DNA of 64,000 nt from Balanoglossus misakiensis (lineage: Eukaryota > Animalia > Hemichordata): assembly GCA_040954595.2 (NCBI GenBank), contig CM082591.2, positions 7,864,047 to 7,928,046 of the forward strand, read 5' to 3'. Position 1 is the first letter of the stretch. Each line of letters starts with the position of its first letter. This document shows positions 1 to 64,000 of this stretch, piece by piece. A program made the translations under genes and the position numbers. Under the pieces are notes generated by a model. That model was not told the origin of the DNA, ran no database searches, and saw nothing but the letters and a program-made list of their open reading frames with translations.

Positions 1-527
1 TAATTGTTGAAGTGGGCTCCATGTGGATATAAACCCCTGTTTTGTTGCCTTTAGCCTGCTTTAAACGAAAAAAATATATATATATAAATTTTATTTTCTT
101 TCAACAGTATATTTTGGTTAAGTGCTGAAGTATAATTTTCTTTGTAAATTTCAGTTCATTATTTTCCAAACGACGTGGAAAAAAAAATTGTCAGCACTTG
201 TTGGAAAAAAAAATATTAAGTTATAAGTTAAATATTGTATATTGACTTGAGTTAGTTTATTATTGTATTAGTTATTTAGTTGTTTCATTATTATTGAGAC
301 TGTCCATGAATGGTCGTATTCATCCAAATCATACATTAGTCTCTATAGAACCTTTGGCAGTGTCTGTAAACTATTCTATGCTTAGTCCATTCCCTGTTAA
401 CGTATGTGCTATGCCAGTAGATACTGATATTATTGTTAAGATTTTCCAGTGAAATAGCTTGCATTGCATCGTATTTAACGACACGTCAGAATCCTCCCAA
501 ATTGCCTTTCATTTTCTGGGGAAAAGA

Positions 528-1952
528 ATGGCTGTGTCCAAAATATCAATTCAAGAGCGAAGCATTTATGTGCAACACTTGCCTTTTGAATGTACAAAGA
601 AAAATTTTAGTGAATTTATCGAGTTACAGCTTGGTTTGGCCCAGGTTGATCAAATTTATATTTCTGATAAAGATTCCGCTTTTGTCATATTTGAGAATAT
701 AGAATCAGCCACAGCCGCTCTGCCAGTAATACATAAAAGCACTTTTGAAGAAAGCAAATTACGGGCAAGTCGTGTGACCACAGCCCGAGGGTTGGAACTG
801 TGGCATTTAATTGAGGAAACCGAACAAAGTACTGGCCTAGATTACAATGAAACCAGTGATCCCAAAACATCCAAACCCAAAGCAGATGTACAGGAAATTA
901 TTAACATGTTGAGTTTACTGTCTGAAGCAGATAGGAAAGCGGTTGCACAGGCCATATCACCTGCTCCACTGAAACCAATCGTATCAACCCCTATGCCACA
1001 GCCGATTCCATTTCCAGCATTTCCAGTACCAACTTCAGTTGCAGATTCTTCACCATTTATTATGTCTTCACCTGCCCAAGCAGCTGCTGCACAGCCAGCC
1101 ACAGCCACTACTGCTTTTCACTCGGTGGAATTCCCAAGAATAGTCGTCTTCTCTGGCAAAGGTGATGTCACTTATGAAATGTGGCGATATGAAGTTCGAG
1201 CACTACAGAGGGAGAATGTGTTTCCGGAGACCATAATTATGCAGGCTGTTCGGAAATCCCTACGAGCGTCCGCTGCTGAAGTCCTACTACATATGGGAGA
1301 AGACATCACAGTGTCCCGATTGATGGCGAAGATGGACATGGTCTTTGGGAAAGTATTGCCACCGGAAGCAGTTTTGGAAAAATTCTATACAGCACGACAA
1401 ACGAAGACAGAAAAGGTAGCAGAATGGGCCTGTCGCATCGAAGGACTTTTGGATGAACTCAGATCAGGTCAGTCCATCTCTAGTAATTCAGAAGAAACCA
1501 TGCTTCGAACCAAATTCTTTTCTGGCCTGTCAGATGAGCACATTAAGAATGCAATCAGACACCGATATGATACGGGAGAAGATTATTCAGGATTGTTGCT
1601 AGCCGCAAGAAAGCTTGAAGTAAATAGGGAGACCACTACCAGGGTTCACCAAGCAACTGTTGCTGACAAGACGATGATAACCAAATTGGAGGAACTTACC
1701 AAAGGTCTGAAGAACTTAGCTGAGAAGGTTGCTGAACTAGAGAAGCGAACTTCAACATCATCAACTCCAGAGTCTACTTTTCGCCGACGTGTCAACAATG
1801 AAAATGGCCGGGATCGGCGTGGCAACGATGGAACTCGCCAACCCAAACAAGTTTTCCCAGGCAACTGCTTCAAGTGTGGTGAACATGGACACAAAAAGAC
1901 AGACTGTCCTTTAAATGGGGAGCGACCAGGCATCCGGAGGGACATGCGCTAG
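528..1952 (+). CDS. gag: Gag: N-terminal RRM-like domain, PNMA-like capsid, coiled coil, CCHC zinc knuckle
   Basis: First ATG at 528 (MAVSK). RNP2-like SIYVQHLP and RNP1-like SAFVIF; capsid VFSGKGDVTYEMWRYEV...LEKFYTARQTKTEKVAEWACRIE; knuckle CFKCGEHGHKKTDC. Confidence 0.9.
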   Translation: MAVSKISIQERSIYVQHLPFECTKKNFSEFIELQLGLAQVDQIYISDKDSAFVIFENIESATAALPVIHKSTFEESKLRASRVTTARGLELWHLIEETEQSTGLDYNETSDPKTSKPKADVQEIINMLSLLSEADRKAVAQAISPAPLKPIVSTPMPQPIPFPAFPVPTSVADSSPFIMSSPAQAAAAQPATATTAFHSVEFPRIVVFSGKGDVTYEMWRYEVRALQRENVFPETIIMQAVRKSLRASAAEVLLHMGEDITVSRLMAKMDMVFGKVLPPEAVLEKFYTARQTKTEKVAEWACRIEGLLDELRSGQSISSNSEETMLRTKFFSGLSDEHIKNAIRHRYDTGEDYSGLLLAARKLEVNRETTTRVHQATVADKTMITKLEELTKGLKNLAEKVAELEKRTSTSSTPESTFRRRVNNENGRDRRGNDGTRQPKQVFPGNCFKCGEHGHKKTDCPLNGERPGIRRDMR

Positions 1953-1956
1953 GTCG
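1910..1956 (+). promoter_or_regulatory. -1 programmed ribosomal frameshift signal
   Basis: Slippery heptamer T TTA AAT at 1910-1916 in gag phase; the -1 frame is open into the protease; downstream stem CGACC/GGTCG with inner GCAT/ATGC. Confidence 0.75.
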
Positions 1957-4900
1957 GAACGGTAACAGTCCCTCTAATGTTATTGATTCTTTAATAGGCC
2001 ACGCCAATGAAACTGAGATTGTGTTGGAAGGATCCTCGTGTATTGCGCTGATAGACACCGGGTCCATGGTATCTACTGTTGCTGACACTTTTAACAGAGA
2101 GAAGCTACAGAAACCAATTCATGACCTGAACAACTTGGTGAAGGTAGAAGGGGCTAGTGGTACAGAAGTTCCTTACCTTGGTTATATTGAAGTTGAAGTG
2201 AAATTCCCAGATAGCCATGGACAAGAGATGTCTAAAGATATATTATTGCTTGTTGTTGAAGACACGGAATATAATCAGATGGTTCCAGTTGTGATAGGCA
2301 CAAATGTTCTCCAACATTTTGTGGATGAAGATACACAGTACAGTACAGACCTATCCTCAGTATGGAGACTAGCATACCAAGCGACTATCCACCGGCAGAG
2401 GGCCGAAGGTAGGACATTTACAGTTACCACTACTAAACCCACAACCATTGGACCATACGAACGCACAGTCATCCATGGATTTTGCAGAGTGGACCTAAGA
2501 AATTGTCAATCAGTAGTTGTGGTGGAACCAGAAAATGACAGACTTTTACCTGGTGGTTTACTTGTTACTCCAGCCGTGTTGAAGTTAGAGCCTCGTGGTA
2601 ATTCGTGTCGAATCCCAGTAATGGTGACCAACTATGGAGCACGTGCTGTCACAGTTCCCCCTAAAAGCACCCTATGTAACATGAACTTAGCATCTAATGT
2701 CTCACAGCCTTTAGATCCATATGGAGATGATATTGATACAAACTCAGATGGGACCACCTCACCAAAAGTACCCGATTGGCTGATAAAAGACCTGGGATTA
2801 CAAGAGGCAGATACAGAATTAACAGAAATCCAGAAAGACCAAGCCTTGGCTACCATTGGTAAATGGCAAACCGTGTTCTCTACAGGTGAGAGAGATTTGG
2901 GACACACAACATTGGTAACACATTCGATAAAGTTAACGGATGAAACCCCCTTTAAAGATAAATACCGTCGAATCCCTATGGGTATGTACGAAGAATTGCA
3001 ACAGTACCTGCAAGATATGCTACAGAGTGGTGTGATTAGAGAATCAAACAGCCCGTGGTCCTCAAATGTTGTATGTGTCAGAAAACCTGATGGGAAGCTG
3101 AGGGTGTGTATTGATTATAGACGTCTCAACGCCAAAACCATTAAAGACGCTTACGCATTACCCCGGGTATTGGATACGCTTGATAACCTTAGTAACGCCG
3201 AGTGGTTTTCATCGCTTGATCTACGGTCTGGATATTACCAAGTAGAGATGGCGGAAGACGACAAAGCGAAGACAGCTTTCACGGTGGGAAACTTCGGCTT
3301 ATTTGAATTCAACCGTATGTCGATGGGTCTGACCAACGCACCTGCAACTTTCCAGCGTCTCATGGAGAAGTGTTTTGGAGAATTGGCGTTCAGAGAATGT
3401 TGTGTGTATTTAGATGACATCATAGTATTTTCGAAGACTTTTGAAGACCACCTCAATAGATTGGAGCGGGTATTCCAGCGACTGGCATCACATGGATTAA
3501 AGTTGAAGGCAACGAAATGTGTTTTATTCCAGAAGAAGGTGAAATATCTTGGACACGTGGTATCAGCCGACGGAATTACAACGGACCCAGACAAGGTAGC
3601 AGCTCTGAAGGAATGGCCAATACCCACTACTGTAACAGAACTGAGAAGATTTCTTGGATTTGCAGGGTATTACAGGAGATTTATCCAAAGCTACAGTAAT
3701 ATTGCCAAGCCACTTAACGACTTGCTGTGTGGACGTCAGTCAAGGAATAAGGCGGGAAAATTTGAAAAACTCCAGTGGGGACAACAGGAACAACAAGCTT
3801 TCGACACTCTGAGGAAGAGCCTAATGTCGTCACCAATACTAGCCTTTGCTGACTACTCACTTCCATTTGAAATACATACTGATGCAAGTTCCACAGGTCT
3901 GGGAGCAGTGCTGTATCAACGCCAGAAAGGTATTCTCAGAGTAATTGCCTATGCAAGTAGAGGACTCACCAAGTCTGAAAGTAATTATCCAGCTCATAAA
4001 TTAGAATTTTTGGCACTGAAATGGGCCGTCACCAAGAAGTTCAACGACTACCTGTATTGAAGCAAATTCACTGTGTTTACAGACAACAACCCTTTGACGT
4101 ATGTGTTAACTTCTGCGAAACTGGATGCGGTGGGACACAGATGGTTGTCAGACTTGTCATTGTACGACTTCTCTATTGTTTACCGGAGTGGTAAGAAGAA
4201 TATAGAGGCTGACGCTTTGTCTAGGATTCCATGGAATAGAGAGAATCCAGAGACGGAAACCAATCTGGGAGCCGAGGTAGTCCAGGCGCTTTGTCGAGCA
4301 ACAGAAGGTCCATACGTAACTTCATTCGGAATGGTAGCAGATGAGGACAGACCTGCAGTAGTTCAAGGTGGGGATGATGTGTTCTGGAAGACGGAGCAGT
4401 CCAAAGATTCAACAATACGGTATGTGACTGATCAGCTTGAAAAGGACCACAAACCACTTATGAGAGATCATACAGGAGATATCAGACTACTTATACGAGA
4501 TTGGAAACGCCTTGTTCTGAAGAATGGAGTCCTATACAGGAAATGCTTCATCGATGATATACAATATTTGCAACTTGTCTTACCAGTACACCATAGAAAA
4601 GATGTCCTGGAGGAACTACATGATAAACTTGGACACTTTGGCCAAGATAAAACCCTGGATCTGGTACGACGAAGATTCTACTGGCCTAGGATGTCGATGG
4701 ATGTTCAAAAGAAAGTGGAACATTGTTTACCATGCATTCGCAGGAAAAGTTCAACTTCCTTACCCAGAACTCCCTTGGTTAATATTCACACATCACAACC
4801 GATGGAAATGGTGTGCATCGACTTTCTCCATATACCAACACCAGATCAAGGATATAGCAACATATTAGTGATGACGGACCATTTCACTCGATACGCTATA

Positions 4901-6024
4901 GCAGTACCTACAAAGAACCAGTCTGCCAAAACAACTGCCAAAGCATTGTTTGAACATTTGATTTTGCATTATGGGTTCCCAGGACGATTACACAGTGACC
5001 ACGGGCGAAACTTTGAGTCGTCTACAATTCAGGAACTTTGCCGAATAGCAAATATTAAGAAGTCCAGGACCACTCCATACCACCCCCAGGGAAATGGAAT
5101 GTGCGAACGATTTAATAAGACGTTATTACAGATGCTTGGAACTATGAATAAAGACAACAAGACAAGATGGGCTTCACATGTCAATACGATGGTTCATGCC
5201 TATAATTCTACAAAGAATGAAAGCACCGGATATTCACCTTTCTTTTTGATGTTTGGTCGTGAACCAAGACTGCCTATAGATGTATCTGGACATGCAGACC
5301 AGACCAACCTAGAATATGGTGGAACAGTTTCAGATTATGTGACGAAACTTGCCGAACGGTTGGATTACGCCTATAAAGTAGCAACGGAACGGTCTGTTAA
5401 GTCTGGTGAACGGCAGAAGAAGTCATATGATAGAAAAGTGAAGGTGGCCATAATACAACCTGGTGATACTGTGTTGGTGAAGAATACAGGACCTAAAGAC
5501 AATTACAAATTGGCAGACCAATGGGAAAAGGATCCATATACAGTGATTTCACAGCCCATAGAAGACATTCCAGTATACGTGGTACAAAAACAAGTTAAGG
5601 GTGGAAGGAAGCGGACACTACATAGAAATTTGCTACTCCCAATACCAATAATTCCGGACGAACTGGATGACGATGTTAACACCAAGATGACGCAGCGTGA
5701 TGTTAAGCAGAGTGTACCGGGTGTTATCAACGATGCTACCCAGGATGCAGTGGACGAAGAGGATGACGGCATTGGTAAATTGCAATTCGTGTCAACTATC
5801 AACTTGCCAACAGAACACAATGCTCTTAATCCTACTGCTGCAGAATTCATCCCATCCAGAAGAGAAAGTTCCCTGATGGACAACCCCACAAGTATGGTTA
5901 ATCCGGATGGACCTTCTCAAGTACTTACCTCAGATTTCTCGAATCATATTTTGCAAAGTACGGATGGTTGGTCATCGAGCGATCCAGATGGTATCACTCC
6001 TGCTACAACCAACATCAGTCCTGA

Positions 6025-6102
6025 CTCCAGTAGTAGTACTCAACCTGAACCACGCTATCCTACCTCCAGTAGTAGTACTCAACCTGAACCACGCTATCCT
6101 AC
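6025..6102 (+). repeat. 39-bp direct duplication in the integrase C-terminal tail (SSSSTQPEPRYPT x2)
   Basis: Exact tandem copy visible in DNA and protein. Confidence 0.9.
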
Positions 6103-6267
6103 ACGACAGAGACGACCTCCAGATAGATATAGTCCCGAACAATGGAATCTAAAACAGTTTGCTCATACGACTTTATCGTCTATACCATTTATTAATTGCC
6201 ACTATTAATCAAATATCTTTAACTTACTTTAAATGACGAGGACGCCATTTCTCCTCGCAGGGGTGCG

Positions 6268-6654
6268 TGTAACGGCCTTGTTGATCCATTGAATTTGTAT
6301 ACATGTATATCTGTATGTATGTTATACCTGTATCTTATAGTAATTAGTTATTCAATTATTCATATGACGTAATAGTACTTACCTTCAATTGGTTGATCTT
6401 AATTATATGCAAACCACCTGGAAGTTTCATTTGACCAATGAACACAAGCTAATCTGGCACTATGATGTAATTGCTGATATAAAAGGACATGGTGCATAAA
6501 ATTGGTCAGTTCACCTCTGTAGCCAGACCGGCCACACACGTTGGAACTGACATGTATTTGTTCCATTTCAGTTATTAAATGTAAGGCCTATGTCTTTGTT
6601 ACCCGTAACCTGTTTGGTGTGAATATGTTGGAATGAACGGCGACAACCGTGACA
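6268..6654 (+). repeat. 3' LTR (~387 bp)
   Basis: TG...CA termini with imperfect 8-bp inverted repeat, directly after the PPT; CCAAT boxes, TATAAAA near 6477 and ATTAAA near 6574. Confidence 0.8.
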
Positions 6655-6769
6655 CGTACATATAGTTGTGAAAGAACAATGTGTGAAAACGCGAAAATTA
6701 ATACTCGCGTAACAGTGGCCTCGATATCGCGAAAATTTTGACTCGCGAAAAAAAAGTGTTTTACAGTAT
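6655..6769 (-). mobile_element. Remaining half of a Tc1/mariner-type MITE interrupted by the Gypsy element
   Basis: Ends AAAGTGTTTTACAGTA; its reverse complement matches the start of the MITE at 31024-31236. Confidence 0.7.
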
Positions 6770-9119
6770 GTTACATGTCTGGCGGTTCTAAAGTACATGT
6801 ACAAACATACCTGGAAGAACTTTTACTGGATGCTGAAATATTGCTTGCCCGTCACCTGGAAATGACAATGCTGTGGGTCACATGGCCAGATCATGTGATT
6901 GATATTGAAGAATTTCAATAATGGCAGGCTTTTTTACCTGACAGCAGGGTGTTTCATTAACTTCTGGCTATTTTCAGCATCACTGATGCTCTTGCAAAAA
7001 ATCATGGAAAGATGGGTAACCGTGCCAATAATGATGCTTATATTCTGTAATAGACAAAAATAAATGCTGCATTTCTATGTAGAATAGTAGTTGTAGAATG
7101 TTTTGATGCAATAATTTTTCTGAAATAGAGTCATGCATACTAAATACGAATACAGTACTAGGTGTAATAAGTTTGTCAAATTTAGATTATTGTACCATGT
7201 TTTCTTTCTAAATTTTTCAAAACATTTAAAGATGTGATCGTAGGATAATTTTTTTCTTGCATTTGGCTGCTTTCATGCTAAAGTAGATTTGCGTATTCTC
7301 TGTGTGGTCAGACTACCAGCCATTCTTGGTATTTGATGAACAGTGTCCAAACTCTGAGGTAAAAATTGGTCATCGTCTCATGTCAGAGTTCATTGGTTAC
7401 ATGTCTTTCAAAATATGGTCACATTTCATATTGCATCTTATTCTGACAGGTTGTCATGGATATTGATGAGTGATTTACACAAACTAAATTGCCACTGTCA
7501 CTTGTTTGGCACATGCACATAAGATGATCATCGCCCTATAGAGAACATGTTTTATGACTTTCACAAAGACAATTGTCCCCAATTATAAAGTTCAACAAGA
7601 CTATTGCACATCAGCCATTTCAACTTTATTCATTAAGTCTTCCAGAATGTAGCAATTTTAGCTATATTTTTATAAACAATTTAATATTCAAGAGAAGGAG
7701 ACATCGTAGTAAGAGTTTTGAAGAAAAATTTAGATTACAATTTAAGTTTGATGCTCAATTACATTCAATTGTGCTCGACCTTTGGTATATTCTTGAAGAA
7801 AAATGATTCTTGAAAATAACAAATCATGTGAAAAATATCAGTTGATGTCAAATACAATTCAGGGTTCTCACCAGGTTGACTTGAGTGCTGGCTACTCATT
7901 AATATTCATGCTCATTAATATTCATGTCTGTTGCAAGTCATATCCTTTCATCAACATATCAAAATAAGACAATAGACTATATTGAGTAGACAATACATTT
8001 AGTACCTGCTGGCAGCCTTTGGTTGCTGGCTTTTAACTTAAGTGCTGGTCGGCCTGACCACTGCTAACCAGCGTGTTGAGAACCCTGACAATTAAACGTA
8101 ATAATGTTGAGATTGACATGATATGTGAAATCTATGTTTAATAACTGCTGAATGCTCTGAATACACTGTAACCTTCGCAACCAATTTTCAAAATAATCAT
8201 CGTCTTCCAAATCTGTTCTCAAATTTTTCATGGATCTTTTATAAGTTGAGAGGCTGAAATTATCCTTAGTGGTTGGTGGGATGATGTGCAGTTGATAGAT
8301 TTACTTTTACATAGTGTGCATATGGTCATGATTGTAGATCCATGAAAACGAGTATGCCTAAACTAAACTCGATAAATGTGAGCTTTATAAGGCAACACTC
8401 ACTGAAAAATATTGCTTTAAGAAAAAGTTGATTAGATGGCCAATTTTGCGATTTGCAAATCTGGGCATTTATTGAAATAATACATATCTTTCTGAACCAA
8501 CTGTGTGTTTTACTTGAAGCAAACACAAATCTGTTATCAAACAGAAAAGTGAGCAACACTCATTATTTTGGATAAAGTCATATTTGTTTGGGGATAATTG
8601 TGCACATGCATTCAATTCACAACTGTGTGATAAAATTATGAAATTATGAAAAACATCTTTTTTTCTAACTTTGTGTAAAACTTACAGAGTTTATGCCGGA
8701 TATTTGTATGCATTTGTCTAGAATGTTCACATTCAGAAAGCTAATTTTAAATATAGAATGTACTAATAGTTGCATAACGCTATAATATATGTAATTTATA
8801 GAATTTTAGAAAATATTTCCTTCAGCTACAAAGTATCTTCTCTCAATTTCAGGAGTAATCATCAGAAAAGGTATGGATACAAACAATTATTGCCTTTTTT
8901 AAAATTGCACACTATTGTCAATTCTCAATTTTGGTGATCATTTTTAGATGAAAATAAAGAAATGGCAAAAAAATAATACAAACTCGTCTTTTGGAATCAC
9001 TTTGGAATCACCTACGTAGTGGTGGTGGTGTTTGGGGGCGCAATTTTGGAGTTGGTCACAGACAGCTGCTTTCATATTGGACCGTAGATGTATGGTCGGT
9101 CATCAATAGAATCTCAACC

Positions 9120-9531
9120 TTAGGCCAGGAAGAAAAAATAAATTGTTCATCGGAATCGCCGCTTCTACTTTGGCTGATTTGGAATTTTTTTTTTTTCGAT
9201 CTCGGCAAATTCTACTTCCGCATTACAAAATTCTTAGTACTGCAGCTGGTGGCCAGAATATGTTGTGCAAACACCAACTGTAAATGTAATTGCCTATGTT
9301 ATTGTTGGGAAATATAGTATTGAATTCAGTTACAAGTACATGTATCAGTGTTTTTGTCTGAAATATTTCTGGTAAAAAGGGAAACAATAATCTCGCCTTG
9401 TCTGCATCTGTGCAAATATGCCAGAGAACCGCATTTACCTTCAGCTTATAAAAAATAAAAAATTTGCTCGCCGTTCCTGGAACTACGTCCAAAAAATCTG
9501 ATGAACAAGATTTTTTTTCTCTCTGGCCTTA
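9120..9531. mobile_element. PIF/Harbinger-type MITE
   Basis: TTA-GGCCAGGAG...CTCTGGCC-TTA inverted termini with TTA flanks; partial copy near 15610-15690. Confidence 0.6.
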
Positions 9532-10732
9532 TCTGATATTTCAATTTATTTGCTGTAAATTTATTCATGCTATTCATATGATGTATATCTATGACATCAA
9601 CATGTATATCTATGACATCGACATTGTACATGTATATCAGAATTCGGTTACATAAGCATTTTGAACAAGAATGTTATACAAGATACACTCTATAGATATA
9701 AGAAATGGACGTGTATCACTCTGTCAGCAGCATAGAAAACAAAGTATATTGTTTTTCATTTTGATTTTAAGATAAGTTTTCAGTGATACGTGTTCGTGTT
9801 ATATACTGACAATATAATTGGGAGGAATGGCTATGCCGTCAACACAAGAGAGCACCACCGCAAAGTTTAGATTGCACAGCACACAGTGTACACATCGCCA
9901 TTACGAACTTCACTTGCTTGTCTGAAATTGCTCTGGGTAATGAATCAGTCGACCTTGTTGTCACTACTTTCAGCCATGCTGTTTGTCCGTCGAAGACTGA
10001 GTTTCGAATGATTGAAGTGGCCCCTCACTGACCATCTGGCAAATGAACTGGCTGACAACTATCCAATCGAAATGTGTTATTCACCAGGTGCATTTTGTGA
10101 AGCATTTGATTGGTGGATGTGATTGAGAGGTTTTTTATACTTTAAATATTTAAATATTTTTATTTTGTAGGCGAACACAGCGTGTAGCAGGTGTACGTTT
10201 GTTGCATGATTTATTTCCGAGGCCGTACTTTGTGCCGGAGAAGGCAGAGACTCTTGAGAAATATGTTGCGGAGTGGTTGATTCCTTCCCTAGTTAGAGCT
10301 TCTATCCTGATAATGGAATCTACAAATTTGTTTGTTTGTTTGTTTTTTTGGTGGGCTTTTCAGTCAGTAACTGTTTGGCCATTAGCTTTTACTTTTTTTT
10401 TTCAGTAATGATTGTATTTCTAAAAGTTTTGAAGTTAAGTTTGTAGGTCTTCAGGGATCTAGCTACCTATCCTTGGGTTGGTTAGTTGGTCAAAGTTATG
10501 TATGTTAGGGTATATTTTCTTTTTTGTTTGATAAAAAAATCACCTATTTTGAAAAGATCTCAGTCAACATTGATACAAATTCTTCCGGCACAAACATTAC
10601 CGGTACCTGTATGTTGATGTCAAATATCTCAGCAAAGCTTTTATTGGCTGATAGTGTTAGATCCTTTATGTAGATTTGTGGTATGCGTTCATATTGGGTT
10701 AGCTGACAGAGAGACTCTAAAAGACTCTCATT

Positions 10733-11085
10733 TTAAAGGGACAAAGTCTCTCTCTCGCTGCCCTTTTTCCATTTATTATGTTTGATACAAGACACTGTTT
10801 ATGTTAATGTACATGTGTATATGTAGTGAATGATCGTTCAACCACACACAACTTCCATCCGGTTTGTAGGATATGAGAGTAAGAACCAAATTGAATAAAT
10901 TGTAGAGACCAATTATTCATTTTGACGAGTTTTTCACTCTGTCTACATCTACAAGTGGGATGGAAGTTGTGTGTAGTTGAACGTTGATTCACTATATATC
11001 CACATGCAGAATAACATAAATTGTATCTTGTATCAAACATAATTTATGGAAAAAGGGCAGCGAGAGAGAGACTTTGTCCCTTTAA
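10733..11085. mobile_element. Foldback MITE family A (TTAA flanks, AGGG termini; Kolobok-like)
   Basis: TTAA-AGGGACAAAGTCTCTCTCTCGCTGCCC...GGGCAGCGAGAGAGAGACTTTGTCCCT-TTAA. Confidence 0.85.
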
Positions 11086-11768
11086 GGGGGATTTAGTGGC
11101 TTGATTTTGCTACCAAAAATTGACTCATTGGAATTAAAGGGACATAAGCTGTAACTTTTGGCTTTATTTTCTTCTGTGTATCAAGGGCAATTTCTTGTAG
11201 CAGGTGTACGTTTGTTGCGTGATTTATTTCCGAGGCCGTACTTTGTGCCGGAGAAGGCAGAGACTCTTGAGAAATATGTTGCGGAGTGGTTGATTCCTTC
11301 CCTAGTTAGAGCTTCAATCCTGATAATGGAATCTACAAATTTGTTTGTTTGTTTTTTTTTTGTTTTTTTTTTTTTTTTGGGGGGGGGGGGGGCTTTTCAG
11401 TCAGTAACTGTTGGCCATTAGCTTTTAATTTTTTTTTTCAGTAATGATTGTATTTCTAAAAGTTTTGAAGTTAAGTTTGTAGGTCTTCAGGGATCTAGCT
11501 ACCTATCCTTGGGTTGGTTAGTTGGTCAAAGTTATGTATGTTAGGGTATATTTTCTTTTTTGTTTGATAAAAAAATCACCTATTTTGAAAAGATCTCAGT
11601 CAACATTGATACAAATTCTTCCGGCACAAACATTACCGGTACCTGTATGTTGATGTCAAATATCTCAGCAAAGCTTTTATTGGCTGATAGTGTTAGATCC
11701 TTTATGTAGATTTGTGGTATGCGTTCATATTGGGTTAGCTGACAGAGAGACTCTAAAAGACTCTCATT

Positions 11769-12121
11769 TTAAAGGGACAAAGTCTCTCTCTCGCTGCCCT
11801 TTTTCCATTTATTATGTTTGATACAAGACACTGTTTATGTTAATGTACATGTGTATATGTAGTGAATGATCGTTCAACCACACACAACTTCCATCCGGTT
11901 TGTAGGATATGAGAGTAAGAACCAAATTGAATAAATTGTAGAGACCAATTATTCATTTTGACGAGTTTTTCACTCTGTCTACATCTACAAGTGGGATGGA
12001 AGTTGTGTGTAGTTGAACGTAGATTCACTATATATCCACATGCAGAATAACATAAATTGTATCTTGTATCAAACATAATTTATGGAAAAAGAGCAGCGAG
12101 AGAGAGACTTTGTCCCTTTAA
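11769..12121. mobile_element. Foldback MITE family A copy
   Basis: Same TIRs and TTAA flanks. Confidence 0.85.
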
Positions 12122-12169
12122 GGGGGATTTAGTGGCTTGATTTTGCTACCAAAAATTGACTCATTGGAA

Positions 12170-12510
12170 TTAAAGGGACATAAGCTGTAACTTTTGGCTT
12201 TATTTTCTTCTGTGTATCAAGGGCAATTTCTTGACCTACGCCAAACAATAAGCTAATATACCCAGTACTCCGCTGGTCAACTTAGCCTGTATGTGTGTAA
12301 TGGACATAATGTTATTGTTGACAAATGAAATATAGTCCGGACTTGAATTCAAATTTTGCACAATAACAATGCTGATTACAAACATACGGGTTGTATTATG
12401 AGATATATACTGGGGCATTTTTATCGTGCTTTGGAGAGAAATTGCAGTAGATACACAAAACAAAACAAAGAACTAGAAGCATAGCAAAAAGTTACAGCTT
12501 ATATCCCTAA
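12170..12510. mobile_element. TTAA-flanked MITE (AGGGACATAAGCTGTAAC TIR)
   Basis: Inverted termini ...GTTACAGCTTATATCCCT; related fragments near 25135, 34200-34458 and 37740-37970. Confidence 0.6.
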
Positions 12511-12539
12511 CATTGAGGCAACAAATCCATGTGCCCAGA

Positions 12540-12901
12540 TTAAAGGGACAAAGTCTCTCTCTCGCTGCCCTTTTTTCCCCTTAATTATGTTTGATACAAG
12601 ACACCGCTTATGTTATTCTACATGTGGATATATCTATAGTGAATCAACGTTCAACCACACACAACTTCCATCCCACTTGTAGACACGAGAGTGAAAAACT
12701 CGCCAAAATGAATAATCGGTGTTTACCATTTATTCAGTTTGGGCGAGATTTTACTCTCATATGCTACATATGGGATGGAAGTTGTGTGTGGTCAAACCTT
12801 GATTCGCTATATATCCACATGTAGAATAATATAAACATTGTCTTGTATCAAACATAATTAATGGAAAAAATGGCAGCGAGAGAGAGACTTTGTCCCTTTA
12901 A
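12540..12901. mobile_element. Foldback MITE family A copy
   Basis: Same TIRs and TTAA flanks. Confidence 0.85.
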
Positions 12902-14546
12902 TTTTGCTGCTAGAAGGATTTGGAATTCTCATGGTTTGTCCCATCCCAATAGCAAACATTCCCAATATCCCGTCTTATATATTTGGTTTTACCCATTTTA
13001 TACCCTCTGTGCCTACAACTAATGTTTGTGTAAACTAAAATCTGAAAAATAAAATTCTGATTTCGTTAATACTCAATTTATTTGAAGTGTGTGGTTTCAA
13101 TTAGATCCTTTTTGTAGTGAGCATTCCTACAGTCTCGTATAATACTTAGAATATTGTCATTTTCTTGATGTTTATATATATTGTGTGTCATTGAATTTTA
13201 AATACAAAAATGAAGAGAAAACAGGGTGTTCGTATTCTACTTTTCTAATTAGGAAGTTTCCAAGGTTGTGGAAAATGTTGAGTCAGCACTTTTCTTGCAC
13301 TATGGTAGTTTTCATATGGTGAAACTATCTGAACAGCTCTCTCAAAAAATCAAGCGCAGTGACATAGTGTTTTCTTTATATCATTTAATAGTACATTTGT
13401 AATCCTCTTTTGGCACCTTTTGTTAAAAAAAACAAGAAAATGACAATATTGTAATAGTGTTTTCTCAAAATTCTGCATGTAAGGCTATGGAATATGTATA
13501 ATGATAAACAAGTCCATCAATAACCCTTTCACTACTATAGTCCAGTCCAAATCCATTGTTCCAAAAAGAAGAGCCGTTTTCTCCTGTATTACAAACATTG
13601 TTTTGTTATTGCTTAATTATTTTGAAATGTATTATTTTAAGAAATTTCTGCTTCAGGAATTGAATAAAACACACTGTTCTCACATATTCTGTCTGGAGGT
13701 CTCCTCAGTGGTTGCATTGAACATGGATGTCTAAGACTTATTGTACAATGTTACATTTTCACCATAAAACACCCTTCTCATAAGTCTAGCGCCATCACGC
13801 AGGCATCATTCATGATGGCTGTGTGAGGGCGCTAGACTTATGGAAAGAGTGTAGTAGTCTTCTTTGTGAGTGAGACATGAAATTTGCATTTGTGGCCTGG
13901 CAACTTCCGAATAATTTCCAACCTTTCACTGAAAAGACAGTCAAATGTAGCTCTTATGCCCACTGAGTAAAAAGTGTTGGTAGATGGTGCCGAAGGGAAA
14001 ATCTTCTGTAACTGCCTCAAAGAAAAAGGTGGACCGATAATCGAATAAAAAGTATCTGTAAGTGTAGCAGTGGCTGAAAAAAATATTGCTGACTGACCCC
14101 CTCCAGAAATCAAATGGTTCTCCCCTTATTCCAGAACCACATCAAAACACTGGGTATCATAGGTGAGCGATAAAATATGAAAGTGCGGCGTTTTCTTGAT
14201 ATGGTAAATAAAATACTTTATGAAAAGTAAACCACCGTCGGTCGACTTCGAACATTTATGGAGTGATGCAGTATTTTCTTCCACGCATTCAAATGTAGGT
14301 CACAAGAGCTAAAGGTCAAAATGAATGTACTACGGACCATATTAATAAATGGTACTTTATTTATCAGGAAAATACTGTAAACCTTTATTGGCCACTGCAT
14401 ACTGCAGCCAGTGTCATCGACATGATCAAAATACCCACAATCCTCTGCAGTAAACCAACATGGCGGCCCCCATGTGAAAGTGTCCACACGACAACACGCT
14501 CTTGTCCCGATAAAAATTGGACCGTTAACCTCGTTATAACACCATC

Positions 14547-14675
14547 ATGTCGAAGGAGGGACTTTATAAACTGCTGCAGCGACAAACGTACACTTGTTTG
14601 TCGCATAGAAATGGAATGTTTTTATGTTTAGGGGGCGTGCTGCTCACTTTGATTTCGGCGTTTCAGTTTGGCGAG
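14547..14675 (+). CDS. GNPTAB: GNPTAB exon 1
   Basis: [21 protein letters not shown]...SAFQFGE, GT donor. Confidence 0.95.
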
Positions 14676-17600
14676 GTAGGTCACGATCACTTTTGTTGTT
14701 TGCGGCGTGGCACGGCTGTGGGGGTCGGGCTGTGTTGTGACTGGCTGCGGTTGTGGGATGAATTCAAAGTCGGAGACATGTTCTTGATCGGGTGAAACCT
14801 CTTAAAGTTGACGGTCCGGGTGAGGTATACCGCAACAATTTTTTTTTACGGGTATATGTTTTTAAAAATAAATGCACGAATTTATGTACATGATTCCCTG
14901 CAATGAAAAAACGTGTGTACTGTTGCCCTTGGCGACCTGAATTATAGGGTTTAGCGGTGCCACGTTTGTTAAATTAAGTTGTGTCTCCCGATCGAGGTCA
15001 TTCTCCCACATCCCTCAATCTGTAATGACTGCTATGCAACACACGTTATTTTAGATTTAGAGATTTTATAACTAAAATGAAGAAAATGACAAAAAAATTC
15101 ACTCAAATTAACAGTAGAAATTTTCTGATATAACCAGAAAATGGGGGAAATATATATAAAGTCTAAAAGTAAATGCACACCAATTTTCAAAGCAGTCTGA
15201 CCAGAGTTCTTGATTTTTTTTAGTTTTGACTAATTTCAAATTTTCCCTGCTCATTTGCATATTTTTGGTAGAGACAACTTTATTTAGTGTTCACACAAGA
15301 CATACTCTTAAGTCACTGGCCAGCAAGCATAGCTAGCTTAACCAAAGTGCTGAGCTATCAGCAGAAGGAAAAACAGGATATTCTCTCAATTCACCATCAT
15401 ACTACTCTTTGCTTGTAGGTTGCCTTAGAATGGAGTAAAGTGCAATATGAAGTGTTGTTCAGTGTGTATTCTGATAATATTGTTTCCCGGTCTTTTCAAG
15501 ATAGGTAAGTGTATACATGAAGGTGATATACTTTATAACAAATTTTTTTGCGAAGATGAATTTTTGAAAACTTCACGAGAGCCAAAAACACGCGAAAATA
15601 AAGTAGCTTTAGGCCAGAGAGAATAAAAATCTTGTTCATCAGATTTTTTGGACCAAATTCCAGGAGCGGCGAGCGAATATTTTTATTTTAATGTTGTTGT
15701 TTTTTAGATAACAATGCAGTGAGTGAAATACGAGAGAACAAAGATTAAAAGGTCAAATTCTCTTTCGCTGCCCTTTTCCCATTAACCATGTTTGATACAA
15801 TACACCCTTTATGTTATTCTACATGTGAATGTATAGTGAATCAACATTCGACCACACACAACTTCCATCCTGCTTGTAGACACGAGAGTGAAAAAACTCG
15901 CCAAAGTGAATAATTTGTCTTTACCATAAATTCATTTTGGTGAGTTTTTTACTCTCATAACCTACAAATCCACATGTAGAATAACATAAATGGTGTCTTG
16001 TATCAAACATAATTAATGGGAAAAGGGCAGCGAGAGAGAGAATTTGTCTCTTTAATCATCATGTAACAGTTGCCTATTTTGATATGTTAGAGTTGTTTTG
16101 GGGTGTTAAAGTCCGCTTCAGTGGTTGAGATGTGATATCATGATTTATTACACCTCACTCTGTATTATGTACTCTTGATTGGCTGAGACCGTACAACGTG
16201 ACATAGAAAAGAACGTGATATTACATGGTTGACAGAGTATATGGCCCGTACATGTAGGTAGGGGCTACGGGCCGGGGATACGCGCGCGCTGAGAGTATAT
16301 TGCAGGCTGAGAACAGGTTTTAGGTTCTGCGCATCTTTTCTGCGCATAACAAACTGTTGTTCAATGGCTTCCTTCACGATCAGTCAACTCGCGCATATAT
16401 GGCTTCAAAGCGACACACAGGATTAACACCTGTTCAACTGGACGATATTTTACCGCAAACGGACAGTAAATACACCAAAGTCGCAACCAACATCGCGGTT
16501 TATCTGAGTTCGAAGTAGGTACACTGTACAGCAAGATATTTTAGTTCACTGCAACCTGCATCGTACGAAATGGACGCAACCTTCTGTGCTGTGTATGGTC
16601 AAATGTTCGGTATAATAAAATTAATAACTCATGTCATGCTCGGGCAATATCATGATATTGCCCTCGCTAACATGTGTTATTATTTAAATCATATTTTTCT
16701 GATTTCAGGATGTGCCTGCCTGTTCCAATAGATGTTGTATACACATGGGTGAATGGAAGTGATCCACAGCTGTTGGCAGATTTAAAAAGAGTCAAAGCAC
16801 AGATGGAGGTGAAAAATGTCACCAATAAACCTCATTCCATAGGTGGTGTGTATATTGAGGGCAACCATACAAAGTAAGTGATTTTCTTAATGGTACAGGT
16901 TCACCTACAATTTACATAAATGACAACAATGGCATATCTGAGTGATCTAAAGAATATGGTGGGGTTCATATAGAATTTAGGCGGACGCAAATTCGCATGT
17001 GTGGATGCGTTACGTCAGGCCTAGTTGATGCCTTCGCGTGTTCATATGTGGTAAGGCAGTGTGTAAAATAGTCGAGACAAAATCTCAGTCGGCCCAAATT
17101 CAGGGATCAGTCTACAGTCGAACCTGTCTATAGTGGCCAGTCAAGGGATTTTCCTAAACTGGCCTTTACAGACAGGTGGCCTTTGTAAACAGGTCAATTA
17201 ATGTACAGGTTAATTGCACAGGGATCATCAAAGTGGTCACTATATAGAGGTGGCCACTAACACAGGTTTGACTGTAGTGTGGACGCGGCCCAAATCTATT
17301 CCCCAAAGTACAGTTATATGTCAACCTAAAATTTCAGTCGAATGTGAACAACGCTACAGTACAAGCTGTGTGGACCGATTTTATATTTCCAACATGAGAT
17401 GATTGTTCTCATAGCTCTGATGATCCTGTTGTGACAAGTTGGTATGTCAGTGAGAATGACTTTCCTATTTTTTTGTTTTTTGTTTTCGTTCCCTAGAGAA
17501 GTCAAGTGCCGCTTCAAAGACTGTGTCCTATCCAATTTTCTGATTCTTGACACCATACTATCAAGCGAGATTACTCTGGATCAGTTGAAAGAGGAAAACC

Positions 17601-20600
17601 CAGAGTTACAGTCAGCAGTTCGCATCTATAATATCTCCATGGTGACAGAGGGAGGAAGAAATTACACCATTATTCAGTTTCCATGGAAACAGAGTGGTAT
17701 GTGTATTCAGAGTGCATAAATTATCGTTATAGTAACATCTTGCTGCCAAGTACCTTTAGTATGACATTTAATTTCTAGACGCTGCAAAGCTGGGCCCTAT
17801 CTACTGAATCTCATTCACACCTGTATATCCTTTGTGGAACTGTGTCCCACATTTTGGTGTAGGGATTTATAGAATCTCATACTCCCAAGGTCCTAGGATC
17901 ATATTTCTCACACGAGGTGGGGATTTTTGTTCTCATGAACCGAAGGTGAGTGTGGGACAAAATATCCCTGAGGAGTGTGAGAAATATGATCCCAGGTCCT
18001 TGGTGTGTGAGATTTTATTTCTCACACGGTCACAAATTAGCCAAATTCGTATTAGAAACATTGAATAATGGACTGTGTAACTGTCGTCTGGCACGTTTTA
18101 GTTTCTGTCCGTGTAAAACACATTGCGCCATTGGATAAAATTTAGTGCGCGTTAATTAAAGAATGTCTTGTCATCCAATCGGCGCTCGCATCATATAGGG
18201 CTTTCGATTCCGTGAGTGTGGGATCGATTTGTTCTCACACTGATACCACACTCTCGGCATGCCAGGAGTGTGAGGAAATGAGGTTCTGTTGTCATAGGCA
18301 CTTTACACATTTGCAATTACCTGTACCTGTTACTTGTTTCAAATCATCTAGGAAATTATTTTCCTATTTAACCTTGCTTGAGATATGCCTCCAGGTATCA
18401 TGATTTGTTTGCCGTTGTCTGTCTGAACAGAGTGGCATTATCTTTGCAATCTTTTTTAATGCGCTCATATGTTGCTTAAAGGGACAAAGTCTCTCTCTCG
18501 CTGCCCTTTTTTCCATTAATTATATTTGATACAAGACACTGTTTGTTATTCTACGTGTGGATACAATGTATATAGTTAATGAACGTTCAACCACACACAA
18601 CTTCCATTCCTCTTATAGACAGGAGAGTGAAAAACTCGCCAAAATGAATAATCGTTCTTTACCATTTATTCATTTTGGGCGAGTTTTTACTCTCATATCA
18701 TACAAGTGGGATGTAAGTTTTGTGTGGTTGATCATTGATTCACTATATATCCACATGTACATTAACATAAACAGTGTCTTGTATCAAACATAATTAATGG
18801 AAAAAAGGGCAGCGAGAGAGAGACTTTGTCCCTTTAACTCTATCCCATTCATGAATCTTACATGTCCTGAAACTTGGAATAAAACTGAGTCAATTACATG
18901 CTGTACTTTTAACTCTTGTCTTTGCAGTCAGTGTGTCATCAGAACAACATCTATTTGTATCTGGAGGAAATATTTCAACATCAACAGGATTCTTGGTAAG
19001 TCTTGGTAGTAGATTAGATGTCATACATGTACAGACCATTTTACCAAGGCTGCAAGATTGTGGAATTTGTTCAATTTGGAATAGTGTGACCCACCTGTCA
19101 GATTCAGTCCAAGTCCATTGTTTCTATGGTAAATTTGGACCTCTATAGGGAGAACTGGGGTGAAAGGGTTAACTCGGATATAAGGGCTAGTTTAACAACC
19201 TTTCATGTCTATATAAACTTGGCAACTGCTAGACTTTTTAAGATATGAATAAAATACAGAAAGTTCATTTAAATACTAACTTATTATTGGTTTGTAAATC
19301 TAATAGTATACATGTAATAAATAATACAGGAATGTACCTTATCTCCACTATCCCTGGTCACTGGACCTGAATTAAATCCATCAACTCTCTAGGGAGCAGA
19401 GAGTGACCCGCCTGACAGATTTTTTTAACCCTTTCAGCACTATGGTTCAGTCCAAACCTATTGTTTTCTATGGTATGGTTGGACCTCTCAACAGGGAACT
19501 GGGGGTGAAAGAGTTAAAGGGGGACACATGTGACAGTCGAAATTTTCTTGACACCATTTTCACAGTACCTTTTGGTTAGAGACATGTCTAAGTTTCTCTT
19601 TATATTTCAGACAAGTGATTGGACAGCTGAACACAGTGTTACCCTTGAAGACACAGCGTTAATGCTTGGCTTACCAGAAAGTGTACAAGAAAATGAAGTC
19701 TGGGACAAAATACCAATGCAGTACCGAGATGCTGTTGAAAATGTAAGCATTTCCTGATTGAGCCTGCTCTTGGGATCTGTTCAAGTCTGGCTGTCGTAGA
19801 TAAGATTTTACTTCACGCTAGGGGGTCAAATCACATTGTAATAATTATATTCTGGGTAAAAAGTCGACAACTTATTTGTAGTAAGAGATAGAAGAAATGA
19901 TATGTTGACTGTATTTCATGACTTCCTTTGGTCAAAGTGTCAACAGAACCCAATTATCCCTGTGGGATACAGTTCCACTAAGGATACGTCTTTTTGCATA
20001 AAGAGGGCGCTCTTCCAAAACATTGCATCATCTCCAAGGAGACGGAGTGAAAACAAGGCAAATAGGTCACAGAGTATTGCTCGAGCTCATCTGGTTTGTT
20101 CTAAATATGGCACAATTTGTGTGTGAAAATCACCTTACAATAAAATGTGGCTGTTGAACGCAAGTCCCACCTATAGCGATGATACAAAAGACGATACAGT
20201 ATTTACTCTGTGACCTCGTTTGTGCATCTTTGAAGGGCGACCTCTTTATGAAAAAGCATGTCCTTTATGTTTTGCAGAGTAAAACAAAAAAAACAGCAGG
20301 TGATAACCAAGACAAAAAAACTAAGAAAAATCCGAAAGTTGGAGTTAGTAGAGCTTGACCTCTCATCTTGATCTTTTCTTTTTTTCAGATTGATCTCTAT
20401 GAAGATCACTCTCTTGCAGTCATTACAATACCAGATAGGAATATATTCAAACAGTACATGTCTGAGGTTAGTCACTCTGAGTAACTTTGCAACTGGCTGT
20501 GGATATTGTCTTGTTACATAGTACAAATTCAAGGCTTATGGTGACTAGAATTAACCCCAACGCTGCCAAGTCAGTATGAACTGGTTTGATTTCCAGGGTG

Positions 20601-23600
20601 CCTAGAATCCTGGCTCCCAGGCCTGTTAGACTGCCAAGTGCGTGTTATTCAGTAGGGCCTATACAAGACCCTCAGACCAATACAGTACTGCAAACCAGTG
20701 CGATTTGGTACATTTTACAGGGGGCTCAGACTGCCAAGTGTGTATAAGTACGTATAAGAGCCATGTCAAGACAGTCAAAATACGATTTAGAAGAAAAAGT
20801 GGCAAATACGTATTTTAAGGGACTTGAGACTCTAAACAGATATGACACCCAGTAGCTTTAAGGTTAAGACTAACTTGTGTTATGAATATGCAGTCTACAT
20901 TGTTGCTGTATTGTACAGGTTGAAATGTAAAAAAATAGTCCTCATTTCTGGTCAAAATAACAGCTTCAAATCCCACAGTTTCCGCATGGGCTCACAGCAA
21001 CTCGAAAGTCTTGCATCATTGAACCTGAAGGAAAGACGTGTGACAGATATTGATTTGCCTGCAGCCAGTCATGATGGATGATATCGGCTGATTTTATAAA
21101 TCATTAGTTTTATATCAAAGTTCATTTCAGTGTATTTAACACGACTGTTCAATTTCATGTCCAATTCTCTGCACATGTTCGTATTATGATGGTCCAGTTT
21201 TTGGCATGCACCTTCCTAAAATCTCCCCAGTCTTGTGAAATGAAGCTGAATAATAATCCTTGCCACAACTCAGATTAATTTACAGGCAGATGAACTCTAC
21301 CCTGAAGGAAGTGATATCCGAGTTGTTGCTGCTAATCTAGTCTGGCTGTTGCATTATGTAAGTTTACATTTTTTTGTCCCATTTCTGCCACTGTCTACTC
21401 TGTGCTGAGGCAGCCATTTTGCTAGTCTGGAATCCAGACTCGTGTTTTATTTCGCTTTGCTCACTCCACACGCAGTCTAGCATTTTGGTCTTCAATTTTG
21501 AAATTTTGCTATTTGCATGTCAAAGGACTATGGCAACTCAGGTCACTGATATTAAGCAAGTGTTATTTAAATATTACCCTTTCCACATCTATCCTAATCT
21601 AGAATCGAGAATTGTGTGTGTGTTCTGTATGCTCCATACACGGTCTAGCATTTTTGTCTTCAATTTTGAGTTTTTGCTATCTGCATGTTATAAGGACTCT
21701 AACCATGGCAACTCAGGTCACTGCTCACCATGTGATCATGATCATGACCTCTTAGAAGTCAATTATAACCTGATCAACTACTGCACTGATTGACTGAATT
21801 AATGAGTAGGGGTGTTGCTCAAGATCAGTGACTTGAGTTGTCATGGTTAGAGCCGTAGGCCCCATGATTATAAAGTTAAACTTTTCTATATCCACAATAT
21901 ATTTCAGGGAGATCATCAGAATGAAGATATTGCAGCAAACAGATTTGAAGACAATGAGGTAATGATTGTTAATAGAGTAAATTTAATTACAAATTGGGTG
22001 TGCTCGTGCAATGCGTATTTTCACGACAGGAAACCAGCTGATCAAGTATGGAGCAATATGCCACTTGTTTATTCCACAGCTGAGGCACACCTTTTTGCAG
22101 TTGTCATTCATCAGTTAACTAGGTGTTGTTTGTTCTTTAGAAAATATAATGATCGTCTTGTGACAGGCTTCGTGAGCTACACATTGTACGTTCGCTGATG
22201 TAAACATCTTCCAAATGTAGACTTCGCGGTTGGTAATTTCAACACTGTTGATCGTGAGCAGCACGATAAAAACAACTGAAAACTATACACATGGGGTGCA
22301 ATTAAAAAATCACGTGCAACAGGCCGTGATTTCGCTATCCAGCATAATCCAACCAGCTGGCTTTCTCCCCTTGTCTAGTAAGGCAAGGTAGGAGGTCAGC
22401 TGGAGGTCAGGCGGTAGGAAAAGTTCGCCAAAAGAGGGCGCGAGCAGGGCAGCCTTAGAGTATTGATAAGAGACAGGTTAGAATTGCAGAGAAAGACAGA
22501 AGAAGAAAAAAAAAAGCTGATGGACAACAAACTCATTCAGTTTCTATCATATCCCTGAAAAAATCCCGGTGGGTATACAATGATTATGTAGCCATCCTGT
22601 AAGCTTTGTTGTACTGAATGCAATTTTGAATTAATGTTTTTTTAATCTTATTGTAGGAGTTGAGATACTCGCTTCGTTCCATAGAAAAGAATGCACCCTG
22701 GGTTCGACAGATTTTCATTGTTACCAATGGCCAGATACCTTCCTGGTTGAATTTAGACAATCCAAGATTGACAGTGGTAACACATGAGGTATGTAAATTG
22801 CAACATATTGTTATGGGCTGTGTCTGTGTAATGTTGTGACTTTGTGAGTGATAGATCAGGAATGATCAAGTTTGGCACGTACATTCTAGAACTAATCATT
22901 TTCAGAAGGTGTGGCTTGTGCATAGTATGGTAAAGTATTTATAACACACCATGCAGTGAACCCTCGATCGTGATTCGTCAATACACTGTCACGTGACCTT
23001 AGTCATTTCAAATTGTAACACACCATGCAGCGAACCCTCGATCGTGATTCGTCAATATGCCGTCACGTGACCTTAGTCATTTCGAACTGTTCCCTAGGGC
23101 ATCATTTCGATCAGTTTCTGCCCGGTACTTGACATTATTTTACTAATATTTTGATCACAAAGCGACAATACCATTTACAATTCTCATTTCATCTTGTTTG
23201 TTTTCACAGGAAATTTTTCTCAATAAAAGTCATCTACCAACTTTTGCGTCCCCTGCAATAGAAAGCCATCTGCACAGAATACCGGGTCTGTCTCAAAAAT
23301 TCATCTATCTCAATGATGATGTCATGTTTGGCAAACCAGTCTGGCCAGACGATTTCTACACACACTCCAATGGACAGAAGGCAAGTAATCAGAAGTCAAT
23401 ATGCCTTTTTCGTATAGAGGGCGCCCTTCCAAAACATTGTGTCATCTCCAAGTAGATGACACGAAAATGAGGCCAGTAGGTCACAGATTACTGCTGGAGC
23501 TCCTCTGGTTTATTCTATACATGATACAAGTTGCATGTAAAACTTACCTTACAATAAAATGGGGCTGTCAAACGTCTTTCCCCAACTATAGCTATGATAC

Positions 23601-26600
23601 ACAAGATGATACAGTTTTTACTCTGTGACCTACTGACCTCATTTTTGCATCGTCTTGGAAGGACGCCCTGTTCACGAAAAAGTTGTATTGCTTTTTTTAT
23701 CAAATTTAAGAAAATTGCAACCAATGAAGATCCAGTTTTTGCTGAATGGCCCATCCAGCCAAAATCTGCAGTATAAAAAAAAAAGAATGACCACTTCTCT
23801 TTCAGTTACAAAACTTTCGCCTCTCTCCATGACAAAGTTTCTGCTATAACCTTCAATCACAAGGTTTCTGCTGTGCATTCCAGTAAGGACCTCTAACAAT
23901 CACAAGTTCTTACTTTGTTATTTTGTAGGTATATCTAACTTGGCCTGTTCCCAATTGTAATGAAGGGTGTCCATCTTCCTGGATTAAAGATGGCTATTGT
24001 GATAAAGCCTGTAACATATCAGAATGTGAATGGGATGGTGGTGATTGTGACGGTATGTAGATCACTTATTACCTTTAAAACATTTCTGATTGACTAAAAG
24101 GGTGACGGTCATCTTATGCACATGTGCCTAACCAGAGACTCTGGTAACAAAAATTATATACAGTCAATGCCATAATTAGCAGTGTGCTGTCCTAACAACA
24201 GACAAGATGGTGCAACCATAGTCTGTGTCGGAGATCGGGAAAAGACAGCGAATTCGGTGAAAGAAGGGACAAAAAGATGTTGCCTATTCGCAGTCACATA
24301 GAGGCATATAATTAAAGTCACATTTGTTAAATCATGACTGAGTCTGTAATATCGTATTTTCCATGTGTCTAAACTGTTTTAAATTTTGGTGTAAAGTTCC
24401 CAGGAATGATCAAAGTCGAATTTGTTGAAAATTATTGCATCACAAATTTGCCTTTAAATCTCTGCTATCAAGTTTGACTGAGTCTCAAAAGAAGTGTGCC
24501 ATTTAATTCAGAATCAATTGTCTTGTTTATAATGCAGAATATGACAGTCGCTAGGTGGCTTGTTGCTATTCCGCTAATCAGTTTTTCCAAATATAGACTG
24601 GTGGGGTTTCTGGCTGTTACTAGCCGTAAAATATCCAGAGAATACTTTGTTTGAAACGGGTGTGTCCCATCATGGAATCCTTTATAGCATTGCCTGTTTT
24701 CTTATTTATCCGGAATTATCTGTTTTCTGACAGGATTGGCCCCTGATCATATAGGCGGAGGCTGGGGAAGGGAAACCTCACTCAGTAAGTAAAATATTCC
24801 AGCAAACAAATACATCTGTATTTAACCCTAATGATACTGGGTGTTATACCTGTTTAGAGTGTCAAGTCCCTTAAAATACGTATTTGCCACTTTTTCTTCC
24901 AAAACGTATTTTGACTGTCTTGACATGGCTCTCATACGTACTTAGACAAACTTGGCAGTCTGAGCCCCCCTGTAAAATGTCCCAAATCGCACTGGTTTAC
25001 ACTGTATTGGTCAGAGGGTCTTGTATATAGGCCCTACTGATTAACACACACTTGGCAGTCTAACAGGCCTGGGAGCCTGGATTCTAGGCACCCTGGAAAT
25101 CACAACAGTTTCAACTGACTTGGCAGTGTTAGGGTTAAAGCTCCACAAGCTGTAACTTTTGGCTTTCTATGCAGTATGTTGAAAACAAGTGTATCACATG
25201 TTTTCAATGGTTTTCAAACTTGCACATAACCAGGTATGGTACCGTATTGACAATAGTTTGATATATTCAATATGTTATACTTACAGTGTACTGCAACTCC
25301 GGATGTGCTAATGGATGGGTTGCAGATAGATACTGTGATCAGGTGGGTAAATATTCTGCTCTTAAATAGGCCAACACGTGAACTAAATGTAACATACAGA
25401 CTACAACCATCCATGGCCTCCTACAACACAGAGGTGTTCTCTTGTGTGTTTGTTTTGTTTGTTTGTTTACAAATTTATATAGATAGAAAATAACAATATA
25501 GCTAAAAATTTAATATTTCTTTTTTTGAACAAAATTACAGTATAAATGTAAATGAAAGAGTTACACATCTGGGACAAAACCTTTGCTGTAGAATGCACTC
25601 AGGCATACATATAAAGCCCAGTGTTTTGTGAATAACTTATTTTATGCTAAGACTATCTATTGACACCATTCCATCAGCTATTATACATGGAACCCTATAG
25701 TGTATAATGATGTATGCATATAGTATATTTATAGTTAAATTTGATTTGATCATTTTTGTCATTATTTGTTGTTGTTGGGTTTGTTTGGTTTTTTTTTTGG
25801 GGGGGGAGGCATAGAAAAAAATCACAAGGAAAATGTAAAATCCTCACTCCCACCCCCAGAAGTATTTTATGAACACTACCTAATTATTTATTTTCAGGCT
25901 TGCAATGTAGTGGAGTGTGGTTATGATGCTGGTGATTGTGGATCTCAAAATCTCAATAAGTTGTTCTCTATTGCTGTGAAACAAGATTCCAAAAATGTTA
26001 TTCTACCTTCAGGTAAGACTTTTCTTATTATAAGCATACCCTTGGCATTGTTCCTTCAGTTCAGGGAGACCCTGACAGCAATGCATGTTATATCAATGGA
26101 AGTAATTTGGAAGTGATGAAAAATAAGGTACTATGCAATACAAAGTAACAACCACATTGATTGCAATGATATACATTGTTAAAGTCATGCTTTGTTGGCA
26201 GCTGTGTCATATGGGACCCCAAACCCACAACCGCAGACGGGATGACACCCTCCCTTTAACCCTTTCACCCCCAGTTCCCTCTTTAGAGGTCCAACCTTAC
26301 CATAGAAAGCAATGGGTTTGGACTGAACCATGGTGGTGAAAGGGTTGATAGTTAGTTGACTACTGGTTTATCATTCAGAGTTTGTTTCTCATGGTGTACA
26401 GCATACGATTTCACATAGTCTTGCACCAAGACTGTATGATACTGAAATGTGTCCGCGTATAGTACCTCCAATCACACAGAGCATATCAAATATGGTATTT
26501 CCAATTTTTCCGTAATTTTCTGTAGTTTTAAACTCTGTAAATATAATTATATGTACAAGTCGATATTCACTTACAGTGCACACTTCCACCTTTGTTTACC

Positions 26601-29600
26601 CTTTTACCCCCAGTTCCCTCTATAGAGGTCCAACTTTACCATAGAAAAACAATGGGTTTGGACTGAACCATTGTGATGAAGGGTTAATGGATGCACAGTA
26701 AAACCTGTCTAAACCGGACACCAAGGAAAGGACTGAAGAAAAAGTTCGGTTTGCAGAGGTGTCCGGTTTATAGAGGTTCTTTCAACATGTGGTTCTATGT
26801 CCAAGGTTCAGGAAAATGTGTTCGGTATAGACAGGTTTCCAGATTAGACAGAGTTCGGTTTAGACAGGTTTTACTGTATTTGTTTAAGATATAACTGAAT
26901 ATTATTACATTGTTTCTAGGTTTGCAGGTTGTCTACTTCAATCTGACTGCGGTTTATGGTGGCGGTTCCATCACTGGTGGCAAATATGATCCAAGTCCTG
27001 TCGTTCGCACTGCGACTATCAGTAACAAATTCAAGACTGTACATTTACTTGCATATGGAGGATACAATACCACTAATGTTACAATCTATCTGGAGGGTAA
27101 AAATGCTCAGGAAGACTTGGTTGAGGTGAGTGAGTACGCATGCAGATACATGTAGTCTAGACTTGTGGGGGGGGGGGTTCACTTTGCTTACTCCACACAC
27201 AGTCTAGCATTTCGGTCTTTATTTTTTGAATTTTTGCTATTTCCATTTCAAAGGACTCCAACCATGGCAACTCAGGTCACTGATATTGAGCAACACCCAT
27301 GCTCATTAATTCAGCCAATCAGTAGTACCGGTAGATCAGGTTGTAATTGACTTCTAAGAGGTCATGATCATAATGGTGAGCAGTGACCTGAGTTGCCATG
27401 GTGGGAACCCTTTGACATACGAATAGCAAAATTGTGGGCTCTCTTCTGGCCGCCAAAAAACTGTCGGGGGAAATCCCATAGAAAAATCTCCGAGCAAAGA
27501 TGGCCGACTTGAGGTAAAGGCAATGCATGATGGTTACAGCCTCAAACTTTAAAAAAAATGCTGAGAAGTGCTGGACCTGCTGAAACTGTCCACAAAATGA
27601 AGAGAGGGAGAAGTTTCGTAAATAGTTTTCTACTATTATAATACCAGAATATATTGTCATATCATAATATGAAATGTCATGTGGGCCATTCCATAGAGTT
27701 GCCCTCGCTTATACTAGTCATTGTTTCTTTCAGATGACCTTTAACGTGACCATACAGACCAACCCAGCCAAAGGAGCTGTGGTTTCTACTGATTTATTGA
27801 TAATGCAAGAGGAGAAAAAACAAAATGAAACAAACGCTGAAATAAAAGAAGCAACAGATCAAGAGAAACATGAAGACAAAGAAGAATTAATTATTTTTAA
27901 TGATGTACCAGAAGAAGAAAGGTAGATATGCATTATAATCAAGTTACCAATAAAATGTCTAATAAATATGCATTTTTCATATAAAGGTAACCCTACAAAG
28001 ACAACGTGAAAAACGAGACTAGTAGGTCACAGATTAAAATCTTTATCGTTTTTTGTATCGTCGCTATACATGTAGTTGGCTCTTGTGTAGTTCGCGAAAA
28101 TTAATCGTTCGCGAATATTCCCATTTTACAGTATCGTTCTAATACTTGGTGTTTCATAATGCAGGATTAGGTGAGGTAAGCATGGTTAAAAGTCATGCAA
28201 TATGGAAAAATGACATTTACTTTGTTTTTAACCCTTTCACCCCCAATTCCGTCTACAGAGATCCAACCTTACCATAGAAAAGAATAGGTTAGGACTGAAC
28301 CATGGTGGTGAAAGGGTTAAACAATAAATACAAAATTGTGGTTACTGCCCACATAACTGTAGGTATATCATAAAGCTGTTTTTTGTTTCTGATATTCTGA
28401 TATTGATGGACTGTGATGCAATTTATATTTTTACAGGGGTCCTAGAGCAAAAACCTTATCAAAGATAACTGGTGCTAATTTAGATGCTGATGTAAATAAT
28501 CTTCTGAAAGAAATGCCTTTAGAACTGTCATGGGTTTTACAAGAACTTCACAGAGAAGTTGATGTTGGTAAGTATTGTCATGGGAATTTATAGCTCTCAC
28601 AGCGAACACCGAAGGGGGCTGCGAAACTGCTCACTGAGACGCATGCGTCAATTTTACCATTACAATAAGATTTTTGTTGTTGATTAAAATGTTTCTTATG
28701 CTCAGCGCCATATTGTTAGTCTCTCTCCAAGCAGAATTCTTATTGCGTTGATCAACCAATCGACAAGGCTATGGGAATGCAAAGTAGGCACTCAACACCG
28801 CATGAGTCTTAGCGAGCCAGAGACATACGCACTGTATCAGTCTGAACATCTACTGAGGTCATCAACGAGAACTATAAACGTCTCGATCGAGAAGCAATGA
28901 GAAGTAATGTGCCATGCTCAAGGACACAACACCACAGCCATGCTGGGGCTTGAACCCATGATCATGAGTCTATTGCTCCACTGGACTATGATGCCTTTCA
29001 GATAATTTGTTATGGATCTTTTCATGTCCAGCTTCATACTCAGGCATGCCTGAATCAATTCCATTCAAATGTACATTACTTCTCATCACACAGGTGATCT
29101 GACTGAAAAGGGATTTGAAAAGAAGAAAATGAACATTCTACACACTTATATCAAAACAGGAGAGTTACCATGGACACCGTTTATTCCTGAGAAAAATGAA
29201 AGGAATGAAAAAGAAAACGGGGAAAATGAGGATAAAAATAATCTTGTGAATAAATTAGGACAGTTAAGTCGTGAACATATGCAAGAGTTGCGTCAAGAAG
29301 ATGGTGATGTGAAATTGAAAGATGAAAACCAGATGATATTGCAGAATGTTGACAAACAACAGGATATATTGCAGAATGTTGACAAACAACAGGATGTATT
29401 GCAGAATGTTGACAAACAACAGAATATTTTGCAGAACAAACAACAGGATATATTGCAGAACAAACAACAGGATATATTGCAGAATGTTGACAAACAACAG
29501 GATATATTGCAGAATGTTGACAAACAACAGGATATATTGCAGAATGTTGACAAACAACAGGATATATTGCAGAACAAACAACAGGATATATTGCAGAATG

Positions 29601-32600
29601 TTGACAAACAACAGGATATATTGCAGAATGTTGACAAACAACAAGATGTTTTGCATCATGTACACAAGCAAGATCTGAAGGTTAATCAAAGTGTGGATGT
29701 TCAAGAAGACACAAAGAAAATTTTTAAACAAAAAATAGACTTGAGGATAGCAGAAGATGAACCACTTGTGAAAAAACAAAAGTTTGAAAATAATGGAGGA
29801 TTGGAGCAACAAGAGAAATATGAACAAGAAAATAACAAAGTTCATTCCAGGAAAGTAAACAGTTTATTTAGAAACGATGAGTTAAGAGTTAAACTCAGAA
29901 AGTTGGAACTGAACCCTGAAGTTGGTGAAAATCCTGAGTTTGAGGAATTGAATCAACAAGACGTACACAGAAACAGTAACAGTCCAAAGGCATCAAGCCG
30001 AGATGAAATTATTGGAGGATTGCAAAAACTGAAATTGGCAGCAAATATCAGTAGAAGCAAAATGGACAATTATGAAAGAGCTGATTGGCAGAAGAGAACA
30101 CTTTTAAATGTTGATAGCGAAGACTTGAAGGAACTCATGATAGCAAATGATGACATTATAAGAAAGAGGAGTTTTCTACCTTGGGAGAAGCTAGACACAA
30201 TCAGAAATGTAAAGGTAAATATGTTGTAATTGCAAACAAATTTGCATATCCTGGAAAAAAATAAACGATGGGTATTTTGGGAGCGACTTTTTTTTTCAAA
30301 TACCGCAATTTCGGCACTTCTGGTTACCGTCAACATAGTGTGTGTGCGAGATTTGGGTGTACACTGGAATATATACTGGGTCGTCTTTATCTTTCATTCA
30401 AAGCGTTACCAGTTGCTGGATTTTACATTGAAATTATCAATTTATTAGGCCAAGTAAAAAATATGTGCTGTTCCGATTTCATGGTTTTCAAAAATAGGGT
30501 AGGTAGGTGGGAATATTTTTTATTTTGCAATTTTTTTTGACCACCGTAGTGTAGAAGAATGATGTCATAGTTCTTGCGTGATTCTCGCAATTTTCATAAA
30601 TTTTGTATATATTTTTTTTACTTCCGGGTTTACGAAGCTCTCAAAAGTTTAGGGTTGGCGGGCTAAAATTAGGGTAGGTCGGGTAATCGGAACAGCACAT
30701 TTTTTTTTATTTGGCCTTACTAGCGTTTTTTATCAAACGCACTATTTTAGCAAAATTTAGTGTAAACATATATGTAGAGGCCTCATTGACAGGATTCGCA
30801 AATTATTTCTCAACAGACGACGGAAATCATGGATAGCAACTCTTCATATGCGGTCGACAGTAGAGTCGGTCGTCGATTGCTGGACACTTTTGGAGACTCG
30901 CTGAGACATGTCAACAAACTTTTTAATAAGAAATTTGGTTACTCAGCTCGTAAAGTACCAGCGCATATGCCGCACATGGTAGATGTGGAAGTTATGAAAG
31001 AGTTACATGACAGGTAGGTACCATACCGTAAAACACTTTATTTTTGCGAGTTGAAATTTTGACGATATTGAGAGAGGCCACTGTTTCGTGAGTATTAATT
31101 TTCGCGTTCTCTTATTTCATTCACTGCATCATTATCTTTTAAAAAAAATTACGCAACTTTTTATTTTCACGCTATTTTGGCTCTCGCGTATTTCGCGAAA
31201 ATTTATTGCTCGCGGAAATAAAGTGTTTTACAGTATATACTTTGGTGAGACCATCAACTTGTCGTTTATGTGTCGTGATCATGGTTGACTCTGAATTTCC
31301 GATAGTGTCAGGTTTGCAACACATTGTTGCCAACTTTACATAATTGACAAGGTTATCAAAACAGCATGTGTTATATTACTTGGTGTATCAATGACTTGCT
31401 GATGGAGAGGACGTCTGCTGTGACACTAGTATTTAAATAACAGTGCAAAATTCTTGAGGGACATCATTCATGTTTGTAAAAACAGTATTGGTTTTAGCGA
31501 GGCTCCTCTGTAGTGTACATACAGACGCACCCGATCCCAAAAGGTCTCACTGATATATAGATATAAGAATTGTCATATAAGTGCATTATGGTGACTGCAT
31601 GTCATCGTGTATGGAGTTGGTGGTTGTCACGGTTTCAGAGAATGATCCTTAAGGCCTGTTGTGTTTTAACATAGATTCTGAACAAGCTGCCATAAATCGT
31701 AAGCATTTTTTGCTGCCTCGGAGGAGGGGGGGGGACCGTTCAGGTTTCTTATATCCAAATGTTCGTAATAACAGTGTTTGTTAGAGCCAGGCTTCAATGC
31801 AGTTGATTGATGCACTTCTTTTTGTGTTCCAGTTTTCCGGAAGAATTTGACAAGACGTCACAACATCAAGTGAGACATTCAGAAGATATGCAATTTGCTT
31901 TCTCCTACATGTACTTCATGATGAGCCAGACAATGGACCAGAACATATCAGATATATTTGATGAGTACGACACCGACCATTCAGGGTAAATATCTTCATT
32001 CCTTTCTGTACTTCAAATATTTACTGTAAAATGAGAAATTTTGCGAACAAGATGTTTTTGCGATATCAACAGAGGGGACTGTTTCACGACGATTAATTTT
32101 CAATAACTGCATTGTCAAAATTCGCAACAATTAATTTTTCGCATTTATTCTGGCTCCCATGAAGTTAGCAAAAATTTATCGTTCGCGAAAATTTCCCACT
32201 TTGCGGTATGTTTTCCACTGTTTTAGACCAAAACATTTTTGTCAGCTGGGGCATGGGCCGATGTAGACTCTAAGGCAGTCGCTGTGCCTGTCGACAAGGA
32301 ATGGAACTTTCATTCTGTGTACGACGCGCCACCAGGCAAAGCGACTGTACGTTTCTGTTCACATATATTTGATATGAATATTCATAGTAAAGAATTATTG
32401 TACTGCACAGGAACACGTATACACTAATGAATTCTTTGTTGCATTCACCAGGGCTTTGTCAGATCGTGAGATTCGCACAATGGCAGCCAAGATATATGAA
32501 CTGCCCATAGATCTTTCAACACTGACTGGTTTAGAGACAATCATGAAAGACTGTGCTCAACTTCTCCCCAAAGAGATGGTCGTAGAATCACCAACATCAG

Positions 32601-35600
32601 AACAATATTATGACAAAGAAATGGTAAGAAAGCTACAAACAACTGTATTCAAGCCCCATGAGCTGCAACTTTGGGGGATAATTAGGCCAAATAAAAAATA
32701 TGTGCTGTTCCGATTACCCGACCTACCCTAATTTTAAGCCGCCGACCCAAAATTTTTAGAGCTTCGTAAACCCGGAAGTAAAAATAACAATGTCAAATAT
32801 ACAAAATTTATGAAAATTGTGAGAATCACGCAAGAACTATGATGTCATTCTTCTACACTACTGTAGCAAAGATATAAAAAGTAATTGCAAAATAAAAAGA
32901 TTTCCCTACCTATCTACCCTATTTTTGAAAGCCATGTAATCGGAACAGCATGTATATATTTTTTATTTGGCCTTATCATAAATTTTTTTCTCAAACTTTA
33001 CTACCCTTAACCCATGCAGATGTATGCACTGAAGTCTATGCAAGTACTATTAACCCTTAAGTATGAGTGCATATGCAAGTTTTATGAACCCCATTGTATA
33101 GGTACATTTGCAAGTTTTATCCAGACAAATATATAAAGTGGTGCTGCAAACGAATATGGCCGCCACCGTGGGAAAACAGAAAATACAATGAAAACATTGC
33201 ATTCTCCACTTTGAAACTTCATATACAAAACATGATCTCATGCATTAAATCACATGGAAGTAAATGTACTCCACTGAGACATAACATTTTTTATTTTTCA
33301 TTGCAATAATTCACAGTTTTTTAAAATTGTTGGAAATTTCAACTGTAATGATATTTCTACAATTTTGTGGCCATTTCGTCAAAAATAAGTGCTATCATGA
33401 TATAGTATCAGGTAATGTCATTTAAATGATAGAATTAAAAGCTTTCCAAGAATATTGCAGATTTTCAATACACATCTTGTTGGTATAAATTTATGTATTT
33501 TAACAGTAGGTGACATACAATCTAACTTCATATGAACTGTTTATTTACAGCCTCTAGTGACAAAGTACTTGGTATTGCATTGTAATCCGCTCATAGAACT
33601 GCTAAATAAAACACATCAAGGGAGACCAAAATACAAGTAAGTTTATCGTTTAAGGGGAAACTTCTTTTTCTTTCAAAATATTTTGGTTATTTTTGCTTAC
33701 ATGAAAATTTAAATCTTACAAGTCTAAGTGCTGAAATTAAAGGTATACGGTCACCTCCAATTTACATATCGCCATATATAGCTGAAATAGCGTATTTGAG
33801 ACTTCTAAACAACATATGGTGGCGCTATTTTTTTGCGTGTGCCACCCACTGAAAATCTGTGATTGGCTAGATCTTAGTTTACCATGGTAACTGTAGCTAT
33901 ATTTGCATAGGTGACCGTATACCTTTAATGTTAATAATAGACACTCGCTCATTCCCCCCCCCCCCCACCCCCTCCCGCCTGCATTTGCAATCTTATCCCC
34001 TAATGTGAACCATTTCCACAGTCACTAAGAGTACTTTAAGTACAACTAGAGTTGAGGGTCTTTTCTAGCATAGACTGAACTTCCCCTTTAATAGCAAACC
34101 CTCTCTAAGTTATTCCCCTTCTTGCTACTTGTCTTCTTGCTACTCAGAAAACCATGAGACTATACTTGTAGTATTTTTGTTCTGTGTACCATATGTAATT
34201 CTTGTTCTACTCCAAACAGCATGCTAATATACCTACTCCATTTGTCAACATAGCCTGTATGTGTGTGTGTAACCCCCATTGTTATTGTTTACAAATGAAT
34301 TCTAGTCCGGACTTAAATTCACATTTTGCACAATAGCAATGCTGACTATATGCACATAGGTTGTGTTGGGCATTTCACCATGTTTCAGGAAACTGCAGTA
34401 GATACACAAAACAAACATAGAAATTATAGCAAAAAAGTTACAGCTTATGGAGCTTTAAATTTTTTTTATATCTCTTCATGTATCTATTGTGAATAATTTG
34501 TCTCTAAAATTTATTCTTCCTTTGTCAGACATGAGATCCTTGGAGATGAAGAAGTCGCTTTTAAAATGATCAGAACTAATGTTTCTCACGTCGTTGGTCA
34601 GTTAGATGATATCCGAAGAAATCCAAAGTAAGTGGATATTTTCATATTTTTGGCAAACCTTTAAAGGGCCATGATCTACTTATGCGCATGTGTTAAACCA
34701 GAGACTCTGGTTACGGGCGATAGAAATTATTGAGGTCATGCTATTTTATGAGTAATGCTTAAATTTAGCAACTAATGTAAAATAATGCAGTATTCTTTAT
34801 CAATCTTTTTTTTTCTGTAAACGTAAACATTTCATGGAGTTTGTCTGAAAAATAATCATAGCGAATGTTCATGCACTAAATTATCTTATTTTGACTGTGT
34901 TACATGCAAAATTTCATGAAAATGACAATTATAGTAGAAGTGCACGTGGATTTTCTAACAGTTCTTTATGCGACCATATTGAAAGAGACAAATTCCATGT
35001 ATTCATGGAGAGTTTTATCTTTGCTTCTCTGAGACTGACTGACAATTTGGCAAAAATATAAACATTAAGCTCTCGTTTGGTATATGCATATAATGGTAGT
35101 GTTCTGCGTGTGTGTTTATGTGACAGTGTGTATGTGTGTGTGTGTGTGTGCATGTGCATCAGTGTGTATGTGCGTATTGCCTATGTACATTATACTGGTA
35201 TACGGTATATGTGATGGTCGTATGTGCAGGGTGTATGTATATACAAATTAATAAACATGCATGTAATGTATTAACGCAAGTCTTTTCGTTCTCTGCAAAA
35301 TCCTGACCTCTTCACAAATCACAGTCTTTGATGTGAAGATGCAACATCAGGGTTTAGTTGGAGTGAATGTTTGAATGAATAATTCCAATTTAGAAAATAT
35401 GAAAATAGGCATAAACATGAAAAATATAAAAAAAAAACTATTTTCATCTTTTTGGTACCAGAAATATAAGGGCATGTAACATGTTACTTATCTCTCTTGC
35501 TTACAGAAAATTTATTTGTCTAAATGACAATATAGAACATAACAAGAAAGCTGCCGAAACAGTCAAAGCTGTTCTCCACGATTTTTATGAATCATTATTT

Positions 35601-37282
35601 CCAATCCAGTCACAGTTTGAGCTTCCAAGAGAATACAGAAACAGATTCCTTACAATGGATGAACTTAATGAATGGTGAGTTTACACTCTAACCTTTGACC
35701 CTGCATTACTACCAGTATGTGCTAAACACATTTTCAAAAAAAGAAATTCATTCATGACTGTAATGTCCCCACCCGATTGAAGATGTAAGTCTAATTGACA
35801 ATATTGCCTTATAGTTAATATTCCATGAAACTTTAAAGGGACAGAGTCTCTCTTTCGCTGCCCATTTTCATTAATTATGTTTGACGGTTTTTGTTATTCT
35901 ACATGTGGATATATAGAGAATCAACATTCCCCCACACAACTTCTATACCGCTTGTAGATATGAGAGTAAAAAACTTGCATTGAGTGCAGTTTATGCAAGG
36001 TCAATTGATGTGCAAGGGGCAGAGTTTTCACAGAACAAGAAAAAATACATCTACTATCTGATACAGTGTACTACAGATCTGTATATTAGAGGTACACAGT
36101 CACCTCCAATATACATTATGGCAAAATGGCATGTCTGAGTTTTCTAAAGAACATATGGTGGCACTCTTTATTTTAGCATGTGTCATGGAAGGAAAATCTG
36201 TGATTGGCTACTTCTCAGTTTGCCATGGTGACCGTAGCTAAATTTCCATAGCTGACTGGATACCTTTAACACATCACATTAAAGACTAGAGATGAGAATA
36301 TACATGTATCACTACATGTATGTACTGTGTACATTTATTGTTTTGATGTCTTGTTTGTTGCAGGAGACGTTATCGGGATTGGTTGAGATTCTGGACACAT
36401 CTGTCAATTGCTTGCCTTATTATTTTTTCACTAGCTTCATTTTGTTCACACCAGGTGAGTTGTTCAGAAGGGAATGCCATTCTCTGTTTTAGAGTTAATA
36501 ATTGCAAAATGTGGTTCAAAAGTTGTCTGCAAAACACCAGTTTTCCCCAACTTTCATTTATGCACAGCAGTTGAGAGCTGATGAGCCTTATTATTTTTTC
36601 ACTAGCTTCATTTTGTTCACACCAGGTGAGTTGTTCAGAAGGGAATGCCATTCTCTGTTTTAGAGTTAATAATTGCAAAATGTGGTTCAAAAGTTGTCTG
36701 AAAAACACCAGTTTTCCCCAACTTTCATTTATGCACAGCAGTCTATGGAGCTGTTGCATCATCTCCGAGTACATGACGTCAAAACAAGGTCAATAGGTCA
36801 CAGAGTAAAAAGTCTTATATATCGTCGTTATAGGTTCGACAGCCACATTATACTATAAGGTAAGTTTTACACGCAAAGTGTATCATATATAGAACAAACC
36901 AGACGAGCTGGAGCAGTTCTCTGTGACCTATTTGCCTCGTTTTCACTCCGTCTCCTTGGAGATGATGCAATGTTTTGGAAGAGCGCCCTCTTTATGCAAA
37001 AAGACGTATTGCCATGACATTTCATTGGTACGTTTTATATTTAGTGATTGTTTGTTGTTCAGATTGACCTCTAACCTCTCCTCATTCTACACCACCTTCA
37101 TGATTATGTACTTGAATATACAATTTACAATTTCTGTTTTGGATTTTGATATGAAGAAATCATTAATATGGTGTGTATTTGTATTTTTGTTTCAGCTCAT
37201 GGTTTTAAAGAGAAAATTTTGTCCTGAAAGAAGGCCAAATATTCGAAGGAATTCACAAACAGAGCAGATGTCACAAGTATGA
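14547..37282 (+). CDS. GNPTAB: N-acetylglucosamine-1-phosphotransferase subunits alpha/beta precursor, 27 coding exons, ~1440 aa
   Basis: [15 protein letters not shown]-tail plus TM; Stealth motifs ([52 protein letters not shown]); two Notch/LNR repeats; DMAP-binding GDLTEKG; [11 protein letters not shown] site; EF hand; C-terminal TM. All exon phases join in frame. Confidence 0.97.
15419..15504 (+). CDS. GNPTAB: GNPTAB exon 2
   Basis: [33 protein letters not shown]. Confidence 0.92.
15745..16055. mobile_element. Foldback MITE family A copy (diverged)
   Basis: Family A TIRs and TTAA flanks. Confidence 0.75.
16709..16873 (+). CDS. GNPTAB: GNPTAB exon 3 (Stealth CR1)
   Basis: [18 protein letters not shown]. 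Confidence 0.92.
17112..17277. mobile_element. Tc1/mariner(pogo)-type MITE
   Basis: TA-CAGTCGAACCTGT...ACAGGTTTGACTG-TA. Confidence 0.7.
17497..17696 (+). CDS. GNPTAB: GNPTAB exon 4
   Basis: [18 protein letters not shown], phase-compatible AG/GT. Confidence 0.85.
18476..18837. mobile_element. Foldback MITE family A copy
   Basis: Family A TIRs and TTAA flanks. Confidence 0.85.
18928..18995 (+). CDS. GNPTAB: GNPTAB exon 5
   Basis: [22 protein letters not shown], phase-compatible AG/GT. Confidence 0.75.
19425..19517. mobile_element. ~90-bp piggyBac-type MITE (other copies about 26256-26348, 26596-26687, 28228-28320, 50005-50097)
   Basis: TTAA-CCCTTTCA...TGAAAG(G/A)G-TTAA termini. Confidence 0.7.
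19611..19742 (+). CDS. GNPTAB: GNPTAB exon 6
   Basis: [26 protein letters not shown]. Confidence 0.8.
19960..20260. repeat. Dispersed repeat family (other copies about 23395-23670 and inverted 36780-37010)
   Basis: Shared GGGCGC..TTCCAAAACATTG..TCATCTCCAAG...TAGGTCACAGA block. Confidence 0.7.
20389..20466 (+). CDS. GNPTAB: GNPTAB exon 7
   Basis: [20 protein letters not shown]. Confidence 0.8.
20551..20867. mobile_element. piggyBac-type MITE (~317 bp)
   Basis: TTAA-CCC...GG-TTAA ends; inverted copy at 24822-25138. Confidence 0.7.
21286..21357 (+). CDS. GNPTAB: GNPTAB exon 8 (alternative in-frame acceptor at 21274 possible)
   Basis: [28 protein letters not shown]. Confidence 0.7.
21908..21958 (+). 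CDS. GNPTAB: GNPTAB exon 9
   Basis: [17 protein letters not shown]. Confidence 0.9.
22657..22788 (+). CDS. GNPTAB: GNPTAB exon 10 (Stealth CR2)
   Basis: [31 protein letters not shown]. Confidence 0.95.
22942..23090 (+). repeat. 74-bp tandem duplication in an intron
   Basis: TAACACACCATGCAG...GTCATTTC x2. Confidence 0.85.
23210..23380 (+). CDS. GNPTAB: GNPTAB exon 11 (Stealth CR2), GC donor
   Basis: [20 protein letters not shown]...HSNGQK. Confidence 0.93.
23929..24052 (+). CDS. GNPTAB: GNPTAB exon 12 (Notch/LNR 1)
   Basis: [29 protein letters not shown]. Confidence 0.95.
24734..24784 (+). CDS. GNPTAB: GNPTAB exon 13
   Basis: [16 protein letters not shown], phase 1-1, AG/GT. Confidence 0.7.
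24822..25138. mobile_element. piggyBac-type MITE, inverted copy of 20551-20867
   Basis: TTAA-CCC...GGG-TTAA ends and sequence match. Confidence 0.7.
25287..25342 (+). CDS. GNPTAB: GNPTAB exon 14 (Notch/LNR 2)
   Basis: [18 protein letters not shown]. Confidence 0.92.
25898..26012 (+). CDS. GNPTAB: GNPTAB exon 15
   Basis: [15 protein letters not shown]. Confidence 0.92.
26694..26878. mobile_element. Tc1/mariner(pogo)-type MITE
   Basis: CAGTAAAACCTGTCTAAACC...GGTTTAGACAGGTTTTACTG-TA. Confidence 0.7.
26920..27125 (+). CDS. GNPTAB: GNPTAB exon 16
   Basis: LQVVYFNL...[16 protein letters not shown]. Confidence 0.9.
27734..27921 (+). CDS. GNPTAB: GNPTAB exon 17
   Basis: MTFNVTIQT...FNDVPEEER. 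Confidence 0.85.
28437..28567 (+). CDS. GNPTAB: GNPTAB exon 18 (DMAP-binding, first part)
   Basis: GPRAK...[18 protein letters not shown]. Confidence 0.85.
28900..28995 (-). mobile_element. Probable tRNA-derived SINE remnant
   Basis: Reverse-strand B-box-like GGGTTCAAGCCC followed by GTTGTGTCCTTGAGCATGGCAC core-like sequence. Confidence 0.45.
29094..30214 (+). CDS. GNPTAB: GNPTAB exon 19 (end of DMAP domain and repeat-expanded spacer)
   Basis: [12 protein letters not shown]...SFLPWEK. Confidence 0.9.
29337..29655 (+). repeat. Coding minisatellite of 30- and 24-bp units ([10 protein letters not shown] / ILQNKQQD)
   Basis: About 11 units visible inside the open frame. Confidence 0.95.
30445..30719. 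mobile_element. PIF/Harbinger-type MITE
   Basis: TTA-GGCCAAGTAAAAAATATGTGCTGTTCCGATT...AATCGGAACAGCACAT..TTTGGCC-TTA. Confidence 0.75.
30817..31013 (+). CDS. GNPTAB: GNPTAB exon 20 (S1P site, Stealth CR3)
   Basis: [16 protein letters not shown]...[10 protein letters not shown]. Confidence 0.95.
31024..31236. mobile_element. Tc1/mariner-type MITE (related copy about 32023-32208)
   Basis: TA-CCGTAAAACACTTTA...TAAAGTGTTTTACAG-TA. Confidence 0.7.
31833..31985 (+). CDS. GNPTAB: GNPTAB exon 21
   Basis: [25 protein letters not shown]...DTDHSG. Confidence 0.95.
32452..32623 (+). CDS. GNPTAB: GNPTAB exon 22
   Basis: [18 protein letters not shown]. Confidence 0.93.
32682..32975. mobile_element. PIF/Harbinger-type MITE, inverted copy of 30445-30719
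   Basis: Same TIRs with TTA flanks. Confidence 0.75.
33551..33636 (+). CDS. GNPTAB: GNPTAB exon 23
   Basis: [13 protein letters not shown]...KYK. Confidence 0.9.
33737..33928. mobile_element. TTAA-flanked MITE, Kolobok-like (second copy about 36086-36269)
   Basis: TTAA-AGGTATACGGTCACC...GGTGACCGTATACCT-TTAA. Confidence 0.75.
34529..34627 (+). CDS. GNPTAB: GNPTAB exon 24
   Basis: [26 protein letters not shown]. Confidence 0.95.
35507..35674 (+). CDS. GNPTAB: GNPTAB exon 25 (Stealth CR4)
   Basis: [11 protein letters not shown]...[14 protein letters not shown]. Confidence 0.95.
36364..36454 (+). CDS. GNPTAB: GNPTAB exon 26 (C-terminal TM)
   Basis: [30 protein letters not shown]. Confidence 0.93.
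36414..36741 (+). repeat. 171-bp-period duplication of the 3' half of GNPTAB exon 26 and its splice donor
   Basis: Copies start at 36414 and 36585 and are near-identical. Confidence 0.9.
37196..37282 (+). CDS. GNPTAB: GNPTAB exon 27 (cytoplasmic tail and stop)
   Basis: [13 protein letters not shown]...SQV*. Confidence 0.88.
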   Translation, partial: LMVLKRKFCPERRPNIRRNSQTEQMSQV

Positions 37283-38409
37283 CAAAAAAGTAATTTTTCA
37301 TGTGCATCATTTATTTTGTGTTTTTTACAGTGTTTATTTTGGACTACAGAAAAACTCATCTCAGATATTGTTGTAATTTAAAATGGTCATTTAATGGAAA
37401 AATTGCTGGTAGGACAGGTTGGATATTTCTTAGTTACCCTATCCGGTAGTGAACTTCAAATTTCACTAAATTAGTATTTGGGTTTGGAGTTGACGGTATT
37501 ATATGAAATACTAGTACTTAAAATAAGGCACTGTGATTTCAAACAAAACATTTCAATGTGTCTTGCCCATTTTCAAGAATACTGCCATGTTGTTTGACTC
37601 TAGGAGTCGCAGTATGTGGAAATTTCTCTATTCATTTCAGTTGTCATGGAATCTTACAGAAACATACTGTCATGGCAACTAGTGTATTTATTTTGAGTAT
37701 TGAATGAATGTTATTCAAATGTAACAGTGAAACCAGTTTCAGTTTTAGAACGAATTTTATTCAAGCTCCACTAATTTGCATTGTTATTGTGCAAAATTTG
37801 AATTCCAGTCAGAATAGAATTAATTTATCAACAATGTCAGTGGCTGTTACACACATGCAGGCTATGTTGACAAGCGGAGTACTGGGTATATCAACTTGCT
37901 GTTTGGAGTAGAACAAGAAATTGAATTTAATACACAGAACAAAAAATCCTGAAAATAATGCTCCTTTCAAATCCAACAGTAAAACCTGAGTTTCAAGTTT
38001 GATTGAGATGACATAGAAATTGCAAATACCATTTATGATGGTGATTGACAGTTTATTTCCCTACAAGAGGAGATTGAATCCTGTCTGATATTTCTAAATG
38101 TTATAACACAAGTTCTCCTGTTTTTGTTCAGGTGAATGACTAGACGTTTGCAGACTTTACAGGCCGAGATCAAAGTGAGAACTGAACTGCTACCAATGTC
38201 AACATTCCAGGGAATTGCATGACGTGCCATAAAAACTGTTTTCATACAGAAGATTTTCTCTTTGAAAATTCAAATGACCTGTTGTTATGGTTACCAGAAC
38301 TCAGAGGTCGTGATGAGATTTTTGGCTGCACATATTTTTGACGTGTCCATAGAAACAGTCGCGTCAAAATAACGTGTCAGTTTGAGGTAATGGCCCGTTT
38401 ATTTGAACA

Positions 38410-38917
38410 CTGTGTTTAAAAGTAGCGACATATAGACACACATGGTTCAATCAGCAGACAGTCTGTCTTTTGCAACAAGACAAATGAGGGAGTTCTGAGT
38501 GAATAGGATAATTTCACAGATTCATTGTCTGTGTGCACATGCACCTGTCAATCAAACTGGGCCAATTCTAATGATATCTCTGTGTTTAAAAGTAGCGACA
38601 TATAGACACACATGGTTCAATCAGCAGACAGTGTCTTTTGCAACAAGACAAATGTGGGAGTTCTGAGTGAATCGGATAATTTCACAGATTCATTGTCTGT
38701 GTGCACATACACCTGTCAATCAAACTGGGCCAATTCTAATGATATCTCTGTGTTTAAAAGTAAGCGACATATAGACACACATGGTTCAATCAGCAGACAG
38801 TGTCTTTTGCAACAAGACAAATGTGGGAGTTCTGAGTGAATAGGATAATTTCACAGATTCATTGTCTGTGTGCACATGCACCTGTCAATCAAACTGGGCC
38901 AATTCTAATGATATCTC
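38410..38917 (+). repeat. Tandem repeat, 3 x ~169 bp
   Basis: Units start at about 38410, 38580 and 38748 (CTGTGTTTAAAAGTA...). Confidence 0.92.
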
Positions 38918-38991
38918 ACTCCACATTGGTGGTGTATGGTCACTGCATGTGCGTGGCAAGCCATGAATTGAACATGTGATATCTGCCTTCT

Positions 38992-39870
38992 CTTTTTAGC
39001 TCCACTGTCAATGATGTGGAGATTATCAGATAGGTTGATAGTCTGTCAACATGTGTACATCTGTCCATCCATCAATAATTGACTTCTTAAAGACTGCAGG
39101 TCATACATATAAGGCGCCTTCTGATTGGTTTACCGGCCCAGTAAATCCCGCAATTTCAACTGGAGCACCAGTGGGAGTTGGTCAGATGTAGTGTGAGATG
39201 ACAGCATAAAAATCCACGTCGCCGTTCCCTTCGTCTGATTTTGATCAGATTGGTTCCTATTAGGATGATCTGAGTCAGATTTGTTCAAATTTTGACAGAA
39301 TTTGCATATTTGTATTTTTGAGGCAAGGTTCGTGGGTTTTGGTGAAAAAAAATTATCTTCTCTGACACAACCAGATTGATTATTTCAAAATTTGGTATGC
39401 AAGTTCCTAGGAGTGACCTTAATAATTTTTGTTCAAATTGTGGTAAAATTTGCATTTTGAAGGCAATTTTAGCCATTGGGTAGGACAATCTTCTCAGAAA
39501 CTGTTTGTCCAATTCCTTACATTGTCAGATGGGAGCATATATTGCCTTATAATTTGGTATGCAGGTCCAAAGGGTGCTCTAAGAAACAAATGTGATGGAA
39601 TTTGTAATATTGTATTTTTACATTTTTTTCAACTTTTGGTTTTAAAAAAAGTCTTGAAAATTCCATGTGTGCAAATTGTTTTGAACTCTGGTGTGAAGGT
39701 CCCTGGTCAAATTTCTTTTAATTTTGACAAATGTTTTATTAGTATATTTTAAGTTAAATTTGCCTTTGAACTCTGCTGTTTGAAGTTTGTCCAAGTCTCA
39801 AGAGAAGTGCGCACTTAATTCAGAATCATTTTGAAAGTTCACAGTGGAGCAGTATTAGCCACATGGGGTA
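38992..39870 (+). mobile_element. Helentron-associated non-autonomous element (HINE/DINE-like)
   Basis: TTTTTAGCTCCACTG start, GTCCATCC microsatellite, internal TCTTCTC...AAATTTGGTATGCA repeats, subterminal inverted CAGTGGAGC near the end. Confidence 0.6.
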
Positions 39871-40706
39871 CAGGGTAGGGGGTGAGGGGGGATGTCATCA
39901 AAGCAAATCCACTGACTTCCCCTCCCCAGGCTAGAGAAAATGACCAGTCCCTTACAGGGACTAAAATCATCCACTATGTTGCTAGTTTCATGACATCGTC
40001 TGTAATGGGTGGTGTAACCTAATTTTTCAGTAAAATGAATCTGTATTGCAATTTATTTATTTATGATGTAATTGTCATGGTCAAGACTGGATGTAAATTT
40101 ATGATTCTCACATGGAAATAAAAAGACATGACAAACCAGAAATAGTTTCCTATGTTTTAATTTGGTTTGTATGTAATGAATTTGATTGTCCTTGTCATCA
40201 TATCCGTGCTGCAGCTGTGAGATCGATGGATTGTTCTAAGCTGGATAATTCGATTCTCCTCAAAACAACGAGTACAGATCGTCAATGGACGCCATTTTGA
40301 AAATCGCACGACTTCTCAATATTAAAAGCCGAAAGGTTTGTGGTAAATTCCAAACCGATCATCGAAAAAGGCGCTTGTCAACGGGTTTTTACGTTTACTA
40401 TTTACATGAAAATGGCAACAAAAACGAAAAAAATCGTAAGCATTTTGCTGGTCACTGTGGTTAAATTCCAGTGTCTGTTCAAACAAAAGAATGTAAAGTA
40501 ATGACCGGTCCTATACAACCAAGCTACACATAAATATGCGTTGATCTATCAAAATTTGCGTGAATGAATATGAAAAATCACAAAAACGTGACGTCAAATG
40601 ATTTTCAGTTGTATTTCAAATCACGCGTTACAAAAAATTCCCAGTAAATGCCATCTACTAGGCAAGTCAGAACGAACAAAAAATCGCTAGAAAATCGAGA
40701 TTGACT

Positions 40707-40969
40707 AAAAGGGACTGTTCAGAATTTAGTTCCAGGGTGGGGCCAGAGGATTTTCCTGGTGACTTTTTTACATGCCCCCCCCCCCCCCCCTAGTAAATTG
40801 TGGAGGAAATCTGTGGTCCCTCTTAAATTTCCTAGGATTTCTCCATGGCCCCTCTAAAGGATTGTGATTTTTATGTCTGGTCCCCCCTAATTTTTCTTGG
40901 AGAAAATGGGTGGTCCCCCCCCCCTGAAAATCCTCCGCCCCCTGGAAGTAAATTCTGAACAGTCCCTTA
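40707..40969. mobile_element. Harbinger-type MITE
   Basis: GGGACTGTTCAGAATTTA...TAAATTCTGAACAGTCCC-TTA. Confidence 0.7.
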
Positions 40970-41296
40970 AAAGTTATTTATCAAAATACACCCAAGTTGA
41001 ATGTCCAATTCAATATGGCTGCTTTTGTCGCCATAACAACAGAAGTCATTTACCTGTAAAATTATTAATCATTGTCTTCAAACGCGTGTGGGAGAATAAA
41101 ATGAACATGTTGCAGGTCTGTTCTCAGTCAGTAGAGCCAATTCTCAGGGTTGTAAACAACAAAAAATAGGAACAAATGTGAGTTTTGTATTTCATACACT
41201 TCTATTTCCACGAGGGAATGTCTACATGTCAACCTGAATTGTCAGCTTCATTGATGAAGAATTGTGTTCATTTGACTTGTGAAGGTACTGTTTATG

Positions 41297-41302
41297 AATA
41301 AA
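41297..41302 (+). promoter_or_regulatory. Candidate poly(A) signal for GNPTAB
   Basis: AATAAA about 30 nt before the satellite; assignment to GNPTAB is inferred. Confidence 0.35.
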
Positions 41303-41334
41303 TATGAAAATAATTCCAAATGCTGTTTTAACTT

Positions 41335-44300
41335 GGATGTGTTTGAATGAGGCATTTTTGAAAGCTTTTGAATTTTATAACATGGAAAATCCTGAAGAAA
41401 AACAAAATATCTGGATGGAAACTTGATCTAACCAATGAAGAAATCCTAGAATCTCAATTGCTCATACTTTGTGCATGAATGTAAAGCATGATTAGAACAT
41501 GGATGTGTTTGAATGAGGCATTTTTGAAAGCCTTTGAATTTTATAACGTGGAAAATCCTGAAGAAAAAAAAATATCTGGATGGAAACTTGATCTAACCAA
41601 TGAAGAAATCCTATAATCTCAGTTGCTCATGCTTTATGCATGAATGTAAAGCATGATTAGCACATGGATGTGTTTGAATGAGGCATTTTTGAAAGCTTTT
41701 GAATTTTTTAAAATGGAAAATCCTGAAGAAAAACAAAATATCTGGATGGAAACTTGATCTAACCAATGAAGAAATCCTAGAATCTCAGTTGCTCATGCTT
41801 TGTGCATGAATGTAAAGCATGATTATCACATGGATGTGTTTGAATGAGGCATTTTTGAAAGCCTTTGAATTTTATAACATGGAAAATCCTGAAGAAAAAA
41901 AAATATCTGGATGGAAACTTGATCTAACCAATGAAGAAATCCTAGAATCTCAGTTGCTCATGCTTTGTGCATGAATGTAAAGCATGATTAGCACATGGAT
42001 GTGTTTGAATGAGGCATTTTTGAAAGCCTTTGAATTTTATAACATGGAAAATCCTGAAGAAGAAAAAATATCTGGATGGAAACTTGATCTAACCAATGAA
42101 GAAATCATAGAATCTCAGTTGCTCATGCTTTGTGCATGAATGTAAGCATGATTAGCACATGGATATGTTTGAATGAGGCATTTTTGAAAGCCTTTGAATT
42201 TTATAACATGGAAAATCCTGAAGAAGAAAAAATATCTGGATGGAAACTTGATCTAACCAATGGAGAAATCCTAGAATCTCAGTTGCTCATGCTTTGTGCA
42301 TGAATGTAAAGCATGATTAGCACATGGATATGTTTGAATGAGGCATTTTTGAAAGCCTTTGAATTTTATAACATGGAAAATCCTGAAGAAGAAAAAATAT
42401 CTGGATGGAAACTTGATCTAACCAATGAAGAAATCCTAGAATCTCAGTTGCTCATGCTTTGTGCATGAATGTAAGCATGATTAGCACATGGATATGTTTG
42501 AATGAGGCATTTTTGAAAGCCTTTGAATTTTATAACATGGAAAATCCTGAAGAAGAAAAAATATCTGGATGGAAACTTGATCTAACCAATGAAGAAATCA
42601 TAGAATCTCAGTTGCTCATGCTTTGTGCATGAATGTAAGCATGATTAGCACATGGATATGTTTGAATGAGGCATATTTGAAAGCCTTTGAATTTTATAAC
42701 ATGGAAAATCCTGAAGAAGAAAAAATATCTGGATGGAAACTTGATCTAACCAATGGAGAAATCCTAGAATCTCAGTTGCTCATGCTTTGTGCATGAATGT
42801 AACCATGATTAGCACATGGATGTGTTTGAATGAGGCATTTTTGAAAGCCTTTGAATTTTATAACATGGAAAATCCTGAAGAAGAAAAAATATCTGGATGG
42901 AAACTTGATCTAACCAATGAAGAAATCATAGAATCTCAGTTGCTCATGCTTTGTGCATGAATGTAAGCATGATTAGCACATGGATATGTTTGAATGAGGC
43001 ATTTTTGAAAGCCTTTGAATTTTATAACATGGAAAATCCTGAAGAAGAAAAAATATCTGGATGGAAACTTGATCTAACCAATGGAGAAATCCTAGAATCT
43101 CAGTTGCTCATGCTTTGTGCATGAATGTAAAGCATGATTAGCACATGGATATGTTTGAATGAGGCATTTTTGAAAGCCTTTGAATTTTATAACATGGAAA
43201 ATCCTGAAGAAGAAAAAATATCTGGATGGAAACTTGATCTAACCAATGAAGAAATCCTAGAATCTCAGTTGCTCATGCTTTGTGCATGAATGTAAAGCAT
43301 GATTAGCACATGGATGTGTTTGAATGAGGCATTTTTGAAAGCCTTTGAATTTTATAACATGGAAAATCCTGAAGAAGAAAAAATATCTGGATGGAAACTT
43401 GATCTAACCAATGAAGAAATCATAGAATCTCAGTTGCTCATGCTTTGTGCATGAATGTAAAGCATGATTAGCACATGGATGTGTTTGAATGAGGCATTTT
43501 TGAAAGCCTTTGAATTTTATAACATGGAAAATCCTGAAGAAGAAAAAATATCTGGATGGAAACTTGATCTAACCAATGAAGAAATCATAGAATCTCAGTT
43601 GCTCATGCTTTGTGCATGAATGTAAGCATGATTAGCACATGGATATGTTTGAATGAGGCATTTTTGAAAGCCTTTGAATTTTATAACATGGAAAATCCTG
43701 AAGAAGAAAAAATATCTGGATGGAAACTTGATCTAACCAATGGAGAAATCCTAGAATCTCAGTTGCTCATGCTTTGTGCATGAATGTAAAGCATGATTAG
43801 CACATGGATATGTTTGAATGAGGCATTTTTGAAAGCCTTTGAATTTTATAACATGGAAAATCCTGAAGAAGAAAAAATATCTGGATGGAAACTTGATCTA
43901 ACCAATGAAGAAATCATAGAATCTCAGTTGCTCATGCTTTGTGCATGAATGTAAGCATGATTAGCACATGGATATGTTTGAATGAGGCATTTTTGAAAGC
44001 CTTTGAATTTTATAACATGGAAAATCCTGAAGAAGAAAAAATATCTGGATGGAAACTTGATCTAACCAATGGAGAAATCCTAGAATCTCAGTTGCTCATG
44101 CTTTGTGCATGAATGTAAAGCATGATTAGCACATGGATATGTTTGAATGAGGCATTTTTGAAAGCCTTTGAATTTTATAACATGGAAAATCCTGAAGAAG
44201 AAAAAATATCTGGATGGAAACTTGATCTAACCAATGGAGAGATCCTAGAATCTCAGTTGCTCATGCTTTGTGCATGAATGTAACCATGATTAGCACATGG

Positions 44301-46268
44301 ATATGTTTGAATGAGGCATTTTTGAAAGCCTTTGAATTTTATAACATGGAAAATCCTGAAGAAGAAAAAATATCTGGATGGAAACTTGATCTAACCAATG
44401 GAGAAATCCTAGAATCTCAGTTGCTCATGCTTTGTGCATGAATGTAAAGCATGATTAGCACATGGATATGTTTGAATGAGGCATTTTTGAAAGCCTTTGA
44501 ATTTTATAACATGGAAAATCCTGAAGAAGAAAAAATATCTGGATGGAAACTTGATCTAACCAATGGAGAAATCCTAGAATCTCAGTTGCTCATGCTTTGT
44601 GCATGAATGTAAAGCATGATTAGCACATGGATATGTTTGAATGAGGCATTTTTGAAAGCCTTTGAATTTTATAACATGGAAAATCCTGAAGAAGAAAAAA
44701 TATCTGGATGGAAACTTGATCTAACCAATGAAGAAATCCTAGAATCTCAGTTGCTCATGCTTTGTGCATGAATGTAAGCATGATTAGCACATGGATATGT
44801 TTGAATGAGGCATTTTTGAAAGCCTTTGAATTTTATAACATGGAAAATCCTGAAGAAGAAAAAATATCTGGATGGAAACTTGATCTAACCAATGGAGAAA
44901 TCCTAGAATCTCAGTTGCTCATGCTTTGTGCATGAATGTAAAGCATGATTAGCACATGGATATGTTTGAATGAGGCATTTTTGAAAGCCTTTGAATTTTA
45001 TAACATGGAAAATCCTGAAGAAGAAAAAATATCTGGATGGAAACTTGATCTAACCAATGAAGAAATCATAGAATCTCAGTTGCTCATGCTTTGTGCATGA
45101 ATGTAAGCATGATTAGCACATGGATATGTTTGAATGAGGCATTTTTGAAAGCCTTTGAATTTTATAACATGGAAAATCCTGAAGAAGAAAAAATATCTGG
45201 ATGGAAACTTGATCTAACCAATGGAGAAATCCTAGAATCTCAGTTGCTCATGCTTTGTGCATGAATGTAAAGCATGATTAGCACATGGATATGTTTGAAT
45301 GAGGCATTTTTGAAAGCCTTTGAATTTTATAACATGGAAAATCCTGAAGAAGAAAAAATATCTGGATGGAAACTTGATCTAACCAATGGAGAAATCCTAG
45401 AATCTCAGTTGCTCATGCTTTGTGCATGAATGTAAAGCATGATTAGCACATGGATATGTTTGAATGAGGCATTTTTGAAAGCCTTTGAATTTTATAACAT
45501 GGAAAATCCTGAAGAAGAAAAAATATCTGGATGGAAACTTGATCTAACCAATGAAGAAATCCTAGAATCTCAGTTGCTCATGCTTTGTGCATGAATGTAA
45601 AGCATGATTAGCACATGGATGTGTTTGAATGAGGCATTTTTGAAAGCCTTTGAATTTAATAACGTGGAAAATCCTGAAGAAAAAAAAATATCTTGAAGGA
45701 AACTTGATCTAAGCAATGATGAAATCATAGAATCTCAGTTGCTTATGCTTTGTGCATGAATGTAAAGCATGATTAGCACATGGATGTGTTTGAATGAGGC
45801 ATTTTTGAAAGCCTTTGAATTTTATAACATGGAAAATCCTGAAGAAAAAAAAGATATCTGGATGGAAACTTGATCTAACCAATGAAGAAATCCTAGAATC
45901 TCAATTGCTCATGCTTTGTGAATGAATGTAACCATGATTAGCACATGGATGTGTTTGAATGAGGCATTTTTGAAAGCCTTTGAATTTTATAACATGGAAA
46001 ATCCTGAAGAAGAAAAAATATCTGGATGGAAACTTGATCTAACCAATGAAGAAATCATAGAATCATCAGTTGCTCATGCTTTGTGCATGAATGTAAAGCA
46101 TGATTAGCACATGGATGTGTTTGAATGAGGCATTTTTGAAAGCCTTTGAATTTTATAACGTGGAAAATCCTGAAGAAGAAAAAATATCTGGATGGAAACT
46201 TGATCTAACCAATGAAGAAATCCTAGAATCTCAGTTGCTCATGCTTTGTGCATGAATGTAAAGCATGA
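41335..46268. repeat. Satellite array, ~30 x 164-165 bp
   Basis: Unit CATGGAT(A/G)TGTTTGAATGAGGC...GCATGATTAGCA repeated head to tail, homogeneous in the centre. Confidence 0.98.
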
Positions 46269-46303
46269 TCAAACACACAGGTATTGATTTTATCACATTC
46301 TCA

Positions 46304-46319
46304 TTTATTTCAGTTTATT
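46304..46319 (-). promoter_or_regulatory. Two candidate poly(A) signals for the minus-strand gene
   Basis: TTTATT x2 on + (AATAAA on -) about 35-50 nt from the right edge of the satellite. Confidence 0.4.
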
Positions 46320-47862
46320 TACTTTGGTGCTACATGTAGATATATGTTGCCAAGAAAACTGACTTACATGTACATAGTAGTTGTGACACACAAACACATC
46401 ACCCAACACGTTCACTAATATAGTACAAATTCTAGATTACAACTGATGGGGTATCTGACTTGCAAAACTTTTACAAATCCGTTCTACAATCATGGGATAG
46501 TTTTTCCATAAGTTCTTGCATCAAGTTCAATAGTAACACGACTCTTGACTATTGATAAAGTCAATGCCATATACAGATGTATACTTTCTCAATTATGCAT
46601 TCAAGTACATCTTAAATTTAAACAAATTCAAAGTATAATACAGCAAATACAAACATACTGTAGTTATTTACAACACAAATTTAAAAACTACCGGCCTCGA
46701 AGTTTACTCCCCATAAAAATGTCACTATAGTTGTCTACTCAAATAACTTAACTGTACTTCACAAGAAAACAAAACAATATACAGAATCATAAAATTTGTG
46801 CAAAAGTCATCTCTAGACAAGCTTAGGAGGACTTTCCTCAAAACGTACACTTTGTACAGCTCTGGGCAACAGTTGGCCCAGTCGGCCTGATAGCAAAAAT
46901 GGTCATAGCGCCCCCTGCCGGCGGTGTGCCTTATGAACCAAGAATACTTTATCTTTTCGTAAAGTAGTTGACTTTCAGCCAGTACAGCAAATTTTTACTT
47001 TTTGAAATCCAGTGAAACAAAATAAAAATAGTCGACATTCTTTACATATCTCATAAAAACTGCAAAGTCGTTCTGCAGCGTAGTCTCATGTCAGAGTCTC
47101 GATCGAGCTAGCTGCAAGTGCGCCCTCTACACCGTTAAAAACAAAATGTAAAAGATTGTCGTTCACATCCCTTGTTCATATATTTTTGAAATAACAACAA
47201 TTTCGGACTAACGAATGGTAATCTATATAAATTACAACGCAATACATATCAGGCGATTTACAGGTAAGTTTTTAGAATTATTTTGCACACATAAATTGAT
47301 GAATCGCCTTCATCCTTTCGGATGCAATGGAGATCTGACGGAAGGTGGACTGTACATCATAACTTTCAGACCCCTCCATGTCAAAATTCATGAAAAAAAC
47401 GAGTAAAAATATTCCAAAACGACTTAGATTTGGATTATTTATACTCGTTACATGAAGCGACTGTAGACTGAAATATTATTTTTCCAAAATGGTCTTTGTA
47501 AATGTGGAAAAGAGAACAGAATTTTTGATTGTTTACATGCCAAGTTGACGAAATGCATTCAGTTTCAAACAGTCTTGTATCAAAATCCCTCAAAATAAAC
47601 TGCAAAAATAATTCAAAACAGCCTTAATTTATTTTGTCAACACTCAGTACATGTAGCGACTGCACCTACTACTAATTTCTGTTCCGAATTTTACTTCAAA
47701 ATGTGGAAAATAACTCCAAAAATTGTGAAAGTGACATTGGTTCAGTTTGAACTTTGTTGCCATGGCATGCGATCAATCGTAAATTTATCGACGCTGCCTC
47801 TAAATTTTCTCCCAAATTTCACTGTTTTTGATGTCGTGTGGACATGTATTTCATGGTGATGT

Positions 47863-48680
47863 TTATGTCTGCTTGTGGAATACTTTGATTTGGTCGCTGT
47901 ACCACTCTCCAACAGCAATACTGTCACCGCTGACTGCAAGGAAGCAGGGGAGTCTCACCTCACCTTCAAATAAGTGACAGATCCACTCTCCATCAAATCT
48001 CCATTTCACAATCCTTTGATTATACCGATCACACACGAACAAATTATCGTCGTCATCAACGTCAATGCTGCGTGGACGCCACAGCTGACCAGGACCTGAA
48101 CCTTCCACACCAAATTGATACAAGAATTTCAATTCAGCATCAAAACACTTGATGCAGTAATTGTGACAGTCAGACACCATGATGACATTCTTACTGTTGA
48201 CCACCACAGAGTATGGGGAACGGAATTGTGTTTGGCCATCACCTTCACCACCAACCTCTGCAACATACTGACCATCTTGGGTGTACTTGAGTAGCCGATG
48301 ACCTGTGACCTCAGTGACCAAAACAAATCCATTCAGTAAAGCGATGCCCCTGGCATGGACGCCTGCAGGTAGAGTAATTATTCTAAGAATTTTATTGTTT
48401 TGATCACAAACAACAATTTGAGAATTTCCATCGTCACTTATGAAGTAGATGTTGTCATGGGAGACAGCTACATCCCGTGGCTGGAATGGCTTTGCAAACT
48501 GACCATCAAAACTTCCCAAGACTTTGTCACAGGTGTAATCTTGATTCAGTATCTGTACAACCCTGTTGCCTTGGTCACACACCACCAGTTTGTCACCATG
48601 GAACACCATACCCCATGTCTCTTTAAACTTTCGCCCTGGCTTTGGACTTTGGCCATCCAGTGTCCTCACTGACCAGTGAC
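47863..48680 (-). CDS. Exon 8: NHL-repeat beta-propeller (TRIM2/TRIM71-like)
   Basis: FQPRDVAV, FRSPYSVVVN..NVIMVSDCHNYCIKCF, GQLWRPRSIDVD...VCDRYNQRI; ends in TAA. Confidence 0.9.
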
Positions 48681-51600
48681 CTGTTAGGTGAAACAGAGGT
48701 CAAAGGTCAAACATGCTGTACCCTATTGAAATGCATTAGGATTGTGTTAGATTAGTGTTTTATTGTTCATTTTAACAAGAGAAAACATATTACAAAAGAA
48801 ACGAATCATTGCTATGACAACTGAACTACTAAAGGGCAGTTTCTCTACACAATGTTTACAGTGACAAGTAACCATGGCAACGAGACTAACCCCCAGTTTC
48901 TGGAACTATTTCTTTTTTTCTGCAATACCGAGGAAGAAATTTACTGTGTCTCTTTGTTGACAGATTATTATAATATGCATGAAAGACATTCTATTTAACC
49001 ATTCAATAGATATACTAACATTGATGTTGCTATGGTAACACATTTGAGGAAATCAGGTCAAAAATAATATTTTTCGTGTAACTTTTGACTTCATAGACAT
49101 TTCATAAAAAATCTTGCACTAAACTTCAGGGATAATTTCTTATATCATTATTTTTCTGAACAAATTTATTATGGTAACATTATTAACTGGTAACCATGAC
49201 AACTGAATTTATTTTGAAAAATATTGCATTATGCAAGAGTTCTAAAGTGTTTCAATATAACTTCTTTTACCAAATCGAATTAATGCTTGGATAAATTTTC
49301 TGTTAAAGTACTCTATATGTTTGAAGTCTCTCAATACCAAGTAACCGTGGTAACATACATGGAACAGATCAGTAAAACAATGATCATTGTTTTTTAATTT
49401 TAAAGATGGTTATGTTGAATATATTGATTTTGATATTTCTTGAAAACATGTTTACAATCATTTTGAACCAAATACACATACACTAGTTAGTAGGTCAGCA
49501 AGTTCTTGGTTTGTGTTATAGGTCGGAAAAGAAAAATGCCGTATGAATGAGATGAATATACATTTGTTTCTTATTCTAGTTGACCAGAGATGGTCTGCTT
49601 TCAAATCAGTAATTATCACATTGGTGAAGAGAGAACAAATCTACTGTCCTCAGCTGAGAAGGCTGCCACTTTCTGAGACCAAGTGAGTATTTTTGTTGAA
49701 CAAATGCATGAGAAAATAATTGTTGTAACTTTAACTTCAGAGAATTTACTGATAATGTTGTCCTATAATAGTGGGCTACTTGAAACGAAAATAGACTATT
49801 GAAAATGGTAAAATATTTTGAGTAAAACCTGCAGTCACTTTAGGATGAGTCATGATAATGGTCTGTCTCAACACCACTGGCTGTTCCAGATTTTCACTTG
49901 GATAAAAAATATTGGTAAGTCCCTAATTTGAATTTCATAATTTTAATTGTACTATGAATGCAGTGGGGTAAGCTAAATGTATAAAACATTTTCGTACAGT
50001 GCTATTAACCCTATTACCACCATGGTTTGGTCCAAGTCCATCATTTTCTATGGTAAATGTGGATCTCTATAGAGGGAACTAGGGGGTAAAGGGTTAACAT
50101 GTGGTCCTTGAGGAAACACTGAAAGACTATTAGCCACTGATGCTTTACTCTGAACAGATGATTCCAGTGAAATGTGTACTTTTACATTTAGCCTCGACAT
50201 TTTCTGAGCATGTCAGGTTTCATTGCCTTACCTTTCTCACCTGTAGTCTGTCTTTCTTTTGACTTTGGTTCATCTTGTTTGGTTAGGTCTGTAGACCCAG
50301 ATGCCTCTTCTCTTGTTGTCTCAGGTTGTGTTGGTTTGGTTTTGGCATCCCCCGTTTCTTTTTCTGCAGTTGTCTCAGGTTGTGGATGTTTGGTTTCCCC
50401 CGATCCAGTTTCTTCTTCTCTTCTCATCTCAGGTTGTGTTGGTTTGGTTTTGGCATCCCCAGTTTCTTTTTCTGCAGTTGTCTCAGGTTGTGTTGGTTTG
50501 GTTTTGGCATCCCCAGTTTCTTTTTCTGCAGTTGTCTCTGGTTGTGGATGTTTGGTTTCCCCCGATCCAGTTTCTTCTTCTCTTCTCATCTCAGGTTGTG
50601 TTGGTTTGGTTTTGGCATCCCCAGTTTCTTTTTCTGCAGTTGTCTCTGGTTGTGGATGTTTGGTTTCCCCCGATCCAGTTTCTTCTTCTCTTCTCATCTC
50701 AGGTTGTGTTGGTTTGGTTTTGGCATCCCCAGTTTCTTTTTCTGCAGTTGTCTCTGGTTGTGGATGTTTGGTTTCCCCCGATCCAGTTTCTTCTTCTCTT
50801 CTCATCTCAGGTTGTGTTGGTTTGGTTTTGGCATCCCCAGTTTCTTTTTCTGCAGTTGTCTCAGGTTGTGGATGTTTGGTTTCCCCCGATCCAGTTTCTT
50901 CTTCTCTTCTCATCTCAGGTTGTGTTGGTTTGGTTTTGGCATCCCCATTTTCTTTTTCTGCAGTTGTCTCAGGTTGTGGATGTTTGGTTTCCCCCGATCC
51001 AGTTTCTTCTTCTCTTCTCATCTCAGGTTGTGTTGGTTTGGTTTTGGCATCCCCATTTTCTTTTTCTGCAGTTGTCTCAGGTTGTGGATGTTTGGTTTCC
51101 CCCGATCCAGTTTCTTCTTCTCTTCTCATCTCGGGTTGTGTTGGTTTGGTTTTGGCATCCCCAGTTTCTTTTTCTGCAGTTGTCTCAGGTTGTGGATGTT
51201 TGGTTTCCCCCGATCCAGTTACTTCTTCTCTTCTCATCTCAGGTTGTGTTGGTTTGGTTTTGGCATCCCCAGTTTCTTTTTCTGCAGTTGTCTCAGGTTG
51301 TGGATGTTTGGTTTCCCCCGATCCAGTTTCTTCTTCTCTTCTCATCTCAGGTTGTGTTGGTTTGGTTTTGGCATCCCCAGTTTCTTTTTCCTCAGTAGTT
51401 TCAGTATCACCAGCTTTAATTCAAAATTGAAATGACAAGACACAAATTTAATTCCCTTGAGATTGTAATGTTAATAAATATATCTTCAGAAGCCTGATAA
51501 AGAGTGTTGAAAATTAAACAGAATATGGTGACCTCAGTTTAAAGTAGAAAACAAATCAGAAACATTCTCGTATACAGTTAATGATAGTGAAAATTGAAGC

Positions 51601-54600
51601 AACAAGATAAAATGGAAGCCAATATGGTACATCCTCTGGATTGTTGTAATCATCAGCATGTCTCATTTACAAGGCTTAATAATAATATGAACCAGCCATT
51701 GTTTATGTCACATGTGACCACATCCCAAAGTAAAACTTAAAATCAATCTCACCTTGTTCAGTTTTCAATGTGATCTCTTCTCCCAGTTGAAGAGCCATAG
51801 CCTTTTTCAGTTGCAGCTCATTATCATATTGCTCATCATGTTTTTTTGATAATTTCAACTTGAGTTCAGCAATTATTTGGTCTTTCTGATCAAGTTTGGA
51901 CTTCAACTCTTGGATGTGTCTAGGGTCTGATTCTTCTAATCTTTGCTTGAGGGAAATGACATCCAGAAGTTGTGTGAAAGCTACTTTTTCAGTTTTTTCA
52001 AGTTTCTGAACACAATCTTTGTACTGCTTTTCTAAGAGGGACTTTTCCTGAATTGCTTCTTTCAACTGATTCTCTAGAATCGTGTTTTCTGCTCGAAGTT
52101 TGAACTTTTCTGCCAAGGTCTCATCCATCTGCTGTTTTAGAGATTTTGTATCTGATTTCAAGGACTGCATTTCTTGGAACTGTTTTAGACTAACTTCAAA
52201 GGGCAGTAAGCTTTGTGCTTGTGAGCTGATAGATTCATCTGTAATGGAAAGAACTGGTGTGCCATATTGTATGATTTTTTCCTCCAAATCTGAAATGAAG
52301 TAGATTTAATAATTATTATTTAAATGTACACTTAGCAATCTGCAGATCTGAGTAGATGCTGTTGCCAAATACTTTCACATTATTATTTAGATCTGTGAAG
52401 TAAATTTCACCAAATTATTGAACTAGGTATAATATGCAGGAAACATTGGCTGTCAAATTCCATGAATTTTGAATGTGCCAGTTTTATATTTTGATAGAAA
52501 ATTTACTGATGGATGTATGGCTATAATTGTTCCTTGAGAGTAGTGATTTTTGAGAACGAGGAAAATATTTCCTTTACTATTGGCTGCTTTGTAAAAGTAC
52601 CACTACCACAGAAAAGCTCACACCACATATCTTGGTACTGAAAGAAAAACATTCTCAGACTCCCAGAGGTTCTGTTAAACCTTTGGAGTCATGTGTAATA
52701 TGCTTGTCAGACTTGGTGACTAATGTTGTAATAAAAATCACTGTTTATTACCTGATTCACGGAAATCAGTCCTTTCTGTGTCAGTCATAAGATACCTTCT
52801 TACACCCAGTAACTCTAAGACGCGAGGTCTGTGAGATAGGATATGCTGAACTTTCTTGGTCATTTTCCCAGATAGTTGTATGATGTCAAACTCTCTTCCT
52901 TTCTGTCTTTTACACTGCTCACTGTCAAATATCTGAGGTGCATGTTTGTCTGCTGACTTCTGGAATTCATGTGTCCGATCAATCTCAAGAAACAACTTGG
53001 ATAATGTCCCACCTGCAAAACATACAAATCCTGTTATCTACAATTGTTTTTTCTGAAAAAAAAAACTTAACAATGATACCTCTAGCTGTGTTAAATGATT
53101 TCTATCTAAACGGCCAAAACGACGCCATTGCCCATGATTTAAATGACAGTAAGGTAGGTTTAGAAAATTCAAATGATGACAAACCAAAATCTTATATTCA
53201 CCTTGTTTCTGGTCAGTCTGAAAATGATCAGAACCGATTTCCATCTCTGCATCTTGGAAAGCCACACAAGTTCTGTGAAACTTTATTGGAAATGTAATGA
53301 TTATGGTTTAGTGGTAAAAGCAACAAATATGTGGAAATCGTTTATGACCGAGGTAATAGAAATGTAATACATGTATCAGGACATTACAGTCTTCCATTCA
53401 ATTGTTAAATGCATCAATTTACTATAATTCTTTACTGCGTTAGTCATTAGTTTGATATGCTATATTATATTATACCAGTATATTGATGGTGTAAATCACG
53501 CTATTTTATTGGTCGAGACACGACACGTGACTGTGATATATTCGTCACAAACCACAGTCATATATCACGCAAAACTCATAGTCAAAGAAAATGCCTTTTT
53601 AAAATGTTTTATGCAAAGTTTCAATATACTGGTATAATATAATAGCAATAAAACACCCCCAGCCATGGTATACCACTCGATTTTGACCAGTTCAACTCCA
53701 TATACGCACTCCCTATTGCGAGTGCGTATATGTCATGAACTGGTCAAAATCTCGTGGTATACCATGGCTGGGGGTGTTTTATTGCTTAATCATTTACTCC
53801 TTATAATAACACAATCTAATGTACCTCATCCATTATTTCATCAACACTTTCCTCTTCTACTCTATCATCATATTCCGGTATTTCCACTGGGCCTATTCCC
53901 CCACCATCTCCTGAAAGACAATAAATGGGAAAAGTCATGAAGTACAGTCTGATGTTTTGAAAGAATGTTTGTCTAAACTTTGAGCATTAAACTTATTAAT
54001 TAATACTACAACTTAATTAGCCATGCAAAATACTCTCTGATGTTGTTCATTGGGTTGTAATAAGTTATACTTTAAAATATCAGAAACCTGACGACAAACT
54101 TACTGTTCAGAAAGAATAGTTCCAGTTCATCAAACCTGGCTTGGTCATATGTTGCTGTCAACTGTAGTGGAATTCCAGTTCTGTTGGCCTCCTCTCTCAT
54201 TTCATCTGTTATCAAGATTGGTTCAAACGCTTCAGGTAAACTTCTTGATTGACAGGTTGCCCGCAATTTAAAGAGATTAAAAAGTACAGGCGTGTTTACT
54301 GTGATTTGCAGTGATCCCTCCTTCATATCGGTTACGTCCACTTCACCCATTATGTCAGTGCAAGCCTTCTTGACTTTGTTGATGTCATCACCGTTGGTTA
54401 CCACTTCAGCTGCTCTTCTCTCCAACCCCTGTTTGCATTTGTCCCAAGATGCAGAAGCCGCCTGCTGCATTGCCTCATTCGGTGCTTCGTCTTGTAGATG
54501 CTGCTGATAGGCATTTTCATCCAGTCTGAGATGAAATGAAATGGTTGTGTCTTCATGGTTTTCTGTGTTTTGTAGTGGCTCTGCTGCCATACTTGATACC

Positions 54601-57080
54601 ACATCCTCCTCATCATGAATCTCCTCTATTTGCTTGTTGTTGTCGTTACTATTGGTTACTGCCTCCTCTGCTTTTCTCTTCACTGGTTGTTGCCTTGGTA
54701 GCTGATCTGCTCCATTCTGTCCAGCGTTCATGGGATTTTGGTGATTGACATCTTCGTCTGGAATGATCAGAATAATACAGGGTGCAGAAATAAAGCTAGG
54801 TTAGTTTAAAGCAATAGAAGGTACTGAACCATGAGTGATTTTTGTTGGCTCAAAAATGCCCACACAAATATGTAACTTAAATTAGAACCCATACCAAAAA
54901 TGTTTTATAAGTTGATGTCCCATGTTGAAACTGTTGAACAGAACATCTAGATAAGTTTGTTTGTTTGTTTGTTTGAACATACCTTTTGACTTTCTGCTTT
55001 GGTCAATTGTGTGTTCCTGGTGTTCTTTCTTCCCTGGTGACATCAGACCGGCAAATGTAGCATAACTCTTATTCACATCCTCACTCACTTTGAAAGCATT
55101 CTTCAATTCTGTAGCTTGGATAAAGGCAAGCCTGATGTTACTGACAATCTTCATTACCCTCTTCACTTTTCCATCAATAGTGTTAGGCAATAAGATGGTT
55201 TTTGAAAACTCTGGGAAGTATTTGTTCAGAAACTGACCAAGTTCAGAATCTTCATCTGGTAAGGTTGGTATTCCAATGGCCACAGATTCTAACCCAATAA
55301 ACCCATATTTCTTGTAGAAGGATGCAGGAAGACAAATGTGAGACTTTAGCAGTGATGTTTGCAGACTATTTTCTGTGTAATATAAGTTGAGATATGTCTT
55401 CACATGATCACTCTTCATTTTGGCTGTAAGGCCCTTCAACTCTGTTTGACGGATTTCTGGTGAAGCTCCCAGTATTCGCCATTCAGGAGGTCTGCGGCCA
55501 ACTCTTTTCCGCACATTTGCTACTCTTCCGATGGAAGCAGCCAGCATCTCGCATCTGTTCAAGGCTTCTGGTGTATCAAACTGTCCATATGTCAGTATGC
55601 GGTGAATTTCCACTTCATCAGGTAATGTTGGATCTTTGTCAAAGAAGACTTTCCCTGGTCTTGGAAGAATCTCCATGTGAGGGATACTGGATAGTTTCTT
55701 TCCATTAATTTCTGCCCTGTATTCGTTAGTGAAATGCTCATACATTTTTGGACCAATTGACAATATGACGTCAGCTTCACTGGCCATCTTCAGCATCATC
55801 TCACTGAGGTTCCCGTCTGGAATTTCCAACAGACAGTTATCATCTTCATAGGCATGGTTAATCATAACAAGTTTAGCAGCTGGAAACAACTTTGCTCTGA
55901 TGTCTATAGCAGCGAATCCGGTCTTTGGAGCGTAACCAACAACATACTGGATGTTTTCTAACTTTCTGAGATCAGGAAAGTAGCTTTCATGATTCAACAA
56001 CCATTTTAAGTCCGGTTGATCAGTGATGTCTTTTGGTTGTGCTGGAATCAATGTAACATCACAACTGGCAGCATCTGCCTTCTGGTCATCACTGACTTTG
56101 ACACCAACAAAGGTGGAGTAGGCTTGAACAGGTTTTCCTTCTTTGACTTTCCTTGCACAGAAATCTTGTACGAGAGTTCTGTGAAACCCGTTCAAGTCAC
56201 AGTCCTCTTTGTTCCATTCTTCATTTACAAATAATATTCCAGGAGGTGGATCTGGAAGACTGAGTTGGTGAAGTTTGGCTTCAGGGAAGAGACTTTCACG
56301 AATTGCTGCGGCTGCATTGTGTGTCTGTGGAGAATATCCGACTACATGTTGGATGTTTTTCAGTTCCTTCAGTCCTGGGTAGTAGATTGTGTGACTGACA
56401 AGCCAGTGTTCTCCAGGTGGATCTTTCTTTGGATCCAACCACTTGTTTCTTTTGGCTGGGATCAAAGTGACATTCACACTCTTTGCATCTTTCTTTTGTT
56501 CTTCACTCACTTCAACTTCAAGGGTAGTACAGAGGAATTCAGAAACATTCTCAGACTTTATATCTTCACGGAACTCATTGACAAGCATATGACTTGGTTT
56601 TGTAATCTGCCCTTCTGAGGTTGTATCCCAGGTTGGTAGTAGCAGTAACGCTGCATCTGGTGGTTCAGGAAGTGAGAGTTGGTGAAGTTTGGCTTCAGGG
56701 AAGAGACTTTCATGAATTGCGGCTGCTGCATTGTGTGTCTGTGGAGAATATCCGACTACATGTTGGATGTTTTTCAGTTCCTTCAGTCCTGGGTAGTAGA
56801 TTGAGTGACTGACAAGCCAGTGTTCTCCAGGTGGATCTTTCTTTGAATCCAACCACTTGTTTCTTTTGGCTGGGATCAATGACACATCAACACTCTCTGC
56901 ATCTTTCTTTTGTTCTTCACTGACTTGAACTTCAAGGGTAGTACAGTGGAATTCAGAAACGTTCTCAGACTGGAGTGTGTTTTCTTTGAGATGTTTGATT
57001 ATAGCTTGAGTAGGTTGGGAGGTCTTTGCCTCCTTGTCCCATGATTTCAATACAACCAGTGCTGCAGATGGTTCTGACAT
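47863..57080 (-). CDS. Multidomain protein ~1900 aa: GT4/GT-B glycosyltransferase-like region, TRADD-N-like domain, coiled coil, 36-aa repeats, NHL propeller; 8 coding exons
   Basis: Exons 57080-54983, 54757-54104, 53910-53825, ~53253-53202, 53012-52752, 52289-51753, 51413-50232 and 48680-47863 have compatible phases and GT/AG sites (exon 4 acceptor uncertain). Confidence 0.78.
50232..51413 (-). CDS. Exon 7: E/T/K/P-rich tandem-repeat stalk
   Basis: Open frame of 36-aa repeats; AAG acceptor; donor at 50232 (or 50241). Confidence 0.75.
50310..51395 (-). repeat. 108-bp coding tandem repeat made of two 54-bp subunits, ~10 units
   Basis: PEMRREEETGSGETKHPQ-PETTAEKETGDAKTKPTQ. Confidence 0.95.
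51753..52289 (-). CDS. Exon 6: coiled coil
   Basis: Heptad-rich LKQQMDETLAEKFKLRAENTILENQL; phase 1-1. Confidence 0.8.
52752..53012 (-). CDS. Exon 5
   Basis: GTLSKLFLEIDR...DFRES; TTTTGCAG acceptor, CAG/GTAAT donor. Confidence 0.7.
53202..53253 (-). CDS. Exon 4 (acceptor uncertain)
   Basis: DAEMEIGSDHFQTDQKQ; AAG/GTGAAT donor; supplies the phase 0-to-1 change the model needs. Confidence 0.5.
53460..53790 (-). mobile_element. Non-autonomous element with a ~140-bp terminal hairpin
   Basis: GCAATAAAACACCCCCAGCCATGGTATACCAC...GTGGTATACCATGGCTGGGGGTGTTTTATTGC; inverted copy at about 60705-61020. Confidence 0.75.
53825..53910 (-). CDS. Exon 3
   Basis: RDGGGIGPVEIPEYDD...MDE; TTTCAG acceptor and GT donor. 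Confidence 0.65.
54104..54757 (-). CDS. Exon 2: acidic linker and TRADD-N-like domain
   Basis: DMKEGSLQITVNTPVLFNLFKLRATCQSRSLPEAFEPILIT; CAG/GT, phase 1-1. Confidence 0.75.
54983..57080 (-). CDS. Exon 1: glycosyltransferase family 4-like region with repeated N-terminal lobes
   Basis: ATG MSEPS after acceptor CCTGATAG; ILFVNEEW...NGFHRTLV; ASEADVILSIGPK; CLPASFYKKYGFIGLESVAIGIPTL resembling the GT4 PS..E.FG...LEA...G.P motif. Confidence 0.8.
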
Positions 57081-57671
57081 TGTATTCCTATCAGGAAGAA
57101 GTATGGGCAAGGAAATATGTGAGATTGTAACAACTGTTTCTCTGAAGAGTGACTGTTTAAATATCCATGCACATAGTCACATTGCAATACTGAGTAGGGA
57201 GCTAGAAGGTCAAGTGAGGTCACAGTGTGTTAGAAATCAGGCTACAACATGTCTGATTAAATATTAACCAAATACCTGAGGTATGTAATTGTCTCAAAAC
57301 TGACAAAGTTTGAATGGAAGTATGAACTCGTACTTGCCAAGTATGAATGATGTAATGTCGGGTAGTATATACATGTACGGTATATGTCACACATTTGCCT
57401 TTTGGTTACATTTCATATTGTGCGTAAAATAAAAAGTCTTCTTGGTTTTCATTTATTTGCAGATTGGTAAGGTATTTTTTTTTAAATGCTACATATTTGA
57501 GAAGAAAACAGCTGTATATAGGACAAATCAAAAAGCTGCAACGGTATGTTGACCTATGATATTAGGCTTTTCATGCTAGGCGGCCATCATGCACTTACTC
57601 CTGTCAACGTATGCATAGCCCCGTGGCCAATACATCAATCATTACGATTGCTTTCGAATAGATGGTTAAAC

Positions 57672-57980
57672 TTAAAGGGACAAAGTCTCTCTCTTGCTGC
57701 CCTTTTTCCATTAATTATATTTGAAACAAGACACTGTTTATGTCATTCTACATGTGGATGTACCGGTATAGTGAATCAATGTTCAACCACACACACCTTC
57801 CATCCCACTTGCAGACACGAGAGTGAAAACTTTTTACTCTCATATGCTACATATGGGATAGAAGTTGTGTGTGGTTGAATGTTGATTCACTATATATCAA
57901 CATGCAGAATAACAACAGTGTCGTGTATCAAACATAATTAATGGAAAAAGGGCAGAGAGAGAGAGACTTTGTCCCTTTAA
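57672..57980. mobile_element. Foldback MITE family A copy
   Basis: Family A TIRs and TTAA flanks. Confidence 0.8.
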
Positions 57981-59224
57981 ACGTCTATTTGAAAGCAATC
58001 GTAATGATTGATGTACTGGCCGCAGGGCTTTGTCTCTTTAAAACATCAAGCAAGCCAAAAGAATCACAGAAAACGAACTTCGTAATAATCTGTGCACAAT
58101 TAAATGTCCGGTTTCCAAAAATATCGAAAATATTCTACGTAAATGCTTCAAAGAAAGTGGTCGCCCAGACGCATTGAAACGTACATATGTCTACTCGAGG
58201 CTAGCCGGAATTGCTTTGTGTGTCATGGGTCTCCACCTTGGTCAAAGGCTTCTAATCACCTGACTAGGACTTTTCTCGCTCGATCATAGCGGTCGCGTCG
58301 ACTGACAATTGAGATGTGATGTTCATTTTCAACTGAAAATTAGGCCTCAAGAAAACAAAATTGTTCGTAAATTTCTGATCATTTGATCATCGGCCGACAT
58401 TAGAGAGATCCTCTACCAAAAATGGGGCTTCAAAAATAAAAAAAAAGTTGTTCGTAAATTCCCGATGATACATTGATTTATTTTCGTAAATTTCCATTTC
58501 CATTACCATAATCATTATTTAGGATTTGTTGTTATTACATCTAGTACACTAAAAGAATAAAGTGCTTTTCAGTGAGAACACGAAAGTGTTAAATTATAAG
58601 AATTTGAAGTTTGTAGACCTCCATATGACCAATGGCCAGGATGTGTGGTACTTTGTAACTTGTTTAGCCTTTGTTATAGAATGGCGACAAAACATGTTGT
58701 TAATATACATGTACAGTTATTCTACATTATTGACAGATTGATACTGTGGAAGGGCAGTGGAGCCTGGAAGGTCAAAGGAGGTCACACCGCGACAATAATG
58801 TATGGTTTAAATGTTAACTATACTATACGGTACATTAACACCATGTCCAAGTATAATGGACAGAATTGCTAAACCTTAATCTAAATTCTGTTATCATTAC
58901 TTAAAGGTGTGTGATCACAATCTATTCTTTGGTACCTTGTTATCTTATCAAATATTTGCAGTGTGCAGACCACAGTTACCAGCAGCATTATGGTATTTGT
59001 AAAGTTTGGGTTTGAAATGATCCATCAAAAGTGTTCTTGGGAGAAATATGTTGAAATGTCAATCATTACTTATTGATCAAAATTGACCTGCATGCAGTGC
59101 ATTTAAAATAAGTTTCATTCTTTCATTTTCAATTCATGTCTGGAAGGGAGCATTCAAAAAATTGACATGACAGCTTTTCCCCACACAGATTTAGACGTGG
59201 GTGGGTATGGCCATACACACAAAT

Positions 59225-59596
59225 AGGCCGTTCACATTACTCAAAAAAGGCTACGCCCTTGTCCTAGCAAAGTACGTGGCCGAGCAAAAAGAAACAGGTG
59301 TGAACGGGTCTAGCCGACCCTTGTCCGGAAATTTTGGTCCCAGTCGAATCGGGTGGTTTGTGGTCGACACTGGTCCGACTCTGGTCCCATCCAGGTGTGT
59401 GTGGACACGTTTTGTCCGACTCTGGTCCTAGTTGACACCTTTTACATTTGACATAACAGTGTAGTCTATCATTTGACAATGGTGAAAATCGAATAAACAA
59501 CCAGAAACGGACCAACACGGTTCTGCTTTATATTAAGGTCAAAGGTTGGCGAAACGACGTCAGCCAGGACTGTGCCAAACACAATGTGAACGGGAC
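59225..59596. mobile_element. Probable Harbinger-type MITE
   Basis: GGCCGTTCACATT...AATGTGAACGGG inverted termini. Confidence 0.45.
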
Positions 59597-60704
59597 CAAA
59601 GATTAGTTTATCTTGTCACAATCATCGGGATTAGTTTTGCCCGGCCATGGGCCTAGATGTGAACCCAGCACACGTCTATTAATATTCATGAGTTTACTTT
59701 TCTTGTTTACGTACACTCTTATAACAATGGGAAATCTTGAGGATGGCTATTACATCAAGTTGACAACCCCCGCATGTGTACCTCATATACATAAACAAAA
59801 ATAGTCTGGTGTGTGGAGCCGCCTCCCTTTTTTACAGGAAGTACTTTCGAAATATTTTTTTTATGCACCAGTCCCCACTCATGATCAGTTTTGTGTCAGA
59901 ATTTATTGTCATAGCAACATTTCGAGTAAGACTTTACCAGAAGAACTCGTTTTCGTGGTGGCTCTGATTTGGGCCGTTTTAATGAATATTGAACTAGACA
60001 TGTCTAGGACGCAGGCTGAAAGGAGTTTGACGCATTTTTTTATGAATGCGTTAAAAAGACGCACTCAAAAAATGTTACCGCGACCTCTGTCGACTTTTAG
60101 GACCACGGTCATGTCACACTTGCCATGCTGGGGACTTGCTGGGGGTGGGGGTGCTTGTTGACAGTGCCAAGAGAAGACGGCCAGTTTTAGCTCGTACTTC
60201 TGGCCGAATAGTGCAGTTCCGACCCAATTTACCTCTTATAAACTTTATAAAATATAATACATTGTAACACTAAATTGTTTAGTGGGACGATTTTTGTCAT
60301 CATTCTGAGCAACACAACAGCATCGTTTAGAGTGCTCTTTCTCTAGGAAATCGCTCAAGCTTATAAAACATGAGGTCTGTGCAGCTCCACTCCTCAGCTT
60401 CTCATCACTGTCCCTCACTTACCCAATCATTTCAAAGGGTGATCAAGATGGCCAGAACAGCCAATTCTAACCAACCAGGTTCAAGAACCTGAGAAAAGGT
60501 GCTAAAAGCATGCAATAGATATATTGACAAGATAAACATTGGGAACAGTAGGATTAAGGGAAGTGTGACTGGTCCAACCTGTTCAGTTTTAGTGTGGGGC
60601 ATGGCTGGAATGATAAAAATAATGTTGCTTTCATAATTTTTACCAAGTTTCAGTATTCATAATTATCATACATGCACTTTCTGTTGTCCTCGCAGTGAAG
60701 ATAA

Positions 60705-61020
60705 TTTAGCAATAAAACACCCCCAGCCATGGTATACCACGAGATTTTGACCAGTTCACGACATATACGCACGAGCGATAGCGAGTGCGTATATGGAGTT
60801 GAACTGGTCAAAATCGAGTGGTATACCATGGCTGAGGGTGTTTTATTTCTATTATATTATGCCAGTATATTGAAACTTTGCATTAAAACATTTTAAAAAG
60901 GCATTTTCTTTGACTATGATATATGACTGTGGTATATGGCTAATATATCACAGTCACGTGTCGTGTCTCAACCAATAAAATAGCGTGATTTACACCATCA
61001 ATATACTGGTATAATATAAT
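60705..61020 (+). mobile_element. Terminal-hairpin element, copy of 53460-53790
   Basis: Same hairpin and body in opposite orientation. Confidence 0.75.
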
Positions 61021-61618
61021 ACCACTTCTATCACATGGATAAGGATTGAAGCTGTAACTTGTGAAGGAATCAACCACTCTTTTACAACCATTTTCAGATG
61101 TATGTTGTACTGAAGCTGATGATTCATTATCTTGTTTTTTTTAACTGAATACACTGAATACATTTACCCCTGGTAGGTGACATGTTGTAAATGGGTGGTG
61201 GCAAAAAGATTCCAAACTCTGATATCACATCTACAACACAGGTATGTGACAAGTACTGAGCAGCTCGTACGGTACTCGATCGGAACCAAACTCTGGGATT
61301 TCTCCTCTTTTTGCCAGTGGGAGCTACTCTAGCTTTGTATGGATCAAATGGATTGAAACTCTAACTTCTGAAGGAATCAACTTCTCTGTTACAACACTAA
61401 GAGGTATGTTGCATTGAACTTGGTGATTTTCTGTCTTTTTCTTTCAGTCCTCAAACTCAAGCCACACCTTTTTCATTTTCATGTAACAGAAACACACCTT
61501 CAAAAAGAATTCTATTGGAAATAACTGAACAATTAAGCCTCCAAACTTTTCTTGGCATGAAAGATGACCAGAATATTGTGAATACCAATAGAATATACAT
61601 GTATTTACATGTAACTAA

Positions 61619-62425
61619 TTAAGCAATAAAACACCCCCAGCCATGGTATACCACGAGATTTTGACCAGTTCACGACATATACGCACGAGCGATAGCGAGC
61701 GATAGCACGAGCGATAGCGAGTGCGTATATGGAGTTGAACTGGTCAAAATCTCGTGGTATACCATGGCTGGGGGTGTTTTATTGCTAAATATTATATTAT
61801 GCCAGTATATTGAAACTTTGCATAAAACATTTTAAAAAGGCATTTTCTTTGACTATGATATATGACTGTGGTATTTAAGCAATAACCCCCGCCGCAGGCG
61901 GGTATACACAAGATTTTGGTACAATTCGAGACATATAGCACGAGCCGTTAGGCGAGTGCTATATGGAGCGAATTGTACCCAAATCGAGTGTATACCCGAC
62001 TGAGGCGGGGGTTATTGCTATTATATTATATCAACAGTTGTTTTTGTGGCAAATCAGTGTCATTTTCTTACCGAAACGGCGTCAGAAAGAGAAATTACGA
62101 TCGTGAACCAACATGGCGACGGTGAATGTAAACACGTGCGGCCCGGGATCGAGCATTAAACATAAAGCAGACGCCAAAAAGTGACAAAAGTGCAAAATAT
62201 TCAGAGCAGAGCAGTTCCAAAATAAAACATCAGTAAATTCAAGTGTTTTTATGTTATTCATTTGGTTTAATCCCGCGCGACTGTGGTATAACCGCACATT
62301 TTCCCTGCTGCATGCTAGTTCAGGGGCCCGTTTTACCACTGCCAGCAGTGGTAAAACAGTATTTTACCATAGCTCTCGTCCAATCAGAATCGCGGACGGT
62401 AGCATGATATAATATAATATAATAT
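61619..62425 (+). mobile_element. Truncated terminal-hairpin element (61619-61875) joined to a related hairpin element (61876-62425)
   Basis: Second hairpin GCAATAACCCCCGCC...GGCGGGGGTTATTGC; same overall layout ending CCAATCAG...ATAATAT. Confidence 0.65.
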
Positions 62426-63595
62426 AATATATGGTATTTCACTCGGTGAAACTATTTTTGATCACACGCTGAAATCATCACACAGCGTTGACTCAGTGAT
62501 CGGCGTGACAGTTCGCTGCGCGCTCGAGCGACATACGTGGCATAAGACTCTAGTGGAGAGGGGTGTTGTACAATTCGGTTATAAGAAGCTGTGATAAAGT
62601 ATTCAAAGCTGGCGGTTTTGTCATGTTGAATGTATCATTTTTACTTCTTCGGAATTCTCAATGCAAAATAATTGTTAACATGATATTTTGAAAGAGAACA
62701 TAGACAATTGTATTTAGAATGAGGATGTGCCCATCAAAATGAAAGCTGCCAACCCCCTTAGAATAATACTACGGCCTACACGTTGATCACCTGAACGCAT
62801 CGCCCTGTCTCACTTGGCTATGGGCTACTGTCGTGATCCCAGGGCACCCGGTTCAAATTTCTGGCCGTGAAATTGTTTTTCTCGGCGCATTTTTCGCAAA
62901 TCATACTGTTTTATAGGTAGGCATGTATGATAAAGGGGTTATTACACAAATTTTGGTCGATAATGCGCCGCATTCTCGTGATGTCCGTATTTTGACGAGT
63001 TGCGAAGCAAATTTGAGTCAAAATACGATGCGTTATCGAATACGATGCGTTATCGACCAAAAAACAAAATAATAAATCATCAGCTCCAGTAGAACATACC
63101 TCTCAAAACGGTTGTTGCTGAGTGGTTGATTCCTTCCCTAGTTAGAGCTTCAATCCAGGTACATCTGAAATAAGTGATAATAGTCGCATGTAAATACAAA
63201 TCCTAGACATTTTTCCTTTAGGTCTATTTTCAAGTTGACAAAAGTTTAGAGGCTTAATTGTGAAGTTATTCCAATAGAATTCTTTTTGTTGATGTCGGGT
63301 TCTATTAGTTGAAAATGGAAGAGGGTGTGGCTCGAGTTTGAGGACTAAAAGAAAAAGACAGAAAATATCACCAAATATTCAATGTGACGTACGTACCTCT
63401 TAATGTCCTAACAGAGTGTTTGATTTCCTCACAAAGTAGAACTCTCCAGGTGAACAACTGAAGCTAAGGTCCCAAAAGTATCAAGAGCGTAAGTGCTCAC
63501 CAGAGAAAAATGGCAGATAAAGTTGCTGATCGATCTACCAAGTGCTGTACACTTGTCATGTGATCTGACTTTAAATACCTGTGTTGTACAAATGT

Positions 63596-63959
63596 ATCAC
63601 GTACAGTCTGGACTCTGTCAAAGTTTAATTTCCATCGCGTCCATTTAGAACATGTCAGCAATTGAAATTCAGTTAACTTTGAAAATGTTTCAATGCAACT
63701 TCATTAACTAAAACTTTATCAAATGTTTACAATATTCCTTAATTGGTGACTGAAAATTTGTTATCTTCAGCTCAATTTAACCATTTTTTTTTATTCTGTT
63801 AAATTTCCCTCTGCTGTTTGTTGACAAGACAGTTGGTTTAAAGGTTAGATAAAACCAGTTGCACGTATACCACTGTTAACTTATCACGTCAGTCTGGACT
63901 CTGTCAAAGTTTAATTTCCATCGCGTCTATTTAGAACATGTCAGCTATTGAAATTCAGT
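63596..63959 (+). repeat. Direct duplication of ~80 bp (about 63596-63673 and 63883-63959)
   Basis: CAGTCTGGACTCTGTCAAAGTTTAATTTCCATCGCGT.. x2. Confidence 0.8.
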
Positions 63960-64000
63960 ATTTAAAGGTTAGATAAGGCCAGTTACATGTATACCAAGTG

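What the first reader, a model, noticed from the sequence alone, without database searches (positions are those of the whole stretch)
47863..57080. Glycosyltransferase-like / TRADD-N-like / coiled-coil / repeat stalk / NHL fusion: candidate innate-immune sensor-effector
Seen: eight phase-compatible minus-strand exons give ~1900 aa, beginning with a GT4-like region and ending in an NHL propeller, with no RING or B-box visible. Established: animal NHL propellers usually sit in TRIM-NHL proteins, and GT4-type domains occur as N-terminal modules of cnidarian NLRs. Inference: the TRIM head is replaced by a glycosyltransferase-like effector plus an EGSL-motif TRADD-N-like adaptor. This gives an effector-adaptor-oligomeriser-sensor layout like an NLR but without a NACHT. 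I do not know a characterised protein with this architecture.
Basis: partly seen in the sequence, partly recalled or inferred. Interest (0 to 1): 0.82.

Follow-up and report, generated by a model that had tools for sequence, protein, structure and literature searches.

The report
Degraded glycosyltransferase with hypervariable propeller sensor
This eight-exon gene, likely from an acorn worm, joins a sugar-transferase domain that has lost several standard active-site residues to a predicted signalling adaptor and a propeller whose binding face differs sharply between gene copies, so it is likely a variable intracellular immune sensor rather than a sugar-adding weapon; the basic layout was already listed for amphioxus.

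Summary
Eight phase-compatible minus-strand exons give 1901 aa: GT4-conflict domain (Pfam E 1e-39), TRADD-N-like domain, coiled coil, repeat stalk and NHL propeller; Pfam found no RING or B-box. Of 53 acorn-worm relatives with a full GT4, 21 carry the same GT4 + TRADD-N + NHL order. The layout is not new. Kaur et al. 2021 describe GT4-TRADD-N fusions in hemichordates, and their amphioxus entry XP_019644604.1 ends in an NHL propeller. The 'effector' reading is doubtful. The first Glu of E-X7-E is kept in 2 of 53 acorn-worm copies against 121 of 121 amphioxus copies, the phosphate-binding Arg in 2 of 53 against 111 of 121, and this copy also lacks the family's shifted acid. The second Glu and the His are kept, so an altered enzyme is not excluded. 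New here: a hypervariable propeller top face, two extra half N-lobes, and a predicted GT4-TRADD-N dock (0.74; best control 0.00). The scan noted the same eroded chassis with other tails elsewhere in this genome. No transcript evidence. Verdict: new variant of a known kind.

The parts
56661..57080 (-). Extra half N-lobe copy A (aa 1-140), start of exon 1; ends before the His after strand 5
   Evidence: 48 of 133 identical to the GT4 N-lobe, 104 of 136 to copy B
56247..56660 (-). Extra half N-lobe copy B (aa 141-278)
   Evidence: 51 of 133 identical to the GT4 N-lobe; A and B group together in a FastTree of 26 units with support 0.79, suggesting recent homogenisation
54983..56246 (-). GT4-conflict (GT-B) domain, aa 279-683, rest of exon 1; Gln500 at the Arg site, Lys590 at the first Glu of E-X7-E, Glu598 and His409 kept
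   Evidence: Pfam PF20706 E 9.9e-40; motif tallies
54104..54757 (-). Exon 2: acidic linker, then TRADD-N-like domain (about aa 769-917) with Ser848 in the Gly-Ser turn
   Evidence: Atlas 0.93 to a PF20694 cluster; model pLDDT 95; Foldseek first hit 1F3V, E 0.46; profile match to Kaur-labelled TRADDN domains
53825..53910 (-). Exon 3: conserved end of the TRADD-N region and acidic linker
   Evidence: 54 of 86 hits span the exon 2/3 junction
53202..53280 (-). Exon 4: short linker, least certain exon (weak acceptor)
   Evidence: Needed to keep the frame; 2 of 4 hits span the exon 4/5 junction
52752..53012 (-). Exon 5: conserved 86-aa domain of no known family
   Evidence: Found in 26 relative rows; no Pfam hit under E 0.1; Atlas best 0.77 for a relative's copy
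51753..52289 (-). Exon 6: predicted coiled coil (about aa 1095-1225)
   Evidence: Hydrophobic period 3.54, 1 of 1000 shuffles as strong; conserved in relatives
50241..51413 (-). Exon 7: 391-aa Thr/Glu/Pro-rich stalk of 36-aa (2 x 18-aa) repeats
   Evidence: 108-bp period, 98% matches; related 18-aa repeats in P0007, P0018, P0019
47863..48680 (-). Exon 8: six-bladed NHL propeller in one exon, with stop
   Evidence: Pfam NHL E 3.7e-16; best solved relatives TRIM71 and Thin, E about 1e-39; first Met lies inside blade 1
47628..47633 (-). Candidate poly(A) signal about 230 nt past the stop
   Evidence: Only AATAAA in 1463 nt downstream; use not shown

Best explanation
This gene is one copy of an expanded acorn-worm family that is likely a set of intracellular immune sensors: the variable NHL propeller is predicted to bind an invader molecule, and the degraded, probably non-catalytic GT4 domain is predicted to dock on the TRADD-N adaptor, which would pass the signal on. 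Shown: exon structure, domain identities, family expansion, motif loss, top-face variability. Predicted by a model: a GT4-TRADD-N contact on the back of the N-lobe. Inferred: the coiled coil oligomerises and the stalk spaces the propellers; ligand binding clusters them; the GT4 domain acts as a scaffold or nucleotide-binding lid; the TRADD-N Ser turn, which is not among the confidently predicted contact residues, recruits a downstream partner such as a TRAF. The ligand is unknown; RNA is the leading guess from the TRIM71 likeness.
For: 21 of 53 acorn-worm proteins with a full GT4 also carry TRADD-N and NHL hits. The window's GT4 sits with three Ptychodera flava proteins (SH-aLRT 99, quick tree) on the acorn-worm side of a branch with support 100. 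Motif loss, 53 acorn-worm against 121 amphioxus domains: first Glu 2 vs 121, Arg 2 vs 111, Lys in column 13 vs 117; the roles of these residues are from PMC8760489 and PMC3898925. The three amphioxus GT4-TRADD-N-NHL proteins keep E-X7-E and Lys-Gly but have Gly at the Arg site. This copy also lacks the shifted Asp/Glu kept by 51 of 53 relatives. NHL top-face entropy is 2.53 bits against 1.31 for bottom loops and 1.09 for the rest, 0 of 10000 random sets as high; six close pairs differ at 78 of 139 top-face sites against 186 of 1348 others. These sites include the ones that bind RNA in zebrafish LIN41. GT4 with TRADD-N scored ipSAE 0.74, best of 3 controls 0.00, runs agreeing in at least 84% of contacts, partner pLDDT 89; the mark was reached by 51 of 78 solved and 2 of 108 mismatched microbial pairs, and by 39 of 65 and 2 of 126 eukaryotic ones. 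The contact includes Pro467 (51 of 53), His468 (53 of 53) and the TRADD-N Tyr site (39 of 40).
Against: No transcript, expression or biochemical data. The second Glu (53 of 53), the His (49 of 53) and a shifted acid (51 of 53) are conserved, and 34 of 53, this copy included, have a basic residue within one position of the Lys site, so the family may be a re-tooled enzyme; PMC8760489 notes that one Glu is expendable in some GT4 enzymes. The Arg site is also Gly in 6 of 121 amphioxus domains that keep the other motifs. Whole-domain identity is no lower for NHL (0.49) than for GT4 (0.47), and selection (dN/dS) was not measured. The GT4 side of the predicted contact is no more conserved than average (1.76 vs 1.70 bits). 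The TRADD-N fold match is weak (E 0.46; Z 4.2, tied with other ferredoxin-like folds). No downstream partner was tested. 32 of the 53 relatives lack the TRADD-N + NHL pair.
Confidence: 0.55

Rival explanations
1. Active effector: the NHL senses, and the GT4 domain glycosylates an invader or host molecule, in this clade with a changed donor or chemistry.
For: Full-length GT-B match. Second Glu 53 of 53, His 49 of 53, shifted Asp/Glu 51 of 53, basic residue near the Lys site in 34 of 53. PMC8195603 proposes GT4 as an effector. One Glu can be expendable.
Against: Arg kept in 2 of 53, first Glu in 2 of 53, Gly-Gly loop in 1 of 53 (6 are gapped there) against 92 of 121. This copy has Lys at both acid positions and Asp in the Gly loop.
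Confidence: 0.25
2. Not immune: an RNA regulator working like TRIM71/Brat, with the GT4-TRADD-N part as a passive scaffold.
For: Closest solved propellers are RNA-binding TRIM71, Thin and TRIM2/3; Arg residues occur on this copy's top face.
Against: The RNA-binding positions are the most variable ones among paralogues. The same chassis carries TPR, NB-ARC and PARP14-like tails, and one member a DED.
Confidence: 0.1
3. The joined model is wrong: the GT4 part and the NHL exon belong to separate transcripts, or this copy is decaying.
For: No RNA support for this locus. 32 of 53 relatives lack TRADD-N + NHL, including the close relative P0034. One Glandiceps gene has isoforms with and without NHL (P0219, P0071). 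Exon 4 has a weak acceptor. AATAAA occurs in introns 3, 5 and 7. This copy has lost extra active-site residues.
Against: 1901 codons without a stop. Exon 8 has no Met before blade 1, and intron 7 has no stop-free frame over 77 aa on the coding strand. 21 of 31 hits span the stalk/NHL junction. Colinear RefSeq proteins exist in two genera, several with multiple isoforms.
Confidence: 0.1

Closest known systems
GT4-TRADD-N (DEDD2 clade) proteins of cnidarians, cephalochordates and hemichordates (Kaur et al. 2021, PMC8195603); closest entry Branchiostoma belcheri XP_019644604.1
   Same: Order GT4-conflict, TRADD-N, variable tail; XP_019644604.1 also ends in an NHL propeller; lineage-specific expansion.
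   Different: The amphioxus protein keeps E-X7-E and Lys-Gly and has no extra half lobe, exon-5 domain or long stalk. Its NHL is only 26% identical to the window's and scores 76 bits against 139 for TRIM71, so the two NHL fusions may be separate events (not tested on a rooted tree).
Uncharacterised Ptychodera flava and Glandiceps talaboti RefSeq proteins (e.g. XP_070561900.1, XP_070557115.1, XP_077985452.1)
   Same: Colinear over all domains, 43-51% identical in GT4 for P. flava; same motif erosion; extra half lobe in 37 of 45 P. flava rows.
   Different: This copy has two extra half lobes (shared with P0001 and P0034 only) and has lost the family's shifted acid.
TRIM-NHL proteins (TRIM71/LIN-41, TRIM2/3, Brat, Thin)
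   Same: C-terminal six-bladed NHL after a coiled coil; E about 1e-39.
   Different: No RING, B-box or filamin hit; the RNA-binding face is hypervariable, not conserved.
Coral NLRs with N-terminal glycosyltransferase domains (recalled, not read; GT4 expansion in Acropora is noted in PMC8195603)
   Same: GT4-type head, oligomerising middle and repeat-type sensor tail.
   Different: No NACHT/STAND NTPase and no LRR in this protein.

Membership tests
GT4-conflict (PF20706) domain | Full-length profile match above the curated cut-off | tested here: met
   137 bits vs cut-off 26, profile 1-372 of 385
Catalytically active GT4 enzyme | First Glu of E-X7-E (donor sugar) | tested here: not met
   Lys590; Glu in 2 of 53 acorn-worm vs 121 of 121 amphioxus domains
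Catalytically active GT4 enzyme | Second Glu of E-X7-E (ribose) | tested here: met
   Glu598; 53 of 53 relatives
Catalytically active GT4 enzyme | Pyrophosphate-binding Arg | tested here: not met
   Gln500; Arg in 2 of 53 vs 111 of 121
Catalytically active GT4 enzyme | Pyrophosphate-binding Lys | tested here: inconclusive
   Asn508 in column but Arg509 next to it; basic residue within one position in 34 of 53
Catalytically active GT4 enzyme | Sugar transfer activity | not testable with these tools
   Needs an enzyme assay
TRADD-N superfamily (DEDD2 clade) | Tiny-Ser turn between strands 2 and 3, Ser sometimes Cys | tested here: met
   Gly847-Ser848; Ser 38, Cys 2 of 40 relatives; feature from PMC8195603
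TRADD-N superfamily (DEDD2 clade) | Sequence link to labelled members | tested here: met
   Exon-2 profile hits 8 of 121 amphioxus proteins at 7-15 bits, including XP_019644604.1 and XP_019616577.1; best of 605 reversed or shuffled controls 3.3 bits; hhalign runs through the domain; Atlas 0.93
TRADD-N superfamily (DEDD2 clade) | RRM-like alpha+beta fold matching TRADD-N | tested here: inconclusive
   1F3V is the first Foldseek hit but E 0.46; 1F2H Z 4.2, rmsd 4.6, 98 aligned, tied; my model began after strand 1
TRADD-N superfamily (DEDD2 clade) | Pfam PF20694 hit | tested here: inconclusive
   No hit for exon 2, but three Kaur-labelled proteins also give none
TRIM-NHL proteins | N-terminal RING and/or B-box | tested here: not met
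   No hit in six exons scanned; relatives give no tblastn hit outside 47866-57080
TRIM-NHL proteins | C-terminal NHL propeller | tested here: met
NLR / STAND receptors | NACHT or NB-ARC NTPase | tested here: not met
   No hit in six exons scanned; exons 3 and 4 are under 30 aa each
Innate immune receptor (works-like claim) | Induced by or binds an invader molecule | not testable with these tools
   No RNA run could be listed for this locus

The most novel reading that the evidence does not exclude
Acorn worms run a diversified repertoire of NTPase-free cytosolic receptors in which a TRIM71-type RNA-binding propeller face evolves like a variable receptor to read foreign RNA shapes, while a bacterial-derived glycosyltransferase has been turned into a non-catalytic lid on a TRADD-N switch, with duplicated half lobes serving as extra ligand sites or decoys for pathogen inhibitors.
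Probability: 0.3. Interest if true: 0.75.

Novelty: new variant of a known kind. Interest (0 to 1): 0.5.

Why it matters
GT4-TRADD-N proteins were proposed as enzymatic effectors of marine invertebrate immunity, and I found no tested member. This locus gives three sharp, testable predictions. The acorn-worm clade has lost standard donor-binding residues that amphioxus copies keep, which makes a natural active/inactive pair. The propeller varies on exactly the face that binds RNA in TRIM71. The two constant domains are predicted to dock, which fits the published idea that TRADD-N holds its neighbours inactive. If true, it adds an NTPase-free diversified receptor family in a deuterostome lineage close to chordates.

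Tried and rejected
No whole genome is held, so paralogues in this genome could not be counted. RNA runs: none was listed, which is no evidence either way. A single-sequence model of exon 2 was poor (pLDDT 67) and its fold search gave only beta-sandwich noise; discarded. The alignment-based model started after strand 1, which weakens its fold searches. Pfam gave no TRADD-N hit in exon 2 or in 51 relatives. Sequence searches of the PDB with GT4 gave only weak GT hits, E 0.1-1, and the exon-2 family profile found no TRADD entry. Exon 5 stays unassigned. The careful GT4 tree did not finish; the quick tree is quoted, and it warns of long branches near the root. No rooted NHL tree with TRIM outgroups was built, so separate NHL capture in amphioxus and acorn worms is only suggested. 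A/B half-lobe tract: 8 synonymous and 8 non-synonymous codon differences in 101, too few to read. An upstream DED exon like that of P0022 was sought by tblastn and not found. Literature: searches found no paper on GT4-NHL fusions or on loss of GT4 motifs in hemichordates; term searches of PMC10210618 (text and one supplement) and PMC11175523 (text) found no NHL or glycosyltransferase. Subscription papers and supplement file 4 beyond its stored cut were not seen. Rejected: 'TRIM with a replaced head' and 'architecture without precedent'.
Full report
Observation. The stretch 47863-57080 holds eight minus-strand exons that join without a stop into 1901 aa. Six of seven introns are phase 1, and the GT4, TRADD-N, exon-5, coiled-coil, stalk and NHL modules each sit mainly in one exon, which suits exon shuffling (inference). 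Exon 1 matches Pfam GT4-conflict at aa 283-663 (E 9.9e-40) and exon 8 matches NHL (E 3.7e-16); no RING, B-box or NTPase family was hit in the six exons scanned. The closest solved propellers are TRIM71 and Thin. Exon 6 has heptad periodicity (1 of 1000 shuffles) and exon 7 is a 108-bp repeat with similar 18-aa units in relatives. Exon 4 is the least certain part.

One gene? No RNA run was listed, so the join is not shown directly. Indirect support is good. A search among longer proteins returned 28 hits: 25 Ptychodera flava, 2 Glandiceps talaboti, 1 amphioxus, many colinear with the whole model. After dropping 11 isoform rows and 34 rows without a full GT4 domain, 53 acorn-worm rows remained (45 P. 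flava, 6 Glandiceps, 2 Saccoglossus; labels). Of these, 45 carry the TRADD-N-like domain and 21 also NHL. Two of the 21 have identical GT4 domains and are probably isoforms, and two have partial propellers. Exon 8 has no Met before blade 1 and intron 7 has no long frame. Against: 32 of 53 lack the full set, and one Glandiceps gene has isoforms with and without NHL, so shorter transcripts may also exist. The source is likely an acorn worm other than P. flava (best identity 51%; inference).

TRADD-N. Pfam misses exon 2, but it also misses three proteins that Kaur et al. label TRADDN-DEDD2. The Atlas gives 0.93 to a PF20694 cluster, with recognition below its threshold. A 41-row alignment gave a pLDDT 95 model whose first Foldseek hit is TRADD-N 1F3V, though at E 0.46; VIA gives 1F2H Z 4.2, tied with other folds. 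The model lacked strand 1. A profile of the domain hits 8 of 121 amphioxus GT4 proteins at 7-15 bits, including two labelled ones, against 3.3 bits for the best of 605 controls, and hhalign aligns the Gly-Ser turn. Ser is kept in 38 and Cys in 2 of 40 relatives, as PMC8195603 describes. I take the assignment as likely.

What is already known. PMC8195603 (seen: abstract, sections 8 and 11 whole, passages of other sections, term searches of the supplements; file 4 is cut when stored) describes GT4 preceding TRADD-N in cephalochordates, hemichordates and cnidarians and proposes GT4 as an effector. Its supplement lists Saccoglossus GT4+TRADDN proteins and XP_019644604.1 as GT4+TRADDN-DEDD2+Beta-propeller. 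That protein came up in my search (P0158) and its propeller is NHL (E 2.6e-23); two more amphioxus proteins share the layout. So the core architecture is on record, though uncharacterised and not called NHL there. In the 12 of 13 passages on 'inactive' or 'eroded' that I saw, none calls GT4 inactive.

The GT4 domain is eroded. GT4 enzymes use an E-X7-E motif and an Arg/Lys pair (passages of PMC8760489 and PMC3898925). Two independent alignments agree. In 121 amphioxus domains the first Glu is present in 121, the Arg in 111, the Lys in 117. In 53 acorn-worm domains the figures are 2, 2 and 13. The second Glu (53), the His (49) and an Asp/Glu shifted by one place (51) are kept, and 34 have a basic residue within one place of the Lys site. 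The window's copy has Gln at the Arg site, Lys at both acid positions, Asp in the Gly loop, and keeps Glu598, His409 and a neighbouring Arg509. A standard NDP-sugar transfer is therefore unlikely in this copy, while nucleotide binding or altered chemistry in the family stays open. The amphioxus set was chosen by likeness to one amphioxus query and capped at 120 of 215 hits, so it is not a random sample.

Extra half lobes. Residues 1-278 are two copies of the first five strands of the GT4 N-lobe, cut before the conserved His (strand count inferred from the sequence). A tandem extra copy is found in 37 of 45 P. flava rows, 0 of 8 Glandiceps and Saccoglossus rows and 0 of 121 amphioxus rows (the profile is weaker on amphioxus, hitting 110). 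Extra copies form their own group in a FastTree. The N-lobe binds the acceptor in WsaF, so the copies may be extra ligand sites or decoys; this is untested.

The propeller face. I took four positions per blade (before and after the Pro site, two after the Asp site). By spacing, these include LIN41 residues 564, 581, 611, 628, 629, 658 and 676, which bind RNA (passages of PMC5908797; alignment; mapping by hand). In 21 sequences (3 amphioxus, 4 Glandiceps and isoform rows left out) their entropy is 2.53 bits against 1.31 for approximate bottom loops and 1.09 for the rest. In six hand-picked close pairs 56% of these sites differ against 14% elsewhere. Whole-domain identity is not lower than for GT4. 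This is the pattern of a diversifying binding face, but selection was not measured and the ligand is unknown.

Predicted dock. GT4 (aa 281-685) and TRADD-N (aa 769-917) scored 0.74, best of 3 controls 0.00, with runs agreeing in at least 84% of contacts and partner pLDDT 89; the mark was reached by 51 of 78 solved and 2 of 108 mismatched microbial pairs, 39 of 65 and 2 of 126 for eukaryotes. My alignments were not used. The model supports binding; it does not show it. The contact uses aa 403, 437-438, 462-469 and 671-683 against aa 856-872 and 914-916, including Pro467, His468 and the near-invariant Tyr site; the TRADD-N side is more conserved than average (195 of 10000 random sets), the GT4 side is not. 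Ser848, whose counterpart binds TRAF2 in TRADD, is not among the named contacts. The half lobes lack most of this docking site.

Mechanism and rivals. Most likely (0.55) the protein is a sensor: variable NHL input, coiled-coil clustering, a GT4 lid on a TRADD-N output. Rivals are an active, re-tooled effector (0.25), a non-immune RNA regulator (0.1) and a mis-joined or decaying gene (0.1). The same chassis carries TPR, NB-ARC+TPR and PARP14-like tails in relatives, which argues against a TRIM origin of the gene as a whole. Two unreviewed notes of this scan report the same eroded chassis with other tails in this genome; I had found the motif loss before that look-up, and I did not test their loci.

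Verdict. Real feature, domain calls right, architecture already listed, effector role doubtful. New variant of a known kind; interest 0.5.

Noticed in passing
window 453-6208 (+): Ty3/gypsy-like LTR retrotransposon: gag with RRM, PNMA and zinc knuckle, then RT, RNase H and integrase; pol is interrupted by an in-frame stop at 4058-4060.
   Followed up: partly
window about 21800-37300 (+): Exons with weak LNR and DMAP-binding hits, likely a GNPTAB-like gene (name recalled); its large exon 29054-30229 holds a 30-bp coding repeat of 11 copies.
   Followed up: partly
window 41334-46269: Tandem array of 30 copies of a 165-bp unit at 97% identity, 1.6 kb past the gene's stop; the unit looks coding-like.
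   Followed up: no
window 57614-58032 and 53644-53786: MITE-like nested inverted repeats 0.5 kb upstream of the ATG, and a 51-nt palindrome in intron 3.
   Followed up: no
window 52752-53012 (-): Exon 5 encodes an 86-aa domain conserved in 26 relative rows with no Pfam or Atlas assignment.
   Followed up: partly
window 57087 (-): An AG lies 7 nt before the ATG with the frame open upstream to 57176, so an upstream exon (untranslated or coding) is possible; relative P0022 has an N-terminal DED, but tblastn found none here.
   Followed up: partly
protein P0077 (Glandiceps talaboti, XP_077990954.1): The same eroded GT4-TRADD-N head is fused to a PARP14-like RRM/KH/Macro body of 3027 aa.
   Followed up: no
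window 36414-36742 and 38410-38917: Short tandem arrays of 171-bp and 169-bp units.
   Followed up: no
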